Shown here: positions 1 through 64,000 of the stretch, piece by piece | Layout of the letters: the number at the start of each line of letters is the position of its first letter | Numbering within the stretch: the first letter of the stretch is position 1 | IMG/VR virus record: IMGVR_UViG_3300006100_000010 | Length of the DNA: 64,000 bases | Strand: one strand, 5' to 3' | Origin: a virus | Lineage: Duplodnaviria; Heunggongvirae; Uroviricota; Caudoviricetes | Notes under the pieces: generated by a model | Seen by the model: only the letters and a program-made list of their open reading frames with translations | What the model was told of the DNA's origin: nothing | Database searches by the model: none | Program-made: the position numbers and the translations under genes

Positions 1-455
1 TGTTGAGTCGTCGGTTCTTTCTTACGGGTAAAGATGATATTTACGTCCGGTTCGTTGTCTGCAAAAAGATCAGTAGAGACAGCGTTTTTTAACTTTTCAA
101 TGAATGGCATGTCATCGTCTGCGATATTGACCTTTTTTCCAGTCACAATATCTACTATATTTTTCTTACGAATATCTGCGACTGTGCTTGTGAGCTTACC
201 GTCTGCTCTTATGTTCTTATCTGTCCAGTCCTTAATGTCGGTTTCAGTTGTTGAGTAGGTAGGATAGTCAGCTGAAACTGTGCCGTCTGGATATTTCTTT
301 CTCCTTAGTCCAAGCTCACCGTCATCGTCTATAAAAACAAATTTGTAACGCTTTTCGTCCTTTGGAGGAGCCTCAGGCGAAGCTCCAGGCAGAACAGGTC
401 CTCCCATGCTCTGCTCGTTGATAAATTGTGAATAGTTAAGAATATGCTTGCTCAT
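1..455 (-). CDS. hypothetical protein, C-terminally truncated by the window edge
   Basis: ATG at 455-453 on the minus strand. I translated the reverse complement by hand and it is open all the way to position 1 (MSKHILNYSQFINEQSMGGPVLPGASPEAPPKDEKRYKFVFIDDDGELGLRRKKYPDGT...). It is absent from the ORF track only because it has no in-window stop. The listed + ORF 34..258 is antisense to it. Confidence 0.4.
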   Translation of the reverse strand, partial: MSKHILNYSQFINEQSMGGPVLPGASPEAPPKDEKRYKFVFIDDDGELGLRRKKYPDGTVSADYPTYSTTETDIKDWTDKNIRADGKLTSTVADIRKKNIVDIVTGKKVNIADDDMPFIEKLKNAVSTDLFADNEPDVNIIFTRKKEPTTQ

Positions 456-490
456 TGATTGGTGATTGTATTGTATTATATATTTAACCA

Positions 491-523
491 AAAAGGCAGC
501 AATACTGAGTACTGCTGCCTTTT
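491..523 (-). terminator. rho-independent terminator hairpin downstream of nrdA, bidirectional in form
   Basis: Inverted repeat AAAAGGCAGCA / TGCTGCCTTTT with a short loop. It is flanked by an A-run on one side and a T-run on the other, and sits immediately 3' of the nrdA stop (546) on the minus strand. Confidence 0.5.
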
Positions 524-545
524 AAATGTGGGTTAATGCAATTTA

Positions 546-2351
546 TCAGCCATCACATGCAAGACAGTCTTTTGTTGCTCTTGCCGCAATGTCTCCTCTA
601 AGAACAGATTCAGTTCGCATGTAGTAAAGGGTCTTAACTCCCGCTTTGTATGCTTCCATGTGAACCTGATTTATAAATTTAGGCTCAACTTCATTTGGGA
701 ACGCAAGGTTAAGAGAAACAGACTGGTCGATGTACTGCTGACGAAGTCCGGCCTGTCTTACTAATTCCAATTGATTGACCTCTTTAAATGTTAAAAACAC
801 ATCCTTAAGAGGGATATATGAAGTCTGTTCCATCTCTGGAAGCTTAGTGAGCTTATTCTTACTGATTGGAAAAGACTTGTCTCCTGCTTTTACAAAGAAA
901 GAGTCCATGAAATCAAGTCCCTGAACAGATCCGCCGTCTTCAAGAATCTTATCCCATACTTCCTTGGTGTTATGTCCGATCTTTTCAAGAACCCTTTCAA
1001 GAGTAGGATTCTTGCGAATAAAAGTACCCTTTGCAGTCTGTTCAGTAAACACGTTAGCTGCCCATACTTCTATTCCTGGAGAAACGTTGCCAGACAGCTT
1101 TGAGTTTGAGACAGTCGGCGCAATTGCGCTAGTGTGAGTGTTTCTCATTCCAGTCCCAGCACACCATAGAGGTTCACCGTATTCTCTAGCAAGATCGCGA
1201 CTTGCTCTTTCCCTTTCGATCTTAAATTGAGAAAAGATCTTTCTGGTCTCAAATTGAGCCTGTAGAGAATCGAATGGAATGTTTCTCTCTTGCAGGTAGG
1301 TATGCCAACCAAGAACTCCTAGTCCTAGTGCTCTACCTTTCTCTGCTGAGCGCACAGAGTTTTCAAATCCACGCATGTATTTAGCGCGTTGGATAAATTC
1401 TTCAAGAACTCCGTCAAGAAACCACGTAGCTGTATAGATGAGGTCTGTGTCCTTCCACTCATCATATTTGGCAAGGTTAAGTGAAGATAAACAACAAACA
1501 AAAGAGTGATTCTCGTCAGTATGCAGGGTGATCTCAGAGCATATATTTGTCATATATACCTTTAGTCCATTTTTCTTATAGGCTTCTGGATTCTGGCGGT
1601 TTACGTTTCCTTTGTACATGATGTAAGGCTCGCCGGTTGCTTTGCGTTTTCTTAGTACTGCTGCCCATCTACGGCGAGCTTCCTTATCACCATCTTCAAG
1701 CTTGCTCATAAAAGAGTCAGAAACGACTGCGCACTGGTGTAGGTTAAGACACTGTCTATTCACGTCACCTTTAGGTTCACGTATTTCAAGCCATTCCCAA
1801 AAGTCGCCATGTTCAATATCCATGTTCACAGAAGCTGCGCCTCTACGAACTGATCCCTGATTGGTTGCAAGAACCGATGAGTCGTATATTTTACAAAAGG
1901 GTACGACACCATCAGAAGTGCCGTTTTGCGATATTTTAGCGCCGGCAGGACGGATTTGATTGATACCAATTCCAACACCACCACCGTGTTTAGCAAGTAA
2001 CATCATTTCAAGATTCTTACCACCAATATCTTGAATTGAATCAGCAACATCGATCCCAAAGCAGGAGATCGGCAAGCCTCTCTCAGTACCAGTGTTCGAT
2101 AAGACTGGAGTTGCTAAATTTAGCCAGCCTCTCCAGATGTAGTCAAAGAACTTGCTGGCAAGCTCAGGCTTGGCTAAACGCTTAGAGATAGTCGTCGCGA
2201 CTCTCCAATAAGCGTCCTTTGGTGTTTCACCAGGTAGTAAGTATCCTTTAGATACAGTTTTTGCGTAAATTTCTGTGTTGGCCCAGACGGGAAAGTGTAC
2301 GCCCACTTCCCAGCCAAATTCTGCGCCGTGATTTATTTCTTTATTTTCCAT
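546..2351 (-). CDS. nrdA: ribonucleotide reductase class I large (alpha) subunit, short form without an obvious ATP cone
   Basis: 601 aa. Globally resembles class I RNR alpha (catalytic core motifs) and has a C-terminal CxxC redox pair (KDCLACDG). It lies next to an R2 subunit gene. Confidence 0.8.
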   Translation of the reverse strand: MENKEINHGAEFGWEVGVHFPVWANTEIYAKTVSKGYLLPGETPKDAYWRVATTISKRLAKPELASKFFDYIWRGWLNLATPVLSNTGTERGLPISCFGIDVADSIQDIGGKNLEMMLLAKHGGGVGIGINQIRPAGAKISQNGTSDGVVPFCKIYDSSVLATNQGSVRRGAASVNMDIEHGDFWEWLEIREPKGDVNRQCLNLHQCAVVSDSFMSKLEDGDKEARRRWAAVLRKRKATGEPYIMYKGNVNRQNPEAYKKNGLKVYMTNICSEITLHTDENHSFVCCLSSLNLAKYDEWKDTDLIYTATWFLDGVLEEFIQRAKYMRGFENSVRSAEKGRALGLGVLGWHTYLQERNIPFDSLQAQFETRKIFSQFKIERERASRDLAREYGEPLWCAGTGMRNTHTSAIAPTVSNSKLSGNVSPGIEVWAANVFTEQTAKGTFIRKNPTLERVLEKIGHNTKEVWDKILEDGGSVQGLDFMDSFFVKAGDKSFPISKNKLTKLPEMEQTSYIPLKDVFLTFKEVNQLELVRQAGLRQQYIDQSVSLNLAFPNEVEPKFINQVHMEAYKAGVKTLYYMRTESVLRGDIAARATKDCLACDG

Positions 2352-2379
2352 GTTATGTTTTAAAAATCTTTATTTAACT

Positions 2380-3084
2380 TTAGTTATTCTTTGAAACAAT
2401 TTTCCAATTGGTAAAATTTTTACTTAAGCACCTTTTAGTAACAGCAGTTTCTGAAATGTTATATTTTTTTGCGCACTCCCGTCTAGTTGCGTATATATCA
2501 TCGTCTACTTGTATTTGTATTGCCATTCCATTTTTACTACCAAGTTTACTTTCACTTATCTTACGCCTAGTTTCATCTGACCATTTTCTTTTTTTTCCAG
2601 CAATAGCTAATTTATTTCTATACTCCAAACTATTAAAGATAGAAGTAGGGTCTGCCCAGATAGATTTAACTTTATCTGAAAGATGTGCAGCATCTCCAAA
2701 AAATTTATTTTTATTTTTCAAACTTAATTTTAATTTTACTTCATCTGAGTGTTTTCTACCCTTTAATGAATTTGACAAATTCTTTTTAAAATTATCAAGC
2801 TGCTGACTTGTATAATACCGAGTAGTCCAGCCTCCAGTTCCCCCAGCTGCAAGATTATACGAATTTTCTGAATAATAACTAATCCAAAATTTCTCTCTGA
2901 TATTTAATTCTTCAATAGATGAACAGGTTTCTATTAGCTCAACTTTAAAATTAGAGATTCCGTATTTTTTTATTGCTCTCCAAAGAATTTTACCTGATCC
3001 TAAATACTTATCAGTAAACTCTTTTTCACTTTTTCCAATATATACTTTAGAATTCAATAAATTTTTAGTTTTATAGATATACAT
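2380..3084 (-). CDS. GIY-YIG family homing endonuclease (free-standing) with a C-terminal NUMOD-like helix-turn-helix
   Basis: The N-terminus reads MYIYKTKNLLNSKVYIGKS (GIY...YIG), with downstream R and E residues (NIREKFW). The C-terminus has an HTH-like segment (RRECAKKYNISETAVTKRCL). It is inserted exactly between nrdA and nrdB. Confidence 0.7.
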   Translation of the reverse strand: MYIYKTKNLLNSKVYIGKSEKEFTDKYLGSGKILWRAIKKYGISNFKVELIETCSSIEELNIREKFWISYYSENSYNLAAGGTGGWTTRYYTSQQLDNFKKNLSNSLKGRKHSDEVKLKLSLKNKNKFFGDAAHLSDKVKSIWADPTSIFNSLEYRNKLAIAGKKRKWSDETRRKISESKLGSKNGMAIQIQVDDDIYATRRECAKKYNISETAVTKRCLSKNFTNWKIVSKNN

Positions 3085-3134
3085 AGAATTATCATTTTAA
3101 TTATTTATTCTATAGTTAGATGATAAAACTACAA

Positions 3135-4136
3135 TTAAGAAAAAAGATGATCTTCATCCCAGTTTTCATTTTCTCCTGCTTTAGAATAGTCAGTCGGTCG
3201 CATTGAAAAGAAATCTGTCCAAGTTGCACCACCAGTAAGGTGATAAAACCAGTCAAGATTACTTGCAAGTTCTTCTGAATACTCAAATATGCCTTCGTAT
3301 CCTAGCTCATTAAGCTTTTCATTTGCTCTCTTCTTAATAAACTCCTTGAGATCGACTGACTTAAGGTTATCAAGGTCTCCCATCTCAAACATTTTATCGA
3401 TGAAGTTAAGCTCTAGCTCAACCATTAAGGTAGCAGCCTCTTCAACTTGTGACTGAACTGCCGTTCTAAGCTCTGGATAGTCTTCACACATGTGTCTAAA
3501 GAGTTGGCATCCCATTTTTGAGTGAAGCGATTCGTCTCTTACTGACCACTTCATTTGTTGACCGATTCCCTTAAGTAGATTTCTCATCTGGAAGGAATAG
3601 AGAACCGCAAATGAAGAATAGAGAGAAACTCCTTCTGCAAAAGCAGAGAATATTGCAAGAGATCGAGCAACATCCTTTCTGGCATCAGCCGATTCAAAAA
3701 GATCGATGTGTGTGTAATCTGACCGAGTCTCCATCAGGAAATCGAATTTTGCAGAAGTGGTAGACTCACGTAAAAAGGCTCTAAAATCTTCAAGACCCAG
3801 AGTCTCATTTAGGTAGGAATAGGCAACTGCATGTATCGTTTCCTGAGAACCAAAGATCATTGCCATCTGCTTGATCTCGTGCTTCGGAAACCATTTTGTG
3901 ACCATGCCTGTCCAGTAATCAGATACTGCGCATTCAGTTTGAGCAAAACCTAAGAGGATATTACCGACTAGATTCTTCTCAGACGGAGTTAGGTTTTCGT
4001 TCCAGTCCTTAACATCTCCTTGCATAGAGATCTCAGTATGAAGCCAAAAGGCCTGTGCTTGTTTAAGCCAGCCCTCGGTGTAATAAATTGGGAATTCGAA
4101 TGGTTTGTATTCGATTCGTTCTAAAAAAATTGACAT
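3135..4136 (-). CDS. nrdB: ribonucleotide reductase class I small (beta, R2) subunit
   Basis: Ferritin-like R2 motifs, including ...WSVRDESLH (a match to the E. coli R2 iron-ligand region ...SRDEGLH) and additional E/H ligands. The ORF-track start at 4157 decodes as TTG. The first ATG is at 4136 (MSIFLERIEY...), which I prefer. Confidence 0.8.
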   Translation of the reverse strand: MSIFLERIEYKPFEFPIYYTEGWLKQAQAFWLHTEISMQGDVKDWNENLTPSEKNLVGNILLGFAQTECAVSDYWTGMVTKWFPKHEIKQMAMIFGSQETIHAVAYSYLNETLGLEDFRAFLRESTTSAKFDFLMETRSDYTHIDLFESADARKDVARSLAIFSAFAEGVSLYSSFAVLYSFQMRNLLKGIGQQMKWSVRDESLHSKMGCQLFRHMCEDYPELRTAVQSQVEEAATLMVELELNFIDKMFEMGDLDNLKSVDLKEFIKKRANEKLNELGYEGIFEYSEELASNLDWFYHLTGGATWTDFFSMRPTDYSKAGENENWDEDHLFS

Positions 4137-4293
4137 ATTACTTATTATTTTAGACAAAAAAATCCTATCACTAACATAACTCGTAAGTGCGTGAGCATCA
4201 AAAAAATTAAGTAAGTGATAGGACTTTAGATCATCTTGATTATTTATTCAAGAGTCTTTTTAGGGAGTGTCTTGTCTAAGTTAAAAAATTGGA

Positions 4294-5463
4294 TTAGGCT
4301 TCTACGAATTCAAATTTAAGGCTCTTCTTGATAGGGTCGACCTTAAATACTTTAACCAGAGGATAACGATTGAGGTTATCTTTTAGGTCTTGTCTCTTCA
4401 AAGAGACATCAAACTTTTCTCCATCAATTTCTATTGATATTGAATTTTTATTTTCGTTAACTGTGTACTTGAAGCTTTGGTTTTCGGTCCTGTTACGCAG
4501 AGTCTGCCACTGCATCTTTTCAGTGCTTACTTGAGACTGGTCCAAGGTAAGAACTATTCTGTATTGGTCTCCCTTTTGAGTAACGTCCTTAACGTATACC
4601 TGGATCTTATCACCGGCTCTTAGAGTCTTACGAATCTCATCGTAGTTCTGGAACTCAGATTTGTGGATGAGTCCAGTGTAATATCCGTCGATTTCTACGA
4701 ATACTCCAAAGTCATATGGAGAATTGGTAAGTACACCAGCGTATGGAACATCGAAGCTGAGTTCGCTGATCATCGTTGGCATTGACTTGGCAATGTACTT
4801 CTTGTAAGAAAGAATAAAGAGGTCGTTTGCAGCGTCGTAGTTATCCACCATGACAGTAAGAGTTTTACCAAGCATGTCATTGAAGTTATGAACAACGTTT
4901 GCTGCTGCATGCGATCCTGGAATAAAGCACTCCACCTCGTTTTGATAGATCGCAAGGTAACCGCCTTTTATCAAACGCTTGATCTTCACGTCAAACCAAG
5001 TGCTGTTATTAAGGTGATCAAAAAGTTCCTGTTTGTAGGTAACTGAAAGTGCCTTCTTCTCTGATCCAAAATACTCTCCGCTTTTTGTCACCTTGTATAG
5101 GGTAACATAAAAGTCCTTGATGTTTCCTGAAACAAGATCCTCAAGTGGTTTTGAGTATTCCTTGAGAGGAATACAAATACTTACTCCTGAGTTTATTTCT
5201 TCAACAAGAAGAGTCTTGTCATCAGTGTATAGTGTCTTGGGTCTTACCTTGTAAACTTCACCTTCAGTAAGGTCTTTGCTAGTGATCTTCTGTACGCCAG
5301 AAGATTCACGACCGCTCATCATATCGTATAGCATTTGAGCGTATGGTTCTTGACAATAGACTCTTACTTTATTCTTCTTATCGTCCTCAGTTAGAGAGAT
5401 AGATTCGTTGTATTTTCCGACCTTTGCAAACGGGTCAAGTTCAGTTGTTAGGAATGGATTCAT
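4294..5463 (-). CDS. S1-domain RNA-binding protein (ribosomal protein bS1-like, multiple S1/OB repeats)
   Basis: 389 aa with repeated OB/S1-like segments. One canonical S1 signature is present: G-hydrophobic-IHKSEF (YTGLIHKSEF...GDKIQVYV). Other repeats show the G-x-V / lysine-rich patterns of S1 repeats. Confidence 0.5.
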   Translation of the reverse strand: MNPFLTTELDPFAKVGKYNESISLTEDDKKNKVRVYCQEPYAQMLYDMMSGRESSGVQKITSKDLTEGEVYKVRPKTLYTDDKTLLVEEINSGVSICIPLKEYSKPLEDLVSGNIKDFYVTLYKVTKSGEYFGSEKKALSVTYKQELFDHLNNSTWFDVKIKRLIKGGYLAIYQNEVECFIPGSHAAANVVHNFNDMLGKTLTVMVDNYDAANDLFILSYKKYIAKSMPTMISELSFDVPYAGVLTNSPYDFGVFVEIDGYYTGLIHKSEFQNYDEIRKTLRAGDKIQVYVKDVTQKGDQYRIVLTLDQSQVSTEKMQWQTLRNRTENQSFKYTVNENKNSISIEIDGEKFDVSLKRQDLKDNLNRYPLVKVFKVDPIKKSLKFEFVEA

Positions 5464-5519
5464 TCAGTGATTTTTATAAGTAATTTATATCACCAAACTG
5501 GTAAAAAGTTTTAGAAAAA

Positions 5520-8500
5520 TTATAAATATGCACGAAATAATCCAAGCTTATCTGCACCGTTTGCCAAGAACTCATCAAGAAAGAGCAGGAAAAGGATATT
5601 TTTAGGGCTCAGTCTTTCCCATGAAGGAATATCGTCTTGACTTACCAGAGGGTGTATGCTACGAAGAGCCAACGATGCAACCTTAGAGTCAGTCGTCGAT
5701 ATAGTACCAGTAGAACTAACTTGTGGAATCTTTAAAACGGGCAAAATGGAATCAAGAGCGCCTGCGCCAGCTACAAGTATCGTCGGTAGTGGAGAGTTTG
5801 CAATAGGCGACATCACAGATTCAACGATGCCCAATTGTGCTTCCACTTTAGTAGCGTCAATTATGTTGAAGTTAGAGGATTTTGGAGAAAACTGTTTGGC
5901 CTTAGCAAATGCAGTAAATGTGGCAAATGCAGGAGGTCCTCCTGGTGGAATCAAGTATTGTACAGATTCTAGCAAGTTTAGGTTAACTCCATGCGCACCT
6001 TTTATTGCGCTAAGTATTTGATAAAAAGGATCAAGCAAGTGCTCTACCGTATCAAAGCCAAGTGTCACAAAATTCTTAAGGATTGCAAGTAGATCTCCTG
6101 GATTAAGACTCAAAAAGTCAAATGCCAGAGTCTGAAATGCTGGCAGTATGTCACGATCAGATGCAACTAGGATATTTCCAGAGCTGTATAGTGAAGAAGT
6201 TGGAGACTTGATTAATGGGACATGATTTGGATCATAGTTCCCATTAGACAGTATTGAAGTTTGTGAAGTATCGGTATCACAATTCACTATGGTGATTGAA
6301 GGATCTACTGTTGCGTGGCCGGATGAGCCATTTACAACGGGACCGGCTGCTGAACTTATACTTTGTGGAGTCGGACCAGATGCTGAATTTTCGTGAGGCA
6401 AAGAATTATTTAAAAAGGCAAGAAGCGCATCGGCTAGGACTTTCTTTAAGATATTTAGATCGATCGAGATCCTTGCAGGAAGAGCTGGTTCGAGTGCAAC
6501 GTTTGGTACTTTTATCTCAAATAGAGACGTAAGAACTCCAGCAAACGAACTGGCAAAGGTGAGCAGATTTATTGCAGGAGCAGGTATGCTTAGGGAAGCC
6601 GGTATGCTATTTTTAATGATCCCAATATATCCGCTAACAAGTTCCCTAGGTGAAATATTGGACTTACCTCCAAATAGTGACTTTATGTTTTGAGGAGAGA
6701 GCCCCATCACATATTGATCTAGCAATAGCTTAACCGATTCAAACACTGGAATTGCCGGTGATATTCCAGACAGGTCCAGTGAGAATGCTTTCTTGGCGCA
6801 GCATGGAGCAAAAGGATCAAACTCGACTTTAAGACTTGAAAGAGTTGCAATTACTTCTGGAGTCAGTGCAAGGATCTCCTTTATTCTTTGGTTTTCAAAA
6901 ATATTGGAAAGCTGAGCCTGACTCTTGGCTAATTGTGTTTGCAGCTTGGCTTTTGCTGCGGGATCGGTTTCTGAATTTACTCTTTTTTGAAGGTCAGCGA
7001 CTTCCTGTTGCTTTGCTGAAAGACTACCAAGATCCCTCTTTCCACTTACTGTATCGATAAGAGTCGAGTTTATCTCTAATATTAGCTTTTGTACTTTATT
7101 AAAGTCCTTCTCTATGTTTAGCTGATTGTTACTTTGTGCTGAATCTAGAGCGACCTGTTTAAGAGCGTCTTTACTTTTTGCAAGCTGAACAAGCAATATA
7201 TTTTTAACAGTGACACTTTCTTGTGAGATGAATTGAGTCCTGTACATGCTAGAGAACTCAAGGATATGCGCTAGAAAATCAAGTATTGCGTTTTGCTTAG
7301 GTTCAAGAGTAGAAGAATCCTTAGGTATTGTGACAGTAGGTAAGGTGATCCTATCAAAGTAGTGCATTAAGTCAGAGCGTATCGCTCCCAACTTTTCATC
7401 GAGCGAAACTCCATCGCTTTTCATTTGAGCACGGATCTCTTTTGCCTTTGTATCGTCACCATTGACTAGGGCAGATTGAAGATCAGAAAGGAGCCTCGCG
7501 GTTCTATCAGTTATCTTGGATTTAATTGAGTTTGCAGTTGACATTACAGGTTTGCCAAGATCGTCAATTCTCTGCAACACCGACCTCTTTGCGTCCTCAA
7601 TAACGTCCTTAATTGAGTCAGTCTTATCGATCATCTTTTGCAACTTCTCAGCATCAGTGAGGTTTGAAATTGACTGCTCAAGATTGGCCTTCTCCTTTGC
7701 GATCTTCATGAGTCGATTTGAATTTCCATATTTGGTTGCAATCGACTCAGCCTCGTTTAAAATATTTCTCTGCTGATTTAATTGCACGAGTTGAGTAGGA
7801 CTAAGATTAAAGTTGGCTCCATTCGCAAGTTCTTGAGCAAGTCGATTTGCTTTTTGTTCAGCAGCAAGAGCAGCAAGAGGCATCTGAACTCCGGGTTTGA
7901 TGGATTCGTCTTGTGAAGAGTATCCAAACTTTGGTGAGGTTCCCCTAATGGTAAATATGTGCTGTTTAAATCCGTTGCTTGAAACAAAAAATATGACCGG
8001 CGATATAAAGACACCGTTGATTGTCAAAAAGAAAACAATACTTCCCATCGGTGTAGAGATCACAATTAGAGGAAGCCAGATTACCGGCAAAGGTATTTTA
8101 ATTAAACCTCCAGGAGTAGGAATAGTAAGGCCAACTGGCCAATACCTCAATTCAGTGATGTTCGGCAGATTTGGTATGGGCAGCAATCCAAGTAGATTTG
8201 CGACCTTTGCAAATTCCATCCAATAACATAATTGGGTAGAATTAGGTAGAGTCGGATCGCTGCCATTTTTTATTGTGTTTACATATAGTGGGTCAGATCC
8301 TAATTTATTTGATGTGTCTCCACAATTCTGTACAGGCTGATCAATTTTATCAAAGCACTCAGGGCTCTCCTTCTTCAAAGAAGCCTTTACGTTATCTGGG
8401 GTAGGTTTTAACTTATCTACTTGAGACTGGACCCTAGCAATTTCCTGGTCAAGGTCAGTTGCCTTTTGAAGAAACTCTTGATTTTGACGCTTAATAGTCT

Positions 8501-9971
8501 CAATGACTCCAGAAGTTGCACTGTTTTGGCTCGGTAGATACACATTCACTCTGCCAAGAGCCAATGCAAATTGGATCTCCTTGCGTGCAATTGTTTGCAT
8601 CGTGAGTTTGATTGCTGCTTGCTTTGGACTGATAACTGCGGCTCTCACCTGAGCCTTTTTATTTTCAAGAGTCGTCTCAAATGACTGATAAAAATCTTGT
8701 AACTTTTTGAGATCCTTAATAAAGTACTCAGAACCGGCTTCCCTCTTCTTTTCAGAAGAAGTGCCCTTAACTAGAGGATCGACTGCAGAGGCTTCAGTCG
8801 TTAGACCGCGATCGTCTAGCGTAAAAAAGTTGTTTAGTGGGTCGTTTAGCAGGTTGTAGTACTTTGTGTATATGTCACCAGTTGGGTGCACGTTATTTCT
8901 TATCTCAAACTCGTAAACCTTAAATTGGTCTGAGTCCTCAAAGAAAGTTTGCTTTTCAAGCAGAGGATTCTTACGTATTGGAAAGTCAATCACATTAGAC
9001 TTTCTATCTCCAGTCTTTCGGTCAACTGATTCGCTCTCAAACTTAAAAGTATCGAGTTGTGGAATGGATATACTAAAGCTAAAGTAAGAAGTGTCTACGG
9101 CCTGCTGGATTGTTGTTGGTACCTGATCTATTATCTTTGCTCGAATACCTTCAGAGTATTGAAGAAAAAGGGAATCGACCGATTCAATAAGATTTTGATC
9201 TACATAGTTATTGTAGAGAAGAGCAATATTCTGTGAAATGTATGCAGGGTCTGCATTTGGAGATCCCAAGTAATCTATTATCTTTTGGTAAGTAGCATCA
9301 TTTAAGATAGGCACAGACTGGTCTTTGGAATCAAGTAAAGCCTGAGTGGCTGAGATCTCAGACTCAAGGTCAGCGATCTCAGAATTAAGATTCCCAACTG
9401 AAACAGAGTAAGCGCTAGTATTTGAGTTAGGAGTGATTGAATTTATCAGGTTTGCAAGATCTGATTTCTTACTATTTAACGATTGAGTTAGACCATTAAG
9501 CTTGGTAAGCAGAGGATCGAAATCGCCAAGTATTCTGGACATCTCAGCTGATCGCTCCTCATAATAATACTTGATCGGTATAAAGTTATCCTTATACTCA
9601 ATTAACTTATCAAGCAGGTTCTTGTACTTGTGATAGTTCTCAATTTGAACCTGAAGATCGCTAGTCACTCGGTCTACTGCATCAATACACTTTTTTGCCT
9701 CATTTGTGACTGCCTTTTTTACAAGAGCATCGTATTGATTTTTAACGGCATCTGTGGGAAGTGCTTGAAGTAATTTTGGGATTGCCAGATCATCACATGG
9801 AAGCTCGCTAATTGCACCAAATGGAGCACCGACTTCGTCAACCGGCTCACACAAGGTGGAATTTAGCAAGTCCTTTAATTGATCATCTGTAAACTTACTC
9901 TTAACTTCACTGGGTGGGATTCGTAGGACATTAGCTATCTCGTTTATTAATATGTCTAGGACAGAAGTCAA
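5520..9971 (-). CDS. large (1483 aa) coiled-coil protein with a central hydrophobic/TM segment; candidate tape-measure, ejection or internal virion protein
   Basis: Long heptad-like Q/L/K/E-rich stretches. A central strongly hydrophobic region (VIWLPLIVISTPMGSIVFFLTINGVFISPVIFFVSS) is present. The C-terminal third is S/T/P-rich. I recognised no enzymatic motifs. Confidence 0.3.
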   Translation of the reverse strand: MTSVLDILINEIANVLRIPPSEVKSKFTDDQLKDLLNSTLCEPVDEVGAPFGAISELPCDDLAIPKLLQALPTDAVKNQYDALVKKAVTNEAKKCIDAVDRVTSDLQVQIENYHKYKNLLDKLIEYKDNFIPIKYYYEERSAEMSRILGDFDPLLTKLNGLTQSLNSKKSDLANLINSITPNSNTSAYSVSVGNLNSEIADLESEISATQALLDSKDQSVPILNDATYQKIIDYLGSPNADPAYISQNIALLYNNYVDQNLIESVDSLFLQYSEGIRAKIIDQVPTTIQQAVDTSYFSFSISIPQLDTFKFESESVDRKTGDRKSNVIDFPIRKNPLLEKQTFFEDSDQFKVYEFEIRNNVHPTGDIYTKYYNLLNDPLNNFFTLDDRGLTTEASAVDPLVKGTSSEKKREAGSEYFIKDLKKLQDFYQSFETTLENKKAQVRAAVISPKQAAIKLTMQTIARKEIQFALALGRVNVYLPSQNSATSGVIETIKRQNQEFLQKATDLDQEIARVQSQVDKLKPTPDNVKASLKKESPECFDKIDQPVQNCGDTSNKLGSDPLYVNTIKNGSDPTLPNSTQLCYWMEFAKVANLLGLLPIPNLPNITELRYWPVGLTIPTPGGLIKIPLPVIWLPLIVISTPMGSIVFFLTINGVFISPVIFFVSSNGFKQHIFTIRGTSPKFGYSSQDESIKPGVQMPLAALAAEQKANRLAQELANGANFNLSPTQLVQLNQQRNILNEAESIATKYGNSNRLMKIAKEKANLEQSISNLTDAEKLQKMIDKTDSIKDVIEDAKRSVLQRIDDLGKPVMSTANSIKSKITDRTARLLSDLQSALVNGDDTKAKEIRAQMKSDGVSLDEKLGAIRSDLMHYFDRITLPTVTIPKDSSTLEPKQNAILDFLAHILEFSSMYRTQFISQESVTVKNILLVQLAKSKDALKQVALDSAQSNNQLNIEKDFNKVQKLILEINSTLIDTVSGKRDLGSLSAKQQEVADLQKRVNSETDPAAKAKLQTQLAKSQAQLSNIFENQRIKEILALTPEVIATLSSLKVEFDPFAPCCAKKAFSLDLSGISPAIPVFESVKLLLDQYVMGLSPQNIKSLFGGKSNISPRELVSGYIGIIKNSIPASLSIPAPAINLLTFASSFAGVLTSLFEIKVPNVALEPALPARISIDLNILKKVLADALLAFLNNSLPHENSASGPTPQSISSAAGPVVNGSSGHATVDPSITIVNCDTDTSQTSILSNGNYDPNHVPLIKSPTSSLYSSGNILVASDRDILPAFQTLAFDFLSLNPGDLLAILKNFVTLGFDTVEHLLDPFYQILSAIKGAHGVNLNLLESVQYLIPPGGPPAFATFTAFAKAKQFSPKSSNFNIIDATKVEAQLGIVESVMSPIANSPLPTILVAGAGALDSILPVLKIPQVSSTGTISTTDSKVASLALRSIHPLVSQDDIPSWERLSPKNILFLLFLDEFLANGADKLGLFRAYL

Positions 9972-10009
9972 ATCTGAGTGTTATTTTCTTATATTATTTA
10001 TCAGAAACA

Positions 10010-10037
10010 AAAAAGGCAGCCTAAATGGCTGCCTTTC
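10010..10037 (-). terminator. rho-independent terminator downstream of the GroEL gene
   Basis: Hairpin AAAGGCAGCC-taaat-GGCTGCCTTT, followed on the minus strand by TTTTTTGTTTC. It has the same AAAGGCAGC stem core as the terminator at 491-523. Confidence 0.6.
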
Positions 10038-10065
10038 AATTAAAATCGAACGCAAAATGGCCGTA

Positions 10066-12460
<2,395 letters not shown>

Positions 12461-12463
12461 AAA

Positions 12464-13216
12464 TTATGTGGTTTGCAACTGAAAGTCTTCTACTACCGGG
12501 AGATTTGATAGTTTTAGTAAGACTTGCGCAACAGTAAGCACGTCCTTTTGGCAGTATGTGGCAATGCGCTTGACATTTTTTTCTTTCCAAAAGACCATGC
12601 CGACTTTGTCACCTCTAATATCGTCCTTAGGGGTAGCAATATCGAGACTTGTCGCAAGCAACTCAAGCGAAGCAAAACCCTCTTGCCAAGCGCCAAAGCT
12701 CCATATTTCAGAAGTATCAATTAGCGGCATTTCCCAAGGTTTAAGGTTAGTAAGTTGAAGACCCTTAGGCAGAGGTGAGCCTGACATTATGATTCTCTTG
12801 CACATCATAGGTACATCAAATCTCTTGATGTTATGGCCCACGAATTTGTACGATGCAAATTTTTCAAAAACTGTTTTGATACCGGCTAGAACTTCTGCCT
12901 CATCGTCTGATGCATAGCTTTTTATTGTCATGATAGAAGTCGTACCAGTAATGTCATCAGTCGAAAAAGAGAGACGGCCAAAGGATGCGCACACAATTCT
13001 ACTAAATTCAGGAGTAAGCGCTGCTTTTTCGACATAGAGTTCATCATTGCTGAGCATTTTATTTTCTTCAAACCTGCTACGAAGGTATTCGCAACGCTTT
13101 TCCCAAAGCTCTGCCATTTTTGAATTGACAGATCGTAGGTCGTCTAGCGTAGCATAAGTTGATGCAGTTTCAAGGTCAAAGAATACCATCTTTGAGAGTT
13201 CAGGTTGGGTGTACAT
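12464..13216 (-). CDS. DnaQ-like 3'-5' exonuclease (DEDDy family)
   Basis: Exo I FFDLETAS, Exo II ...HNIKRFDVPMM and Exo III YCQKDV are all present in the right order and spacing. Confidence 0.6.
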   Translation of the reverse strand: MYTQPELSKMVFFDLETASTYATLDDLRSVNSKMAELWEKRCEYLRSRFEENKMLSNDELYVEKAALTPEFSRIVCASFGRLSFSTDDITGTTSIMTIKSYASDDEAEVLAGIKTVFEKFASYKFVGHNIKRFDVPMMCKRIIMSGSPLPKGLQLTNLKPWEMPLIDTSEIWSFGAWQEGFASLELLATSLDIATPKDDIRGDKVGMVFWKEKNVKRIATYCQKDVLTVAQVLLKLSNLPVVEDFQLQTT

Positions 13217-13226
13217 GTATGTGTGA

Positions 13227-13781
13227 TTATTTTTGTAGCTGGTTTTCTATGTATTGTGCGATAATAATGATAGCTTCGTCCTGGATCCACATGTGATCCT
13301 TTTCGTTTATTATCAATGAAAAATCGCCATCTGTTGGATCTAGCACAACATCAGTGAGAGTGGATATTGGATTGTGCCTTAATTTTCGAGTGGCCTCCAC
13401 TCTATCTAGGAGACGATTAACTGCCTTGCTTGAGTGGCTTTTTGCAGAGATTCTTGATTTGCCATGGGAGGATTCATTTAACTTGGATTCAAGTTTAGCT
13501 CTACGCTCACGTGTGGCTTCATAATTGTAATAGCTAGTAGATTCTCCGCTGGCTCTGCTAAATATCGTCACATCAAGCTGACTCCAGTCAGTTACATTTT
13601 CATAATTTTTAAGTATGTAGATCTTTGCACAGTCTGCAACAAGAACCATTGCCGCAATGTGATCACTGTATGTTTCATAAAAATTAGACTGAGTCCAAGA
13701 TTTAGTGTCTGCAAGTTTAGCTTCATACTCTTCTACGCTAAGAGAGCAGGGCCTAAATATTATTCCAGGTATCTGTTTCAT
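13227..13781 (-). CDS. hypothetical protein
   Basis: 184-aa ORF, tightly packed in the minus-strand operon. I recognised no motifs. Confidence 0.4.
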   Translation of the reverse strand: MKQIPGIIFRPCSLSVEEYEAKLADTKSWTQSNFYETYSDHIAAMVLVADCAKIYILKNYENVTDWSQLDVTIFSRASGESTSYYNYEATRERRAKLESKLNESSHGKSRISAKSHSSKAVNRLLDRVEATRKLRHNPISTLTDVVLDPTDGDFSLIINEKDHMWIQDEAIIIIAQYIENQLQK

Positions 13782-14251
13782 TCTGAGTCAGTTATGTAGA
13801 TGTTGTTCTTTTCTCTGTATTCAAGTTCCTTGGCATACATTTTGCTAGGAAAAGAGTCAGCCATGCCAAGCTTTTCATTGTAGATTATACAATTTTCAAG
13901 CCATGGATTACTCATTTTATGCAAAGGTGTCCAAGTTAAAGGCTGAGTTCCGTCCTTTCCTCTTCCGCCTCGGTGAAAGCTCTCACGAATGACTTCAAAA
14001 GGAGCATCTGAGTAAACAGTAAGCTCTTCGTATGGAGCCGACTCATGCACGTTACGATGAAGGTAGTCATTACCGCCGTCTACCATGTAGGTCAGACCGT
14101 TTGCATCTTTATGTAGAGTAAAATCATGGCGATGCATCGATCTTAGTATGGTCCCGTCCGGCGTACGGATCTGATTTAGTACTATTTTTTTATCATTCAT
14201 GGATAAGGGATAATTGGTTTCGAATTTCAGCAGCTCTTTCGTAATTTTCAT
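13778..14251 (-). CDS. hypothetical protein (His-rich H-x-H-D ... H-x-x-x-H segment)
   Basis: 157-aa ORF that overlaps its neighbour by 4 nt, which suggests translational coupling. It contains SMHRHDF...DYLHRNVH, possibly a metal-binding site. The family is unassigned. Confidence 0.4.
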   Translation of the reverse strand: MKITKELLKFETNYPLSMNDKKIVLNQIRTPDGTILRSMHRHDFTLHKDANGLTYMVDGGNDYLHRNVHESAPYEELTVYSDAPFEVIRESFHRGGRGKDGTQPLTWTPLHKMSNPWLENCIIYNEKLGMADSFPSKMYAKELEYREKNNIYITDSE

Positions 14252-14963
14252 CAGCTACGGCATTGAGTAACTCAGCATTGAGTCGTTGAGAGTCAGTAGC
14301 AAGAGGAGCTTCATTCTGAAGGATCTTCACCCAAGCAGAAAGGTAGAGAATTAGGTTTTCCTTCTTTTGAAAGTACTCAGTAGGATACTCTTCAGTCACA
14401 GTTTCATCGTATATTGGTTCGACAATGGCCTTGTGTATCTTCTTGCCAAGGAGTCGTCCGATGAAAGAAGAGGAAGGTATTATTTCGGTACGCTCAGTCT
14501 GTCCAACCTTTACTCGATTCACTGTTTTTACCTTTTTGATTCCACTTGCTGCAAGTATTGCAGGATTTTCAAGGTACTCAAGGTGAACGATATCAGAACG
14601 AGTTAGACCGGCTGCTTCCAGGTCGCGAATTATTTTGGGAAGATCTTTACCTGTGATTGAGCACGAATTTTGTACTGCATTTTTCCAGGTCCAAGGAAGC
14701 TCCTTTTGGTTATTTTCTTTACGAGAAGCATTCACCGTTTTCATTACTAAAAACACGTCCTCTCTCATTTCATCGAGCTTGCTTGCGTTTATTCCAAGAA
14801 CTGCCTGTGAGACTACGCCGGCATTGCAGGAACACTGATTTGACCAGTCATAGAAAATTGTGTCATTCTTTAGAGCGTCAATCGCGATTATTAGCGAGTT
14901 TATTAATTTAGATTTACTTTCTTTCATCTCTATTTTTTTAAATAAGATACTATTATTTTGCAA
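14193..14963 (-). CDS. hypothetical protein with a C-terminal UVR-like motif
   Basis: 256 aa. The C-terminus reads AELLNAVADENYERAAEIRNQLSLI, which resembles the UvrB/UvrC UVR helical hairpin (EEAARLRDEI-type). The N-terminal region overlaps the upstream ORF, so the real start may be an internal Met. Confidence 0.35.
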   Translation of the reverse strand: MQNNSILFKKIEMKESKSKLINSLIIAIDALKNDTIFYDWSNQCSCNAGVVSQAVLGINASKLDEMREDVFLVMKTVNASRKENNQKELPWTWKNAVQNSCSITGKDLPKIIRDLEAAGLTRSDIVHLEYLENPAILAASGIKKVKTVNRVKVGQTERTEIIPSSSFIGRLLGKKIHKAIVEPIYDETVTEEYPTEYFQKKENLILYLSAWVKILQNEAPLATDSQRLNAELLNAVADENYERAAEIRNQLSLIHE

Positions 14964-14972
14964 ATAATTAAA

Positions 14973-16007
14973 TTAATCACTGTTCCATTCAAAGTGAAAT
15001 GGTGAAGTTTCCCTTTCCATTAGGTCTACATAGTCTTGTTTGCTATCCTCCTTATCTAAACGACTACGCAAATCAGTCTCTGCCTTTTTTTCTTTTGCTG
15101 CACGATCAAGAATCGGCTTGACCTTCTTTGAATAATCAATCTTCAGCTTTTTACAAAGATCAATTAACGGTTTCTTTGAATGGTCTGAATCAAAGTTATT
15201 GGCAATCAGGCGGATCCAAATATTAAATCGAGAGCGCATATCTGATTTTTTATCAAGCTCAACGTTCCACTTTTTTAGCTGATCCAGTAGAAATGGCACA
15301 TGCTCACTATTCCCATAGTTGACAAAAGAATATTGAAGGTGATTCTTTATTATGAATCGAGTGAGTTCATCCCAGCTTTCGTACTTTCCATATTGGTTAG
15401 TGCCTAAAAGTTTGGGAAAAAGAATAGATTTTAGGTAGGCTTCAGCAAATTGCGGTTCGTTATTAAATACATTGAAGCACTCATTCATTATATGAGAAAC
15501 TACTGAGTTTACTCTGTAATACTTGGAAGAAAGATCATCATCATATCGATTGGAAGCATATTGAAAGGACTCGCACCACTGAAATATTTGATAGACAGTG
15601 GAGCCCTGATCTGTCAAATAGCCATCGACTTCAAAATACTTACGTTCTTCTTTGCGAATCTCTTTTCCCCACATGTCTGGTAAGCCCTTCTTTTTTTCCT
15701 CAATTGCAGCATCTGCTTCCGGAGTCATCGTATATCGAATCTTGTCATATAACGCGATTGAAAATAGTGTAGTCTTTACTCGGCTGACTTCAGAATCAGA
15801 GCCAAGGAGCCAGTATGCACTGTTTCCAGACCTAGCTGACATTTCTGGAATTATGTCAAGACACAATAACTTAAGTCTATCTACTCGATCTCGAGTTTCC
15901 CATTTTGAGAAATCGGTGGATCCTGAATTAAGTTTAAGGGCAAGTGAGGTGATGCGATTGGCTGCCCAAATAGATTTTTCAATTCTTTCGTTATCGGATA
16001 GTCCCAT
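14973..16007 (-). CDS. hypothetical protein
   Basis: 344-aa ORF. I recognised no motifs. Confidence 0.4.
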   Translation of the reverse strand: MGLSDNERIEKSIWAANRITSLALKLNSGSTDFSKWETRDRVDRLKLLCLDIIPEMSARSGNSAYWLLGSDSEVSRVKTTLFSIALYDKIRYTMTPEADAAIEEKKKGLPDMWGKEIRKEERKYFEVDGYLTDQGSTVYQIFQWCESFQYASNRYDDDLSSKYYRVNSVVSHIMNECFNVFNNEPQFAEAYLKSILFPKLLGTNQYGKYESWDELTRFIIKNHLQYSFVNYGNSEHVPFLLDQLKKWNVELDKKSDMRSRFNIWIRLIANNFDSDHSKKPLIDLCKKLKIDYSKKVKPILDRAAKEKKAETDLRSRLDKEDSKQDYVDLMERETSPFHFEWNSD

Positions 16008-16008
16008 G

Positions 16009-16287
16009 TTAATTATTTAATGAAGTTGGCTTCATGAGTTTAGTATTGATTTCACTAAGCAGGTCATTTACCTGATAGTAAGAAAAAGGAGAAGGCTGTT
16101 CCAAAATTTCCGTAAGATGATTTATATGCATCTTAAGAAGAATTCTCAATTTTCGATCAAGTTCATCTAAACTGTCTCCTTGAACAATCATAGAAGGAAG
16201 ATTGACTGATTGAGCAACAAATCCTGAATCTTCAGTAATAACATACTTTATTGCCTCCTGTAATAAATTAGGTGCTTTATTATCCAT
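16009..16287 (-). CDS. hypothetical small protein
   Basis: 92-aa ORF in the operon. It overlaps the upstream gene by 8 nt. Confidence 0.35.
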   Translation of the reverse strand: MDNKAPNLLQEAIKYVITEDSGFVAQSVNLPSMIVQGDSLDELDRKLRILLKMHINHLTEILEQPSPFSYYQVNDLLSEINTKLMKPTSLNN

Positions 16288-16771
16288 GTGTATAGTATTT
16301 AGTTTCGATTAGCGTTCTTAGTGCCCCGACAGCCTCTCGATAATCATTGAATAGAGGAATTCCAAATCTGGTGCAGACAATATCAACGTTGCCCTTTCTC
16401 CAGAAGCTCTTAGGACAACATACAATCATCTTTTTAGAGTTTGCAAATAGTCCCAACTCAAGAAGAGAGATAGGTGATTTTGTTAGAGGACTAAAGTACA
16501 TAAAAATTATGTCGCTTTTCATTAGGTGAGTCAATTCCCAATTTACCTGATAATTAAATTGAGGATTAGTTTGATCCTGTTCCCAAGTAGAATCCCAATC
16601 GTCGCGTCTAGGATTAAAAAAAGCAACATCTTCCAGGTTAAGGTCCTTAAAGGAATCAGTAAGTGTAGTTTGCCAATCTTCAGCAGTGCCCATTTCAATA
16701 GAGCCTGCTAAAAAAATAGAGACCCGAACAAAATTCGGGTCTCCATCTGTAGGTTTATAAGTAGCTATCAT
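16280..16771 (-). CDS. DNPH1/Rcl-like 2'-deoxynucleoside 5'-phosphate N-hydrolase / nucleoside 2-deoxyribosyltransferase family protein
   Basis: The N-terminal VSIFLAGSIEMG matches DNPH1 VYFCGSIRGG and NDT IYFGAGWF. PISLLELGLFANSKKMIVCCP matches the catalytic-Glu segment (DNPH1 PSLGVGYELGRAVALGKPILCLF; NDT GLGMELGYALSQGKYVLLVIP). Confidence 0.55.
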   Translation of the reverse strand: MIATYKPTDGDPNFVRVSIFLAGSIEMGTAEDWQTTLTDSFKDLNLEDVAFFNPRRDDWDSTWEQDQTNPQFNYQVNWELTHLMKSDIIFMYFSPLTKSPISLLELGLFANSKKMIVCCPKSFWRKGNVDIVCTRFGIPLFNDYREAVGALRTLIETKYYTHG

Positions 16772-16791
16772 TTTTCTTTTTTGTATTCTAC

Positions 16792-18711
16792 TTATACGGT
16801 CTTAGTAGGATCTGCTGGAGCGTTTTGTTGTGGTGCCTTTTTAGAATTTAGCACTTCCAAGAGTTGCATTCCAAGGAGACCGCTGATAGAGCTATTTGCA
16901 GAATCTCCACCGCCTGAGATAAGCACTTCTGGTATGATTTTGATTCCGTTTTTACCGATTTCCTCAGTGATCTTGAATTTAGCAAAGTTGTCTCCACCCA
17001 TTGCTTTTACCTGTTGTTCATAGGCTTCAGCGGTTGACTTACCTATCGCTGCGATCTTTTTAGCTTCAGCGTCACCGGTGAGTTCTATTTGTTTTGCATC
17101 GGCTTCTGCGGTCATCACTTTTGCTTTTGCTTGAGCTGAGGCCTTTAGTTCAAGGGCTTTTGCTTCACCCTCAGATTTTTTAACTGCAGCTTCGGCTTCT
17201 CTTTGGGAGATTTCAACGGATTGCTGTGCTGCAACCATTTTTCCTTGCATGTCAGCCAGTGCCTTAGCTGATTCAAGAGTCTTACGTTGGTCTTGAGCTT
17301 TACGTTGAGTATCGTATGTCACCTTCTCTTCCTCTGCGATCTTACGATCGGTAAGAGTCTTCATCAGCGATTCTGGTGGCACAATATCTCCGATCAGGGT
17401 GTCTACTGCATGTACGTTGTATTCTTCTAGCACTTTGCTGATTGACTCCTTTGCAGCATCTTGGCGATTCTGTCTTGTAGAAAGGAATGAGATGACGTCT
17501 GAGTCTTGAGCAGAGTTACGGAAGTAGTTGCCGATTGTTGGTTCCAGAACTTGAGATACCAGATTCTGCATTGAACCGAATCTTGCGATCACTTTAGGCG
17601 CTTCGTTTGAAGGGATATGTATGATCTGGGATACGTCTAGGTTGAAAGGGAATCCGTCTTTAGAACGTACTGTGATTGTGCTCAGCTTTTCATCGAGTCG
17701 GTGGGACTCATTTCGACCGGATGCCCAGTTAAGTACGAGGTTAGTAGTTGGTACTACTTCTATTTTATGGGTGTATGGGTTTATTGCATACTTTCCAGGA
17801 TCAAGCGGAGTCGCCCAAACTCCTTTTTCTCCCTTACTTACGATATTTCCGTGCTTGAAGCTCTCACCGGTAACATCGGTTCCAACTTTTCCGACATATG
17901 CGATCACTACTCCTGCGCTACCTATCGGTATTTGAGTCATCGGCACCTTTTCTACCTGTACTGCCCATGGATTCAGGGAGTAGTTACCGGCTTGAATGAC
18001 CTGCTCTTGTAGACCACGTTGACCTCCACCTTCTAGGAACTTATCAAAGTCTTGGAAGTTGTTGTGTTTTTCAATTACGTTACCAGCAATCGTACCGATT
18101 TCAAGTTGTCTACCGTCAAGAGCAGTAATGACTCCGATTTGTCCGTCTTCGATATAGGTAAGATCTGCAACAGTCACATCAAATAAGAAGGTATTGATTC
18201 GGTAGACTCCGTTATTAAGGTAGCCTACCTGCTTACCTCTTTGTCCGCTATTGGAAAGAAAGGCAGTGGCATCTTGATAGTCATCGCAATCTACGTGTCT
18301 AGCAAGGATTGCACCTTTTGGAAGAGAGTCTCCATCCTTTGCTGAAAGCAATCCGATTTTACCTTTAGGGATCACTACAAGTGGTGATTGATCGATTGAA
18401 TATTGCCATGGCCAGTAGAACCAATAGAGACCTGGAGCAAGGGTCTTAGCTTGATAGCCTGGTTCTCCCTTTAGTGCAATGATCTTGCCATCGGGCATTG
18501 TTTTGTTTTCACCAAAGAGGACAAATTTTTTAGTCACCAGTCCGATCTTGTCCTCGGGAATTATTACCATTCCGAGTAGAGCGCGTAGGGTGAACTGATA
18601 GAAGACGAGTGCTAATACCGGAATTAGCAATAGAGCGTACGGTAGATAGTGTAAATACTGCATTTTGTGTTTTATAATTGTTAATGAAAAAATGTTAAGA
18701 TATGCTTGCAA
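16792..18711 (-). CDS. SPFH/band-7 (flotillin/YqiK-like) membrane protein
   Basis: An N-terminal TM helix (LHYLPYALLLIPVLALVFYQF) is followed by a long SPFH-type region. The C-terminus is an Ala/Glu/Lys-rich coiled coil (...EAEAAVKKSEGEAKALELKASAQAKAKVMTAEADAKQIELTGDAEAKK...), typical of flotillins. Confidence 0.65.
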   Translation of the reverse strand: MQAYLNIFSLTIIKHKMQYLHYLPYALLLIPVLALVFYQFTLRALLGMVIIPEDKIGLVTKKFVLFGENKTMPDGKIIALKGEPGYQAKTLAPGLYWFYWPWQYSIDQSPLVVIPKGKIGLLSAKDGDSLPKGAILARHVDCDDYQDATAFLSNSGQRGKQVGYLNNGVYRINTFLFDVTVADLTYIEDGQIGVITALDGRQLEIGTIAGNVIEKHNNFQDFDKFLEGGGQRGLQEQVIQAGNYSLNPWAVQVEKVPMTQIPIGSAGVVIAYVGKVGTDVTGESFKHGNIVSKGEKGVWATPLDPGKYAINPYTHKIEVVPTTNLVLNWASGRNESHRLDEKLSTITVRSKDGFPFNLDVSQIIHIPSNEAPKVIARFGSMQNLVSQVLEPTIGNYFRNSAQDSDVISFLSTRQNRQDAAKESISKVLEEYNVHAVDTLIGDIVPPESLMKTLTDRKIAEEEKVTYDTQRKAQDQRKTLESAKALADMQGKMVAAQQSVEISQREAEAAVKKSEGEAKALELKASAQAKAKVMTAEADAKQIELTGDAEAKKIAAIGKSTAEAYEQQVKAMGGDNFAKFKITEEIGKNGIKIIPEVLISGGGDSANSSISGLLGMQLLEVLNSKKAPQQNAPADPTKTV

Positions 18712-20281
18712 TTCTTTGACGGATTTCAGTTAGGGTCGTCTGGTTGTAGAATTTACCGTCTTCATAGATTGTATGTAGGAGACCTGTAGCTTCCTCTTCG
18801 TGAGTGCACTGAGTTTTTACCGCATATTCTCTGTCTTCTTCAAAGACTGCAACAAGACCCTTTAGAGATTTTTTAGTACCGTTATCTGTCACCGGATCCT
18901 TGTAGATGTCATACTCTTTTCCGTCAGCCTCAAACCAGGCACCTTTAGCAGCAAAGCCGAAAGTGTCACGTGTGTTGTATTGATATGTGTAAGATCCTAC
19001 ACCGAGTACAATATTAGTAGCGGCAAAACCTTTAGCTTCAAGACATTTGTAGATTTCTACTTGGCGGTCGAGCGTGATAGAATCGCCGTATATTGCTCCG
19101 ATATGCGGGTCAAGTACTTTGTAACCTTGTTCGTTTACTGTTCCTCCGAATATTTCCCAAAGTAGTTCTATAACTCCTTTGTGTTTTGGTTGATATACAT
19201 AATCTACAAAACCATCCTTAGTCTTAGTGTAATATTTTGTATTTTTATCCTCAAGGAAAATGAATTTTTCCCCTTCAGGAAGAATAAATGGTTTATTAAT
19301 ATCTTCCTTTTTGATAACTCGATATGGTTCAAATTCTCCACAAATAATATCTACAGGATCACCAGAGTCAGGACGTATTACGAGTTTACCGTCTCTTGCC
19401 ATAATAGCGTCTTTGTTAGCTGGAAGATACTTAGTAATAAGTGTCCACAAATCAAATGTATCTGCTACTATTGAAAGTATTCCTGTTGGAAAGTCTTGCA
19501 GCCAATCGGCAATCATTTGTTGCTCGCCTACTGTGAATATTTTAGTGGTTGACACTGAGTGTTCTGAGGCATTCACTGAACTGATGCAAACCTGATTTTC
19601 TGGCTCATCATAGAAATAGCGAGCAGCTGGGATCACGATAATTGTATCGGATCCCTTGTGTGAAGATGCATGACCTAGGCCAGAGGAGAGCATATCCCAA
19701 GGAGAAAGTCCGCGAGCACTAAAATCGTGAGCCATGTAGTCAATTAGCCATGCATTTTTAGAGTCAGTTTTCATTACCCACTCTACTAGGTTTCTACGGT
19801 ATTGTAGAGCAATTGTTGCTGATGTCGAAGGCTTCCATGCAAGAGAAGAAATGATTGTCTCCAAGTAAAGGGTCAGCCAGGCAAATCCGTCAACCGTATT
19901 GACAAATGTCATGTGAGGAATGTTTGGTAGAGTCTCGATACCTTCAGGTAAAGATTTTACCCTGACTGGTAGGTATTGAAGATCATGAAGAGCCTCAAAG
20001 TGAGAGGCATCATATGGCATGCCAAGGTATGCAGAAATGTCCATACCGAACTTTACTGCAGATTCCTTAGGGAGGGCAAAAAAGTTTTCTGCATATTCAT
20101 CGTGTAACCAGCGCATGACCAGTTGTTGGCCGAAGGATACGATCTTTTTAATGTTTCCTGGAGCGTATTTTACGCTTCTTGGAATCCAGGTGCCGTAAAG
20201 TTTTGTTGTTCCTTTAGCGAGCATTCTCCTGTGGCCGAGCTTATAGCCATCGGCATACCATATTGCAGGGGGTTTAAACAT
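18695..20281 (-). CDS. nicotinamide phosphoribosyltransferase family protein (NAMPT/NadV-like; could equally be the Namat-type nicotinamide ADP-ribose transferase of phage NARP1)
   Basis: 528 aa. The N-terminus reads ...WYADGYKLGHRRM... Overall it resembles type II phosphoribosyltransferases of the NAMPT family, and it lies adjacent to a Prs-like gene. Confidence 0.7.
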   Translation of the reverse strand: MFKPPAIWYADGYKLGHRRMLAKGTTKLYGTWIPRSVKYAPGNIKKIVSFGQQLVMRWLHDEYAENFFALPKESAVKFGMDISAYLGMPYDASHFEALHDLQYLPVRVKSLPEGIETLPNIPHMTFVNTVDGFAWLTLYLETIISSLAWKPSTSATIALQYRRNLVEWVMKTDSKNAWLIDYMAHDFSARGLSPWDMLSSGLGHASSHKGSDTIIVIPAARYFYDEPENQVCISSVNASEHSVSTTKIFTVGEQQMIADWLQDFPTGILSIVADTFDLWTLITKYLPANKDAIMARDGKLVIRPDSGDPVDIICGEFEPYRVIKKEDINKPFILPEGEKFIFLEDKNTKYYTKTKDGFVDYVYQPKHKGVIELLWEIFGGTVNEQGYKVLDPHIGAIYGDSITLDRQVEIYKCLEAKGFAATNIVLGVGSYTYQYNTRDTFGFAAKGAWFEADGKEYDIYKDPVTDNGTKKSLKGLVAVFEEDREYAVKTQCTHEEEATGLLHTIYEDGKFYNQTTLTEIRQRIASIS

Positions 20282-20290
20282 AGTTTGTTT

Positions 20291-20779
20291 TTACTTTTTA
20301 AATATTACTATAGTTACTATACAATCTTTTAGCTCACGTTTAATGATGTGCTTGATTTTTTCCCAGTCTCCACCAGCAAGACCTGCGCCAATCATCGGTA
20401 GCCCAATGTGCAAGCCTTTGTATTTTTGATTGATCTTACGCATGCAAAGTGTGATTGCCTCGTAATCTACTGGTGTGTCAACTCCATCTGTATGATTTTT
20501 TCCATAGGAGTATTGAGTGTATGCATTGATCACAAAGACACCTCTTTCCATGTCCATGCGAGAGATGAGATGGGCTTCTATTTGACCCAGTTTATTGATG
20601 TCACCTTTGTACTTTATATCTTCTAGTGGAAATAGGTCACAGCCAAAGGCAGAGGCCATTTGTGGAGCCAATCCTGCTCCCATTGTGCAAAGGCAGTTGC
20701 AACCGTGCGCAATCACATCAAATTTTCCTTCTTTAGCTAGGGCAATTAGATCCCCATAAACTTCGGTGTAGTTATTCAT
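20291..20779 (-). CDS. macro domain protein (ADP-ribose binding/processing)
   Basis: ...FDVIAHGCNCLCTMGAGLAPQMASAFG... matches the macro-domain ADP-ribose binding loop (N-x-x-N...G-G-G-V/A...). 162 aa. Confidence 0.6.
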   Translation of the reverse strand: MNNYTEVYGDLIALAKEGKFDVIAHGCNCLCTMGAGLAPQMASAFGCDLFPLEDIKYKGDINKLGQIEAHLISRMDMERGVFVINAYTQYSYGKNHTDGVDTPVDYEAITLCMRKINQKYKGLHIGLPMIGAGLAGGDWEKIKHIIKRELKDCIVTIVIFKK

Positions 20780-20793
20780 TTAGATAGATGTTT

Positions 20794-21669
20794 TTAGAAT
20801 ATTCCAAGTTGAGTGACTAACGGATCAGTTATGTCTGAGTAGCTATTGCTGCAGTAGATTCCGTCTAGCGACTTGCGCAAGTCATCAAGCCCTGCTGAGA
20901 ATATTCCGTGTGAGATGATTAGATATGTCTTGCCAGTTCTTTCAGGTTGAGTCCTTTTGATCTCATCTGCAATGTTTAAGAAGGTGCGACCGCCGTCACA
21001 AATGTCATCGATGATGACCAAGTTTTTTGAGAAGTGGTCAATACGATAAGGAACATGGGTCTTACTGAGTTTACCATCGGTGCCTCTGTATTTGCTACAG
21101 GTGAGTATTTCACCGTCAAATTTTAGAGAACTTGCAACCTTGTAGATCTTTTTTAGACTGCCTCCATCCGGTGAAACAAAAATGCAGGTGTTAAGAAACT
21201 CAGCAGGTGTGCAGTTTTGCTTTTCAGCTTCTCGTGAGATGAATGCAGTCACTAGTGATGTGTTATCGAGTACCTTAAGTCGGTTGATGCAGGCAGCGGC
21301 AACGTCTGAGTGCACGTCAAAGCACAGCACTTGCTTAAAGTTTAGAGAGTTTAGGATTGGCGCAATAACGTCACGAAGGTAAGAAGTACCTCCATTAACA
21401 AACTGACGGTCGCTACGTGCTCCAAGTATGTATGGAACATAGAGGGTAATTTCCTCTATTCCCAAATTTCTCAGTGCCTTGGTCGCACAGATAATTATCT
21501 CAAGATCCCGGAATGAATTGAACCTAGATCGGATTGTGATAGGTTCGGTGAGTGAGGTCGGTACTCTTGGATAATCGATAATAGTTACGTCCTGTTGCCC
21601 GTCTGGAAAACTGGAAATTTTGTAATTAATGTCTGAGCTATTCGGTTGTACTAGATTTAGGATTTTCAT
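20794..21669 (-). CDS. ribose-phosphate pyrophosphokinase-like protein (Prs family; possibly the Adps-type ADP-ribose diphosphokinase of NARP1)
   Basis: PRTase-type PRPP-binding loop VIIDDICDGGRT, an upstream Prs-like segment YVPYILGARSDR, and a length of 291 aa. Confidence 0.65.
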   Translation of the reverse strand: MKILNLVQPNSSDINYKISSFPDGQQDVTIIDYPRVPTSLTEPITIRSRFNSFRDLEIIICATKALRNLGIEEITLYVPYILGARSDRQFVNGGTSYLRDVIAPILNSLNFKQVLCFDVHSDVAAACINRLKVLDNTSLVTAFISREAEKQNCTPAEFLNTCIFVSPDGGSLKKIYKVASSLKFDGEILTCSKYRGTDGKLSKTHVPYRIDHFSKNLVIIDDICDGGRTFLNIADEIKRTQPERTGKTYLIISHGIFSAGLDDLRKSLDGIYCSNSYSDITDPLVTQLGIF

Positions 21670-22643
21670 TCTTCAAAATTAAGTTTTAGTGGAGTAATTA
21701 AGAGTCTTCTATCAATACTATAATCGTGTATCTGGTTTAGGTCTTGACGATATTTGAGTAGAGCTAGATCCTTGGCCTTTGCCTCTATTTCAACATCTGC
21801 AACTATGTCATAGTCGGGTATGACCTCATACACGTAATCTGAGTGGGAACGAGCAAGTAGAGTAGCATCTTCGTATATCTTAGAACTGCTATAGTGTTGT
21901 AACGGTGTCACCTTATCCCAAGTACGAGCTGCAAGGTGAGCTGCGTCCCTAGCAGTAAGGTCGCCTGTGCAAAATCTGTGGTGCAGATGATCAAACGTGA
22001 TGGAACAGGCAGTATTTATATAGACAAGATCGTATAGATCCTTTACGCTGAACTGGCTTGCTTTGTCGTCGTTTTCTACAACCAGCCTCTTTTGTGTTGA
22101 TTCAGCTAGCCTTTTGAAATTTTCACAGAATCGAGCAGCAGCAGACTCCTTATCACCATAGGTGCCACCGATGTGTATGTTTATTGCAGAATAACGATTT
22201 GCTGGAAGTCCCATCATGTCCATGATACGTGCATGCTGATCAAGATCGCATATTGTCTTAGTGACGATGCTTTCAGTAGGGGATGCAAGAACGTCAAACT
22301 GACCGGGGTGAAAGGTTAGCCTAAGGTTATGGGTGTGGGCAAGCTCTCCGATCTTGTGAGCTATTTCACAGAGTGCAGCATAGTTGGGCAGGTCCTCAAA
22401 CCGATACTCGCTCATCCAAGGAAAAATATCACTGGACATGCGATAGACCCTTATGTCCTGGGTAATGTTCCACTGTAGGATCCGGTACATGTCATGTAAG
22501 TTTTGCTCAGCAAGCAGTGCAGCATGTGCAATGCCTTGGGTTTGCCAAGTCTTTTTAATCATACCACGGTTAGTGGTGATTCCCTTGTCCTTTAAGGTAA
22601 GGTTTATGCAGCAGTATCCTAATCTCATGTAACTATAGTACAC
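21666..22643 (-). CDS. uvdE: UV damage endonuclease (UvdE/UVDE family)
   Basis: The N-terminus reads MRLGYCCINLTL, as in UVDE (RLGYVC...). It has a TIM-barrel-type length of 325 aa and conserved H/E/D-rich segments. It is the first gene of the minus-strand operon. Confidence 0.65.
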   Translation of the reverse strand: MYYSYMRLGYCCINLTLKDKGITTNRGMIKKTWQTQGIAHAALLAEQNLHDMYRILQWNITQDIRVYRMSSDIFPWMSEYRFEDLPNYAALCEIAHKIGELAHTHNLRLTFHPGQFDVLASPTESIVTKTICDLDQHARIMDMMGLPANRYSAINIHIGGTYGDKESAAARFCENFKRLAESTQKRLVVENDDKASQFSVKDLYDLVYINTACSITFDHLHHRFCTGDLTARDAAHLAARTWDKVTPLQHYSSSKIYEDATLLARSHSDYVYEVIPDYDIVADVEIEAKAKDLALLKYRQDLNQIHDYSIDRRLLITPLKLNFEE

Positions 22644-22886
22644 TAAATCCGGTGTCTTTAAAAAATTCCCGCGTACGGGCGCCTGGGAGTAGTACTAGAG
22701 TAACACTATAGTATAATTAAAGAAAGAATAAAGTAAGTAGCTAGTACTATATAGCTACACCCACCCACCACCCTAGTTATACTAGTGAAAAATGTGATGG
22801 TTTTAAAAAATAAATACTTTATATTAGATGAAACTATTTTTCTATCCCAGTGTATAACTTGATTAGGCTTAAAATAATTCCTATGA
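22644..22886. promoter_or_regulatory. divergent intergenic control region between the minus-strand operon (uvdE first) and the plus-strand late module
   Basis: 243 bp non-coding, the largest non-coding gap in the window. It contains a GC-rich island (CCCGCGTACGGGCGCCTGGG) in an AT-rich genome, the palindrome TAGTACTA, the inverted repeat GTAGCTA-gtactata-TAGCTAC, a CACCCACCCACCACCC tract, and AT-rich stretches that are candidate promoters in both directions. Confidence 0.5.
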
Positions 22887-23546
22887 ATGACCATTATCAG
22901 CATCGACTTTTCAATATTGTACCCTGGAGCATGCATCTGTCGCGATTTTAAAGAATTTAAGTGGATCGCACTAGCTAATACTACAGTTCGTAAAAAAGAT
23001 TCTGATAATTACGATTACATTAATTCAACATATCCAAATATCCAGATCCTAAGAACCACTTCAAGAAGGAAAAAAGAACAAGAGTACCATCTTACTGAAA
23101 GAACCAAGCTGATCAATTACCTTGAAGCTATCTACATGTTTGTCAGTGCTATTGAAAATGAAGTAAAAGGGGAAGAGTGTATGGTTTGCATAGAAGGAAT
23201 CTCATTTGGGTCAAGCGGTAACTCACTAGTAGATATTGCTCAGGCCACTGGGATCCTAAAACAGCAGCTCATCTCCAGAATACTTAATTTCAATCACGAC
23301 AAGCTTTTTGTATTTAGCCCAAGCGAACTTAAAAACGCAATTGGCTGTAAAGGCAACGCAAACAAACAAGACATTCTAGCTAAATTTAAAAGTGACCCAA
23401 TCATCGAATCTGTAAAGGAGTCTGACCTATTTAAGCTTATTAACAAAGAGCAATGGGTAATAGAAGGGGATAAGATCCTTTCACCGATCATCGATATGGT
23501 AGATGCCTATTTAGGTGTGACCAAGATCCATGGTCTCCTAAAATAA
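22887..23546 (+). CDS. putative RuvC-like Holliday junction resolvase (RNase H fold)
   Basis: The N-terminus reads MTIISIDFS (RuvC/A22-like first catalytic Asp in an I-x-I-D-x-G/S context). A central ...VCIEGISFG... supplies an acidic residue. The C-terminus reads IDMVDAYLG (the D-x-x-D-A motif of RuvC). Confidence 0.4.
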   Translation: MTIISIDFSILYPGACICRDFKEFKWIALANTTVRKKDSDNYDYINSTYPNIQILRTTSRRKKEQEYHLTERTKLINYLEAIYMFVSAIENEVKGEECMVCIEGISFGSSGNSLVDIAQATGILKQQLISRILNFNHDKLFVFSPSELKNAIGCKGNANKQDILAKFKSDPIIESVKESDLFKLINKEQWVIEGDKILSPIIDMVDAYLGVTKIHGLLK

Positions 23547-23555
23547 TCCAAAAGG

Positions 23556-23954
23556 ATGGCTAGAAAAAAACGTGGTGACAAAGACTACATCAATAACAAC
23601 GATTTCACCGATGAAATAATAAAGTGTAAAAAGGCAGGGAAGCTAAGCGCTGCTGCGATTGACAGTTTTATTATTCTTGCAAATAGAGCAGTAGTTCGTC
23701 TCTACTTTAGGGATGATCGCGACAGGGAAGATTGTGTACAGTCTGCAATATTCGATTGTATTAAGTATTGGCAGAGTTTTGACGAGACCAGATCTGCAAA
23801 ACCCAATGCCTTTGCCTATTTTACACAGTTATGTAAAAATGGGTATGCTAAAGAGTGGAAAAAGATCCACAAGAAGACCGGACTGGATAAAGACGAGACG
23901 CTAGAATTCCTATCACTTAGCACCAGCGGTGAAAGTTCAATTTACAGCATCTAA
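23556..23954 (+). CDS. T4 gp55-like late-transcription sigma factor (sigma region 2 only)
   Basis: 132 aa. Segments align with T4 gp55: NNDFTDEIIKCKKAG with NNKELLQAIIDWKTE, DSFIILANRAVVRLYF with DTIGLAIMLIAEGLSKRF, and KPNAFAYFTQLCKNGYAKEWKK with [21 protein letters not shown]. It sits at the head of the structural gene array. Confidence 0.65.
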   Translation: MARKKRGDKDYINNNDFTDEIIKCKKAGKLSAAAIDSFIILANRAVVRLYFRDDRDREDCVQSAIFDCIKYWQSFDETRSAKPNAFAYFTQLCKNGYAKEWKKIHKKTGLDKDETLEFLSLSTSGESSIYSI

Positions 23955-26900
23955 TTTAGGGATACTAATAAATAATAAAAATAGCTTTCCCTGGATGGTA
24001 GTTCAAAACCTAAGTTTCTTTAATAAATTCGGAAGTAACCTCAACTTAAAGTACAACACAAGTACAAATATATGGGAAGGTAAGATCTATTTTGAGGGCA
24101 TATCCAACTACCTTTTTGATAATGAGAACCTGTTTATTTTAGAAAACGTTCAATATGGGCGAGTTCCTTGGAAGTTTCCCACCCTTGGAGTCGGAGAGTA
24201 CTTAGAGTTTTCTTGGAGCTCAAATGAAACGGCTAACGAGTTCTTTCTCTATGAGGTAGTTAGGGACACTCAATTAGATTCTGAGTTCATTAGTAAAATA
24301 GACTCTAAAGTTGTCGCATTTTCAGATTACTCATCAGCGACCAGCGGAACCCTAGATATGGGATTTCCTTTGCAGGTAAATATTGCGTTCAGTCCAACAA
24401 ATGAAGTAAACTTTCAAAGAACTCTCAACATCTTTTATTCAAGCCTTGCAGGAAAGGTCCAAATAGCACAAATCGATTTTTACGGTGAGGGTATTGAGGA
24501 GGACGTAAGATATAGGACGTGGGCACAAAACTTTGGAATCAGGTTCCTACGTGAGGACGCTAATATCCTAAAGGACTATGACATTAAGGAGGCAATCCCA
24601 GACTACGCTGAGCTCAATCGAATAAGAAAGGAGCTTCTTGTCAATAAAGAACAGGTGTACCCATATATCGGAACCTATAAAGGTCTCTCTAATTTTGTAA
24701 ACATGCTTGGTTATAAGGACGTTCTACAGATTAAAGAATATTGGCAAAATGTTAACCCTCGTTCGACCAACACCAATAAATTGATCATGGTAGACATTAG
24801 CGATTACCTAAATGCTAGTGTGATTGATACCCTTGACCTTGTCGATAAGAACAAGCAGATTCGTGAGGGTAAGCAATTTAAGAAGACTGAGTTTCTTGCT
24901 CTAGTTTATGAGTTCACAAAGGAGGACGGCACTTATGACTACGAGGGAATTCCCAATGTGGTTGAGACCACCGATTTTACTGTGAACGAGATTTTCTACA
25001 AGCTTAATCTACTAAACGATAAGCTAAAGTTAGAGTTTCTACCGGTAAACGTAAAGATCAAGGACATTATTGGGGAGTTCATCTATTTTCAAAGAATAAG
25101 AATAGCTAACTGGAATGATTCAGACAGGATCTCAACCCTTAATTTCAACGATCATGCAGACGTTGCAATATACCCAGACATAAATCATGACATTACTCTA
25201 CGCGCTCTAGATCCACTTTTTAGGATGCAAGATCCAGGCGGAATAGATTTTGGAGTCGGCAGAATCAATAACAATGGAGCAGACAACCCATTTGAGTTTA
25301 ATCAAAGGTATTCAACTCGTGACGAGGTTGTCAAAATAATTGACAACTTCAAGACTTTTTACAATGAAATAAGGGATCAGAGATTCCCAGATATTGGTAA
25401 AAAACTGACTTGGGAATTTGGCGATGATCCAGAAAGAGTCATTGGTGCTCCGGTGATATTTACATTAGAGACTGGAGGATTCACCCTAGCTGACCTTTCA
25501 GGAGTACAAATAGGTGAGCTAGGAGCCTCTGCTCCAGGATTGAGTCCGTATTGGACCCTTGGCAATATTGATTTTGGAAACTATTATGAAGTCAATTGGC
25601 GAATAGTACAAGACACCCCAAATCCCTACTCATTTTCCCTTAGGGGTAAGCTGATAGACCTTTATGAGCTGCCTCATGTATTACCTTATGCTGGTAAATA
25701 TCGAATCATTGCTGAGCTCTATGACTTTAGCGGAAACATCAGCACATTTAGTAGATTTGTCACAGTACAAAGCGATCAAAAGCCTCAAATTATCGGTATC
25801 ACTCGACTTGAGGACAAGTTTAATTACCAACTTGCAAACCTAACCAACGTGAGACTGCAGGATTTTGGAGCTACTCCTTTCTACTATCCAAAGGTCAATG
25901 TTTTAAACAATGAAGATGCTGCCGTTAAGTTTGACGTATACAAAAATCTACTTGAGTGGATTGCATTCTATAAGAATCGTTATGGAATGGGCCAAAACCT
26001 GTATGATGTTGAGCTATATGATACAGATTTAGGTCAGTATGTTGCCTACACTGATCCAGCACAAAGACACCCTAAGAAACTCTATTGGGGACTAGGCAAT
26101 GGCGACATGTCTCTGACTCTTAATGATTTCAATGGAGTCACTCTGGACTCTCTTTACTGGTTACGCATGGCTGATTGCATCTACTTAGATGACTTTGAAG
26201 CCGGCTTCTATCTTGATCCACCTCATCCTGGAACAATAATTCGCATGTCTCTCTATTCGGATTATGTTGTACCGACTCACTCTACCTTAGATGAGCTGAT
26301 TGGATTAATGAATGCAAGCGACCATCCGGGAATCAACCGATTTAATTATGCGATCGTTGGTGATAGAATACACGCACAAGCAAATCACATAAGCAAAGAG
26401 GAATACCAAATGCTTTTTTATCCAGGTAGTGCAAGTCCAGGCGGAAGCCCTTACTTTTCTCCAGTGCCCAGTCCATACACTAGTCCAGGAGGAAGTCCAT
26501 TTTTTCCAGGATCCATGCATGGAGACAAGTACACCTATTTTCTACCGCGTAAAGTGTATTCACAATCGGTGTTGGATTACCTAGCAAATCTAGCACCAAT
26601 GCTTGACATTGAGACGCTCTTCCTAAACGCGCCTCTTCGAGACCAATTAAGCGGAGCTGTTCAGGATCCAAACTATTGGGTGGAAAAAAACTACTGGAGA
26701 TTTAGCAATGATTTGCAAAATGGATTCTTGCCAACTTTCCTAGATCAAAACGCATTTAATATAGCTGACATTAAGATGTTCAATGAGTCATTTGCAATAC
26801 CACAGGAATCAATTGTGTTTTTTGTTGTAAATAACTTAGATGGAAAGAACGACTTTATTTGGACGCTAATTGATTCAGTGACTGGTCTGGAAGTAGTCAG

Positions 26901-27105
26901 AGCCAAATCTGTTCCTTTTTTCGTGTGGAAGTTTAAGGACCTTGGTACATTCACACTAAAAGTAGAAGTAATAGACAATAGCGGATCACATTACATAAAT
27001 GAAGTACAAAACTACATCAATGTTCTTGATAAAAGAATGTATATTGCCGGAACTGAGCAAAGATTAAATCAAAGAAAAGCAGATTTAATTAAGAGCGGGC
27101 TATAA
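23929..27105 (+). CDS. large virion structural protein (1058 aa); function unassigned
   Basis: Long ORF with aromatic, Asn and Asp-rich beta-type composition. It is the first gene of the translationally coupled late array and overlaps the gp55-like gene by 26 nt. It contains a P/S/G-rich linker (SPGGSPYFSPVPSPYTSPGGSPFFPGS). Confidence 0.45.
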   Translation: MKVQFTASNLGILINNKNSFPWMVVQNLSFFNKFGSNLNLKYNTSTNIWEGKIYFEGISNYLFDNENLFILENVQYGRVPWKFPTLGVGEYLEFSWSSNETANEFFLYEVVRDTQLDSEFISKIDSKVVAFSDYSSATSGTLDMGFPLQVNIAFSPTNEVNFQRTLNIFYSSLAGKVQIAQIDFYGEGIEEDVRYRTWAQNFGIRFLREDANILKDYDIKEAIPDYAELNRIRKELLVNKEQVYPYIGTYKGLSNFVNMLGYKDVLQIKEYWQNVNPRSTNTNKLIMVDISDYLNASVIDTLDLVDKNKQIREGKQFKKTEFLALVYEFTKEDGTYDYEGIPNVVETTDFTVNEIFYKLNLLNDKLKLEFLPVNVKIKDIIGEFIYFQRIRIANWNDSDRISTLNFNDHADVAIYPDINHDITLRALDPLFRMQDPGGIDFGVGRINNNGADNPFEFNQRYSTRDEVVKIIDNFKTFYNEIRDQRFPDIGKKLTWEFGDDPERVIGAPVIFTLETGGFTLADLSGVQIGELGASAPGLSPYWTLGNIDFGNYYEVNWRIVQDTPNPYSFSLRGKLIDLYELPHVLPYAGKYRIIAELYDFSGNISTFSRFVTVQSDQKPQIIGITRLEDKFNYQLANLTNVRLQDFGATPFYYPKVNVLNNEDAAVKFDVYKNLLEWIAFYKNRYGMGQNLYDVELYDTDLGQYVAYTDPAQRHPKKLYWGLGNGDMSLTLNDFNGVTLDSLYWLRMADCIYLDDFEAGFYLDPPHPGTIIRMSLYSDYVVPTHSTLDELIGLMNASDHPGINRFNYAIVGDRIHAQANHISKEEYQMLFYPGSASPGGSPYFSPVPSPYTSPGGSPFFPGSMHGDKYTYFLPRKVYSQSVLDYLANLAPMLDIETLFLNAPLRDQLSGAVQDPNYWVEKNYWRFSNDLQNGFLPTFLDQNAFNIADIKMFNESFAIPQESIVFFVVNNLDGKNDFIWTLIDSVTGLEVVRAKSVPFFVWKFKDLGTFTLKVEVIDNSGSHYINEVQNYINVLDKRMYIAGTEQRLNQRKADLIKSGL

Positions 27106-27137
27106 GGCTAATAAATAAACTAAAATAACCTAAGAAA

Positions 27138-28115
27138 ATGGCATTTTCACCAATTTCATTACCTATCCAGGAAATATTGTTAAGCAATTTTATCCCTGAC
27201 ATTGCAACAATAACCAATGCAAACGACTTGATTTTTCAAGACACCATTGAAAACCTAATCAACAATTTTGAAATAGATCTTAATGCTCTTTCAATTGGAA
27301 CGACTAATGCAATAGCATCAGTAAAGGCAAATACAGTCATCCTACAGGACACTGGATTTATTTTTCAAACCGGTGTTCCAAACCAAATACTTTCTACCCT
27401 AACTAAGAACGGTAGCACCGAATCAGTGTTTATGGTTGATAGAATCACTGCAAATAAATCAATCACAGTTGACGTTGCCACAATTAACACAGCGACAGTA
27501 AACACAGCTGCAACTTTTGCGGGTCCTGCTACATTTAATAGCTCAATAAAGTACACACAATCGTTAATTGAGTCTAAGCAAGCAATAACAACTACCTTAG
27601 CAAAGAACGGAACTACTGCTGAGGCTAGAATCACATTGACTAAGACTTCAACTAAAAACATATTTGTTACTTTAAGTGCAACAACAGCACCTACTGCAAA
27701 TCCAGTGTATGATGGAGTTAGTGCAATCGATCCTACGATAACTAAGATTGTTCTCTATATTGACTTTGATGCAACCAATCCACCAGCACAAAACACACCA
27801 TTTACAATATATCTAGCCGATATCGTTCAGTCAACTGGAGCATCAATCTTTCCTGCAGTAATCTCAGGTCTAATTCCTTTTGTGATAAGAGGCGGCGTGA
27901 ATAACAACACGACAAATGCTGTCTATTTGCATAACTCACCAGATCCAAACGGATATGATATTGGAATCAACATAAACGGAACTAACACTATGTTAAATAG
28001 CGTTACTCCTTCACCATACAACAGCAACCTTTCAATGTTCTACATACTTGATAGCACGTCAAAGGATCGTCTGGTTGTGACTGGAATGACTGGATTGGAA
28101 TTCTTCCACCTATAA
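27138..28115 (+). CDS. structural protein (325 aa), T/N/A-rich repetitive, fiber-like
   Basis: Low-complexity threonine/asparagine-rich repeats (TINTATVNTAATFAGPATFNSS...) typical of fibrous tail or whisker proteins. Confidence 0.4.
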   Translation: MAFSPISLPIQEILLSNFIPDIATITNANDLIFQDTIENLINNFEIDLNALSIGTTNAIASVKANTVILQDTGFIFQTGVPNQILSTLTKNGSTESVFMVDRITANKSITVDVATINTATVNTAATFAGPATFNSSIKYTQSLIESKQAITTTLAKNGTTAEARITLTKTSTKNIFVTLSATTAPTANPVYDGVSAIDPTITKIVLYIDFDATNPPAQNTPFTIYLADIVQSTGASIFPAVISGLIPFVIRGGVNNNTTNAVYLHNSPDPNGYDIGININGTNTMLNSVTPSPYNSNLSMFYILDSTSKDRLVVTGMTGLEFFHL

Positions 28116-28129
28116 AAAATAAAGCTTAA

Positions 28130-30223
28130 ATGGCAGTAACACCATTAATAAAGCCTGTTCAAAATAAGAAGGGCATATTTTATAACTTTCAGAGCGCGCT
28201 TGAAGATATTAATATCACTCTAGCGAATACATCAAATGCTGTGCGTTTTTCAAAGTTTGCTCTACTTAGAATCCCTGAAATAGGAGTTCCAGTTAACTTG
28301 CCAACTGACAATAAAATTCAATTTTATGCTCAGGGCGAGACTCCTCTTATTGATGGAATCAATCCAGACAACACAGTAAACTTGGCACAGAGCTTTCAAA
28401 ATTACGCGCTTAACCTAGAGACTCTCTTAATAAGCCGTAATAATTATAAGAAGGACCAACCATTAACTGTTTCAGAAAGGGTGTTTTTTAAGTGGCTTAA
28501 GGAACTTGGAGCAATTCGTTTTCAAGATGCAAACTCACTAGAAAAGAATGTGACGACAGTAGGAACCGATCCTAGATTTGTAGAAAAAGTAGAGACCAAC
28601 TCAACATACAACCGAGTAGTAAAATATATTGGTGATATTGATGTTGTTAACACTCTTAAAAATAATAACAACTCGTATGTTGAGGCATACATTCACGTCC
28701 CTTCAAATGTTGGTACTACACCATATGTTCTATTCAAATCAGTATCAGACGTTAACTATTACGGAGGGCTTACTGTTACTAATACTCCAGCTGACCCGCT
28801 AAACTCAAAGTATCTGGCAGGAAGATCTTACACTGATGTGCATCCATTTGGACTTTCACTTCGTGCATTTTACGATCTTGATGATGGTTCAATTTATACT
28901 GAGACAAAGACAACTTCTACTGGAACCTATACAGCTAACACCTGGTTCAATCAAAACATCGATAACTCGTATTACACTGACCCAGTTGCAACATACAACC
29001 ACTCTAGCGAGCTTTACATAAGAAAAACAAAAAGCCCTGATGTAATAGAGTATGTAAGGACAAACCTTGATGGAATTTCAATTGATTTTGATCTTGCAAA
29101 CTATAAGCTTGCAACTGAGGATCCAACAATTAAGGTTTTTGCACAGTTTAACGATTACGTCGGTAACCGAGATTTTGAGTTCAATGCAATCCTCGTATAC
29201 TATGATACATACGACCCACACAACGTGGATTCAAATGGCATGCCGCTAAGTTTCACTACAAACCTGTATGGTGTTCTATTCTTAGATAGCGTTCAGCAAA
29301 AGGGTCTGGAGTTTCAAATACCGACAATAATCAAGTTTAAGCAAGATCCGCTAAACCGTACAAATGGTAACGCGTTCTCGCACAAGATGAATCTTAAGCT
29401 TGACTCATCAGTTGAGGACACTCTAGTTGAAAAGTCAATTAATGATTACTCAACATTCTCACTTGAGCTATTCACAGACGTCTTAACTCAATTTAAGAAC
29501 TTACAGCAATTATACACAGATAAACTATTGTCACTTGAGCAATTAACGCAAGATGTGACCGCAGTTAAATCTCTTCTACTTAATACTGAGACCGCTGATT
29601 CATTAAATATTAGATTAACAAATCTTGAAACTTCGTTAACTGCAAACCTTGCCCTGTTCAATAACACAGACGCAATTATGCAATTGATCACTGCTAATAG
29701 CGATCAAATAAATTCACTAATCTCAGGTGGAACTAGCGTCACAGTATCATACAACCTTGATGCAATAAAATCTGGAGACGGAATCTCGATTGATCGTAGG
29801 ACTCCAAACCGAGCAAAGATAATTAATACGAATCAGGAGTACAACATAACTCAAAATTCGATAACTAATGTATTCTCTAGCAATACTCTTGCTCTAACTA
29901 CATTCACAAACTATTTTGCTCACCAGAATGGAGGAACTCCTATTACTCTGTCTAGAGACCTAATAATTAAAATCGATGATTCAACCGTAGCTTGGTCGAC
30001 AGGCCAAACTTTAAGACTTGTGTTCGATGATGAGATTATTCCAGGAATATACAATGTTAAGTTCTATACAGATGCAAAAAATGTACAGAACTTGGGAGTT
30101 TATGGAGTTCTTATTGGAATAGCGACTGATCTTGAATTTACGCCATCAGGAAATATGCCAATATTTGAAATAATCTGCCTAGATAGTAGAACATTCAGCT
30201 TTAAGATCGATAAAATAAGATAA
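28130..30223 (+). CDS. structural protein (697 aa); function unassigned
   Basis: Long ORF in the late array. It has a coiled-coil-like segment (...LQQLYTDKLLSLEQLTQDVTAVKSLLLNTE...). I recognised no enzymatic motifs. Confidence 0.4.
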   Translation: MAVTPLIKPVQNKKGIFYNFQSALEDINITLANTSNAVRFSKFALLRIPEIGVPVNLPTDNKIQFYAQGETPLIDGINPDNTVNLAQSFQNYALNLETLLISRNNYKKDQPLTVSERVFFKWLKELGAIRFQDANSLEKNVTTVGTDPRFVEKVETNSTYNRVVKYIGDIDVVNTLKNNNNSYVEAYIHVPSNVGTTPYVLFKSVSDVNYYGGLTVTNTPADPLNSKYLAGRSYTDVHPFGLSLRAFYDLDDGSIYTETKTTSTGTYTANTWFNQNIDNSYYTDPVATYNHSSELYIRKTKSPDVIEYVRTNLDGISIDFDLANYKLATEDPTIKVFAQFNDYVGNRDFEFNAILVYYDTYDPHNVDSNGMPLSFTTNLYGVLFLDSVQQKGLEFQIPTIIKFKQDPLNRTNGNAFSHKMNLKLDSSVEDTLVEKSINDYSTFSLELFTDVLTQFKNLQQLYTDKLLSLEQLTQDVTAVKSLLLNTETADSLNIRLTNLETSLTANLALFNNTDAIMQLITANSDQINSLISGGTSVTVSYNLDAIKSGDGISIDRRTPNRAKIINTNQEYNITQNSITNVFSSNTLALTTFTNYFAHQNGGTPITLSRDLIIKIDDSTVAWSTGQTLRLVFDDEIIPGIYNVKFYTDAKNVQNLGVYGVLIGIATDLEFTPSGNMPIFEIICLDSRTFSFKIDKIR

Positions 30224-30230
30224 TATTTAG

Positions 30231-33200
30231 ATGGAAACCAAACACACGTTATCAGACGTACTAAACAGACTCATACTTGATGTGACTAATATGAACTCAT
30301 TTCTCTACAGTCTAGAGAATGTGTTAGATTCAACATCAGACAATGTGTCTGTTACACAAACAGATGCAGCTGGAACCAAGACCACAATAAACGTACCTTC
30401 ATTTGGTTACCTAAAGGGAAAGATTGAGGATATAAATACTCGATTTGAAACTCTACTCTCTACTAACAATGATGTAATAGGAATTACTTCTGCCAATGGA
30501 GATGTTAGAAAGTTTCAACTTAAAAAGACTTCCCAAGTATTGAGCGATTTAGACTCAGTATCAAATGCAGCACTTGCAATGCCATCAACTTTCAAAGTAA
30601 AGAACAACTCTTTCTTTGAATCATTTCTCAATCCTTTACTCTATGTTAGCTTAGATCTTACTGGTCTACTCACAGATGAAATGGATCAGTTTGCAGTAAA
30701 GAAGATTATTATAAACGCAGTAAATAACACGACTGCTGCTACTTACTTTGATACTAATTACAAGGGAAAGAATAATATTTCTCTAGCTACTCTAAAATCA
30801 GATCTTGATGCAAATGGAATAGACTATTTTGAAGACGATAATATAGTTGACATTGACACTGCTATCAACAGGTTTAAGGGAACGTTTGATGTTTTAAGGA
30901 TCTTAAATGAGACCGGAAATCAAACTCTAAACAATAACACAACTGTATCAGTTGAGAGAATACGATATAAGCTTAGTACCCTAAATTACACTGATGTTTT
31001 ATCAGGATTCCAAAACACAAAGATACTTGCAGTAGGCGACACTTTAGTAACTAATGGAGACTCTGAGTACGTCATACTTTCCGTAAATGCAACAGACACT
31101 GAGGTAGTTCTTCAAAGAACCTTTGGTATTAATCCAATTACAATAGGTGCAGCAGAGCTTAGAATAAAACCCGTGCCGTATCGTGCTCCTGAAATAAACG
31201 TGAATCTTGGATTCAATGAGAGAGTTATTGTCTTCCTTAAGCCAATTAGCAAATCAAACAATATCACAGCTGACGTTTACTCAAATGGTGTAGCATTCTA
31301 CTCAAATGACCTTACTATTCCTTTACAAGACAATAGCACAACTACTCTAGGAACTTACTACAATAACTTTGTATCGGACTTTGGTCTCATACTCCTTAAC
31401 ATGGCAAAGGAGAAGAAGATACCTGCAATTATTGCAGCTACACCAGTTGCTCCTACACTAGACGCTGGTAATTTCAAAGTTGTCCAAGTGGATAAACACA
31501 TACAGGACGACAAGAATATTGCCAACATCACTAGCACAATTCAAGAAAAAGCTCAGGTTGAGCAAGAAGTATTGGAGTTAAACAAGCAGATCTCTGACAT
31601 TAAGGCACAAATCACAACTACATCAAAAACTCCACAGGAAGCTCAACGTCTACAAAAACAACTTACTGACTCGCTCACTGCAAGGGACCAAAAGGTAACT
31701 AACCTTTCGACTCTTGTAACCAACGCAACTCTACAAATATCAACGACTCCACAGTTTATCACAAATAGACAGTATGCAGTTAGAGGATTTTGGCAAATAC
31801 CAACTCCTTTAAGTACGGCATATGGTATGCAGAATATTGTGCAATTTAGATACAGGTATCGTTACTTAAGCGCAGCTGGAAACCAACCTGCCGCAAATCA
31901 ACAGACCTTCCTAGATACTGATGGAACTCAAAAAGCAGCTGCTTTTTCTCCATGGGTAGAAGTCCTAACTAAGCCTCGATCAAAGACTCTAAATACGACT
32001 ACTGGTCTTTATGATTGGGCAACTGAGAATGTTTCTGACCCTAACACGGTAAACACAAACCAACTAGACATACCTATTCGTAAAGGTGAGATAGTTGAGA
32101 TACAAGTTCAGTCCCTATCTGAAGCAGGTTGGCCGGAAAATCCGGCAACATCTGCCTGGTCAACATCAGTTCAAATACCTTTCCCTGCTGACATTTCATC
32201 TACTGAGGAAGGCACAGTCATTTCTCAAAAGCTATTTGCAGATAAGACCCGATTGGACTTTGAAAAGACTCTTACTTCTAGAGGAGTTGACACTCACATC
32301 GCTAATCAGTTTACGACTGGCGATAAATTCTATGCGCACAAAGCACAGGACATTGCGAGCGGATTTTATAACGCTACCGGTGGAGTGATCGACCTCTTCC
32401 AACAACTCACTACCCTTTCAAACACTCTAACTGCGATCCAGCAATCGATTGCTCTAGATAAGGGAGTGATCAAAGTAAGCATCACAGATTCCGATGGAAA
32501 CTCATCTGACATATCTAATGGTGACACAGTTAGCCTCTTTGCCGGTTACTATCGTGATCTTATAAAGGACACGACTGGCGGAACTACTGTTTACAATGAG
32601 GGTCGAGTGATAACTAAACAATACTCACTAACGATACAAAATACTTCGGCAACTCAGCTTGAACTTATCTCTCTACTCTTTGGTGGAATTGATACTCTAT
32701 GCGATCTTAGCGATCCTATTGCTCATCCAACAGATGACTATCACGTAAATCGCAGATACGATGTCGTTCCGCTTGGAGTAAATAAAAACCAGACAGCTAT
32801 CGCACCTGCTCTTTTCAAGCAAATACCTAGCACACAATCCGGTCAAGTAAAGAGCCAGTTCATCTATTCTAGAGACAAGAATTACGGACTCTCCGAGGAA
32901 CTTTACGTTGCCGTAAGCTCAGCAAACGATTACGTATCGACTGCGTATAACTTCCAGGGACAGACTCCTTCTGGCGCTAGCGCAATCGTACCTTATGATT
33001 GGGGTCACTATCTTCCATACGATCCTAGCTATCCATCTTCAGCAACAGCAAGTGCAAAGGTTTGGGCAGGAACAATCACGAGCGGAGCGCCAGATACTGG
33101 AGGTAAGCTTTCAGAATTCTGTATAAGCAAGGACCATCCATATCTCAAGTCATTCACAGGAACTGTTGCTTCCTTTGATCCGGCCGTATTCTATCTTCCA

Positions 33201-33776
33201 GCATTTGATAGTCCGTACGCAACTTCTGCCCAAAAATACCTGCCATTTGCTCACTCGCTTCACTTTGAATCGTCAGTAGCAGAAGCTAAGGATAATTTTG
33301 GAGTGTCTTATTATAAACAGGCAAGTCGAGTGACACCTGCGGCTCCGGTATCAACAGTTGGAGCAACAAACAACTATCCAATAAAACTTGGATTTACGCC
33401 AAACGACGAATACCTAATCGGTAAATATTCTTGTGGATCATATCTTTACATGTTCCCAGTAAACTATGAAGCAATTTCAGTGACTGGTAACTTCCCTGCT
33501 ATTTCAAGCACAGTTATAAAGACTGGAACTGAGAATGCAATCAATATCCCGATTCTATTTCAATTTAGATGTTCTGATAAGTTGGGATATATTGGAGGAT
33601 ATAGAACCAGCGGTACACTAAACAATATAAAATATCAAAAGAAGATCGGGATTGACATCATCGTTAAAAACGATGTGCCTTTCTCATTTGACTTGGAAAT
33701 CAGCGGCCAGTACACTAAAGAAACTTCTCTAGATGCACCACTTGTCCAAAGCAAAGGAACGATCAAGACATTCTAA
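30231..33776 (+). CDS. large structural protein (1181 aa); function unassigned
   Basis: Long ORF. It has an internal coiled coil (EKAQVEQEVLELNKQISDIKAQITTTSKTPQEAQRLQKQLTD) flanked by beta-rich T/S/N-rich domains. Confidence 0.4.
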   Translation: METKHTLSDVLNRLILDVTNMNSFLYSLENVLDSTSDNVSVTQTDAAGTKTTINVPSFGYLKGKIEDINTRFETLLSTNNDVIGITSANGDVRKFQLKKTSQVLSDLDSVSNAALAMPSTFKVKNNSFFESFLNPLLYVSLDLTGLLTDEMDQFAVKKIIINAVNNTTAATYFDTNYKGKNNISLATLKSDLDANGIDYFEDDNIVDIDTAINRFKGTFDVLRILNETGNQTLNNNTTVSVERIRYKLSTLNYTDVLSGFQNTKILAVGDTLVTNGDSEYVILSVNATDTEVVLQRTFGINPITIGAAELRIKPVPYRAPEINVNLGFNERVIVFLKPISKSNNITADVYSNGVAFYSNDLTIPLQDNSTTTLGTYYNNFVSDFGLILLNMAKEKKIPAIIAATPVAPTLDAGNFKVVQVDKHIQDDKNIANITSTIQEKAQVEQEVLELNKQISDIKAQITTTSKTPQEAQRLQKQLTDSLTARDQKVTNLSTLVTNATLQISTTPQFITNRQYAVRGFWQIPTPLSTAYGMQNIVQFRYRYRYLSAAGNQPAANQQTFLDTDGTQKAAAFSPWVEVLTKPRSKTLNTTTGLYDWATENVSDPNTVNTNQLDIPIRKGEIVEIQVQSLSEAGWPENPATSAWSTSVQIPFPADISSTEEGTVISQKLFADKTRLDFEKTLTSRGVDTHIANQFTTGDKFYAHKAQDIASGFYNATGGVIDLFQQLTTLSNTLTAIQQSIALDKGVIKVSITDSDGNSSDISNGDTVSLFAGYYRDLIKDTTGGTTVYNEGRVITKQYSLTIQNTSATQLELISLLFGGIDTLCDLSDPIAHPTDDYHVNRRYDVVPLGVNKNQTAIAPALFKQIPSTQSGQVKSQFIYSRDKNYGLSEELYVAVSSANDYVSTAYNFQGQTPSGASAIVPYDWGHYLPYDPSYPSSATASAKVWAGTITSGAPDTGGKLSEFCISKDHPYLKSFTGTVASFDPAVFYLPAFDSPYATSAQKYLPFAHSLHFESSVAEAKDNFGVSYYKQASRVTPAAPVSTVGATNNYPIKLGFTPNDEYLIGKYSCGSYLYMFPVNYEAISVTGNFPAISSTVIKTGTENAINIPILFQFRCSDKLGYIGGYRTSGTLNNIKYQKKIGIDIIVKNDVPFSFDLEISGQYTKETSLDAPLVQSKGTIKTF

Positions 33777-33779
33777 TAA

Positions 33780-36700
33780 ATGGCTCGTACAATCTCATAT
33801 ACTAATGTACTAACTGAGGACGCTAGTTTTCAATTGGTAAGGACAAATCCAAAGCTTACTGGAAACATTAAGCTTACGATTGATGAATCTGGTGGACTCT
33901 ACTTAGACTCAATAAAAGCAAATCAGGAGTTATCAAAGGATGACTATTCAAAGTTTCCAATTGATACTACCCAGTCTTTGCCAGCAAACGTGTACCAGTT
34001 CTTTAAGAACGGTACAACACCAAACGAGATTATTTTTAGCCTTACTGAGAATGTCGATGTCACCAAGACTTCAAAGAACTACAAGGACCAATACGATTTC
34101 TCAAACTACTTTAGCGGAGTAAAGTACTTTCCTTCAAATAAGTACACAGAGAGACTTGCATATTTTGCTCCACTTTACCTAAAGAAAACCCTGCCAAATT
34201 ACTTTGTGATCTTCAAGATCAACGATCCGATCAATTACAAAGTCGATGTGTCTAAGGCAAATTACGAAGCCGGAGAAGCACGTGATCAGTACTTGATTGA
34301 CATGTTCAAGAACGCGACGATCATAAAGACTTTTGACTTAAGCGAGAACAGTGCTCCTGGAAAATATCTTAGATCTTACCTGAACAACCCAGGGTATCCC
34401 GTGAGTCCGCTAACTGTATCATTTAACGAAGCTGACTACACTACCTGGAATGGCATCCTGGTAAATGCAGGAGTATTTGGAAGCAGAGGCGAACTATTTT
34501 ACAAGCAATACACTGAATCCACACCACTAAAGTTCTTTGAGGAGAATATTACTAACGGGTTTAGCCGTAACGGAGTGATTGCGCCAAACATATTAAATAT
34601 TGAGTTCGTATTTAACGATGACACGTCAGTCCCTTATGAGTTTAACCGATACGTTGGACTCTATGTCGATACTGTTGAGCTTTCTCAATTAGACATAGAT
34701 CTTGATCGTATTTATGCTGAGAGAGGCAGTTGGCCAAACGAACCCAGATTTCGTAAGAAATACTATGAGTATGAAAGTGTTGTGTTGAAACAGACAAACC
34801 CAACAGGAGTTGTCCTGCCTCACAAGAACCTGGACATAAACTTGTCTGAGTTCTCTAACATATTCACAGACTCGCAGACTCTCTACTTTAACTACCTTAG
34901 TGATAAGGACGGTAACCTTCACTTACCTAAGCTAAGCTCGCCTTATTCAATTGATCTCCTTAACTCGGTCTCAGTTGATCTTACTTCAAGTGGGACTCTA
35001 GTCACTGCAACTACTGCAGGACACCTATTCAACACCGATGATTTCGTAACGGTGACTAGTGTAGATCCTGAGTATTCAGGAAGCTTTTTTGTGACCCGAA
35101 TTTCAGATACTGTCTTTACTTACCTTGTTACTGCAATACCAGGCTCACCGACTGCTACTGGCTCTGCCGCACAGGAGGAAGGTTACGGTAAAATAACGCT
35201 AAGCGACAAATCAATTGACTTGGGAAAATTCTTTGGTCCTAGTGATTCGATATTTTTACAGGATATTGGAAACGCCAGCCTCATTGCCGGAAGGTCACAC
35301 ATTGCGATAAAATTCAAGAATCTGCTTAATGACCTTGATGAATTTAGATTATATCACCCTCATGGCACAAGAGTTGACTCAAACGGTAAATACGACCTAT
35401 TTACTGCAACTGTCGGCTACTCACTAGTTCCAAACGCCGGCGACTATTACTTCTTCAACGATTATTCTGGAACAGTAGGTCATGACACATTCTATTTCAA
35501 TGCAAGCGGACTCATTACTGAAGTTGTCTCTGCATTTGTTGGCTGCTTAAATAAAGTAAGAAATCGCAGCTTTACTGCCTTTGCATATGACGACTACGTT
35601 TTCATTAAGGTGCAAGTGAACGGCGATCACGATAGTAAGTATTCAATCAATTATGAATCACAAGTTGGTGACTATTCACGAGTTGAGATTGGAGGAGTCA
35701 CAGGAACTCAATTAAGCGGAGCCTACACCAATTTTGTAGGAGGATCCAGCTTTTCGGGAAATAGACTCATTATTGACTCGTCACACCTTTCAAAAATACT
35801 AGCAGACCAGTCAAACCTTTTAGTGAAGACAGCTAGCGGCTGGTCTAAAATCCTAAAGGTCACACAATACATCGATGACGTTACCCCAGAGAATCAGATT
35901 CTTTCCTCGACTAGAGCAACTGCAATCACTTCGTATTTGAATAAAATTGCGCTTGTGTTAGAGCTTAATGATACGCCAACTATCTCATACCGTGAGTTTG
36001 CAATAAGAAAGAAATTTAGACCGGGTTTTGGCTTCATCTCGCTTTTTCCAATAAAGGACCTTGACTTTGACTTTTATTATAGTGACTATGCTAGATTTCC
36101 AGAGATAGATCTCTATCAAAATTACTTTGTTCCTGCAAATACCCTAATGTTGGAGCCATCAAAAACATATTCTGTTGTAAACGGAACAATTGAAGTAAAC
36201 GGAAGCCAATATGCAAGTGGAAGCACCTTTACTGTAATGGATCTTTCCAAATACACAATTGTTCTTGGAAATCCTCTAGTTTCTCTTTATTCAGCAACGT
36301 CTCCAAGCCTACTATATCCAATAAATGATCAAAACAAAGAGCTAACCGACTTTACTGGATTTTCAATATTAAAGGATCCATCAACTGTAGTTCCTCAAAC
36401 AAATACTGAAGAGTATGAATTAAGGACTAAATATATAAACGGACTCTCTACGACTGAGTACGATTATTATAAAGAAAATGCAACTAAAGACTTTGCGACT
36501 CGTTCTAAGATTATTCCATACATAACTAAGTGGAGGTTTAAGGACGGCACAGATAGTAGAAGTAACCCATATCGACTCAATACCGAGTTGGTCTTTGGCC
36601 GAAATAACTTTTCTCCAGACCACACAGATAGAACCCAAAATCCAGCTAACTTTACTCACGAGTGGTTTTACATAGAGAGTAAGTTCAATTATGCAAATGA

Positions 36701-39023
36701 CCTGGAGACTATCAAACAAAACTTCTACTATTTTGATTCACCATTGGATCCGGCATTTATACTAAGGGATCCCAATTACTTTATTGATTATTTTACCTAT
36801 GTTCCTTCTGCTGAAATTAACGGAACACTGACAGAAGTAGGACACTCTCAATTTAGGTACTCAACGATATTTAAGAATGTTGCAGGACAGTACGAGACTT
36901 TCTTTAAAGGCTTTAAGGCAATATTTAAAGACGTAACTGATCCTACTGTAAAGGGCGCAGATGGAAAACCCGTCGCAAACCCGAATACTACAAGATTCAA
37001 TGATTATAAATTTAGCTGCATACTAAAACCAGTAAAAGAAGACTTTACAAATCAAAACAACGGACCTGTTCCACCTATTAAATACAGAGTAATAGAACAC
37101 AAGGACTTTAAGTTTATTCTTGTAGTTATTGAGATCTCAGTTGGTTATTTGGACCAGATCGATCCTTACTGGAGCGCAACTGGAGAAACCTATACTTCGA
37201 TTGGAACTTCTGCAAGCTCAGCGCCTGTGATATTCTTTGGCGATACGTCAATTGGCTCAGTACCAGCATACTCAACCGTAAATGGTGACTATAGAATAGC
37301 GTTTGACTCAGATAACGTTTCCAATATTTCTCATGGGCTTCTCTATTCCCTAAAACACAAGAAGTTCAATAACGCCCTAAATAATTATTCAAACGTTAGA
37401 CTTTCCTCTAAGCTTTCTCTTGTTGCAAGCGGAGTTCACATAGGAATAGACGGAGGAACAATTGATCAAATCGTAAATCCACAATTTGCAAACTATCCAT
37501 CAATACTATCTGATGAGATCTTGCTTCCTAGTGCAAGCAAGATGATATTGGCAACAAATTATAGCTTTCCTACTCCACAAGTCACTTTTATTGATACGAT
37601 AAACGGATTTTATTCCACAAACTCAAATCCAATAACTAGTGTAGGTGAGACGAGCGTTCAATACACACTCACACCTACTGGATTTATTGGACTTTCTACT
37701 TTCACAGCAACTCCGCCATACACAAACTATATTCAGCCGCTGCCTCTTATTCCAAATAGTTTTGAGCAGGTGATACGTGATAAATTTGTTTTCTCTGTTT
37801 TTGGCGGAGGCGAAAGATATTTTGAGAAATTATTGGAGAAGATCTCTTTCTCTAAGTTTAAAGAATATGTAAACTCGCTTAATCCTATAATTGAGTTTGA
37901 GTCGTATTCGCTAGACCCTAGTGGCAACCCAGTAAAGTCTGCAACTCCAAACTATTACTTTGAAATTGCTGATCAATCAATCGTTGCCAAGAAAAACCAA
38001 ACTATTGTAAATATCGATAACGATAAACCAACTCAATTCTCATTTAGCCAGACAATAGGATATACTTATGAGACTGTGAATCTAAACAACACAGTTGATC
38101 TAAATCGATATAAAGGAGAATATGAGCCAATCGCGAAAGATGTCCTTTTCTGTAATTCAACCTTTGTATTTAGTCACAATAAAATATCTGACATAAAGCT
38201 AGCTAACATTCAGCTAAATACTCAAATCTCAGATCTCTTGACTATCCAAAACTTTAGTCACATCAAAGTATCAGATTTGAAAATATTGCTTTTGGAATCT
38301 GATAATTCATACTTACCAAAGTATCCGGCAGTTAGCGAAGTTGCGATAGGCCAGGCACCATACTTCTTACTTGGAAGTAACTGGGACTGGGGATTTCACC
38401 ATAAGTATGTGAATAGCGCAAATTATGTCCCAGCTGCAGGCTCTTCTCGAGTAGAAGAGGACGAAAGCTTTATAGGAAAAATCGTTGCTGTTCCTAGCGA
38501 AATAGCTCTAACTTCTTTTGTTGAATATTTAGTACCTGCAGGACAAAAGCTTGAATCAATTGACTTGACAGATAAAGAACTTGTGGTAATTGAAAACCAA
38601 ACAACTGTAGATGGATATATTAACCTAGCAAACGTTCTTACCTCTTATTTCATAAACAACGGAATTAGCCAAAAATTCAATGAGTTCCTAGTGAATCAAA
38701 ACCAATTCATTGGAAATTATAACTCAATTGAGGCATATGTGCGTGATTATATTGCGCTCAATCTTCTTAAGTTGTATGACCTAGACACCGCTGATTTTTA
38801 CACTAAGCGTGATGCTACTGTTACTACAACAAACGGAGCAAGCAATCCAAATTCAATCCAGTTTGTGTTCCTTAACGACGATCAACGCTTTAAGCAGGGA
38901 TATACTCTATCTAAGTCAGCCATAATAAATAAAAAAGACAGACTAATACTTAAATTTAGCATACAGAAAAATCTCAATGCCGGATTACTAGTAAGTCCTT
39001 CGATAAAAATTAAATTCATCTAA
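33780..39023 (+). CDS. giant structural protein (1747 aa); function unassigned (baseplate/fiber/decoration candidate)
   Basis: 5.2 kb ORF. Its start overlaps the upstream stop (TAAATGG). Composition is beta-rich, aromatic and Asn-rich throughout. Confidence 0.4.
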   Translation: MARTISYTNVLTEDASFQLVRTNPKLTGNIKLTIDESGGLYLDSIKANQELSKDDYSKFPIDTTQSLPANVYQFFKNGTTPNEIIFSLTENVDVTKTSKNYKDQYDFSNYFSGVKYFPSNKYTERLAYFAPLYLKKTLPNYFVIFKINDPINYKVDVSKANYEAGEARDQYLIDMFKNATIIKTFDLSENSAPGKYLRSYLNNPGYPVSPLTVSFNEADYTTWNGILVNAGVFGSRGELFYKQYTESTPLKFFEENITNGFSRNGVIAPNILNIEFVFNDDTSVPYEFNRYVGLYVDTVELSQLDIDLDRIYAERGSWPNEPRFRKKYYEYESVVLKQTNPTGVVLPHKNLDINLSEFSNIFTDSQTLYFNYLSDKDGNLHLPKLSSPYSIDLLNSVSVDLTSSGTLVTATTAGHLFNTDDFVTVTSVDPEYSGSFFVTRISDTVFTYLVTAIPGSPTATGSAAQEEGYGKITLSDKSIDLGKFFGPSDSIFLQDIGNASLIAGRSHIAIKFKNLLNDLDEFRLYHPHGTRVDSNGKYDLFTATVGYSLVPNAGDYYFFNDYSGTVGHDTFYFNASGLITEVVSAFVGCLNKVRNRSFTAFAYDDYVFIKVQVNGDHDSKYSINYESQVGDYSRVEIGGVTGTQLSGAYTNFVGGSSFSGNRLIIDSSHLSKILADQSNLLVKTASGWSKILKVTQYIDDVTPENQILSSTRATAITSYLNKIALVLELNDTPTISYREFAIRKKFRPGFGFISLFPIKDLDFDFYYSDYARFPEIDLYQNYFVPANTLMLEPSKTYSVVNGTIEVNGSQYASGSTFTVMDLSKYTIVLGNPLVSLYSATSPSLLYPINDQNKELTDFTGFSILKDPSTVVPQTNTEEYELRTKYINGLSTTEYDYYKENATKDFATRSKIIPYITKWRFKDGTDSRSNPYRLNTELVFGRNNFSPDHTDRTQNPANFTHEWFYIESKFNYANDLETIKQNFYYFDSPLDPAFILRDPNYFIDYFTYVPSAEINGTLTEVGHSQFRYSTIFKNVAGQYETFFKGFKAIFKDVTDPTVKGADGKPVANPNTTRFNDYKFSCILKPVKEDFTNQNNGPVPPIKYRVIEHKDFKFILVVIEISVGYLDQIDPYWSATGETYTSIGTSASSAPVIFFGDTSIGSVPAYSTVNGDYRIAFDSDNVSNISHGLLYSLKHKKFNNALNNYSNVRLSSKLSLVASGVHIGIDGGTIDQIVNPQFANYPSILSDEILLPSASKMILATNYSFPTPQVTFIDTINGFYSTNSNPITSVGETSVQYTLTPTGFIGLSTFTATPPYTNYIQPLPLIPNSFEQVIRDKFVFSVFGGGERYFEKLLEKISFSKFKEYVNSLNPIIEFESYSLDPSGNPVKSATPNYYFEIADQSIVAKKNQTIVNIDNDKPTQFSFSQTIGYTYETVNLNNTVDLNRYKGEYEPIAKDVLFCNSTFVFSHNKISDIKLANIQLNTQISDLLTIQNFSHIKVSDLKILLLESDNSYLPKYPAVSEVAIGQAPYFLLGSNWDWGFHHKYVNSANYVPAAGSSRVEEDESFIGKIVAVPSEIALTSFVEYLVPAGQKLESIDLTDKELVVIENQTTVDGYINLANVLTSYFINNGISQKFNEFLVNQNQFIGNYNSIEAYVRDYIALNLLKLYDLDTADFYTKRDATVTTTNGASNPNSIQFVFLNDDQRFKQGYTLSKSAIINKKDRLILKFSIQKNLNAGLLVSPSIKIKFI

Positions 39024-39025
39024 AG

Positions 39026-42000
39026 ATGCCAATCAGGATAAACCTTAAGGAGTTGTTTCCAGCAGACGCTCAGGAAATAACAGTAGACAAAATAAACTTC
39101 AACTTCAATAAGTTATTGGAATTGGGAGTAGGCGAGCCCGGACCTATTGGTAATACTGGAGGGGACGGTCCTGCCGGACCGACTGGTCTAACTGGTCCAC
39201 AGGGAATTAGAGGAAATGCCTGGTATGTTGATACTGTGACTACACCAACTTCTTTTCCCGGACAAATGGTTGGTGACTTCTACTTAAACTCAAACACTCT
39301 TGCTGTTTGGCAGTATATCGATGCAAGTCCTACACCTATCTGGCATCAACTTTTTAATATTGCTACAATAATCGATAATTATTTGGCAAGCACGCCTTCA
39401 CCTTTTAATAGAGGTTTAGATATAGGATCTCCACCTGATACTAGGTTTATCATGTTTGGACACAGAACAGATTCAGCTAACGATAATTCACAAGGTGGAA
39501 TTACGCCAAGTGCTTCCACAAATGACGTGTTGTTCTTAACTAACTTCAATGAGAGCGCGATCACTTCGGTTTTGCCAGATTCATTCTATAATTCATTACT
39601 TTCAATTGTGGTAGATCAAAAAACGGTCGGTCGTAACCACATGGAAATGGGAGTTTTATATTTAGATGGTTCTGGAAATCCAGTACTAACTACCGTAAAT
39701 GAGACCTTTAAGATGCGATTTGAAAGAGACTCAACTAGTGTACATACAGCTCACCTTGACCATCGATATAGAGAAGTATTTTCATTAGACATACCGGATG
39801 GAGGAATTACAACAAATCGTTATAACGGAGTCTTTGAATTTAGATCGCCTAAATATTTTCCAAGCCCAGCAGTATCTGACCGCTCTACTTTTGTGATAGG
39901 TTCAAGATATGGACTAGACGAATATTTTACATCCGGAACTCATATTGCAGACGGCATACTTGCATTTGACCGAACTCATTCAGCTGGAGGAAGCTTAGGT
40001 ATTGCAGGTGGATTTACAATTCCAAATTTTCCAACAATCAATACCGGATACGTTGATAACTCAACTGACCAGTCATATTTAGTGTTGGACGCAGTTGGCA
40101 ACAGCAAAGCCATTTATCTTAACGATACTACGTATCAGACTGGCGGAAACTTTGTTCAACTTGGAAACACTACGCCTAGAGCAACATCTCTAATTACTAG
40201 TACACATGCGGGTTACGGTACACATGGTGCAGCGACTTATGGTGCAGCGACTTATGGAAATACAATTTATGTAATAGGAGGAGATTCTAATTTATCCGGA
40301 GATCTTTCAACGTTTAGCGGAGATCTAAATTCATATAGCATACAGGATCCAAATAATCCATCCTCTGTAATATCAATAAATTTACCGTATTCTCCAGCAT
40401 ATTCAGGTCAACCTGTTGGTGCAGGAGTATCAGATATTGCAATTTCTGGAAAGTTTGGGTACATTGCAACAAATCAATCTTACGCATTTAGTACTCCTGG
40501 AACTCCTGTATACTTTCAAGTAGTAGAGTTTGATGCATCTACTGGATTACCAGTAGTTGTCGGTTCACTTGGCGAAACTGATATATATGGCGATGCGTAT
40601 AGACCATATGACTGTTTGTATAGAGTTAAATTAAAGGGAAATTATGCAATATTAATTACAAATGCATTACCGCATTCTTCATCACCAACTCAACTTGGAG
40701 GATCGCCGGATGGTATAGTATATGATGGTAGAATCTTACCAATTGACATTACTGATCCAACAAATCCAATATATGCAGTAAATCCTTCTTCTCCATATTA
40801 TCTATGGGCATCCGTATATCCTCATAAAATCACAGGAAGTTCAACTTCATTTATGGATCTTGATATATCAGATGATATTGCTGCAACTTTAACTTGGGAG
40901 CAGACTCTTGCTTCAACATGTGCAGTTAAGGTTTACATTTCAATATTTGACACTAGCGGACTCACCCAAAATCCTCAATCTGCAATTCAATTTAAGACCA
41001 ATTCTGCAGACTTACTAAGTGACACAGGAGTAGGTGTAACGTTATATAATAAACTAAGCAAAAAAGGAGGAATTGCAGTAAATCGAAAAAACGTTTATGC
41101 TGCATACTCAGTCTATGATGGAACTCACTGGACAGTAACATTAAGCTGCAATAGTCTTTCGGAAGACCTGGGAACAATCACTCAACTTGCAAGTCTTTCA
41201 GTATCTACAAATGCAATATTTACTGAGTGTACTCAAATAAAACAACTCGGAAACAGTATCTATCTTTGTGCTCATACTGCAAATTTAAGTGGACTTTCAT
41301 CTACTGTATTTAAAGTAGACGTATCCGATCCTTCAAATCCTACTCTAATTTGGTCAAAATCATTTCTTTCAATTCAAATTGAAAGATTTGTAATAGTTGG
41401 GAAACATATATATGGAGTAGCAAATCAGTTTGCTACAACTACACCGGTTCACTCTTATCCAGGAGGAATAGTTGCACTTGATTTTGATGGAATCTACACA
41501 GGTGGAGCACACATTGAATCTCTAAGAAGTGATGAAATTACCGTGATGAAAAACCTAAGTGTCGGTGAGCACCTAACGGTTCATAATGATGTAAATATCG
41601 GAGGAGGACTTAATGTTACTGGAGGAATGAGCGTTAGCGGAGAGGAGTTTAGCATTAGAACTCAGACTGGAACTTTTACATCCAATAATAATTCTGGATT
41701 TACTATTACTGCGCCTAGCGGTGGTGCAAGTACAAGTCTTAATATAGTTAGTCATGGTACAGGTAATTCAAACATTACATTATATAACGAATCAGATGAA
41801 ATGCTTCGCCTTAGGTCTTATCCAGCTTCAAACTATTCTGCAATTGAAACGGGTACAGGTAAGGCACTATACATAGTTCCGTCAGATGCAATAGTGCATA
41901 TAAATTCTGTACTTCAATTAAATGGACTTGCAAGTGCACCATCGTCTCCATCAGAGGGAATGATATATTATAATTCAGCTACGAAGAAAGCCTATTGCTA

Positions 42001-42031
42001 CAACGGAACCGGCTGGCAGGCTTTATTTTAA
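39026..42031 (+). CDS. tail fiber protein with an N-terminal collagen-like (G-X-Y) triple-helix repeat
   Basis: Residues around 36-66 read GEPGPIGNTGGDGPAGPTGLTGPQGIRGNAW, ten consecutive G-X-Y triplets. The C-terminal tip ...GMIYYNSATKKAYCYNGTGWQALF resembles fiber tip domains. It contains an in-frame tandem duplication GAATYGAATY. Confidence 0.6.
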   Translation: MPIRINLKELFPADAQEITVDKINFNFNKLLELGVGEPGPIGNTGGDGPAGPTGLTGPQGIRGNAWYVDTVTTPTSFPGQMVGDFYLNSNTLAVWQYIDASPTPIWHQLFNIATIIDNYLASTPSPFNRGLDIGSPPDTRFIMFGHRTDSANDNSQGGITPSASTNDVLFLTNFNESAITSVLPDSFYNSLLSIVVDQKTVGRNHMEMGVLYLDGSGNPVLTTVNETFKMRFERDSTSVHTAHLDHRYREVFSLDIPDGGITTNRYNGVFEFRSPKYFPSPAVSDRSTFVIGSRYGLDEYFTSGTHIADGILAFDRTHSAGGSLGIAGGFTIPNFPTINTGYVDNSTDQSYLVLDAVGNSKAIYLNDTTYQTGGNFVQLGNTTPRATSLITSTHAGYGTHGAATYGAATYGNTIYVIGGDSNLSGDLSTFSGDLNSYSIQDPNNPSSVISINLPYSPAYSGQPVGAGVSDIAISGKFGYIATNQSYAFSTPGTPVYFQVVEFDASTGLPVVVGSLGETDIYGDAYRPYDCLYRVKLKGNYAILITNALPHSSSPTQLGGSPDGIVYDGRILPIDITDPTNPIYAVNPSSPYYLWASVYPHKITGSSTSFMDLDISDDIAATLTWEQTLASTCAVKVYISIFDTSGLTQNPQSAIQFKTNSADLLSDTGVGVTLYNKLSKKGGIAVNRKNVYAAYSVYDGTHWTVTLSCNSLSEDLGTITQLASLSVSTNAIFTECTQIKQLGNSIYLCAHTANLSGLSSTVFKVDVSDPSNPTLIWSKSFLSIQIERFVIVGKHIYGVANQFATTTPVHSYPGGIVALDFDGIYTGGAHIESLRSDEITVMKNLSVGEHLTVHNDVNIGGGLNVTGGMSVSGEEFSIRTQTGTFTSNNNSGFTITAPSGGASTSLNIVSHGTGNSNITLYNESDEMLRLRSYPASNYSAIETGTGKALYIVPSDAIVHINSVLQLNGLASAPSSPSEGMIYYNSATKKAYCYNGTGWQALF
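40226..40255 (+). repeat. perfect 15-nt tandem duplication (ggtgcagcgacttat x2) inside the tail fiber gene
   Basis: Direct reading of the sequence at 40226-40240 and 40241-40255. It encodes GAATY-GAATY in frame. Confidence 0.8.
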
Positions 42032-42996
42032 TTAGCTATCTTTTTAGCTAAATTTTTCCACAGCTTTACTGCTTGTTCGTGAATGTATGGGGTAAAAAAC
42101 TTAAGGGTATCAAGTAAGCTTGAACCCTTTTTTAATTGTAGGACTTTGGGATCCTTGTGCATTCGCTTAGCGTGTGCTGCACGGTTATAGATGTCAACAA
42201 AAAACTCACCAAAGTTATTGTCAATATACCCAGCATACGGTTTACCCTCTATGTCAGACATGATCATCTCATGAAACTCATACGGATCAAATATCTTACC
42301 GGTATCTGCCCATTGCGTTCCTGGGTATTTTTGAAATTCGCTACGATCAGCAAAGGATTCCCTTTCACCGGAGATTGCAGCGATCTCAACATCAGTTAGC
42401 ACATAGAGCAAATTAAAAAAGAGTCGCAGAGCTGCCGACTCTTGGTACACATCAAACCTTTTTGCGATATTCGGTACTACACCAAGTCGATATCCCTTAG
42501 CAAAGTTGGGATCCTTATAGTCATTGAATGCATGAGTAAACTCGTGTCGAAATATGTCGCTCATTATTTGGTCAGCATACTCACGATTAAAAGTGAGACC
42601 TTCATATGGGACAACGATCTTACACAAAATGTTAAGATTCACCTTCTCTCCTTTGCCCTTAACCAAATTATACTTATTGTAGTTTCTTTGGTACGATGCA
42701 GAGTGACTCATGAACTGCTCCTTTTTCATCGCTGAGATTCTAAACTTAACTATTATCTCATCAATCGGAAAGGACTCTGCTACCTCTGGTGAAACAAGAG
42801 AAGCCGCGTTAGGTATCTCAATGTCTTCTGAGTAATTTACAAACCTCTTTTTAAAATTGAAAGCTAAATATTTGTCAAGAGTCTCGTCTACCTTTTTCTT
42901 TACCAGTAGAGCATACTCATTTGCTGAGCTAGAGAATCCCCTAGCTTCATTTATGAACTCGTTAAAGTTTGTGTGTGCATTATGTGATCCAATCAT
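42028..42996 (-). CDS. putative zinc metallopeptidase (HExxH)
   Basis: 322 aa containing FRHEFTHAFNDY (H-E-x-x-H). No other family assignment. It lies on the opposite strand, inside the structural region. Confidence 0.4.
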   Translation of the reverse strand: MIGSHNAHTNFNEFINEARGFSSSANEYALLVKKKVDETLDKYLAFNFKKRFVNYSEDIEIPNAASLVSPEVAESFPIDEIIVKFRISAMKKEQFMSHSASYQRNYNKYNLVKGKGEKVNLNILCKIVVPYEGLTFNREYADQIMSDIFRHEFTHAFNDYKDPNFAKGYRLGVVPNIAKRFDVYQESAALRLFFNLLYVLTDVEIAAISGERESFADRSEFQKYPGTQWADTGKIFDPYEFHEMIMSDIEGKPYAGYIDNNFGEFFVDIYNRAAHAKRMHKDPKVLQLKKGSSLLDTLKFFTPYIHEQAVKLWKNLAKKIAN

Positions 42997-43786
42997 TTAG
43001 TGTAAACGGCATTAATTTTTCGATCATCAACAGAGAATAGAGCTCTGTGATTATTTCTGGAGAAAAGTCCATGTCGGACTTAGCAATTCCTCGGTTTAAA
43101 AGTATAACGTCTTTGACTGACTTTGCAACCTTCCTCTCGTCTTCATCGTTTTCAATTATTGCAAATATGACGTTACGTTTACCGTTCATGCTTGCAAACT
43201 TTGGATCGTTGAGTTTTTCAATTTCATCTCGAATAACATTTTCCCTAAGATTAGGCACTTCAAGCGACTTTACCTTGGTGAAAGAATATCCAAAATCCCT
43301 CTTCTTGTCTTCGGCAAACTTCCAGATCTTATAAGTAGCCTTACCTGAATGGTTTATTACCAGGAATATCTCAGGTTCCACCTGGATCCTTTTGTTTAGG
43401 TGAAATATCTTTACCTTACTTAGAATGTCGATGTGAATCTTCATATACTCAAGTATCATGCTCAAGAACATGTAATTGGCATTCTTAAATATTTCAGCAA
43501 CATCAACTGGCATCGAATAGATCTTCTGCAATTCGCTCCTTATTTCCATGATCCTAGGCTCTTCCCAAACCGATTTGAATTTTGGAGTAAACAGCTTTCC
43601 GTTCACTGCAAGGTTGTTGAGATTCAGACTGTGAAACATGACCTCGTAGAACCTGTCAATATTGTCATCGTCTATCTCCTTTTTATACTTTTGACTTGCA
43701 TCAAGTAGGACATACGTAAAATACTCAGAGTCAAGGTAGCTGCCTTGGGTTATCCACATCGGATCTAAAATAAAATTGCTTTTCAA
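42980..43786 (-). CDS. hypothetical protein
   Basis: 268-aa ORF. It overlaps the downstream metallopeptidase gene by 17 nt, which suggests co-transcription. Confidence 0.4.
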   Translation of the reverse strand: MKSNFILDPMWITQGSYLDSEYFTYVLLDASQKYKKEIDDDNIDRFYEVMFHSLNLNNLAVNGKLFTPKFKSVWEEPRIMEIRSELQKIYSMPVDVAEIFKNANYMFLSMILEYMKIHIDILSKVKIFHLNKRIQVEPEIFLVINHSGKATYKIWKFAEDKKRDFGYSFTKVKSLEVPNLRENVIRDEIEKLNDPKFASMNGKRNVIFAIIENDEDERKVAKSVKDVILLNRGIAKSDMDFSPEIITELYSLLMIEKLMPFTLNDWIT

Positions 43787-43882
43787 ACGTTCCTTCTTTT
43801 TATTATTTATTTTACTACGCGAGCGATCCTAGTTTAATCCAATCTTTCAAATAAATAAAATAAATACTAGCCCAAGGTTTAC

Positions 43883-46027
43883 ATGGCAAAAATTACAGTA
43901 AAACTGCTTATCGATCCTCAAAAGAACTCTCTATCATTTAATGGTAACTTTAGGATATTTTCAACCAGTGAACCTGTGGTTGGAATAACTGAATTTACCG
44001 ACTACTTAGAAGATCTCATCATACATTCACCTTCCCTACTTGACTTAACCTACTTAAAGAGGTACTTTAGGTATTCCAGAAACAGACTGGACTGGTCACT
44101 ATGGTATGAGGTCTCTCCTGGAAATCTTGGAGATGCTGGCAGCATCTTTCTTGAAAAGAATGAAAAGTACTACTTTGAGGTAAAATACGAGTATGATAAT
44201 GGAACCCGATCAGAAATGGCAAGCGTGATCAACGTGAATGAGATAAAGCTTAGGTTCACTGCTGCGGTTTCTGTTGCAAATACGTTCACGCCGGTCACTC
44301 TCTGTTCTGCAGAGTCCTGTAACTCAATAATCACCAATCAGAATCCAACATTTAGACCGTACGAGGTAAACAGTGCAATAGGTCTTTACAGGGATCTTTC
44401 GTACTATACTAACCAGATATATGGACACCAAGTTGTCTATTTTAGAACGATGCCAGACGTTTCCAGCGGTGACTACATATTTAAGGAGTGGACTTTATAT
44501 GAGAATGTTGACAGAAAGTGTATTAAGATACTTGTTCCCAAGAACGCCTTTCCAAGCAACATGCCAAAGTATTCAGAATTTGGGATAGATTTTGTCGTTC
44601 CCTTTGAGGTTCACATCGATCATAGGTATTTTCAGTCTATTTTTGGTGCGGACTCTGAACCTAGAAAAAGAGACTTTCTCTACTTTCCATTAATCAATCG
44701 TATGTTTGAGATCCAAGGATCCTACTTGCATAGAGGATTTATGATGAGTCCTACTTTTTGGAAAATCCAGCTTAAGAAGTACAACCCAAATATCGATATG
44801 CTGCTTAAAGACACAACTCGCCAGTTTCTTGATAATGTGATACTTAGCGCCGAGACCCTATTTTCAGGAGAGGTTGAAAAGGACATAAAGAACGGTACGA
44901 TGCCCGATCAATACAAAACAATCTCAACGACATTTGATGCATCTCGCAAAACGATACATCCAGATCTAATCACCCGACCTCTAAAGTATACTTACAATTT
45001 TGCAAGCCTTATCGAGAACTATTATGATTTGAGCACAGTTGCCTCAAGCGAATTGGCATTTAAAGTCCATCCGGATTCTCCAGCTCTAACTACAACACAG
45101 CTGGTTGAAAATCTTGATAGTTTGAATCCAAACCTAATAAAAAAGAATGATGTCGTGATCGGCTATCACGGCAGTGACATCTATACTGCTTGGAAAAATG
45201 GAGCGCTGCTCACAGGCGATAAGAACTACAAGAGCACAAGCTCTCTATTTAGTAGAGTGAGAGGGCCGTTTGACACAATTCCAAATCACATAGGCCAGTC
45301 GGACACCGGTCGATACATACGGGTTGAAGCCTATCGTGATCTTACATTTACCGATCAGCGTGACGTGCTAATCGATACTGTAGGCGGAGACGATTTTGCA
45401 AGGTTTAAGGTAAAGCAAACAGCAGTCACCTATTCAGCTCAACCCAAGTTTGATGAAGTGAGCGCACAAAACCTATCTTACACTTGTCTATTTAACCTAC
45501 AGCCATCAGTTGACTCGGTTTATTTCATCAATGGATTTGACAGTGAGTCGCAGAGCGGAATAATAATTAGCGGACAGTTTACCAAAAATTCTGGAAGTCA
45601 AACCGTCGGTACCTTAGTGCTCACTGTGACCCTAAATTCACAAGTCCTTACTTACTCAATTGCAAACATAACTCTAGGTTCTTGGTACTCTCTAGTAGTG
45701 TCAGTTTCTAATGAGTTTAGACAATGTGGAGTCTACGTCTATTCAATTATGGAAGACCCATCTGACATCACTAATCACAATGCCTTGAGTCGTGTTTTTG
45801 CAAGCGCATCTTCGCTGACTCCAGTAACATTCAATATCTCACAATATTATACGCTACCTACTTCAAACATGTGGATCGCAAATATTCGAGTATTCAACAC
45901 GATGATCAAGGAAGAGCAACATGAGTTTATCATAAGTCAACAGTTCATAAAAGACGAGTCACTACTTGTTCTTATCGATAACTGTAGACAACAGATCAAC
46001 TTGCCTTACATCGCAAAAAATAGATAA
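43883..46027 (+). CDS. candidate contractile tail sheath protein
   Basis: 714 aa, immediately upstream of a tube-fold protein gene (conserved myovirus sheath-tube order). The size is comparable to T4 gp18. I verified no diagnostic motif, so this rests on position and size only. Confidence 0.3.
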   Translation: MAKITVKLLIDPQKNSLSFNGNFRIFSTSEPVVGITEFTDYLEDLIIHSPSLLDLTYLKRYFRYSRNRLDWSLWYEVSPGNLGDAGSIFLEKNEKYYFEVKYEYDNGTRSEMASVINVNEIKLRFTAAVSVANTFTPVTLCSAESCNSIITNQNPTFRPYEVNSAIGLYRDLSYYTNQIYGHQVVYFRTMPDVSSGDYIFKEWTLYENVDRKCIKILVPKNAFPSNMPKYSEFGIDFVVPFEVHIDHRYFQSIFGADSEPRKRDFLYFPLINRMFEIQGSYLHRGFMMSPTFWKIQLKKYNPNIDMLLKDTTRQFLDNVILSAETLFSGEVEKDIKNGTMPDQYKTISTTFDASRKTIHPDLITRPLKYTYNFASLIENYYDLSTVASSELAFKVHPDSPALTTTQLVENLDSLNPNLIKKNDVVIGYHGSDIYTAWKNGALLTGDKNYKSTSSLFSRVRGPFDTIPNHIGQSDTGRYIRVEAYRDLTFTDQRDVLIDTVGGDDFARFKVKQTAVTYSAQPKFDEVSAQNLSYTCLFNLQPSVDSVYFINGFDSESQSGIIISGQFTKNSGSQTVGTLVLTVTLNSQVLTYSIANITLGSWYSLVVSVSNEFRQCGVYVYSIMEDPSDITNHNALSRVFASASSLTPVTFNISQYYTLPTSNMWIANIRVFNTMIKEEQHEFIISQQFIKDESLLVLIDNCRQQINLPYIAKNR

Positions 46028-46030
46028 TCA

Positions 46031-46819
46031 ATGCAGAATAACAACCAGGAGAACATCATCAATCGTAACGTTGACGACATATTTGTTAGAAATGCCACGC
46101 TTTCAGTATTGGACCTCCTAAATCGTCAGGTAATAATTGACCTAAAGAGAAATGATACAGTAGAAAAACATGAAGTTCCGTTCTTCTATAATTTTTCAGG
46201 AGATGAAGGATTTATGAAGGACTTTTTCATAGACATTCCAAGTGATTGTAAGTACCCAAGAGCCGCTGAAGGAAATTACGAAGTGTTACCTCGCGGAATA
46301 GTGACCCTAAGTTCTTTTGCAATAAGACCAGGGGACGTTACCAATAAATTTGTCAGAGGGTCATTTAATCAGGAAACCCGAGATGTGAATGATCAAAAGC
46401 AATTATTAGCTTATTCTTCAAGACTATTTGCTCTACCTATCACCTTAAAATACACTCTTAAGATTGAGAGCGATAACCTAAATAAGACTTTCAAGATACT
46501 TGAAAAGATCTTTGATTTTTACTATAAGAATCAGGTGAGATACTTTCAATTTAGAGGAACCAGAATACCCGGACAGATAACTTTTCCAGACACTGCTGAG
46601 TTTCAAAAGCAGTATAATTTTGACTATACGACTGACAATAAAGTTTTTATCACACTGTCACTGGATTTTGAAACATATTTCCCTAGCTTTGACGATTATT
46701 CTACCAGATTTAAAGGAAATACCATCAAGCAATTTAATCACAGAGAAAAGATTGCAGGTTCAGAATTTGTGATAAGCGATACTTTTGTGGATCAGGATTT
46801 TCCACCTAGCGAAATATAA
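46031..46819 (+). CDS. candidate tail tube protein (Hcp/gp19-like fold)
   Basis: The N-terminus NVDDIFVRNATLSVL and the C-terminal strand ...KVFITLSLDFETYF resemble the T4 gp19 termini (MFVDDV... and ...FEVTLALDYWE, as I recall them). The gene follows the sheath candidate. Confidence 0.35.
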   Translation: MQNNNQENIINRNVDDIFVRNATLSVLDLLNRQVIIDLKRNDTVEKHEVPFFYNFSGDEGFMKDFFIDIPSDCKYPRAAEGNYEVLPRGIVTLSSFAIRPGDVTNKFVRGSFNQETRDVNDQKQLLAYSSRLFALPITLKYTLKIESDNLNKTFKILEKIFDFYYKNQVRYFQFRGTRIPGQITFPDTAEFQKQYNFDYTTDNKVFITLSLDFETYFPSFDDYSTRFKGNTIKQFNHREKIAGSEFVISDTFVDQDFPPSEI

Positions 46820-46833
46820 AATAAATAATACTA

Positions 46834-47403
46834 ATGGAAGCACGAGTAAAAAGTTTTTCACAGTTTGTGAATGAATCAAGTCAGGCATCAGACAGCCTGG
46901 AATATCACGTATCTAAGGGCGTATCAATTGCAGAATCAGTTTTTAGACCGGGCAGCGACGCTCACGTGAGACTTCTAGTCGAAGCCAGAGAGCTATATGA
47001 AGCTGGCCAATTGGCCCTAAATGAGTTGGATGCCTCGCTATTTGAAGAGACTGATCTTGGTAAGATTGGTCTATATGAAGGTCAGATTGTGCCATTAGAC
47101 ATGGTGCTAGAAGCCGAATATCATGGAAAGTCAGTTGAGCTTGGAAAACCAATGAGAGGTGGAGCCAAGAAATACCATGTCTTTGTGATGAATCCCAAAA
47201 CCAAGAAGGTGAAACAAATATCCTTCGGCGATGTTCATGGAGGACTCACAGCAAAAGTATCGAATCCTAAAGCTAGAAAGTCATTTGCCGCAAGGCACAA
47301 TTGCGCACAAAAGACTGATCGTATGACTGCTGGTTACTGGGCATGTCGAATAAATCGTTACGCTCACCTTTGGGGTGGAAAAACTTATCCAGGATACTGG
47401 TAA
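46834..47403 (+). CDS. hypothetical protein
   Basis: 189-aa ORF in the late array. Confidence 0.4.
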   Translation: MEARVKSFSQFVNESSQASDSLEYHVSKGVSIAESVFRPGSDAHVRLLVEARELYEAGQLALNELDASLFEETDLGKIGLYEGQIVPLDMVLEAEYHGKSVELGKPMRGGAKKYHVFVMNPKTKKVKQISFGDVHGGLTAKVSNPKARKSFAARHNCAQKTDRMTAGYWACRINRYAHLWGGKTYPGYW

Positions 47404-47416
47404 AATATAAAATGCT

Positions 47417-48232
47417 ATGAAATATCTAAAACCATATGAAATATTTGAATCGAATTTCTACAGCGGTGTCAATGAAGAGAAAATTGTAAAATATCTACAA
47501 ACTAAATTGGATTTCATTACTGGAAAATCTACTCAGGACGTGAATTTATCCAGTTTGATTTACAATTTTATTATGAGATCTAGCGGCAAAGAAAATAAAA
47601 CTCTTGAAGATTTTGCTAAAAAAACAAAAAACGGATTTGATAATATTATCAATAGCTTACTAAATTACAAAGAAAATCCAATTTTAAAATTTTATCCAAA
47701 TCCAGATAGAGAAAATATGCAGTGGTTGGAAGCAAAGTTCAATAGATCAGGAACTAAACAGGAAAAGACATATAACTACTACATTACTTTTAATCAAACC
47801 CCGGAAAATTTAGTTAAATTTTTCAATTCAATTTCTAAGTTAATAACTAAATTTTACAAATACTGTCAATCAAATAGAAACTTTGAGTGTGGATTCAAAT
47901 TTGGATCAGATTCAAGCTACTACACAATCGAAAAAGATCATCTTAAATTCTATTACTATAATATCAAAAATAAAGAAGAATTATTAAAACTGATAGATGA
48001 ATGGCTAAGCGAAAATAATATTCTTACGGAAAAAAGACCATATGATCACGCAATAGATTCAAAAGACTCTTCAGGAAAAAAGACTTCATTTGGTGACATT
48101 GCATCACAAACTATAGCCAAAGATTTGGAAAAGTTAATGATGACACATAAGGATAAGTTTACCGTCAAACAGTATTTTGATTGGTTGATAAAGTATATGT
48201 CAGAAGTAAAATATAACATCGTTGAAAAGTGA
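47417..48232 (+). CDS. hypothetical protein
   Basis: 271-aa ORF. It is Lys/Asn/Tyr-rich. Confidence 0.4.
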   Translation: MKYLKPYEIFESNFYSGVNEEKIVKYLQTKLDFITGKSTQDVNLSSLIYNFIMRSSGKENKTLEDFAKKTKNGFDNIINSLLNYKENPILKFYPNPDRENMQWLEAKFNRSGTKQEKTYNYYITFNQTPENLVKFFNSISKLITKFYKYCQSNRNFECGFKFGSDSSYYTIEKDHLKFYYYNIKNKEELLKLIDEWLSENNILTEKRPYDHAIDSKDSSGKKTSFGDIASQTIAKDLEKLMMTHKDKFTVKQYFDWLIKYMSEVKYNIVEK

Positions 48233-48492
48233 AGCTACCATTTCAAGAAATAAAGGTGTCAGATGCAACCGTGATTCGAACTTTTAAGCAGGAAACTGAC
48301 TCAGAAGATTTTATGTGGCATCGTGACCTTAGTGATAGACATGTAATTGCCATCTCAAAGACTGACTGGCAAATCCAGTTGGACAATAAATTGCCTGAGA
48401 CATTGTCCCAGGTCTTTATTCCAAAGGGAGAGTGGCATAGGATAATAAAAGGCACTGGAGATCTTACTATTAAAATAATCGAGACATCGTAA
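48229..48492 (+). CDS. hypothetical small protein
   Basis: 87-aa ORF with 4-nt overlaps on both sides (ATGA-type coupling). Confidence 0.35.
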   Translation: MKLPFQEIKVSDATVIRTFKQETDSEDFMWHRDLSDRHVIAISKTDWQIQLDNKLPETLSQVFIPKGEWHRIIKGTGDLTIKIIETS

Positions 48493-49007
48493 TGAAACAA
48501 GTTTTAAATTTTACCGATTGGGCAAAGCAGAAGGGTGAGCTCTCAGAAAAGGTAAACCCGGCATACCTAACAAAAGATGCTGCTACTATGCGTAGCGAAA
48601 TCAAGAAAAATGCAAAGAAAAAAGACAGCGATTCGACTGCATACACAAGTCATCCAGACGGTGGATGGAAAGCTGACTATTCAAAGTCTGGAAAGAGGTA
48701 TAAGACCAAACCAAGCAAATACACTCTAGCTTATAGAAAAAAGTTTGAAAGCTATGTTGTGCCACTTGCTTTATTTGAAAACGAGACAGCTCTTAAAAAT
48801 AAAGCAAAAAGCAGCGGAATTCCATTGGGAATCCTAAGGACCGTATACAAAAAAGGTATGGCTGCTTGGAAGACTGGACACCGTCCTGGCGTAGCACAGC
48901 AGCAGTGGGCCATGGCCAGAGTAAATTCTTTTATCGTGGGTGGCAAGACTACTAAAAAGGCCGATAAATCACTTTGGCAGAGAGCAAAAAAAGCTAAACA
49001 CAAGTAA
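48492..49007 (+). CDS. hypothetical highly basic protein
   Basis: 171 aa and very Lys-rich, with a conserved-looking core ...[39 protein letters not shown]... Confidence 0.4.
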
Positions 49008-49552
49008 TGTTATTAAACGTAAGACAGAACGGATTCGTACTTCTATTTCCGCCGGATTTCTTTTCCCCAGCGATCATGGAAAAGTACAAGTCGTATTATC
49101 AGAGCCTTATTTTACCATATGATAAAGTGGAAGACTTTATGTCATCTACCATACAGAGCATCAATTTTCCTGGATGGAGAATGAGTCCAGCACAGCAGAC
49201 GCGAATCTATGGTAAGAAGCAGGATTTTAAAAACTCAGTGCCTATTGCCGATGATTTTGAGCGTGAGCTGACCGTCACTTTTAAATTGACTGACGCCTAC
49301 CTTAACTACTTTATCTTTCTAGAGAACGCACTTTCATACCTTGATTTTAATAATAAAGTCCAGACATTTTCACCTATTCGACTTGTGCTGATGGACAACC
49401 AAGGATACTCAGTAGCCTCGGTGATTTTCAATAAACCGATCCTTAAAGAACAGGACGGATTCCGACTCTCATACAGCGCAAACACGCCAGAATTCAAGAC
49501 GTTTCAGGCAAAATTCACCTATTTTGATCTTAAGTTTGAAGTAGATTTTTAA
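49007..49552 (+). CDS. second tail-tube-fold protein (tube initiator/terminator candidate)
   Basis: 181 aa. The C-terminal alternating hydrophobic strand ...[19 protein letters not shown] is like the tube/Hcp C-terminal strand. An internal ...[12 protein letters not shown] segment also fits the fold. Confidence 0.3.
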
Positions 49553-52278
49553 GGTACTATCTTCAGGTTGCAAGTTGCAGAATCATACCATACTGATCCT
49601 GAAGGAAGCCCTGAGCTACTTGATGGTATGTTTTTAATTGATAAGTTATTCACAAATGTAGTACATGCACGGTCACTAGTTATTCCAGTACCAACAATAA
49701 AGCTATTGCTGCATGAGGCAGTGTTGCAAACTCCAGCAAGGATTCCGCTATATGCACCAGACACAGTATTACTGCATCCTGAACCAATAAATGAGTCGCA
49801 TCCACATGCTGTATTGCCATATCCTGAAACAACTGCCGATCCGACTCCGCCTGCAATATTAAACACTCCACCGCCAATAAATGAAAGATCTCCAATTGCT
49901 GAATTTTGTTGACCTCCAGCCAACGTTGCATAGTGTCCAGAGGCAGTGCTCTGAATTCCTCCTCCAATAAAAGATTGGTTACCAGTTGCAGTATTAGAGC
50001 TGCCGCCTACTACAATTCCAGACTCAGCAGTATTAGAGTAGCCGCCTACTACAATTCCAGAATGTGCTACGGTATTTCCGTATCCTCCTCCAATAAATGA
50101 ATGCTCACTATTTGTTTCAACAACATTATAGGATCCTCCGACTATTGAACTATATCCTCCACCTGGACGACTTAGTAACGGATCATTCACCGTATTGCAA
50201 TAACCGCCGCTAACGGTTGAACAGCATGAACCTACATAATTATAGATTCCTCCTCCTATTACTGATCCATATCCATTACAACCTATGGTGTTATTAGCTC
50301 CGCCAGAAATAACTCCTCCTCCGGAAACAATTGAATTTATGCCTCCTCCTGAGATAACTGATCCTGCACCGCTTATATAATTTCCACTACCTCCACCTAT
50401 TGTTGAATAGTAAGAAGAAACAGTATTCTGTCCACCGCCTGCAATTACACTGAAAGGTGCAGTAATTGAATTATTGTTTCCTCCTGAAATAGTTGATACA
50501 ATATTCAAATATCCGCTTATTGTGTTATACGCCCCACCTGAGATTGTTGTTGCAGCCGAGCACGTACTGCTATTTCCAATTCCTCCAGCAATTGTGCTAG
50601 CCAGACCTTCTTGATAATTACAGTATCCTCCTCCTATCGTTGAGTCTCCATTAATAATTTGACCTACCGTTATGGTAATATCATCAGCAGGACTAGATCC
50701 GCCAAATGTGGTTCCGTAAAATGTGATAGTATCGCCAGTGGAATAGCCGTGTCCTGGAAAAGAAACGGTAATTGATGCAATTCCTCCTGAAATCATTATT
50801 TCAAATAGAGCATCATGACCGTTTCCAGAAGTAGAGTCCTGAGAAATTAAAGCATATGTATTATTCGAAAGGGTTCCACTGTATGTGGTTCCGCTAAGTG
50901 TTAGTATACCGTCTGCTCCAATTATGTGATTTAGTGCACCTCCACCGATTGTTGCGTGCGGTCCAGCTGATGTATTGCAGAATCCTCCTCCGACTGTTGC
51001 AACACATGAGCTTGCACAGTTGCTAATTCCTCCAGAAACAGTAGCGGCTTCGTGACTCGTAAAGTTTCCGTAGCCTCCACCGATTATATTAGTTTCTCCA
51101 GTTGCAGAATTACAAACTCCTCCGCCGACGGTAGAGACATAACCAGATGCCAAGTTTCCGCCTCCACCTGAAATGGTTCCAAGTACACCGGACACGACAT
51201 TTGAATTTCCTCCGGCAATTGTGCCAGTGACCGCATTGTAAATAATACTTCCAACACCTCCGCCTATCACTGAACCTGCTGAACTGTTGATATAATTTGA
51301 ATATCCTCCGCCTATTGTTGTAGCTAGCGCGGCTTCGCTTGAATTTGCGTATCCTCCGCCAATAACTGAATTTCCTGGAAGTATTTGTGTTACCGTGAAT
51401 ACAATATTGTCTTGAGGACGACTTCCTCCAAGCGAGTCTCCATATATAGTGAGGGTATCGCCTACCTGGTAATCGATGCCTGGATCAGCCGGAAAAGCAG
51501 TAAGGACTCCACCGGAAATTGTGATCACTGCAGTTGCACCAGATCCCATACCGGAAGTTGCATCAATTGCAGTTTGAATATTTGAGCCCATAGTATCAGG
51601 AAGCGAACCGCTGTATGCTGTTGAAAAATTAAGGACTCCTCCGCTTCCAGAAGCAGAATTTTGTGTACCTCCAGCGATGGTCGATGCATTACCTGATACT
51701 GTATTTCCAGATCCGCCGGAAATGGTCGAATAGTTACCAGTTGCTGAGTTACCGTTTAACTTACGAACAGATGATCCAGTGCCATCGCCTAATACAATAA
51801 CCGGATCATTACCGCCTCCACCTCCACCGTTTCCAGTCAAACTCACCCAGCCTCTACCCTGTAAGTAGCCGATAAAATCCTCTCCAAAATAGGGTTGCTG
51901 ATTTGAAATACCGGTGTAAATTATTTCTCCAGGTACTCCTGTGCTAGGCCAGTCATTAAAGTCCGTAAATCGTCTCCTCTTTGCTTGGGAGATCTGCATC
52001 GTGATGCTTTGACCGACGATTCTGCCTTGAGCATCTATTGTTAGATTAGTGGTCGATCCCTGGACCATGCTTAAAGTATTCGTCACAATGACGGTGCCAA
52101 CTGTTATTCCGCTAAGAGCTGCAGTATTTAGAGTTTCATCATACGCAATATTGGTTAGGAAACCAAGGTTTGCGGAGGATAGATTCTTAAAGTTTAGATT
52201 GGTAATATCAATTATCGCATTTAAGCTAGAATTGGTAAGTCTCCTAATTGAGTTTAGGTTTGTGTAAATAGCCATCAA
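49549..52278 (-). CDS. glycine-rich beta-helical tail fiber/spike protein (909 aa)
   Basis: Dozens of degenerate repeats of the type (T/S)I(G/S)GG(Y/N)xN / GGGYxNxxS / SxxGGxxNxA. The N-terminus [32 protein letters not shown] is a typical fiber attachment region. The C-terminus reads ...[16 protein letters not shown]. Confidence 0.55.
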
Positions 52279-52317
52279 GACCCATTATTTTTATTATTTA
52301 TTATAGTGGGACTGGGC

Positions 52318-53643
52318 TTATCTTAACTTGGCAATTATCTTGGTGTGCTTGTCTATCGTTGAATTGATGGTGAGTCTTCCTCTATTTACAAGGCACTCAC
52401 GCAGATCAGCATTAATCATCTTTAGGTCTGAGTTATCAAGAAAACTTGTACTAATGTCGTTGTTTTCTCCCATATAAGTGCAATCGATTATCTTTGAGCT
52501 CTTGATAAAATTATTTGAAAAAACAGTACACTCACTAAGTTTTGAGCTCTTTATCGAACATCCCTCAAATAAGCAGCCCTTTGCATCAACTTCAACCGTA
52601 CACTGGTAGAATTCGATATTTTCCACAAGTATTCCTCTAGAAACAGTTGCGTCCTTTACCTGAAAGGCTTTTCTTCTAGTGTCCCAGTTTATGACCCCCT
52701 CTGAGATCTCGCCGCCAAACACTAGCTGAAAGAGTCTCTCCTTTATAATGTCGTAGTTTGCTTCAATGAATCGACGGTCGTCCTTAAGATCAACATATAT
52801 CGATATGCCAGGATATTTCATCTTAAAGTTACTATAGCTGCGAGTAGAATCTACTGCATCTCTAAGCTCAGAAGTTATCTCAGAGATAATCTTCTTTTCC
52901 TCTAATGTATACTCATAATTATTGGATAGAGTAGCATAGAGGTGCTCTATGATAAAATTAATTGAGTCAACTGACTCCTTCTTTTTCTTGTGATAGTCCT
53001 TGCCTGAGATGTATTTTAAAATAAGGTTGCCTCGATCCATCTCAGAAAAGTCAGTTGCAAAGAAATCAGACTCAGGGAAATTAAATTCATTGGGATCCAT
53101 TCTTTCGACACGGCTCTCTGTGACTACTGTGTTGTATATCTGTCGAGGTTTAATAAATCTCAACTGATTGCGATATACTTTGGTATTTTCATTGACCTTG
53201 TGCGGCCACATTTCAAATAGCTTAGACTCATCGAATCCAAGCAAATACTTAAACTTGTTTAGCTTATCAGTCTTTACAGTTAGTCCTAGCTCATCTTCGT
53301 TGAGGCGGACTCTGGTAGTCATTGAACAACGATCTGTAGTATAGCCAAGGGCTTCAATCACGTTCATCACCTTTAACATCATGTGTATTGCTTCTAGGTA
53401 TGGCATAAAACCTGTCGAAAGGCTCGTCTCTTTGTATCCGTTTGAATATACTGGAGAGATCTTAAACGATTCCAATGTGGGTTCAAAGGTGGAGTCAACG
53501 TCAGTGAACCACTTGACCTTTTTGCCGAGCGCTCTAGCTAATTTTGCAGCAAGTTCTCTCTTATTTAGAGGAGTAAAGAACTCAAAGACAAACGCAAGAC
53601 TGGAATTGTCGTATAACTCTTTATTTGAAATAGACTTAAACAT
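52318..53643 (-). CDS. hypothetical protein with a C-terminal Cys-punctuated beta-repeat region; possibly fiber-associated
   Basis: 441 aa. The C-terminal ~120 aa show periodic short repeats containing Cys (QCTVEV...GCLFEGCSIKSS...ECTVFS...DCTYMG...RECLVN). It lies directly upstream of the Gly-rich fiber gene on the same strand. Confidence 0.35.
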   Translation of the reverse strand: MFKSISNKELYDNSSLAFVFEFFTPLNKRELAAKLARALGKKVKWFTDVDSTFEPTLESFKISPVYSNGYKETSLSTGFMPYLEAIHMMLKVMNVIEALGYTTDRCSMTTRVRLNEDELGLTVKTDKLNKFKYLLGFDESKLFEMWPHKVNENTKVYRNQLRFIKPRQIYNTVVTESRVERMDPNEFNFPESDFFATDFSEMDRGNLILKYISGKDYHKKKKESVDSINFIIEHLYATLSNNYEYTLEEKKIISEITSELRDAVDSTRSYSNFKMKYPGISIYVDLKDDRRFIEANYDIIKERLFQLVFGGEISEGVINWDTRRKAFQVKDATVSRGILVENIEFYQCTVEVDAKGCLFEGCSIKSSKLSECTVFSNNFIKSSKIIDCTYMGENNDISTSFLDNSDLKMINADLRECLVNRGRLTINSTIDKHTKIIAKLR

Positions 53644-53730
53644 CTAACTGATCTTTATTCTATTTATTCTAAACTGGCTTCATCTTAAATAAATAAAGGT
53701 AGGAAGATCTCCTCAAAATAAGTAAAACAC

Positions 53731-54195
53731 ATGCAATACAGAGTAGAAGCAACAATTCTAAATAAATCAGGCAATTACACACCTACTGTAGGTTCACCAG
53801 CGGTTAATCTTGCTAGGAAGAACGAGGGAAATAATCGAATCCTTAATGTGTCTGCTGAGAAGATACTTACTGCAGATGAACTAATTGCTCAAATTGAATC
53901 AACGTTAGCTAGTCTAGTTCTCACTGGTGCTAAACTTACAGTTAACGGAGAGAGCCCAGCTGCAACTGACCTAATTAAAGAGGGAACGCTTGCCTACTCA
54001 GCCACACTAGATAAGATTGTGCCTGTAAATAAACCTGCCACAATACCAGCAATGAAATCCACTAAACCTGCTTTAGGAAAAACTGTGGCACGGGACTCTC
54101 ACATTCTTCAGGATTCACTTTTTCCTAAAGTTAACCCAGTGGAAAGATTTATCGCAGCCTTTAATAAACTTAATGAATTAGATAACAAAAAATAA
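53731..54195 (+). CDS. hypothetical protein
   Basis: 154-aa ORF. The stop overlaps the terminator hairpin. Confidence 0.4.
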   Translation: MQYRVEATILNKSGNYTPTVGSPAVNLARKNEGNNRILNVSAEKILTADELIAQIESTLASLVLTGAKLTVNGESPAATDLIKEGTLAYSATLDKIVPVNKPATIPAMKSTKPALGKTVARDSHILQDSLFPKVNPVERFIAAFNKLNELDNKK

Positions 54196-54222
54196 GCGAT
54201 ACACTAAAAGTATATCGCTTAT
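54187..54222 (-). terminator. rho-independent terminator immediately 3' of the tmRNA (minus strand)
   Basis: Stem AATAAGCGATA / TATCGCTTATT (10-11 bp) with an 11-nt loop, followed on the minus strand by TTTTTT. The tmRNA 3' acceptor end is 2 nt upstream. Confidence 0.6.
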
Positions 54223-54223
54223 T

Positions 54224-54638
54224 GTGGACCGGGTGGGAGTTGAACCCACGTCTTGCTCGACTAGTAGAAAGGACTCATTCACAAGCTTACTCAGTTTACG
54301 ACACTGACAAACTTTTTGGTTTTCGGGGTAGTTTATGAAGAGTTTCCTTCTCTTCCTCATGACGGCTATCTACATGCCTACACGTCTTTCCGTAGTGTCT
54401 TCTGGCTTCCGATCTATTGATCGTACCTCCAATTTGTGACTTTCTGTTCCTAGGCAGTCACCGCCCGGTGCTTAGGCAGCTATTGCTACTTCTGCGCCAA
54501 CGAAAGACATTGCGTCTTCGAAGGTAAATGTTGACTTAGCGTCGTTTGTATTCTGCATTGGGGATTAACGAGTTTCAATGCTAACTCAGCTTGCATCATC
54601 TCAATGAACTAACGCCGCCAATCAATACCCGGCCGGCC
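54224..54638 (-). ncRNA. ssrA: tmRNA (ssrA), phage-encoded
   Basis: At the minus-strand 3' end a T-arm (GTGGG-TTCAACT-CCCAC) is directly followed by the acceptor 3' strand CCGGTCC, then A, C. The 5' end (GGGCCGG) pairs with it, giving a 7-bp acceptor stem with a G3:U70 wobble (Ala identity). About 125 nt from the 5' end an ORF-like tag reads GCA ATG TCT TTC GTT GGC GCA GAA GTA GCA ATA GCT GCC TAA, ending ...VAIAA-stop (ALAA-like). A GAAGAC/GTCTTC-type helix precedes it. Total length about 415 nt. Confidence 0.6.
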
Positions 54639-54734
54639 CATATTGGAAAGATCTGATTTATCTATCCGTAGTATTTTATCTAATATACTAAATCGGTTTC
54701 AACAGAATAAATAAAATAAACAATATTTAGGTAA

Positions 54735-56402
54735 ATGGCAAGCGCAGTTGACAATTTTAAAGTTCTTAATCGACTAAGTATATACATAGAAGACATCATG
54801 AGTCAGACTATAAACTATCTGACAAACCGCTTTAGTCAAAGCCGATCAATATTTACGGCAGCCTCACCTTTCGGCCAATTGTTACTTGTTGTTGAGAACC
54901 TTACGCAACTTGTGTTCTATTATATAGAGGACTCTATCACTGAGCTTAATATAAATGAAGCCACCCGTCTTACATCTGTCTATTCGTTAGCTTCCCTTTC
55001 GGGACATAACCCTAGCCGAGCAGTTGCCGCAATTGGTGAGATCAGCATTAGCACAAATTCAAGTGCGGTTAACGCTCCATACGACAGCGTGATTATTCCA
55101 AATCTCACGAGAATTCGTTCTCTAGCTAATGGACTTACCTATATTTTAGAGCTTTCGCAAGATCAAATAAGGTTTCCATTCAATGGAACCAATAACGGAC
55201 TCAAGCTTGGAATAAAGCAAGGAATTGTTGAGACTCAGACAGTAACGGCTAAAGGCATACCGACAGACAGCTATTCGATTAGCAGTCCTCAAAACTTTTA
55301 TATTGATAACTTTTTTGTCAATGTCTATGTGAACGGAAGTCTTTGGAACAGGTACGACTCTATCCTAGACATGCCAAGAGGCGAACCTGCATACATGGTT
55401 AGAACCGGGATCACTAGCGGAATAGATGTGTATTTTGGTAATGGAAACTTTGGTGCAATACCGCCAAAGGGAGCAGACATCACAGTTGAATACCTGGTGA
55501 CTGAGGGCGCAAACGGCAATATCCGTACAAACGACCTAGCAAAGGTTGGATTTGAATGGATCGACACTGGATTTAGCTCTTTGGGAGATGAGATCGACCT
55601 AAATAAATACATCAGCATAACTGCAACACATGCTCCGTTCTTTGGATCCAATGCAGAAGATTCAACTTTGACTCGTCTTATTGCTCCTAGAGAATCGAAA
55701 AGCTTTGCCCTAGTCAATGTAGATCACTATGAAGTGTTACTAAGAAAGTTAAAGCTTTTCTCAGTGATCCAAGTGTATCTTGATCCAAACGATAGTCGTG
55801 TTCTGGACCTATTTCTTATTCCAGACATACGCCAAACATTTAACACAGGTCAGGATTATTTTAGCGCGACCATCGATCGATTCACCTTGACCGACTATCA
55901 AAAAAATGAGCTTTTGAAATACATTGAAAAATCAGGATCAAAGCTAATATCAACTGATGCAGTCATCATAGATCCAGTACCGAGCTTATATGTATTGAAC
56001 GTTTCAATAATTGCATACGATGATGTTGACATTAGCATCATTAAAAACGACATACTTAACTCTTTAGGTACCTTCTTTATTCAAACGACTAGACGCAACA
56101 GAATTCCAAAGAGTGATTTGATTGCTCTACTTGAGGGAGTAAACGGAGTCGATTCAGTTTCAATCTATATAGTATCTAAAAAGAACGAAATTAGCAAGAT
56201 CGCAAATTCGTCTGCTGCAGATGTTGGAGTCGATGAATTCAACGATATTATAATAGAAAATGGAGAACTTGCGATAATAAAAGGTGGATTCACCGATCGC
56301 TACGGTAACGCATATAGCGAAGGTCTCTCTACCACTTCACTAGGTCCTGTAAATATTCAGGTGAAGAACATTGTCCCTAGACCAAAAAATGGATCAGCAT
56401 GA
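54735..56402 (+). CDS. structural protein, possibly baseplate J/gp6-like wedge protein
   Basis: 555 aa. The N-terminal region (...YYIEDSITELNINEATRLTSVYSLASLSGHNPSRAVAAIG...) loosely resembles the start of the baseplate-J family. This assignment is weak. Confidence 0.25.
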   Translation: MASAVDNFKVLNRLSIYIEDIMSQTINYLTNRFSQSRSIFTAASPFGQLLLVVENLTQLVFYYIEDSITELNINEATRLTSVYSLASLSGHNPSRAVAAIGEISISTNSSAVNAPYDSVIIPNLTRIRSLANGLTYILELSQDQIRFPFNGTNNGLKLGIKQGIVETQTVTAKGIPTDSYSISSPQNFYIDNFFVNVYVNGSLWNRYDSILDMPRGEPAYMVRTGITSGIDVYFGNGNFGAIPPKGADITVEYLVTEGANGNIRTNDLAKVGFEWIDTGFSSLGDEIDLNKYISITATHAPFFGSNAEDSTLTRLIAPRESKSFALVNVDHYEVLLRKLKLFSVIQVYLDPNDSRVLDLFLIPDIRQTFNTGQDYFSATIDRFTLTDYQKNELLKYIEKSGSKLISTDAVIIDPVPSLYVLNVSIIAYDDVDISIIKNDILNSLGTFFIQTTRRNRIPKSDLIALLEGVNGVDSVSIYIVSKKNEISKIANSSAADVGVDEFNDIIIENGELAIIKGGFTDRYGNAYSEGLSTTSLGPVNIQVKNIVPRPKNGSA

Positions 56403-56644
56403 CAAAAGACAGCATATTCAGACCCATCTTTAGTAGACGCGAGAATCGTCTAAACATGGGATACGATTACAAAGGAAACATACTTAAGAAAACTCTGTCA
56501 GGTCAGATGTTTGGAGTGAATCCAACGCTCGATACATACCTTTCAAAAATAGATGCGATTGTCTATGAATGGATAGAGGCAGTAAAACAGATAAAAATCA
56601 ATGTGAATCCGGCATTAGATAAGTACGAAAACAAGATAAACTAA
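56399..56644 (+). CDS. hypothetical small protein
   Basis: 81-aa ORF. It overlaps the upstream gene by 4 nt. Confidence 0.35.
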   Translation: MTKDSIFRPIFSRRENRLNMGYDYKGNILKKTLSGQMFGVNPTLDTYLSKIDAIVYEWIEAVKQIKINVNPALDKYENKIN

Positions 56645-56648
56645 ACAT

Positions 56649-57374
56649 ATGGCTAAGAAGCAAGGCGGCATGAGCCGCGAAAACCGTGGTCATCTAAAAG
56701 ATGAGATAGAATCTCTTTTAGGTTCAATAGGGCAAGAGACTCACGCCAATCTTATAGTGGACAACGATCTTTCGCAGGAATTAAAGAAAGAGAGTCCTTA
56801 TGATTTTGAAGCGATGAGCTCACAGTTTACTAAGAAGGCAAGAGAGATCACTGACTCGCTCTTTAAAAACTTTGTGGACATTGGAGTATTTGAGCAAAAT
56901 GACTATGCAAAACACAAGAAAGAGCTTGATACAATCAACATCTCCAATCTTTTCTTTCAATTAAAGACTCTAAAGATCACAATCATAAAGGTGATGGAGG
57001 AGATTACCTCAGGCAACACGCATCCTCGACTAATTGAGGTGATGGGTCAGCTACAGGATAAGATGGCAGACATCACTAAGATGCAGGCAAATTACATAAT
57101 CTTTTTGGAAGAGACCTATCAGAAACTAAATAGAGATAAGCCAGTCAATTCTGACTTTGAAAAAGTTGATTCTAGTCCGCAGGAAGGTCAGTTCTTCATC
57201 ACAGTTGGGACTAAGAACATGATAAAGAGTCTTCCTGAATCTGCCCCAACCAAAAAGGAGGCTAAAAATAACTTCGTTGATCCAAGTCAAAAGATCGACC
57301 TCATGAAAGATCGTAATATCCAGATCCAAGCAGAAGACTCGGACGATTTTATCGATCTTAGCGAAATAATCTAA
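56649..57374 (+). CDS. candidate terminase small subunit
   Basis: 241 aa with a basic N-terminus and coiled-coil-rich sequence, immediately upstream of the large terminase (the gp16-gp17 arrangement). No diagnostic motif. Confidence 0.3.
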   Translation: MAKKQGGMSRENRGHLKDEIESLLGSIGQETHANLIVDNDLSQELKKESPYDFEAMSSQFTKKAREITDSLFKNFVDIGVFEQNDYAKHKKELDTINISNLFFQLKTLKITIIKVMEEITSGNTHPRLIEVMGQLQDKMADITKMQANYIIFLEETYQKLNRDKPVNSDFEKVDSSPQEGQFFITVGTKNMIKSLPESAPTKKEAKNNFVDPSQKIDLMKDRNIQIQAEDSDDFIDLSEII

Positions 57375-57378
57375 TCGT

Positions 57379-59355
57379 ATGAAGGATATTATGTCAAGTA
57401 GGGGGGCGTTCGTCTCTCGTAAAGTGTCGTCAATGGGAGGAGCGGACAATGATACAAACGCCTCTTTATGGACTACGGTAAGGATCAATGCGCTAATTGA
57501 AGAAATCGATAATGGACTTGATATAAAGGGACTGCACAGTTCTCCATTCAAAGACAATGACCTAAACCTAAAGCGGGCAGCGCTTCCATTTGAATACACT
57601 CCTGAAGAATTTGAAGAGCTTAAAAAGTGTAAAGAGGACATTATTTATTTTGCATACAATTATTGCTGCATACAAACACCTAAGGGAATTAAGCTGATAA
57701 AGGAAACGATGGGCCTTCGTGATTTTCAGGAACAGATCCTTGAGTCATTTAGCACAAACCGTCTTAATATTTTAATGGCAAGTCGTCAGATCGGTAAGTC
57801 GGTTACTTCTGCTATTTTTATCCTTTGGTTTACCATGTTTAATCCTGAAAAGACTGCCCTAATCGTTGCCGATAACTTCAACACGACCAAGGAGCTATTA
57901 GATAAATTGAAGATAACTCTGGAGGGTCTACCTTTCTTTATGAAACCTGGAATAAAATTGATAAATTCCGGAAATATTAAATTTGACAACGACAGTCGTA
58001 TTGTTGCAAGAACGACTACCAAAAAGTCAGGTATCGGTCTTACTGTTAACTTGCTCTATATGGACGAGTTTGCTCATATAGATTCTGCAAAGCTGGATGA
58101 ATTTTATCGTGCAGTATTTCCAACCGTCACGGCAGACCCTAATGCAAAGGTTATCATAACATCTACACCAAATGGAAAGAACAAGTTCTATGATATATGG
58201 ACTGATGCGATTGAGCGTAGGAGTAACTACGTTCCGTTAAGAGTCGACTGGTGGCAGGTTCCAGGCAGGGATGAAAGGTGGAAAGAGGATACTATTGCGG
58301 ATCTTGGCTCGATCGAAGACTTTAATCAGGAATATGGATTACAGTTCTTCTCGTCTGATCAATTGTTATTGGGATCAAATGAGCTAAAGAGACTCTATAA
58401 CATGAAAGTCGAATACGTTAATACACAGTTTGCAGTAAACGATAACTTTCAACACATTAATGACTATTTTAAAATACATCCAAAGTATTCCAAATACTCA
58501 ATATCCGACCTTAAAGCAGATCGGTCAAACTATGTAGCGACGATAGATACTGCAGACGGAGTCGGCGGCGACTATTCAGTCATGAATATCTATCGATTAG
58601 TTGCTCTACCTGTAAATCTTCTATTGAAAAAGAAGGAGGCGATTCGCAATGAGCTTGATACCTTAGCTCTCGTGCAAGTTGCAACCTATCGAACGAATGA
58701 GCGAGACATCAACCAGTTTTCAGCAGATTGTGAACATATAGTGTATAAAATATTCAACCCTGAAAGGATCAGAATCGTACTTGAAGTGAATCATAAGGGA
58801 GAAATTGTGCACAACATGATGTCATCAAATAACGATTATTGGCCGGGACAGTTTGTGCACACCAAGCACACAGAAATGGCAGTCGCTCCAAAATTAGGAG
58901 TAAGACTTGGACCGACCAATAAAATCAAATACTGTGAACGATTTAAGTACACAGTTGCCGCAAACAAAATAATTCCTAATGAATACACGACTGTGATGGA
59001 ATTAATGGCATTTGGTAAATCAAAAGGAGGACAATACAGGGGACAGAACGGTAATGACGACCTTGCAATGACTTCAGTGACCATGACGACTTTCTTTGAT
59101 TCTCCACAGTTTTGGGACATGGGAATTGACACATACGAATCAACTGCTCCAGAATATAGAAAGGAGATTGACGAAAAAATATTTAAAGTGTTTCGTGAAA
59201 CGAATCCCAAGAGTTTGTATGATTTTAATCAACTATCAAGTCTAAATGCTCCACGAGCATCAGACTCATCTGCCAACCCCGTAAAGCAAAATGTTTTCGA
59301 TTTAAAATCGCTTGACGAATTTAAAAAATTACAAAGCCGATTTTTTAATCGTTAA
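57379..59355 (+). CDS. terL: terminase large subunit (T4 gp17-like ATPase plus nuclease)
   Basis: Walker A in a T4-like context ...LNILMASRQIGKSVTSAIFILWF (compare gp17 ...SRQLGKT). Walker B/coupling motif ...LLYMDEFAHI. The C-terminal half has the acidic residues of an RNase H-like nuclease domain (...ATIDTADGVGGDYSVM...). 658 aa. Confidence 0.8.
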   Translation: MKDIMSSRGAFVSRKVSSMGGADNDTNASLWTTVRINALIEEIDNGLDIKGLHSSPFKDNDLNLKRAALPFEYTPEEFEELKKCKEDIIYFAYNYCCIQTPKGIKLIKETMGLRDFQEQILESFSTNRLNILMASRQIGKSVTSAIFILWFTMFNPEKTALIVADNFNTTKELLDKLKITLEGLPFFMKPGIKLINSGNIKFDNDSRIVARTTTKKSGIGLTVNLLYMDEFAHIDSAKLDEFYRAVFPTVTADPNAKVIITSTPNGKNKFYDIWTDAIERRSNYVPLRVDWWQVPGRDERWKEDTIADLGSIEDFNQEYGLQFFSSDQLLLGSNELKRLYNMKVEYVNTQFAVNDNFQHINDYFKIHPKYSKYSISDLKADRSNYVATIDTADGVGGDYSVMNIYRLVALPVNLLLKKKEAIRNELDTLALVQVATYRTNERDINQFSADCEHIVYKIFNPERIRIVLEVNHKGEIVHNMMSSNNDYWPGQFVHTKHTEMAVAPKLGVRLGPTNKIKYCERFKYTVAANKIIPNEYTTVMELMAFGKSKGGQYRGQNGNDDLAMTSVTMTTFFDSPQFWDMGIDTYESTAPEYRKEIDEKIFKVFRETNPKSLYDFNQLSSLNAPRASDSSANPVKQNVFDLKSLDEFKKLQSRFFNR

Positions 59356-59395
59356 CTAATTATTAGTATCTTATAAAAGACTCGTACTACTTATT

Positions 59396-59695
59396 ATGAA
59401 ATCACTGGAATTTAGAGGAGACATAACTCTTGAAGAAGTTTTTAATGAACACAAAGCTGTTATATATGAAAGTGTTGTACATGCAATTCGTGATAATCTA
59501 AAATTAAGCGAGCCTGAAGTACCAGTCATTAAAATCATAATAAATGAAATAGAGTATTCAATTAACTTAGGACACGAAAAGTTTCTTCGTTGCCTTGATC
59601 AGGCAATCGCTTTCTATGAGCAACTGGAGGAATATGAAAAATGTCAAGAGTGCTTAGAGATAAGCAATAACCTACGAAAAAAAGAGCTAGTTTAA
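59396..59695 (+). CDS. hypothetical small protein
   Basis: 99-aa ORF between terL and the ECF sigma gene. Confidence 0.35.
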   Translation: MKSLEFRGDITLEEVFNEHKAVIYESVVHAIRDNLKLSEPEVPVIKIIINEIEYSINLGHEKFLRCLDQAIAFYEQLEEYEKCQECLEISNNLRKKELV

Positions 59696-59698
59696 TAT

Positions 59699-60325
59699 AT
59701 GGGATATGAGAAAATTAATCTGATCAACAACGCAAGAATCCAAGAAATTTCAGAAAAACTACTAACCAGCGAAATAACAGAAAGAGAAAGAAACGAATTA
59801 GCAACTCTAATCTCTCCAAAGCTTAAAAACTTCATCTGGAAATTCTGTAGAAATGAATTTGATACTGAGGAATCTCTTCAGTGGACTCTAAAAAAGATCT
59901 TCAAAAACGCTTCGCAATTCGATTTTAGTAAAGGCAGGTTTACTACCTGGATATACACGATTGCAAGAAACGAAACCTTGTATTACCTACATTACAAGAA
60001 GAAGAGCTCGGTGCAAGACATAGACGCTCACTATTCTGTTCAAGAAAGAATAGCAGATGATGGGTCTATTATTGAAAGCAAAAAATTACTGGATGACATT
60101 TATGATGTTGTCGTCCATGAGATCAATCAAATAGAGGATGACCTCTTAAGATCCATTGCAGTTGATAAAATGCTACTTAACAAGAAAGTAAAGCAGATCG
60201 CAAGTGATTATGAGCTAAATGAGAACACCGTTAAAACTAAACTGCGTAAGATACGTTACGATGTTCGATTAGCTGTACTCAAGGGAAATCCACAACTTGA
60301 GCAAAAAATACAAGACTTATTATGA
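59699..60325 (+). CDS. ECF-type sigma-70 family sigma factor
   Basis: Region 2 reads FDFSKGRFTTWIYTIARNETLYYL (ECF consensus F..W..IARN). Region 4.2-like reads ...LNENTVKTKLRKIRYDVRLAVL (helix-turn-helix, TVK.RL.R.R pattern). 208 aa. Confidence 0.6.
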   Translation: MGYEKINLINNARIQEISEKLLTSEITERERNELATLISPKLKNFIWKFCRNEFDTEESLQWTLKKIFKNASQFDFSKGRFTTWIYTIARNETLYYLHYKKKSSVQDIDAHYSVQERIADDGSIIESKKLLDDIYDVVVHEINQIEDDLLRSIAVDKMLLNKKVKQIASDYELNENTVKTKLRKIRYDVRLAVLKGNPQLEQKIQDLL

Positions 60326-60789
60326 AAATCAAAGACGTTAATCCGAAAAAGGTCTATCAGGATCTTATTGATTGTGTAACTGAACTCAAACATCACCAAA
60401 AGTACAAGAAAATTATTTTTGGCTTACAGGAGAGTAAAAAGCTCGAAGAAGTCGGTCTTTCCGTTGATGAAGATGCCAATATGTATATTGGAGTCAATCT
60501 TAATCCTGAAATGCTTATGTACACTGATACTGCAAAGGAATCAGTCGAGCTGAGACTAATCTCTGAAAAAATGAAAAAGTACACCGAATTTCTTACACAG
60601 GAGGGCATACTTGATTCAATTAAAATGGATTACGACCGAATCCAAACTGCAGACTTTTACGGATACGTTCTGCAAATAACGTTTGACTACAAAAAATACT
60701 CAAAGAAAAAGTTTAATTTTTCGATCGGCTATTTCGCTGTGATCACTTTACTTGTGATCCTTGGACTTGCATTTGCTATACACAGATAA
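60322..60789 (+). CDS. tail-anchored membrane protein (C-terminal TM helix)
   Basis: 155 aa with a C-terminal hydrophobic helix FSIGYFAVITLLVILGLAFAIHR. It overlaps the sigma gene by 4 nt. Confidence 0.4.
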   Translation: MKIKDVNPKKVYQDLIDCVTELKHHQKYKKIIFGLQESKKLEEVGLSVDEDANMYIGVNLNPEMLMYTDTAKESVELRLISEKMKKYTEFLTQEGILDSIKMDYDRIQTADFYGYVLQITFDYKKYSKKKFNFSIGYFAVITLLVILGLAFAIHR

Positions 60790-60827
60790 CGATCTGTTAC
60801 TAAAATAAATAACTAAAAGAGCAACTT

Positions 60828-61181
60828 ATGAAAAACATAATTGACTTATTAAAGCTTCATGTTTGGAAAGTAACAACTGTTATTTTCCTTTTGCTGTTTC
60901 TATCAAAAGGCTGCACCAGCAACAAGGTGACTAAGCTAGAGAAGGATTACGATTCAAAAACCCTTGTTCTTGAGAGAAAGATTGACTCACTGCAGACCAA
61001 ATTGGACAAGATGCCAACTACTGATCAGGTAAAGGATGCAATGGAAAAGGTGATGTTTGACTACTTGGTATATTCTGAAAAGTCAGATGCAAAGAAGGCA
61101 AGTCTATCAGACATAAAAAAGAGTCTGTCTGAGATAAAAAATAAGATGACGGCAAAGGATGAATTGGATAGAAAAAAATAA
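60828..61181 (+). CDS. membrane/periplasmic coiled-coil protein with an N-terminal signal-anchor ending in Cys (i-spanin or lipoprotein-like candidate)
   Basis: The N-terminus reads VWKVTTVIFLLLFLSKGC, followed by a charged coiled coil (LERKIDSLQTKLDK...). 117 aa. Confidence 0.35.
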   Translation: MKNIIDLLKLHVWKVTTVIFLLLFLSKGCTSNKVTKLEKDYDSKTLVLERKIDSLQTKLDKMPTTDQVKDAMEKVMFDYLVYSEKSDAKKASLSDIKKSLSEIKNKMTAKDELDRKK

Positions 61182-61815
61182 GAACTCGTTAATTCGATCG
61201 GCCTTTTTAATTCCAATACTTGCAGTTGCGGCAATATCAATATCTCACGTAGTTAGCTGGTACGGTCTTGCCAATCCAGTAAGCTGGGCAATTTACTTAT
61301 CGGTTGCCGTTGAAATAGCGGCAATGTCAGCAATTGCAGCAGCCTCAGTAAGAGTTAAGGGCTTTTCTGTGTGGTTTGTTTTTATCATCGTTACCCTAAT
61401 TCAATTCATAGGTAACATCTACTTTAGCTACTCTCACATCGACGTTGCGTCTACCTCTTTTAAAGACTGGTCAGATCTGACTACTCCGATTATTGAATCG
61501 ATGGGAAGCGACATAAGTGATCTTATTGCACAAAGAAGGTTACTTTCCATCCTCGAAGGCGGACTACTTCCGTTAATCTCTCTTACGTGCTTACATTTCT
61601 TCATTAGTTATGAATCTAGAGAAGAGGTTAAGCCGACTCCAGATTCACAATACATTCCAGAAGAGACGCAAAGTCAGCCGGATCCAGTCGTAGAATCTGA
61701 ACCGATTACTGAACTTGCTGAACCAGTTGAGGAAGTTGCTGACCCTGAGCCCAAGAAAGGACTGGATTATACTCGATTGAGCCATACTATGAAAAAAATA
61801 TTCAATAATGATTGA
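61159..61815 (+). CDS. polytopic membrane protein with an acidic C-terminal tail (holin-like candidate)
   Basis: At least 3 predicted TM helices (LIPILAVAAISISHVV; IYLSVAVEIAAMSAIAAASV; FSVWFVFIIVTLIQFIGNIYF; LLPLISLTCLHFFI). The C-terminal tail is D/E/P-rich. Confidence 0.4.
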   Translation: MNWIEKNKNSLIRSAFLIPILAVAAISISHVVSWYGLANPVSWAIYLSVAVEIAAMSAIAAASVRVKGFSVWFVFIIVTLIQFIGNIYFSYSHIDVASTSFKDWSDLTTPIIESMGSDISDLIAQRRLLSILEGGLLPLISLTCLHFFISYESREEVKPTPDSQYIPEETQSQPDPVVESEPITELAEPVEEVADPEPKKGLDYTRLSHTMKKIFNND

Positions 61816-62338
61816 TCTTACCACAATTTGTGATTGTTGCGGCGGTGCTCAACAAGACATACTGCAGCTATTCAATGACCTATGTTTTAAAATAATTAGC
61901 GGCTCGTCAACATCTGATGACTTTTGCATGAACGATTTTGCTTTTCCAGTAGACGGAAATACATGCGTCAGAACAAATGTTGACGCAAACGGTGGAGAGA
62001 TCACAATATTCGATAATGGACTTGACCAACACTCGCCAAGTTCAACGCTGGCTAGTGGACAACTTTATGCTCGTGGAATACTTTTAAAAGTGATCTATCC
62101 TACCTCTGATGCAAATGGCGAAACAATAGACATAACTACAAAGAATTCAGTGTTGACCATACAAAATGGTTCAACTTTGACTGATGTTGAGTATCCTTTG
62201 TACAATTTCTTTGCGATGTTTACTAATCCCAAATCTAATCAGACGAGTCAAGTAATAAATAAAATAAAGATCTCGAACCCAAGCTCTAGTTTTAAAATTA
62301 GAGTAGTGGCTCTGGTCTTATTAGGACAAGCTAACTAA
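61808..62338 (+). CDS. hypothetical protein
   Basis: 176-aa ORF. Confidence 0.35.
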   Translation: MIDLTTICDCCGGAQQDILQLFNDLCFKIISGSSTSDDFCMNDFAFPVDGNTCVRTNVDANGGEITIFDNGLDQHSPSSTLASGQLYARGILLKVIYPTSDANGETIDITTKNSVLTIQNGSTLTDVEYPLYNFFAMFTNPKSNQTSQVINKIKISNPSSSFKIRVVALVLLGQAN

Positions 62339-62352
62339 AAAAACAGAAAACG

Positions 62353-62778
62353 ATGCTAGAGAGCGGCACAGAACTAATAACCCTAGTCCACAACACGGAT
62401 TATTCACCGACATTTGTAAGTACAGATAAAAGACTTCCCAAAGGCCAACCGACTTCGTTAGGCTACTACCAAATAGGAGCAACTCAACAATATGGAGCGG
62501 CAAAGGGACCTATTTTTAAAATAGAATTTGTTGACATATCTGGAATCGGTGCAGGTTCAACTCACGTAAAAATATGGGGAATCGATACTCCGGATGACTC
62601 AACTCTTGCTCCACTATATCCTGTTTCTTATTTGACTTCAGGAAATGGATTACACAGCACAATTCCAGTGTACCTTAAAAAGTTTTTGTTTTGCAACTCT
62701 TCTGGAGTAATGCAAACTCCTTCTGGTGCTTATACTGTCGTTGGATATAAGAGAAAATCAATGCAAACCGTTTGGTAA
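62353..62778 (+). CDS. hypothetical protein
   Basis: 141-aa ORF. Confidence 0.35.
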   Translation: MLESGTELITLVHNTDYSPTFVSTDKRLPKGQPTSLGYYQIGATQQYGAAKGPIFKIEFVDISGIGAGSTHVKIWGIDTPDDSTLAPLYPVSYLTSGNGLHSTIPVYLKKFLFCNSSGVMQTPSGAYTVVGYKRKSMQTVW

Positions 62779-63242
62779 TGAAGAACTTCGTATACGAAAA
62801 TTATATTTCTCCTTTAGTAAACCGCGGTGATTTCACCAGGGGAATTCCATTTTATGGAACTAAGGGCGATTTTAATTTTACGATGGGTCGAAGCCAATTC
62901 ACTCCAGGAATCTCTATAAAGCAGGTACCTCTTCAAGATCTGTCAGTCCGAGGCGACTCAGGCTTCACTGAGCTCGATATGAGTATCAATAAGCTAAAGA
63001 AATATTTTAAGCCTGGAGATAGAGTAAGGGGCATCCTGATTAATTCTCAATTAGGAGAGGATGCTGGCACAATGGTCGTCGGTAAATTACTAAAGATCCA
63101 ACCAGACTATGCAAATCAGGCAATCCGTGCCTGGATCAAAAATCCCAAGACTCTTAAGTCACAGGAGATCTACATTGAAACGATTGAAAAGGTTTACGAA
63201 GGCTTTAGAGCGCTTTCATTCACTCAATTCGTAAATTCCTAA
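62772..63242 (+). CDS. hypothetical protein
   Basis: 156-aa ORF. It overlaps the upstream ORF by 7 nt. Confidence 0.35.
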   Translation: MVMKNFVYENYISPLVNRGDFTRGIPFYGTKGDFNFTMGRSQFTPGISIKQVPLQDLSVRGDSGFTELDMSINKLKKYFKPGDRVRGILINSQLGEDAGTMVVGKLLKIQPDYANQAIRAWIKNPKTLKSQEIYIETIEKVYEGFRALSFTQFVNS

Positions 63243-63311
63243 TCCGCTTACTTAATTTTATTGAAACCTATACTCTTATCTTCGTTATAAGATTAAAAAA
63301 ATGGGTAACCC

Positions 63312-64000
63312 ATGCAAACAATTGACGACTCTGTAGCAAAGGAAATGCTAGAAGAGCAAGATCGAATTCACGGAATTAACGGGAAAGACGACACAGTAAC
63401 CGAAACTATAAAAGAAAGTGAACCTGTCACAAGTCTAGGCAAAGCCCCTAGCTATTCTCCTGTTCAGGAGTCAGCGTTTGGTGAATCTCCTTGGAAGATA
63501 CTTAACCTAAATCTTCTTCCATCACAGGGATTGTTTTATCCAGAAGACGCTGAACTCTTAATTAGATCAGCAAAGGTAAAAGAAATTAGACACTGGTCTA
63601 CAATCGATGAATCCGATCCAGTAGACGTTAGAGAAAAGATCAACCTAATACTCAATTCTTGTACCAAATTTAGAGTAAAAGGAAGCAATACTCCACTAAA
63701 CATAAATGATTTTTTGGAAGTAGACCGATATCACATACTCTTTAGAATATACGAACTCACATTTCCTAATCAGGAAAACAAGCTTTGGGCATACATCAAG
63801 TGTGAAAATCCAACCTGTAATCACACAAATAAGACCCAGGTAACAAGTCAAAATTTGGCAGGCTTTAAGTACCCATCTGAATTGATGAAATGGTATTCAC
63901 CAGCAGATAGATGCTTTGTTATTAGATCTGAAAAGCTTAACGACACATTCAATCTCTATTTACCTAATTTGGGAATGTCTTCAAAGTTTAGACTTAAGAG
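63312..64000 (+). CDS. hypothetical protein, 3'-truncated by the window edge; weak gp32-type ssDNA-binding protein resemblance
   Basis: ATG at 63312, open to the end of the window, with an acidic N-terminus. ...PWKILNLNLLPSQG... resembles T4 gp32 ...EWKLKLD...IRFLPSKN. Later Cys/His residues (CENPTCNH) could form a Zn site. It is absent from the ORF track because it has no in-window stop. Confidence 0.3.
   Translation, partial: MQTIDDSVAKEMLEEQDRIHGINGKDDTVTETIKESEPVTSLGKAPSYSPVQESAFGESPWKILNLNLLPSQGLFYPEDAELLIRSAKVKEIRHWSTIDESDPVDVREKINLILNSCTKFRVKGSNTPLNINDFLEVDRYHILFRIYELTFPNQENKLWAYIKCENPTCNHTNKTQVTSQNLAGFKYPSELMKWYSPADRCFVIRSEKLNDTFNLYLPNLGMSSKFRLK

What the first reader, a model, noticed from the sequence alone, without database searches (positions are those of the whole stretch)
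18695..21669. Prs-like, macro-domain and NAMPT-like gene trio resembling a phage NAD+ reconstitution pathway with an inserted ADP-ribose-processing macro domain
A ribose-phosphate-pyrophosphokinase-family gene and a NAMPT-family gene sit two genes apart in one tightly coupled operon. No NMN adenylyltransferase is visible anywhere in the window. This pairing is the signature of the recently described phage NARP1 counter-defence. In NARP1 a Prs homologue (Adps) pyrophosphorylates ADP-ribose, and a NAMPT homologue (Namat) joins it to nicotinamide, rebuilding NAD+ after depletion by Thoeris, DSR, SIR2 or TIR-type immunity. Here a macro domain, a dedicated ADP-ribose binder or hydrolase, is inserted between the two. 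That suggests an extra substrate-processing step, for example converting ADPR-1''-phosphate, O-acyl-ADPR or a cyclic-ADPR-type signal into ADPR. I have not seen that described as part of these pathways. The alternative is ordinary PRPP plus nicotinamide to NMN salvage, as with KVP40 NadV.
Basis: partly seen in the sequence, partly recalled or inferred. Interest (0 to 1): 0.75.

Follow-up and report, generated by a model that had tools for sequence, protein, structure and literature searches.

The report
Phage NAD+ rebuilding operon with phosphatase
This uncultivated phage carries a three-gene operon of an already described kind (NARP1-AP) that probably rebuilds NAD+ after bacterial immunity destroys it; the new lead is a fourth, uncharacterised enzyme gene that repeatedly travels with such operons.

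Summary
Three minus-strand ORFs at exactly the stated coordinates (291, 162 and 528 aa) lie 14 and 9 nt apart.

By sequence they are Adps, Adpp and Namat, not Prs and NAMPT.
- The 528-aa protein has the published Namat signature (GSYTYQYNTRD). It scores 396 bits against the SpβL1 Namat structure, versus about 136 bits against human NAMPT.
- The 291-aa protein falls below the curated Prs cut-off and keeps the residues mapped in the ICP1 Adps structure.
- The macro protein scores 118 bits against a profile of published NARP1-associated macro phosphatases and keeps the mutated histidine.

No NMNAT is found in the window. Gene order and sizes match the tested Vibrio phage Gary operon. Its novelty claim is not, because NARP1-AP was described in a January 2026 preprint.

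A new lead lies outside the coordinates. A PF15891 nucleoside-2-deoxyribosyltransferase-like gene (16280..16771) sits beside Adps or Namat in 70 of 80 related viral loci, in at least eight gene orders. In bacteria it sits beside or between Adps and Namat in NrtR-headed operons. I found no paper linking it to NARP1.

Verdict: a new member of a known kind. Interest is low to moderate.

The parts
20794..21669 (-). Adps homologue (291 aa): a PRPS-fold enzyme predicted to convert ADP-ribose and ATP into ADPR-pyrophosphate and AMP
   Evidence: ORF. It falls below every curated Prs cut-off (TIGR01251 70 bits against 113). phrog_619 scores 9e-52. Identity is 53% to Leptolyngbya phage Lbo-JY46, 30-34% to the Gary, ICP1 and Bas62 Adps, and 24% to E. 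coli Prs. Against solved Prs chains it scores only 25-51 bits. The residues mapped in the ICP1 Adps structure are kept: F21, R85, F90, H120, D168, K193, D221, D222, D225 and F230. It is 291 aa against 315 aa for E. coli Prs, consistent with loss of the C-terminal alpha11-alpha12 module.
20291..20779 (-). Adpp homologue (162 aa): a macro-domain protein predicted to dephosphorylate ADPR-1''-phosphate to ADPR
   Evidence: It scores 117.8 bits (E 8e-35) against an HMM built from 13 published NARP1-associated macro proteins, and is the only window ORF that hits that HMM. It is 34% identical to the biochemically characterised Gary Adpp (3e-23). H25 aligns with Gary H24, which was mutated in the paper's loss-of-function set. 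The invariant family residues H25, N28, G36, Q89, P128, G131 and G136 are present. A family profile hits yeast Poa1p, an ADPR-1''-P phosphatase (6LFU), at 3.6e-11.
18695..20281 (-). Namat homologue (528 aa): a NAMPT-fold enzyme predicted to join nicotinamide to ADPR-PP, giving NAD+
   Evidence: The Namat-specific selectivity-clamp helix motif GSxΦxΦxΦTRD is present as GSYTYQYNTRD at residues 429-439. The selectivity-clamp loop has K38-Y39, the Bas63 type. It scores 396 bits against 9W5X/9W5W, the SpβL1 Namat, versus 132-157 bits against solved NAMPT structures. It scores 288-688 bits against Adps-associated Namat and 100-141 bits against Nmnat-associated phage Nampt. The catalytic His241 aligns with Gary H243.
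16280..16771 (-). PF15891 (Nuc_deoxyri_tr2) protein, 163 aa: a probable accessory of the NAD+/ADPR module, with unknown substrate (inferred, not shown)
16792..18663 (-). SPFH/Band-7 membrane protein (623 aa from the ATG at 18663; the ORF extends to a TTG at 18711): a recurrent neighbour lying between Namat and the PF15891 gene, role unknown
   Evidence: PF01145 scores 4.4e-26. The public gene call is 623 aa. The same Namat-SPFH-PF15891 order, with 73-81% identity, occurs in about a dozen IMG/VR loci, for example L120, L124, L147, L151, L175 and L179. It is absent from the closest syntenic relative L092, so it may be a passenger.

Best explanation
The trio is a NARP1-AP counter-defence operon (NAD+ reconstitution pathway 1 with an associated phosphatase) in an uncultivated, distantly T4-like myovirus.

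When a host NADase-type defence splits NAD+, the pathway is inferred to run as follows:
- The 291-aa Adps pyrophosphorylates ADP-ribose with ATP to give ADPR-PP.
- The 528-aa Namat joins ADPR-PP to nicotinamide to regenerate NAD+.
- If the defence is of the RES type, which makes ADPR-1''-phosphate instead of ADPR, the 162-aa macro protein Adpp first removes the 1''-phosphate so that Adps can use the product.

What is shown here: gene presence, tight co-directional packing, lineage membership by sequence, and retention of the published catalytic and specificity residues. All enzymatic activities are inferred by homology to the characterised Gary, SpβL1, Bas63 and ICP1 proteins. Whether the host has such defences is unknown.
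For: Anatomy:
- Three co-directional ORFs lie 14 and 9 nt apart. No promoter-like or terminator-like enrichment separates them from their neighbours.
- The order and sizes, Adps-Adpp-Namat at 291/162/528 aa, match the experimentally validated Gary operon at 290/158/537 aa.

Namat:
- The signature motif and the Bas63-type clamp loop are present.
- Scores are about three times higher against Namat than against NAMPT or NARP2 Nampt.

Adps:
- It is below the Prs cut-offs and closer to Adps than to Prs.
- All ICP1 structural residues are conserved. These include F90 and F230, which are V and L in E. coli Prs.

Adpp:
- It scores 117.8 bits against the profile of published NARP1-associated macro proteins, and the mutated histidine is conserved.
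- The positions that align with TARG1 K84 and D125 are Q89 and A135.

Context:
- No NMNAT is in the window.
- A macro gene accompanies Adps in 19 of 49 dereplicated related viral loci.
Against: - No biochemistry exists for these proteins. Identity to the characterised enzymes is only 30-41%.
- The Pfam Macro hit is just below threshold.
- The macro family is not exclusive to NARP1. The closest isolate homologue (Cellulophaga phage phi17:2, 49%) and two of three close IMG/VR homologues (L010, L012) have no Adps or Namat nearby. The family occurs in 2805 phage records, against 1206 for Adps.
- Macro relatives 2FG1 and 5E3B, which share the Q at the TARG1-lysine position, score higher than Poa1p, so the substrate cannot be fixed by sequence.
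- Namat enzymes keep some PRPP-dependent NMN synthesis in vitro.
- Only 64 kb of a contig of at least 126 kb was examined for NMNAT.
- It is unknown whether the host carries aRES or other NADase defences.
Confidence: 0.8

Rival explanations
1. Ordinary nicotinamide salvage. The 291-aa protein is a dedicated PRPP synthetase and the 528-aa protein is a NadV-type NAMPT that makes NMN. A host or distant phage NMNAT finishes NAD+ synthesis, as in KVP40 or NARP2-like logic.
For: Both proteins hit the Prs and NAPRTase/NAMPT family models. Namat enzymes retain about half of NAMPT's NMN-forming activity in vitro. Only part of the genome was inspected for NMNAT.
Against: - The Prs-like protein is far below every curated Prs cut-off.
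- The NAMPT-like protein carries the Namat-specific aromatic clamp, which all four Nmnat-associated phage Nampt sequences examined lack (GxGGxLLQ instead).
- Scores are about three times higher against Namat than against NAMPT.
- The literature reports a Namat beside 97% of Adps-clade genes, and NARP2 Nampt in phages that lack Adps.
- No NMNAT is in the window.
Confidence: 0.05
2. The Adps/Namat pair is NARP1, but the macro protein works on a different ADP-ribose derivative. Candidates are ADP-ribosylated protein or DNA (DarT-type), O-acetyl-ADPR, or Appr-1''p from Tpt1/KptA-type RNA repair. On this reading it sits in the operon only because NAD/ADPR-related genes cluster in this genome region.
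For: - There are weak hits to the DarG macro domain (26.9 bits in NCBIfam, 25.8 bits in PADLOC).
- The best solved relatives are the uncharacterised BT1257 protein (2FG1/2AFC) and 5E3B (deposited only as a macrodomain protein), plus TARG1/OARD1, ahead of Poa1p.
- The closest homologues outside this lineage are not NARP1-linked.
- Related loci mix NARP1 with RNA-repair genes (Thg1, CCA-adding enzyme, HAD_SAK_2) and NADAR. Bacterial versions include Tpt1/KptA.
Against: - It scores 117.8 bits against the profile of NARP1-associated macro proteins, and the functionally tested His is conserved.
- It occupies the same slot between Adps and Namat as in the operon where deleting the macro gene abolished anti-aRES activity.
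- The positions aligned with the TARG1 catalytic K84 and D125 are Q and A. The catalytic role of those two residues is from my own knowledge of the TARG1 literature.
- ADPR-1''P from RNA repair and from RES enzymes is the same molecule, so this rival partly collapses into the main explanation.
Confidence: 0.13

Closest known systems
NARP1-AP of Vibrio phage Gary (Adps-Adpp-Namat; Osterman et al., bioRxiv 10.64898/2026.01.28.702374)
   Same: The gene order is the same and the sizes are nearly identical (290/158/537 aa against 291/162/528 aa). All three proteins are homologous: 30%, 34% and 41% identity. The three residues mutated in the paper are conserved: Adps K192 = K193, Namat H243 = H241, Adpp H24 = H25. 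The Namat carries the same insertion of about 48 residues relative to SpβL1.
   Different: The host phage is unrelated: an uncultivated, distantly T4-like myovirus rather than a T5-like Demerecviridae phage. Its terminase is at most 35% identical to anything in the isolate collection. Sequence identity to Gary is low. No activity data exist. This locus also has a PF15891 gene and an SPFH gene immediately downstream, which the Gary operon's annotated flanks do not show. The Gary flanks were included in the tblastn check, but only hits to the Adps, Adpp and Namat genes were printed for that locus.
Two-gene NARP1 (Bas63, SpβL1, ICP1; Osterman et al. 2024; structures in PMC12774641 and PMC13586617)
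   Same: The Adps and Namat lineages, the specificity motif and the catalytic residues are the same.
   Different: Here a macro phosphatase is inserted between the two genes. That should extend the substrate range to ADPR-1''-phosphate.
NARP1 with RyDEP (mycobacteriophage DyoEdafos; bioRxiv 10.64898/2026.05.28.727677)
   Same: The logic is the same: an accessory enzyme inside a NARP1 operon converts a non-canonical NAD+ product into linear ADPR.
   Different: The accessory there is a RyR-domain O-glycosidase that acts on 2'/3'cADPR. Here it is a macro phosphatase, plus a candidate PF15891 enzyme.
NARP2 / KVP40 NadV-NatV salvage
   Same: It uses a NAMPT-fold enzyme and rebuilds NAD+ during infection.
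   Different: NARP2 needs an NMNAT and uses PRPP. Its Nampt lacks the aromatic clamp. None of the NARP2-defining features was found here.
Bacterial nrtR-prs-nadV operons (Rodionov et al. 2008, PMC2330246) and bacterial NARP1 (PMC12774641)
   Same: They hold the same Adps/Namat pair. In Bacteroidota versions the PF15891 gene sits beside or between the two core genes. NADAR, Tpt1/KptA, ADP-ribosylglycohydrolase, PARG or PnuC lie alongside.
   Different: They are chromosomal and headed by a gene for the ADP-ribose-responsive NrtR repressor. They presumably serve housekeeping or stress recycling rather than counter-defence.

Membership tests
NARP1 (Adps + Namat) | A PRPS-fold protein of the Adps clade, distinct from housekeeping Prs | tested here: met
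   It is below the TIGR01251 cut-off (70 bits against 113). It scores 103-249 bits against Adps of Gary, ICP1, Bas62 and Lbo-JY46, versus 25-51 bits against solved or E. coli Prs. The ICP1 structure residues are conserved, including the Adps-typical F90, the DDICD PP loop and F230. No formal tree with many Prs sequences was built.
NARP1 (Adps + Namat) | A NAMPT-fold protein with the Namat selectivity-clamp helix motif GSxΦxΦxΦTRD and a stacking residue in the clamp loop | tested here: met
   GSYTYQYNTRD at residues 429-439, and K38-Y39 in the loop. Nmnat-associated Nampt sequences show GxGGxLLQxxxRD instead.
NARP1 (Adps + Namat) | The adps and namat genes lie in immediate proximity | tested here: met
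   They are separated only by the 162-aa gene and lie on the same strand, with gaps of 14 and 9 nt.
NARP1 (Adps + Namat) | ADPR + ATP gives ADPR-PP, and ADPR-PP + nicotinamide gives NAD+ | not testable with these tools
   This needs purified proteins with LC-MS or an NAD-Glo assay.
NARP1-AP | A macro-domain gene within two genes of the NARP1 pair (the operational definition used by Osterman et al. 2026) | tested here: met
   The macro gene lies between Adps and Namat. Pfam PF01661 scores 21.1 bits, just under the cut-off of 22, but solved macro domains hit at 1.6e-8 and the family profile reaches 2.8e-22.
NARP1-AP | The macro protein is homologous to the characterised Adpp and keeps the residue whose mutation abolishes function | tested here: met
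   It scores 117.8 bits against an HMM of 13 published Adpp-type proteins. It is 34% identical to Gary Adpp. H25 equals Gary H24.
NARP1-AP | ADPR-1''-phosphate phosphatase activity and rescue from aRES defence | not testable with these tools
   This needs an enzyme assay and plaque assays.
NARP2 (Nampt + Nmnat) | An NMN adenylyltransferase is encoded, and the Nampt belongs to the Nmnat-associated clade | tested here: not met
   No NMNAT domain is in any window ORF of 100 aa or more. The protein scores only 100-141 bits (25-30% identity) against four Nmnat-associated Nampt sequences. The rest of the genome was not seen.
Housekeeping ribose-phosphate pyrophosphokinase (Prs) | Reaches the curated NCBIfam/TIGRFAM Prs score and has the full-length C-terminal regulatory module | tested here: not met
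   The best Prs model gives 70 bits against a cut-off of 113, and the equivalog models give 26-58 bits against cut-offs of 296-536. The protein is 291 aa, with a shorter C-terminus than E. coli Prs.
TARG1/DarG-type macro de-ADP-ribosylases | A catalytic Lys (TARG1 K84, DarG K80) and Asp (TARG1 D125). The roles of these residues are from my own knowledge of the literature. | tested here: not met
   In the profile alignment to 4J5R, the invariant Q89 falls on the first K of TARG1 'TKK', and A135 falls on the D of 'GLDRLQW'. The DarG model scores only 26.9 bits against a cut-off of 250.

The most novel reading that the evidence does not exclude
The functional unit may be larger than the trio. On this reading the PF15891 (DrHyd/TIR-class, nucleoside-2-deoxyribosyltransferase-like) enzyme at 16280..16771 is a third kind of substrate-feeding accessory of NARP1, alongside the macro phosphatase Adpp and the RyR glycosidase RyDEP.

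It would cleave an N-glycosidic bond in a non-canonical NAD+-derived nucleotide. Candidate substrates are N-linked cyclic or conjugated ADPR species such as cADPR, N7-cADPR or His-ADPR, which would yield ADPR, or NMN/NR, which would yield nicotinamide. This would widen the range of NAD+-targeting defences the phage can undo.

Support is contextual only:
- It lies beside Adps or Namat in 70 of 80 viral loci, in at least eight gene orders.
- It is at a different slot, and only 51% identical, in a syntenic relative whose flanking genes are 70-80% identical.
- It lies beside or between Adps and Namat in NrtR-headed bacterial operons that also hold NADAR, Tpt1/KptA, ADP-ribosylglycohydrolase, PARG or PnuC.
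- It is fused to an ART-PolyVal ADP-ribosyltransferase domain in a jumbo-phage polyvalent protein.
Probability: 0.35. Interest if true: 0.65.

Novelty: new member of a known kind. Interest (0 to 1): 0.3.

Why it matters
As given, the finding mainly extends a pathway published in 2026 to a very different phage lineage: an uncultivated freshwater-metagenome myovirus with no close isolate relative. This supports the view that NAD+ reconstitution, including its phosphatase-extended form, is widespread outside enterobacterial and Vibrio phages.

The more useful outcome is the lead it exposed. An uncharacterised PF15891 enzyme is the commonest accessory of NARP1 in this environmental lineage (25 of 49 dereplicated loci, against 19 for the macro phosphatase). 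It is also embedded in ADP-ribose-regulated Adps/Namat operons of cultured Bacteroidota such as Chitinophaga rupis DSM 21039.

If it processes another NAD+ breakdown product or immune signal, that would point to a further mode of NAD+-based immunity and its countermeasure. It could be tested directly with a cultured organism and purified proteins.

Tried and rejected
- Near-identity DNA search of 18000-23000 against 50,697 phage records found no match, so no annotated relative could be borrowed.
- The PDB copy holds the SpβL1 Namat but no Adps entry, so Adps residues were mapped by alignment to the ICP1 sequence and checked against the paper's numbering.
- The PADLOC scan gave only weak DarG (25.8 bits) and PRTase_III-A (19.1 bits) hits, with no sign that the locus is a defence system.
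- The promoter/terminator scan of 14000-23600 gave fewer promoter-like sites than shuffles and no internal minus-strand terminator, so it does not delimit the operon.
- I looked for NARP1 genes beside the PF15891 homologues of four isolate phages (RsoM2USA, CcrColossus, Tunturi_5, Slickus01) and found none. The link is therefore lineage-restricted among isolates.
- I checked the Cellulophaga phage macro gene across the circular junction and found no NARP1 there.
- I searched for PF15891 fusions to Adps, Adpp or Namat in 174 viral loci and found none, only one Adps-Namat fusion.
- YtoQ, the second-best structural match of the PF15891 model, has no characterised function in the papers searched.
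- Literature searches for PF15891 or deoxyribosyltransferase together with NARP1 found nothing.
- The ARAGORN tmRNA call is not supported by the Rfam gathering scan.
- I considered and dropped structure prediction of Adps and Adpp. Residue-level mapping to published structures already answered the question, and no ligand docking tool was available.
Full report
**Observation.** The three ORFs exist exactly as described, all on the minus strand: 20794..21669 (291 aa), 20291..20779 (162 aa) and 18695..20281 (528 aa).
- The gaps between them are 14 and 9 nt.
- The upstream UvdE gene (21666..22643) overlaps the first ORF by 4 nt.
- The co-directional array continues downstream through an SPFH/Band-7 gene (16792..18663), a PF15891 gene (16280..16771) and further genes.
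- A consensus scan found no excess of promoter-like sites and no internal minus-strand terminator.
- Profile searches place the 528-aa protein in the NAPRTase/NAMPT family (PF04095, PRK09198 at 431 bits, phrog_448) and the 291-aa protein in the Prs fold, but far below every curated Prs cut-off. The 162-aa protein is a macro domain. It is marginal in Pfam, clear in PHROGs and clear against solved macro domains.

**What the window is.** It comes from a large phage.
- It encodes ribonucleotide reductase subunits, a GroEL-like chaperonin, a T4-type terminase, a T4 gp15-like tail protein and sigma-factor-like proteins.
- There is no near-identical DNA in 50,697 phage records, and the terminase is at most 35% identical to any isolate.
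- The same proteins occur on public metagenome contigs: JGI 3300025789 and 3300006105, Logan SRR5260555 and SRR5261474, and ENA ERZ27271958. The longest of these is 125.9 kb.
- The host is unknown.

**Literature.**
- The two-gene NARP1 pathway (Adps + Namat) was described in 2024.
- In January 2026 the same laboratory reported that RES-domain defence proteins (aRES) cleave NAD+ to nicotinamide and ADPR-1''-phosphate, which NARP1 cannot use.
- They also reported that 15% of 859 NARP1 operons carry a macro-domain gene, Adpp, that dephosphorylates ADPR-1''P to ADPR.
- The three-gene operon Adps-phosphatase-Namat of Vibrio phage Gary overcame aRES, and inactivating any of the three genes abolished this.
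- A second accessory, the RyR-domain glycosidase RyDEP, converts 2'/3'cADPR to ADPR inside a mycobacteriophage NARP1 operon.

**Membership tests: Namat.**
- The structural paper defines a selectivity clamp. Its helix carries GSxΦxΦxΦTRD with aromatic x, and its loop provides a further stacking residue.
- The window protein has GSYTYQYNTRD at 429-439 and K38-Y39 in the loop, the Bas63 type.
- It scores 396 bits against 9W5X/9W5W, which the paper identifies as SpβL1 Namat. This compares with 132-157 bits against solved NAMPT structures.
- It scores 288-688 bits against five Adps-associated Namat proteins and 100-141 bits against four Nmnat-associated phage Nampt. The latter carry GxGGxLLQ at the motif position.

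**Membership tests: Adps.**
- In an alignment with Adps of Gary, ICP1, Bas62 and Lbo-JY46 and with E. coli Prs, identities are 31, 30, 34, 53 and 24%.
- Every residue highlighted in the ICP1 structures has its counterpart, and the ICP1 numbering in my alignment matches the paper:

| ICP1 Adps | Window protein |
|---|---|
| F18 | F21 |
| R87 | R85 |
| F92 | F90 |
| H121 | H120 |
| D161 | D168 |
| K185 | K193 |
| D212 / D213 / D216 | D221 / D222 / D225 |
| F221 | F230 |

- F90 and F230 are V and L in E. coli Prs, and the PP loop reads DDICD rather than DDMID.

**Membership tests: Adpp.**
- An HMM built from 13 non-redundant macro proteins in the paper's Table S1 scores the window protein at 117.8 bits. 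It hits no other window ORF.
- H25 corresponds to the Gary residue mutated as H24A.
- A family profile reaches Poa1p at 3.6e-11. It aligns the invariant Q89 and A135 with the positions of TARG1 K84 and D125.

**Membership tests: NMNAT and gene order.**
- No window ORF of 100 aa or more has an NMNAT-type domain.
- The Gary operon has the same order and nearly the same sizes.

**Conclusion on the trio.** It is a new member of NARP1-AP. The pathway steps are inferred by homology. Nothing here demonstrates activity, and the macro family is not exclusive to NARP1: its closest isolate relative in Cellulophaga phages, and two close viral-contig relatives, have no NARP1 genes nearby. The step ADPR-1''P to ADPR is therefore less certain than the Adps/Namat core.

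**Beyond the coordinates: the PF15891 gene in viral contigs.** While collecting related loci I found that the PF15891 (Nuc_deoxyri_tr2) gene two genes downstream of Namat is recurrently tied to NARP1.
- In 77 IMG/VR loci seeded with the Adps protein (49 clusters at 90% identity), Namat is present in 44, the PF15891 gene in 25, Adpp in 19, and both accessories in 14.
- In 80 loci seeded with the PF15891 protein (55-71% identity), 70 have Adps or Namat in the flank, and 49 of the 54 loci with at least 5 kb on both sides do.
- The median gap is 332 bp. The maximum is 2.1 kb, which occurs where an SPFH gene intervenes, as in the window.
- The gene occupies at least eight different positions relative to the core genes.
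- In L092, a syntenic relative whose flanking genes are 70-80% identical to the window, the PF15891 gene lies between Adps and Adpp and is only 51% identical. This points to independent recruitment or replacement.

**Beyond the coordinates: bacteria, a fusion and the fold.**
- Among bacterial species representatives, 13 of the best 80 PF15891 loci have the gene beside Adps and/or Namat homologues. In 12 of these the Namat motif is present.
- These operons begin with an NrtR regulator gene. They also contain NADAR and Tpt1/KptA (Chitinophaga rupis), ADP-ribosylglycohydrolase and PnuC (a Bacteroidota MAG), or a microbial PARG (Hydrocarboniphaga).
- nrtR-prs-nadV operons have been known since 2008, but PF15891 is not mentioned in that paper. 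That ADP-ribose is the NrtR effector is from my own knowledge of that paper; the passages I read do not state it.
- In the jumbo phage Tunturi_5 the domain is fused to an ART-PolyVal ADP-ribosyltransferase domain.
- E105 in SLLELG, where this superfamily places its nucleophile (my own knowledge), is invariant. E79, NPRR 53-56 and N128 are nearly invariant, at 96% or more.
- No paper in the searchable library links PF15891 or a deoxyribosyltransferase-like protein to NARP1. A 2022 survey stated that viral DrHyd domains are only of the ADP-ribosyl-cyclase type.
- Four isolate phages with PF15891 homologues do not have it next to NARP1.
- I therefore treat a functional role in NAD+/ADPR processing as a contextual inference (probability about 0.35 for a substrate-feeding role), not a finding.

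**Other accessory content in related loci** includes NADAR, DUF1937, Thg1, a CCA-adding enzyme and a HAD_SAK_2 RNA-repair phosphatase. A HAD-like 147-aa family co-occurs with Adpp in only 1 of 12 clusters (Fisher p = 0.017). That would fit an alternative phosphatase, but it is untested.

**Verdict.**
- Classification: a new member of a known kind (NARP1-AP).
- Interest is low for the trio itself. It is raised modestly by the PF15891 lead, which can be tested in vitro and in a cultured bacterium.

Noticed in passing
window 16280..16771 (-): A PF15891 nucleoside-2-deoxyribosyltransferase-like gene lies two genes downstream of Namat. It sits beside Adps or Namat in 70 of 80 related IMG/VR loci, in at least eight gene orders. 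It is the commonest NARP1 accessory in this lineage: 25 of 49 dereplicated loci, against 19 for the macro gene. I found no literature link to NARP1.
   Followed up: yes
window 16792..18711 (-): An SPFH/Band-7 membrane protein (623 aa from the ATG at 18663) recurs between Namat and the PF15891 gene in about a dozen viral loci. Its identity there is 73-81%, higher than that of the neighbouring enzymes. It is absent from the closest syntenic relative. Its role is unknown.
   Followed up: partly
L092 6048-10418 (IMGVR_UViG_3300035703_000009, 207 kb): This is a syntenic relative of the window, with the order RuvC-like, UvdE, Adps, PF15891, Adpp, Namat and then the GroEL-like gene. Its flanking genes are 70-80% identical to the window. 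Its PF15891 gene sits in a different slot and is only 51% identical, which suggests independent recruitment at the NARP1 locus.
   Followed up: partly
L239 3631-8261 (Chitinophaga rupis DSM 21039, NZ_FOBB01000001); L242 5043-12585; L230 2865-8912: These bacterial chromosomal operons have the PF15891 gene beside or between Adps-like and Namat-like genes (Namat motif GSYTYEYVTRD). L239 reads NrtR-Namat-NADAR-Tpt1/KptA-PF15891-Adps. L242 reads NrtR-Adps-x-PF15891-Namat-ADP-ribosylglycohydrolase-TonB receptor-PnuC. L230 reads PARG-PF15891-Namat.
   Followed up: partly
L015 4959-8747 (Tunturiibacter phage Tunturi_5, PP885688): A 1262-aa protein next to the portal gene fuses a PF15891 domain (residues 16-115) to an ART-PolyVal ADP-ribosyltransferase domain (residues 207-380). 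This is an independent link between PF15891 and NAD+/ADP-ribose chemistry.
   Followed up: partly
related IMG/VR loci, e.g. L109 7779-8222, L038 4993-5433: A 147-aa family with a HAD-like DxDxT motif and no Pfam hit lies between Adps and Namat in 12 of 49 clusters. It co-occurs with the macro gene in only one of them (Fisher p = 0.017). It may be an alternative phosphatase.
   Followed up: no
related IMG/VR loci, e.g. L057 10546-11040, L082 9463-10308, L055 12773-13513, L067 10618-11196, L028 1564-1938: NARP1 loci of relatives also hold NADAR, Thg1, a CCA-adding enzyme, a HAD_SAK_2 RNA-repair phosphatase and a DUF1937 (NDT-like) gene. This mixes ADPR-processing and RNA-repair functions around the pathway.
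   Followed up: partly
window 54224..54639 (-): ARAGORN calls a 416-nt tmRNA with the tag peptide DAKSTFTFEDAMSFVGAEVAIAA. The Rfam gathering-threshold scan of the whole window reports no RNA family, so the call is unsupported.
   Followed up: partly
window 18695..20281 (-), residues about 319-366: The Namat has an insertion of about 48 residues relative to the crystallised SpβL1 Namat. The insertion lies between the IRPDSGDP motif and the C-terminal half and is shared with the Vibrio phage Gary Namat.
   Followed up: no
L093 6992-9412; L011 362-1285 and 2632-4176: L093 has a single stop-to-stop ORF that contains both Adps and Namat, a natural fusion. L011 has a LAGLIDADG-type endonuclease gene after Adps, and its Namat is split into two ORFs.
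   Followed up: no
window 21666..22643 (-): A UvdE UV-damage endonuclease gene overlaps the Adps start by 4 nt and heads the leftward gene array. UvdE is also immediately upstream of Adps in L092 and lies within a few kb of Adps in L023 and L050.
   Followed up: no
window 10066..11706 (-), 23556..23954 (+), 59699..60325 (+), 2380..3084 (-): The window holds a phage-encoded GroEL-like chaperonin, two sigma-70 region-2-like proteins, and a NUMOD3 homing-endonuclease-like gene between the two ribonucleotide reductase subunit genes.
   Followed up: no
L001 4817-9026 (Leptolyngbya phage Lbo-JY46, PP438436): This is the closest isolate NARP1 (Namat 62-63% identical, Adps 46-53% depending on the method). 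Its order is inverted, Namat-x-x-Adps. The two intervening proteins of about 250 aa have no Pfam hit, and there is no macro gene.
   Followed up: no

Follow-up and report, generated by a model that had tools for sequence, protein, structure and literature searches.

A gp55-family late sigma factor and candidate -10-only late promoters in an uncultured T4-related phage

The locus described here raises the question whether a phage whose gene order is not T4-like serves its late genes with a T4-type late sigma factor. It is located in a stretch of 64,000 nucleotides (~39% G+C), referred to as the window. The initial annotation had recognized in the small product of this locus a counterpart of T4 gp55, encoded at the head of the structural module and overlapping the first structural gene, and had derived from it a T4-style late transcription coupled to replication. 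The gene under study is:

23556-23954, plus strand: gp55-family late sigma factor gene, an uninterrupted open reading frame with an ATG start, 132 aa

Our analysis makes it highly probable that the product is a late sigma factor of the gp55 family, belongs to an uncultured phage related to T4, and reads -10-only promoters of late transcription units.

Family, fold and promoter-contacting residues of the 132-aa protein

Four helices make up a domain of the protein that resembles sigma region 2 (aa ~14-104), and its C-terminal tail (...TLEFLSLSTSGESSIYSI) is conserved. In the profile search aa 4-108 matched PHROG 234, 'late sigma transcription factor', with E 3e-14, as expected from the initial annotation. 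The sole Pfam domain seen was Sigma70_r2, borderline with 23 bits and thus just under the cut-off of 24. T4 gp55 was matched by BLASTP with E 1e-6; in the comparison of relatives S-SSM5 gp55 was found at 1e-11 and T4 gp55 at 2e-6 over aa 9-118. Searching with the 132-aa protein by tblastn resulted in matches in 350 phage records, and the annotated features among the matches listed were mostly gp55 or late sigma factor. The best matches came from the uncultured phage LR756500.1 (462 kb, unannotated; 38%) and then from Lak megaphages (35%). These huge-phage matches were followed by cyanomyovirus gp55 with 26-29% over nearly full length. The Lak megaphage homologue was not usable for comparison, because its frame is broken by stops (table 11). 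Metagenomes provided hundreds of homologues with 64-80% identity, and NCBI lists a homologue with 77% identity, CAB4175714.1, as 'RNA polymerase sigma factor'. On DNA level, no relatives of the window were found in the phage collection.

To search the PDB, we used a profile of this lineage and the homologue of the 462-kb phage, from which T4 and cyanophage sequences were left out. T4 gp55 (7D7C chain F, 7d7c_F) was the only significant sequence (E 3.4e-5), with residues 8-108 aligned to residues 7-117. The gp55 likeness had initially been noticed in three segments: Y-I-N-N..F in the N-terminal part (YVNN in T4), F-D-E-T, and N-A-F-A-Y-F-T-Q. All three proved to carry columns that are invariant in the family (Y11, N14, F75, N84, A87, Y88 and T90), as judged across gp55 of T4, cyanophages, pelagiphages and rhizobiophages together with this lineage.

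An AlphaFold2 (AF2) model, calculated from a shallower alignment (A3), reached a mean pLDDT of 80 and placed helices at residues 14-27, 32-47, 54-74, and 85-104. The top Foldseek match of this model was T4 gp55 in the open promoter complex (7d7c_F; probability 1.00, TM 0.62/0.60), and ranks 2-6 were occupied by region 2 domains including those of sigmaE, SigC, and sigmaS. According to Pfam and the AF2 model, regions 3 and 4 are absent and the protein represents a stand-alone region 2-like fold.

It has been shown by cryo-EM that T4 gp55 flips the non-template adenines -12, -9 and -8 into pockets, and alanine mutants of N13, L54, R57, F86, H95, Y97 and T99 are impaired in open-complex formation (PMC7892883). 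These residues correspond to N14, A45, R48, F75, F86, Y88 and T90 of the 132-aa protein (alignment A1). Five out of seven are identical (N14, R48, F75, Y88 and T90). The change of H95 to F is the state of all non-coliphage gp55 sequences aligned (cyanophage, pelagiphage, rhizobiophage), and apart from this only L54 differs, being A45 here. T4 R114, a template-strand contact, aligns with H105. From the acidic helix-3 residues touching the beta' clamp helices one out of three is kept, namely the first (D59). The protein stops 28 residues past helix 4, and helix H5 of the T4 helix-loop-helix (H4-H5) is missing. Since S-SSM5 gp55 (156 aa) is likewise shorter than T4 gp55, the H4-H5 extension is treated here as a T4-specific elaboration and not as family-defining. 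Profile, fold, and promoter-binding residues identify the 132-aa protein as a bona fide gp55-family late sigma factor.

The ATAAATA element and the genes that it precedes

T4-type late promoters had also been predicted in the initial annotation. The exact T4 octamer TATAAATA occurs in the window at chance level (3 found versus 4.4 expected), with no copy before a virion gene. Reading the upstream regions directly revealed a recurrent AATAAATAA, which was the basis for switching to the core ATAAATA. The prediction stands in modified form for this core and for AATAAATA, which are enriched, intergenic, directed at genes, and conserved, and fails for the exact octamer. AATAAATA was found 18 times in the window versus 6.3 times expected, a number reached by none of 100 shuffles. 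No other 7-mer is as strongly enriched as ATAAATA within 50 nt upstream of ORFs, where 13 out of its 23 occurrences fall (binomial p 9e-18). The 5.4% non-coding part of the window harbors 15 of the 23, and every one of these is directed at a gene start at a distance of 7-84 nt, mostly 17-26 nt. They stand where runs of genes begin and, in divergent intergenic regions, on both strands; tightly packed internal genes are devoid of them. Outside the window ATAAATA precedes the tail sheath gene, a tail-tube-sized gene, and a scaffold-like gene. The following sites were located in the window:

3102-3108, minus strand: ATAAATA, 18 nt before the GIY-YIG homing endonuclease gene 2380-3084 (minus strand)
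4241-4247, minus strand: ATAAATA, 84 nt before nrdB
9995-10001, minus strand: ATAAATA, 24 nt before the 1483-aa gene 5520-9971 (minus strand), with a terminator-like hairpin and T-run directly upstream
23967-23975, plus strand: late-promoter-like AATAAATAA in the 40-nt spacer from the sigma stop to the next ATG
27111-27117, plus strand: ATAAATA, 21 nt before gene 27138-28115
43804-43810, minus strand: ATAAATA before gene 42980-43786, in the divergent region 43804-43866
43851-43857 and 43860-43866, plus strand: two copies of ATAAATA before the head-closure-like gene 43883-46027
46821-46827, plus strand: ATAAATA before gene 46834-47403
52295-52301, minus strand: ATAAATA, 17 nt before gene 49549-52278 (minus strand)
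53661-53667, minus strand: ATAAATA before gene 52318-53643, in the divergent region 53661-53695
53689-53695, plus strand: ATAAATA before gene 53731-54195, in the same divergent region
54707-54713, plus strand: ATAAATA, 22 nt before the gp6-like baseplate wedge gene 54735-56402
60805-60811, plus strand: ATAAATA, 17 nt before gene 60828-61181

The logo of 22 sites yielded the consensus aATAAATAAnAnAAA and a conserved AAA at the expected start of a T4-type transcript; none of the 45 positions upstream of the motif is conserved, so that a -35 element is lacking. At least two of the ATAAATA sites directly follow a hairpin and T-run. The comparison of relatives provides the strongest evidence: in the spacer 3' of the sigma stop codon, ATAAATA is invariant in all 24 related loci compared (64-80% protein identity) and is embedded in variable flanks; its distance to the conserved ATG is 18-23 nt in 25 orthologous spacers. 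The conserved core corresponds to the T4 promoter positions -12 to -6 and takes in the pocketed adenines -12, -9 and -8. A late promoter of the form NATAAATA was described earlier for cyanomyoviruses (PMC2984593), and late promoter variation at -13/-12 is also known from Aeromonas phage Aeh1 (PMC2988020). Judged by sequence, the motif of this phage is the NATAAATA variant known from cyanomyoviruses.

The immediate surroundings of the sigma gene and two distant genes of relevance are:

22810-22857, plus strand: putative control region of the RuvC-sigma unit
22887-23546, plus strand: RuvC-like resolvase gene (PHROG 159, E 1.4e-7), 9 nt upstream of the sigma gene
23995-27105, plus strand: large downstream gene with corrected start at ATG 23995 (PHROG 28177, unknown function)
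39026-42031, plus strand: tail-fibre-like protein (tail fibre PHROGs), last of a run of large plus-strand genes
59699-60325, plus strand: second phage sigma factor, conventional two-domain type, 208 aa, 36 kb away

The overlap of the sigma gene with the next gene, as given in the initial annotation, arises only from a GTG start of the downstream ORF at 23929. In 24 out of 24 relatives an in-frame stop is located between the sigma stop and a conserved ATG that equals position 23995 of the window. Hence, ATG 23995 is the true start, and both genes are separated by a 40-nt spacer with a late-type promoter. The N-terminus conserved in the relatives reads M-x-V-Q-N-L-x-F-F. On the evidence of these aligned sequences the overlap is an artefact of ORF calling. 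The position at the head of a structural module was borne out in so far as very large genes follow behind late-type promoters in a run that ends with the tail-fibre-like gene; for the first of them, 23995-27105, the sole match was to a PHROG of unknown function.

The pair of RuvC-like gene and sigma gene is conserved in relatives, and both genes probably belong to one transcription unit. In its putative control region an ATAAATA (22810-22816) is found ~70 nt upstream of the ATG; nearer to the gene a GAA(A)C-like box is followed by GTATAA (22852-22857), which resembles a -10 element. ATAAATA was found ~70 nt before the RuvC-like ATG in 17 of the 19 relatives with a located gene start, and most of them carry GTATAA or GTACAA at the corresponding place closer to the gene. 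A GAAC box 17-18 nt upstream of the -10-like element was recognized by eye in a few relatives; in the window, the general early pattern GAAC-N16-19-GTAYAA is not enriched. This arrangement of sequence elements suggests early or middle expression of the unit combined with late positive feedback. The second sigma factor matched Sigma70_r2 (E 1.8e-10), Sigma70_r4_2 weakly (E 0.006), and PHROG 1740 (E 1.3e-12). It is placed outside the gp55 system and is part of the transcription programme of the phage.

The motif and the pocket residues point to the 132-aa protein as the factor that reads ATAAATA, and the genes behind this motif are presumably late genes. In the mechanism which we propose, the protein would dock as a stand-alone sigma region 2 on the core of the host RNA polymerase and recognise the -10-only promoter aATAAATAAnAnAAA by flipping the non-template adenines -12, -9 and -8, as T4 gp55 does. 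The promoters would lie 7-36 nt (mostly 17-26) ahead of the gene with which each late transcription unit begins. Such units are predicted to comprise the tail sheath, baseplate wedge, scaffold-like, tail-fibre-like, and other virion genes, and one late promoter would act immediately downstream of the sigma gene itself. In a weaker step of this scheme, a sliding clamp together with a co-activator of the gp33 type may boost activity in the way known from T4.

Phage lineage, partner proteins and alternative readings

The PHROG scan of the window identified nrdA and nrdB split by a GIY-YIG homing endonuclease, GroEL, exonucleases, NAMPT, Prs, a UvdE-like endonuclease, the gp6-like wedge, and the second sigma factor. 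A gp17-like terminase shares 30-35% with T4-like terminases. To extend this inventory we walked along the genome through identical or related contigs, seven leftward and three rightward. On the basis of PHROGs or Pfam the walk added gp32, RNase H, GroES, the tail sheath, UvsX, a gp41-like helicase, and gp47/gp46, as well as a family B polymerase present as its N-terminal 474 aa only. Tail fibres, thymidylate synthase, and glycosyltransferases were also encountered leftward, and unknown virion-sized genes, a ligase, ThyA, and fibre-like genes rightward. Topoisomerase II subunits, DnaJ, the ligase, baseplate-like genes, and a capsid-protein-sized gene, the putative major capsid protein gene of the leftward walk, were recognized by eye from the translations. 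Early and late genes are interspersed, confirming the earlier remark that gene order is not T4-like. Despite this order, gene content is clearly T4-like. The phage is an uncultured T4-related member of a widespread aquatic lineage with mosaic gene order, and probably a myovirus because homologues of tail sheath and baseplate wedge are present. Contigs of the lineage reach 176-207 kb, and we estimate its genomes at roughly 180-210 kb.

Searches with PHROGs and by tblastn with the T4 and S-SSM5 proteins covered ~148 kb, i.e. ~129 kb contiguous sequence of the phage and ~19 kb of a relative, and in these gp33, gp45, gp44 and gp62 were not found. This covers the genome incompletely, so that missing partners are not evidence of their absence. 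The C-terminal half of the DNA polymerase, which is indispensable, is also missing from the mapped part. Thus, the 30-60 kb beyond the map must contain replication genes.

Two small proteins were considered as gp33 candidates and discarded. A 99-aa protein encoded between gp32 and RNase H, the position of gp33/dsbA in T4, gave hhalign probabilities of <1% versus gp33 and DsbA and had no match in the PDB. A 109-aa protein encoded between UvsX and gp41 ends in DFISV...FYTIP; its DFIS is not conserved in relatives, and this tail region reads as the wing of a winged helix.

Across 120 homologues the tail of the sigma factor keeps the pattern (S/T)L(E/D)F(I/L)S(L/I)xxxG(E/D)xS(I/V)Y(S/T)(I/V); it resembles the clamp-binding tails of T4 (SLDFLY in gp55, TLDFLL in gp33, SLDFLFG in gp43). 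In some members its F is replaced (VETI, VQMI), and the motif is positioned 12 residues from the C-terminus and is not terminal. In the AF2 model the tail forms a beta hairpin of low confidence. Among real genes, an L-D/E-F-L/I tail was found only in the sigma factor and in the product of 27138-28115. A dependence on gp33 and the sliding clamp, and hence the replication coupling proposed in the initial annotation, may apply to this phage, although we hold it less firmly than the promoter assignment. It is inferred because the core gene set reported for T4-related phages includes gene 45 as well as gene 55 (PMC2988020), and because the tail partly resembles the T4 clamp-binding motif.

The same observations can be read differently. 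A gp55-type sigma factor might read ATAAATA without the gp33 and gp45 of T4, either independently of a clamp or with its own tail tethering another partner. In the latter case the beta-hairpin-like tail ...F-I-S-L...S-I-Y-S-I-COOH could contact the host clamp, another phage protein, or RNA polymerase. This would account for the failure to find gp33, clamp, and clamp loader in the sequence examined. It is also in line with the 38%-identical huge-phage homologue, in which the terminal IYSI is kept and the LDFL-like part is not, and with S-SSM5 gp55, which has no LDFL tail either. Furthermore, clamp binding by distant (non-coliphage) homologues of gp33 and gp55 is not obvious from sequence (PMC2988020), and T4 gp55 alone supports basal late transcription (PMC7892883). 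However, the incomplete map lacks half of the polymerase as well, gene 45 is as much a core gene as gene 55, and most members of the lineage carry S/T-L-D/E-F-I/L, which is near to SLDFL of T4. We therefore regard independence from the T4 partners as unlikely. Somewhat more doubtful still is the specific version of a streamlined gp55-type sigma factor without helix 5 of the helix-loop-helix and with an IYSI-COOH tail, in which the gp33/gp45 tether has been replaced or no clamp is used. If true, it would represent a second, clamp-independent way to run a gp55-type late programme, in a lineage that also encodes a conventional sigma factor.

Other readings concern the motif itself. ATAAATA might be read by the 208-aa sigma factor (59699-60325) or by a host sigma factor, and the 132-aa protein might then act, for example, as a competitor or inhibitor of the host sigma. 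A second sigma factor, in which region 2 is combined with a weak region 4, is indeed encoded among the genes preceded by the motif, but a two-domain sigma factor is expected to need a -35 element, which is not conserved upstream of the 22 sites. Moreover, the motif equals the experimentally defined recognition element of gp55 minus its first base, and the 132-aa protein shows conservation of the residues that form the pockets for A-12, A-9 and A-8. Hence, recognition by another factor appears very improbable. An AT-rich signal for translation initiation or RNA stability instead of a promoter would fit the narrow distance between motif and ATG in the orthologous spacers, and Shine-Dalgarno sequences are, by eye, weak or absent in several leaders. 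Such a signal is hardly to be expected only where gene runs begin and on the two strands of divergent regions, directly after a hairpin and T-run in at least two cases, and with AAA at the expected T4-type start; we give this explanation very little credence. The reading as gp55-dependent, -10-only late promoters is preferred.

Comparison with known sigma factors

T4 gp55 (PDB 7D7C/7D7D) is the reference for this system. Both proteins belong to one family by profile and fold, consist of a stand-alone region 2 without region 4, share 5 out of 7 promoter-pocket residues and a promoter with ATAAATA core and no -35 element, and carry a hydrophobic/acidic motif near the C-terminus (SLDFLYEAND in T4). 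In contrast, identity is ~23% only, and with 132 versus 185 aa the protein described here is 53 aa shorter, lacking the second helix of the helix-loop-helix and the long linker. Its tail motif is located 12 residues internally and the protein ends with IYSI. The first T of TATAAATA is not conserved in the promoters of this phage, and the sigma gene, unlike that of T4, is located beside a RuvC-like gene and before virion genes.

With gp55 of cyanomyoviruses such as S-SSM5 and S-PM2 the protein shares the small size, 26-31% identity over nearly full length, F at the position of T4 H95, and the promoter form NATAAATA, which is identical (PMC2984593). Their tails are unrelated in sequence. In cyanophages gp55 is encoded beside gp47/gp46/gp45/gp44, whereas a long distance separates the sigma gene of this phage from gp46/47 and clamp genes are not nearby. 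The sigma factor and its promoters are an ordinary member of the known gp55 system. The pairing of gp55 with NATAAATA, known from coliphages and cyanomyoviruses, would thereby be extended to a lineage with scrambled gene order, which supports the view of this sigma-promoter pair as an ancient, portable core of the T4 superfamily. A late-transcription machinery and ~20 putative late promoters can now be assigned to an abundant uncultured T4-related lineage. Its late transcription units may be readable directly from sequence, and the start of the adjacent large gene has been corrected.

ECF (group 4) sigma factors such as sigmaE of E. coli share the basic region 2 fold and the borderline match to Sigma70_r2, but have a region 4 and need a -35 element, neither of which applies to the 132-aa protein. 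The closest relatives in the databases are gp55-like proteins from huge phages, namely LR756500.1 and the Lak megaphages, whose genomes are 2-3 times larger and unannotated. The LR756500.1 protein, with 124 aa, has the same IYSI end.

Control regions and transcription-unit boundaries

The control region (22810-22857, + strand) of the unit formed by the RuvC-like resolvase gene and the gp55-family late sigma factor gene is conserved, and the same region was compared in the related loci L241-L263. Its elements follow the order GGTTTT, a few bases, the late-promoter-like core ATAAATA, about 30 nt, and a -10-like GTATAA or GTACAA. In a few relatives only, a GAAC box lies 17-18 nt upstream of the GTATAA/GTACAA sequence. 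Possibly this region represents an early or middle promoter stacked with a late promoter. At 9995-10045 (- strand) and near position 12732 (- strand) of L196, one of the contigs extending the map to the left of the window, ATAAATA is directly preceded by a G+C-rich hairpin and a T-run. At these boundaries between transcription units, a terminator-like structure is followed by a late-type promoter.

Sigma factors and other proteins

The late-promoter-driven gene at 27138-28115 (+ strand) encodes a 325-aa product with the C-terminal end ...GMTGLEFFHL. Among real gene products of the mapped region, a C-terminal L-E-F-hydrophobic tail was found only in this protein and in the gp55-family factor. 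In a homologue of the latter from a Lak megaphage (Prevotella phage Lak-A1, 233723-234828; locus L265) the frame is interrupted by stops under table 11, which would fit stop-codon recoding in Lak megaphages. Two further genes:

59699-60325, + strand: second sigma factor, of conventional type and 208 aa long (Sigma70_r2, E 1.8e-10; region 4 weak)
14604-14903 of contig L003: conserved 99-aa protein, between gp32 and RNase H

The second sigma factor gene lies shortly past the large terminase gene and is flanked by an acidic 99-aa ORF upstream (59396-59695) and a membrane-anchored 155-aa ORF downstream. The protein from L003 has the conserved core LLFGTIxYxDDxAYExF...ASANxAQxKGxFxLxESE; no resemblance was detected to gp33, to DsbA or to anything in the PDB. 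Its position corresponds exactly to that of T4 genes 59, 33 and dsbA.

Replication, translation and metabolic genes

3585-5009 of contig L006: family B DNA polymerase, 474-aa ORF, in the same phage and roughly 8.5 kb beyond the left end of the window
2380-3084, - strand: GIY-YIG homing endonuclease gene, between nrdA (546-2351) and nrdB (3135-4157)
54222-54639, - strand: phage-encoded tmRNA-like gene (ARAGORN and Rfam RF00023)
10066-11706, - strand: GroEL
16051-16350 of L003: GroES (Cpn10)
16570-17568 of L196: DnaJ-like protein, recognised by eye
18695-20281: NAMPT
20794-21669: Prs

The DNA polymerase gene is split: the ORF stops soon past motif A, and the C-terminal half with motifs B and C is not adjacent and was not detected in the approximately 148 kb examined. 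A separate late-type promoter element, ATAAATA at 3102-3108, serves the homing endonuclease gene. The tmRNA-like gene is housed in a 540-nt gap without genes; ARAGORN called it with the tag peptide DAKSTFTFEDAMSFVGAEVAIAA, and Rfam gave a full-model match at identical coordinates (E 1.6e-16; 44.8 bits against a gathering cut-off of 47 bits). GroEL, GroES and the DnaJ-like protein give this phage a full chaperone set, and it also carries NAMPT and Prs as an NAD salvage pair.

Follow-up and report, generated by a model that had tools for sequence, protein, structure and literature searches.

The minus strand of the 64-kb stretch of phage DNA analysed here (referred to below as the window) contains a segment of about 415 nt that had been predicted to be a phage-encoded tmRNA (ssrA) followed by its own terminator, raising the question of whether the gene is complete and functional and what a phage might gain from carrying it. 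ARAGORN found one tmRNA at 54224..54639 (-), with the tag DAKSTFTFEDAMSFVGAEVAIAA*, and a sensitive Rfam scan run with an E-value threshold revealed a full-length match to RF00023 (model positions 1–374) with 44.8 bits and E 1.5e-16, both of which bear out the original prediction. The predicted start of the span, 54224, was correct, while its end, 54638, fell one base short of G1 at 54639, and the complete one-piece tmRNA measures 416 nt. When the whole 64-kb window was searched at the Rfam gathering thresholds, no hit was obtained. The gathering cut-off of RF00023 is 47 bits, which is a curation threshold and not a biological feature, and this tmRNA, lying ~2 bits below it, is the weakest member of its family against Rfam; the related phage tmRNAs tested all scored above the cut-off, at 51.8–111.8 bits. 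The RF00023 match is far beyond chance, though formally it stays under the curated threshold. A permuted arrangement, which the prediction itself had named, for a tRNA, as a competing reading, found no support: the permuted tmRNA models (RF04321 and relatives) reached just 13.7 and 10.7 bits, where the cut-off is 47, and the gene order is standard, not circularly permuted. The sensitive Rfam scan of 54100–54760 gave no riboswitch match, megablast of 50000–60000 against reference phages gave no match, and neither did an exact 28-mer from the tmRNA 3′ end against viral contigs. The ARAGORN call, the full-length RF00023 match and homologs at the equivalent site in 31 related viral loci support a one-piece tmRNA that lies full-length within phage DNA and has a terminator of its own and a plausible promoter, and we consider it probable, on sequence and comparative grounds, that this is a functional one-piece tmRNA gene of a large, T4-like, uncultured phage.

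We then examined the RNA module by module, with RNA position n corresponding to coordinate 54640−n on the minus strand. The strands of the acceptor stem can be read directly from the sequence as originally described: GGGCCGG at the 5′ end (n1–7; 54633..54639 (-)) and CCGGUCC at the 3′ end (n408–414), the latter followed by the discriminator A415 and then C (54224..54232 (-)), with G3 wobbling with U412 in a G3:U70-type pair. Across 22 homologs this G:U pair is invariant (22/22), and 4 of the 7 pairs of the 7-bp stem covary. The gene ends in ...GGUCC-A-CAA (the genome continues AA), so that it reads ACAA and CCA is not encoded; six relatives (L070, L072, L049, L062, L063 and L066) do encode CCA. 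The T-arm (54233..54249 (-)) has a 5-bp stem, GUGGG/CCCAC (n391–395 with n403–407), and the predicted 7-nt loop UUCAACU, and shows compensatory changes at 5/5 pairs with 100% of cells paired in the 22 homologs. Helix 2 is formed by n19–51 (H2a, H2c and H2d; 54589..54621 (-)) and n354–387 (54253..54286 (-)), the latter including ...UAAGCUUGUGAAUGAG.... In the same set of homologs H2a is 85% paired with 6/7 pairs covarying and H2d is 97% paired, the latter being recovered independently by RNAalifold, while H2c is weaker (63% paired). The copy in this phage has an irregular helix 2b/c and one G.G mismatch; all its listed helices are canonical except one pair, and its helix 2a differs from the family consensus in a compensated way, with U-A in place of C-G.

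The first pseudoknot, PK1 (54555..54588 (-)), comprises S1 (n52–56 with n67–71; 83% paired, 4/5 pairs covarying) and S2 (n59–64 with n80–85), whose core is 98% paired with 4/4 pairs covarying. Helix 5, GCUGCC/GGCGGU (n160–165 with n175–180; 54460..54480 (-)), holds the UAA stop in its loop and has 72% of cells paired and both-side changes at 2 pairs among the 22 homologs. It is followed by a post-stop element with a PK2-like structure (54425..54468 (-)), in which the hairpin GUGACU/AGUCAC (n179–184 with n199–204) shows double changes at 4/4 pairs and a second stem, GCCU/AGGU (n185–188 with n212–215), may form. In the variable 3′ region (54290..54424 (-)), the expected place of PK3 and PK4, folding predicted hairpins at n217–230, n285–303 and n332–350 and a candidate pseudoknot at n245–279; the n285–303 stem has two compensatory changes relative to L001, and the n332–350 hairpin is 94% paired with 3/4 pairs covarying. 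The PK2–PK4 region is highly divergent and could not be aligned across the family. Of the fold expected for a tmRNA, covariation in the 22 homologs supports the tRNA-like domain, helix 2, PK1 and helix 5, and PK2–PK4 are only partly resolved. Overall, 79.1% of cells are paired in the 22 homologs against 33–44% in slid controls, both-side changes occur at 41 pairs against 14–19, and the covariation score is 0.291 against 0.05–0.10 in controls, a value reached by 0/500 shuffles. The comparison shows that every core tmRNA module is present and, judging from the paired changes, has been kept by compensatory evolution in related phages.

The mRNA-like part carries a tag frame of 23 sense codons, DAKSTFTFEDAMSFVGAEVAIAA (54472..54543 (-)), called by ARAGORN and marked by a coding signature across homologs. 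The resume codon GAC (Asp) lies at n97–99 (54543–54541) and the stop UAA at n166–168 (54474–54472). The tag end ...GAEVAIAA followed by a stop had been recognized from the outset, while its placement about 125 nt into the transcript holds only roughly, the frame occupying RNA nt 97–168. The C-terminus, AIAA, is non-polar and Ala-rich. Synonymous and non-synonymous changes stand at 20:17 in the tag frame, where the two alternative frames give 7:29 and 5:33 (Fisher p = 1e-4), and the upstream two-thirds of the tag alone give 14:11 against 5:20 and 3:23 (p = 5e-4). The minimum numbers of changes at codon positions 1, 2 and 3 of the tag are 10, 9 and 24, the tag frame contains 0 stop codons across homologs against 42 and 37 in the other frames, and the distance from PK1 to the resume codon is a constant 11 nt in 19/19 long-tag members. 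These patterns show that the 23-codon frame is under protein-level selection, and from the coding signatures we infer that the tag is translated. The minimum-free-energy fold also places a hairpin within the frame, CGAAGAC-GCAAU-GUCUUUCG (n120–139; 54501..54520 (-)). It is invariant in this phage's subgroup, and clade B tags contain an analogous hairpin of different sequence; in the alignment across the family 48.6% of cells are paired, which gives no support to homologous pairing. Placing the resume codon further downstream, the choice that ARAGORN made for L072, would leave the short tag AEVAIAA; the upstream coding signature and the fixed PK1 spacing led us to reject this. Most carriers in the phage family have tags of 23–26 residues, as does a second, unrelated phage group (L171, L204 and L205), and shorter tags occur in L001 (13 residues, the N-terminal part being lost) and in L008 and L040 (9 residues). 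The tags repeatedly show an aromatic motif followed by an acidic stretch and an aliphatic-Ala-Ala end, and three tag types occur at one site within a single phage clade. As practical points, the curated Rfam threshold misses the gene of this phage, and several homologs escaped ARAGORN, which assigned wrong tags to others.

The predicted hairpin and U-run terminator proved real. One base past the ARAGORN 3′ end begins a 15-bp stem-loop followed by a U-run (54187..54223 (-); stem 54223..54191), with a dG of −17.8 kcal/mol and z = −6.6; 0/200 shuffles fold as well. Most relatives likewise have a hairpin and T-run after the tmRNA, with unrelated sequences. Upstream, a consensus scan found a candidate sigma-70-type promoter, TTGAAA-18 nt-TAAAAT (54673..54702 (-); 10/12 matches), which is weak on its own because promoter-like sites are no more numerous in the region than chance would give; a −10-like box lies at equal distance in L001 and L080. 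This candidate would imply a ~27-nt 5′ leader, presumably removed by RNase P. Divergent from the tmRNA is the baseplate wedge gene (54735..56402 (+); phrog_219, E 1.5e-27), the conserved synteny anchor, with an ATAAATA late-promoter-like motif 28 nt upstream of its ATG. On the other side, orf154 (53731..54195 (+)) is convergent with the tmRNA, and its last 5 nt overlap the terminator stem. Unique to this phage, the frame had no tblastn match in any of 80 related loci, and Pfam, PHROG and PDB sequence searches returned no hit for it. Whether orf154 might be a divergent SmpB was considered and ruled out on the null Pfam, PHROG and PDB results and on the lack of BLASTP similarity to E. coli SmpB. 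The arrangement shows that the gene forms a unit of its own, bounded by a promoter-like site on one side and a strong terminator on the other, and that its position beside the wedge gene is fixed.

In all, 80 related viral contigs were collected through the wedge gene. A homologous tmRNA was found at the equivalent site, upstream of the wedge gene and on the opposite strand, in 31 of them. Its distribution is patchy: the gene is absent from most lineages of this phage's own clade, including the close sisters L002, L006 and L007, and with so many close relatives lacking it, the tmRNA is dispensable. No tmRNA remnants were detected at E <= 0.01 in the relatives that lack the gene. Across the 64-kb window we identified the wedge, a T4-type TerL, a sigma factor, a gp15-like protein, RNR, GroEL and NAMPT, and exact look-ups of the wedge and TerL proteins returned nothing on record. 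A Pfam scan found no SmpB among window ORFs of at least 150 aa, and no integrase was found among the ORFs scanned.

On the favoured reading, a functional tmRNA would act with host factors. A precursor with the ~27-nt leader would be transcribed by host RNA polymerase and matured by host RNase P and 3′ trimming enzymes, and its 3′ end would be completed by the host CCA-adding enzyme, which is invoked because the gene encodes ACAA and not ACCA. Charging by host alanyl-tRNA synthetase through G3:U70 would follow, and with host SmpB and EF-Tu the tmRNA would enter ribosomes stalled on broken or stop-less mRNAs. Translation would resume at GAC, 11 nt past PK1, adding Ala and DAKSTFTFEDAMSFVGAEVAIAA, so that the tagged product would carry A-DAKSTFTFEDAMSFVGAEV..., and would terminate at the UAA of the helix-5 loop, with release of the ribosome. 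The tagged fragment, ending in the non-polar AIAA, would pass to host AAA+ proteases. Ribosome rescue and a tag of altered specificity, both suggested at the outset, are putative functions. As a conjecture, the likely benefit to the phage would be to keep ribosomes available and to recycle amino acids in infection, when host mRNA is under degradation, host ssrA may no longer be transcribed, or RNA is cleaved by host defences.

The long tag suggests another emphasis. Ribosomes would still be rescued, but the value of the gene would lie in a long, lineage-specific tag read by a particular host or phage adaptor or protease, so that the set of truncated proteins being degraded, or the rate or place of their degradation, would be reprogrammed. 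The target of selection is all that sets this reading apart from the favoured one, with which it overlaps, and we regard it as possible but unlikely. The 23–26-residue tags of most family carriers and of the unrelated group L171, L204 and L205 are consistent with it, as are the recurring aromatic motif, acidic stretch and aliphatic-Ala-Ala end, the three tag types found at a single site in one clade, and a protein-level selection that covers the N-terminal and middle parts of the tag, beyond a C-terminal degron. However, a long tag may be no more than a copy from a host lineage whose own tags are long, the short tags of L001 (13 residues) and of L008 and L040 (9 residues) indicate that the long part is dispensable, some of the tag conservation falls in the RNA hairpin inside the frame, and no nearby adaptor or protease gene was identified.

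The origin of the gene was also pursued through the element that follows the stop codon. Nearly identical copies of this post-stop element, CCGGGCGGUGACUGCCUAGGAACAGAAAGUCAC, occur in the unrelated tmRNAs of Streptomyces phages and of the L171/L204/L205 group, and a metagenome scan for it returned phage-type contexts only and no bacterial donor. A scan of bacterial genomes with the helix-2 3′ strand and T-arm pattern recovered mostly cyanobacterial ssrA genes. These were rejected as host evidence: the phage-family profile matched them only over the 3′ ~70 nt, and the resemblance is circular because the match is confined to the 3′ ~70 nt where the search pattern lies. L171, a contig labelled 'Saprospirales MAG' with a 23-residue tag, was considered as a bacterial donor and rejected as well, because the contig is phage-like, bearing PHROG hits and a tRNA island; the related contigs L204 and L205 are viral. 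Two 'Flavobacterium MAG' contigs, L084 and L184, have AT-rich tmRNAs with ANNIV-type tags and provided no host information, and a literature search for Bacteroidota tag strings yielded nothing useful. One can imagine that this tmRNA lineage circulates among large environmental phages as a mobile cassette, wedge-side in one family and in tRNA islands in another, and that its long selected tags of 23–26 residues are phage-specific degrons or signals redirecting the products of stalled ribosomes, not copies of host tags; we hold this to be doubtful.

A different use of the RNA would be competition with host tmRNA for SmpB, AlaRS or stalled ribosomes, by which host trans-translation, or a response depending on it, would be blunted and rescue not boosted. 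There is a precedent in mycobacteriophage DS6A, whose TLD-only tmRNA has been proposed to titrate SmpB (PMC4131195), and with no phage smpB seen within the window the RNA must draw on the host pool. Like that of DS6A, the present gene provides a phage-encoded tmRNA tRNA-like domain (PMC4131195), but a pure SmpB-titration role is unlikely because the RNA is full-length, not TLD-only, and has a selected tag frame. An open, codon-selected frame, a stop in the helix-5 loop and a fixed spacing from PK1 to the resume codon are all conserved and would be needless in a competitor, which makes this reading improbable.

Very improbable, in our judgement, is a decaying passenger, a gene acquired from a host or another phage that is drifting to loss and has no role in this phage. 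The lowest Rfam score of the family, below the cut-off, the absence of the gene from most of its own clade, close sisters L002, L006 and L007 included, and the lack of an encoded CCA would fit such a state. Nevertheless, the helices of this copy are canonical except for one pair, its deviation from the family consensus in helix 2a (U-A for C-G) is compensated, and G3:U70, the T-loop, PK1, the open tag frame and the terminator are intact, while gene-less lineages without detectable remnant suggest clean loss and not slow decay. Finally, although integration into tmRNA genes is common and 3′ ssrA fragments are often found in phages (PMC3029335, PMC9004378), context effectively refutes both an attP fragment of ssrA and a host ssrA lying where a prophage or island ends: the gene is full-length, its neighbours are orf154 and the baseplate wedge gene, the same arrangement occurs in 31 viral contigs, no integrase was found among the scanned ORFs, and phage structural and replication genes lie on both sides throughout the 64 kb, so that the gene is phage-borne and not a host ssrA.

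The functional phage tmRNA that we favour resembles bacterial SsrA (RF00023, e.g. E. coli) in its tRNA-Ala-like domain with G3:U70, 5-bp T-stem and 7-nt loop, its long helix 2, PK1 11 nt before the resume codon, helix-5-loop stop, short frame ending in aliphatic-Ala-Ala and total length within ~360–420 nt. Unlike bacterial SsrA, it is phage-encoded, has a 23-residue tag, a GAC resume codon and no encoded CCA, scores just below the RF00023 cut-off and is highly divergent in the PK2–PK4 region. The E. coli SsrA tag has 10 encoded residues, a 3′-terminal CCA is encoded in many tmRNA genes but not in all, and Bxz1-type phage tags are probably long too. Complete tmRNA genes of large lytic phages are known (PMC4131195, PMC7162821, PMC9004378 Table S1), and the present gene shares this condition with those of the Bxz1/C1 mycobacteriophages, Bacillus phage G and Streptomyces Samistivirus phages (e.g. 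Daubenski), and with those of huge phages including LR756500 and the Prevotella Lak phages. With the Streptomyces phage tmRNAs, which are 281 nt long with tags of 11–13 residues, it has the near-identical 33-nt post-stop element in common, and similarity is low outside this shared element. For the wedge and terminase proteins of this phage, the nearest reference relatives come from LR756500 and the Lak phages; in a deep-synteny test, LR756500 and Lak-C1 had no tmRNA next to the wedge gene. Unlike the tmRNA genes of these phages, the present one stands alone beside the baseplate wedge gene, outside a tRNA island. The two-piece tmRNA of OM43 phage Melnitz and of pelagimyophages is likewise an ssrA of T4-like aquatic myophages, located near promoters and with the same proposed roles (PMC9004378), but the present gene is not permuted (13.7 bits against 47) and has no riboswitch match in 54100–54760.

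The original prediction also called phage tmRNA genes rare. They are uncommon, being present in 402 of 18,146 phage genomes, ~2% (PMC9004378), and are further recorded in huge phages (PMC7162821) and in the Bxz1 cluster and Bacillus phage G (PMC4131195), so that the rarity argument overstated the novelty because phage tmRNAs are well documented. The gene adds to those already known and is less ordinary only in its long selected tag and cassette-like distribution. Literature searches found no experimental test of any phage-encoded tmRNA. The locus offers a well-supported example from an uncultured, jumbo-sized phage family, with ~30 homologs that provide direct comparative evidence that RNA structure and tag peptide are both under selection. 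Some close relatives have the gene and others lack it, and one site holds three tag types; these natural contrasts would allow tests of what benefit a phage draws from its own ribosome-rescue RNA and of whether a long tag changes the fate of tagged proteins. As to the phages themselves, related contigs reach 207–253 kb, and a GroEL identical to that of the window occurs on 11 contigs (e.g. ENA ERZ27272014 k141_254808).

ARAGORN called a single RNA gene in the 64-kb window, a tmRNA on the minus strand (54224..54639) with the tag DAKSTFTFEDAMSFVGAEVAIAA closed by a stop codon. The original prediction had placed the gene at 54224–54638; its 3′ end stood, and its 5′ end proved one base short, G1 being position 54639. 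The elements it had described were all found in the sequence, namely an acceptor stem of GGGCCGG (5′ strand) and CCGGUCC with the G3:U70 pair, a T-arm of GUGGG-UUCAACU-CCCAC carrying the claimed T-loop, a tag-like frame ending in GAEVAIAA-UAA and, directly after the 3′ end, a terminator formed by a 15-bp hairpin and a U-run. The discriminator base is A, and CCA is not encoded by the gene, whose 3′ end reads ACAA. At curated thresholds, Rfam reported no match in the whole window. A match to RF00023, the one-piece tmRNA model, was obtained in a sensitive scan of 54100–54760, where it spanned the whole model (positions 1–374) at 44.8 bits (E 1.5e-16), two bits below the curated cut-off of 47 bits; the permuted-tmRNA model scored 13.7 bits. 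Given the ARAGORN call, the sequence features and the full-model match, the tmRNA is real and well past chance.

Searching with the protein of the divergently transcribed baseplate wedge gene (54735–56402) recovered 80 related viral contigs (47–77% identity, some on contigs of 207–253 kb), of which 31 carry a homologous tmRNA according to ARAGORN and an nhmmer profile. All homologs tested scored above the Rfam cut-off (51.8–111.8 bits); the window's own gene falls under the gathering threshold and is hence missed by it. ARAGORN overlooked five genuine tmRNAs seen by nhmmer (L001:5469-5907, L066:5522-5890, and those of L171, L204 and L205, three contigs from a second group of phages); the two misses put to Rfam, L001 and L171, were both confirmed. 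For the group of L070, L072, L073 and L078, ARAGORN gave four differing, wrong tags. Standard pipelines probably under-count divergent phage tmRNAs.

An independent RNAalifold fold of 22 distinct sequences found the acceptor stem, T-arm, helix 2d, a PK1 stem and a 3′ hairpin, and G3:U70 is kept in 22/22. When a structure drawn up from the window sequence (H1, H2a/c/d, PK1 S1 and S2, the tag hairpin, H5, a PK2-like hairpin, two 3′ hairpins and the T-arm) was scored over the aligned homologs, 79.1% of cells were paired (33–44% in slid controls), 41 pairs had changed on both sides (14–19) and the covariation score was 0.291 (0.05–0.10). On four of five measures 0/500 shuffles matched the observed value; for the remaining measure (further standard pair types) 4/500 did. 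The PK2–PK4 region is unalignable across the family, and support there is limited to individual hairpins.

Most carriers have tags of 23–26 residues (for example DAKSTFTFEDAMSFVGAEVAIAA, DNKSTWTFEDAMSFVGADLAVAA, GNTSIWDVINGFVGAPATEVEYAVAA and GNTNFWSLVNQGVNTPVTEELLAA). In three same-length groups, the minimum changes at the codon positions were 10, 9 and 24 (chi-square p = 0.007), and synonymous to non-synonymous changes stood at 20:17 in the tag frame versus 7:29 and 5:33 elsewhere (Fisher p = 1e-4). Because ARAGORN had picked a downstream in-frame start in one homolog, the coding test was redone on the upstream part alone, which gave 14:11 versus 5:20 and 3:23 (p = 5e-4). Across 19 sequences the tag frame holds no stops, while the two alternative frames hold 42 and 37, and the distance from PK1 to the resume codon is exactly 11 nt in 19/19. 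The upstream coding signature, the open frame and this fixed spacing rule out the long tag as an annotation artefact, and the tag appears to be translated. Part of the frame forms a hairpin, so RNA-level constraint contributes to its conservation; L001 has lost the hairpin part and has a 13-residue tag, and the tags of L008 and L040 have 9 residues.

On comparative evidence, these patterns show a maintained and structured RNA with an apparently translated tag. From established knowledge of trans-translation, host enzymes would mature the tmRNA, with CCA added, and alanylation would proceed via G3:U70; since no SmpB turned up among the window ORFs of at least 150 aa scanned with Pfam, host SmpB would be used. 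The charged tmRNA would then enter stalled ribosomes, and the stalled products would be tagged with Ala plus 23 residues ending in AIAA and subsequently proteolysed. We conjecture that the phage would benefit by keeping ribosomes free during host mRNA degradation or RNA-cleaving defence, or alternatively by recycling amino acids.

The homologous tmRNAs always lie on the strand opposite the wedge gene and ~90–135 nt upstream of it, except in L040 (4782-5793), where the tmRNA (tag GNAEYAMAA) is accompanied by three tRNA genes (Asp, Glu, Ala) that intervene in a gap enlarged to 884 nt; the site is therefore able to grow into a small tRNA island. In the wedge-protein tree, all members of one major clade whose flank is long enough carry the tmRNA. 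In the window's own clade it is mostly absent (at least 30 loci lack it, the close sisters L002, L006 and L007 among them), scattered carriers show three tag types at one site, and the window-type tag recurs in the distant L070 group. A remnant was looked for in the tmRNA-less lineages and none was found. The distribution fits repeated clean loss, fixed-site cassette exchange, or both. The convergent orf154 (53731-54195, +), which separates the tmRNA from the conserved orf441, occurs in none of the 80 related loci. Its sequence matches nothing in Pfam, PHROG or PDB and has no similarity to E. coli SmpB, and it looks like a lineage-specific insertion.

Just past the stop codon lies a 33-nt element, CCGGGCGGUGACUGCCUAGGAACAGAAAGUCAC (54436-54468, minus strand), that is near-identical in tmRNAs of Streptomyces Samistivirus phages and of the environmental phages L171, L204 and L205 (tmRNAs at L171:1728-2167, L204:4974-5414, L205:5534-5971 and L201:464-744). 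These tmRNAs differ over their remaining sequence, and the phages are otherwise unrelated. The Samistivirus tmRNAs are 281 nt long with tags of 11–13 residues; those of L171, L204 and L205 are related, have 23-residue tags and lie inside a tRNA island. Scans of viral and metagenome contigs found the element only in phage-type contexts, and no bacterial donor emerged from these limited exact-match scans. Several contigs are filed under bacterial MAGs. L171 (CALAZP010000032.1, 47.5 kb; Saprospirales) and L146 (CAZPLB010000001.1, 219.6 kb; Gammaproteobacteria) have a tmRNA beside several tRNA genes, with a 23-residue tag and the 28-residue tag ANESEASGVDPLAWAAFGVGNTAFALAV, respectively; the ORFs of L171 match phage families, and this contig is apparently a large phage that was assigned to a MAG, as L146 may be. 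L084, L130 and L184, filed under Flavobacterium, are AT-rich (27–34% GC); L084 and L184 have short tmRNAs with cyanobacterial-style tags (ANNIVRFSNIHAIA and ANNIVKFSKTYAFA), odd for Flavobacterium, which may reflect mis-binning or phage DNA.

The terminator hairpin (54223..54187) has a dG of -17.8 kcal/mol (z -6.6), with 0/200 shuffles folding equally well, and most relatives have a hairpin and T-run of unrelated sequence after the tmRNA. A candidate sigma-70-like promoter, TTGAAA-18-TAAAAT, lies at 54702..54673, and L001 and L080 have a -10-like box at an equal distance; taken alone the call is weak, because the consensus scan finds no more sites in this region than chance would. Across the window there are 23 copies of the motif ATAAATA (for example 54707 (+), 53667 (-), 53689 (+), 52301 (-), 43810 (-), 43860 (+), 27111 (+) and 10001 (-)), 14 of them intergenic and mostly 23–32 nt upstream of same-strand start codons, the wedge gene included. 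The motif is probably the T4-type late promoter of this phage; at the window's tmRNA there is only a degenerate version.

Phage tmRNAs have already been described, in 402 of 18,146 phage genomes (PMC9004378), together with SmpB in huge phages (PMC7162821), and in the Bxz1 cluster, Bacillus phage G and DS6A (PMC4131195), so the window tmRNA is a further case of a known feature. The reference phages nearest to the window phage, LR756500 and the Lak phages, are among the listed carriers, but there the tmRNA is not beside the wedge gene. Less ordinary here are the length of the tag and its selection at the protein level, the fixed site outside tRNA islands, the patchy, cassette-like distribution and the post-stop element common to unrelated phage tmRNAs. 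The gene is a well-supported example with some testable twists that would not surprise specialists.

Phage genes across the whole window, which is phage DNA throughout, rule out a host ssrA at a prophage boundary. Besides the wedge gene the window encodes a T4-type large terminase (57379-59355), a sigma factor, a gp15-like sheath stabiliser, giant tail-fibre-like ORFs, UvdE, a GroEL chaperonin (10066-11706, minus strand; phrog_5725, E 1e-152) and the large (546-2351) and small (3135-4157) subunits of ribonucleotide reductase. The identical GroEL protein is on record for 11 assembled contigs, among them ENA ERZ27272014 k141_254808 (63.8 kb). A DNA-level search of reference phages found no close relative, and the closest terminase and wedge proteins, 33–36% identical, belong to uncultured megaphages (460–640 kb), Prevotella Lak phages and phages of Tenacibaculum, Chryseobacterium and Flavobacterium, which hints at a Bacteroidota host.

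Between the two reductase genes lies a GIY-YIG/NUMOD3/I-TevI-like homing endonuclease gene (2380-3084, minus strand). An NAD-related cluster on the minus strand comprises NAMPT (18695-20281), a macro-domain protein (20291-20779) and a phosphoribosyltransferase (20794-21669), adjoined by an SPFH/Band-7 protein (16792-18711) and a nucleoside 2-deoxyribosyltransferase-like protein (16280-16771). A 389-aa ORF (4294-5463, minus strand) contains one S1 RNA-binding domain (PF00575, residues 251–296, E 1e-9). Bacterial ribosomal protein S1 binds tmRNA, and by analogy a link between this ORF and the tmRNA is conceivable.
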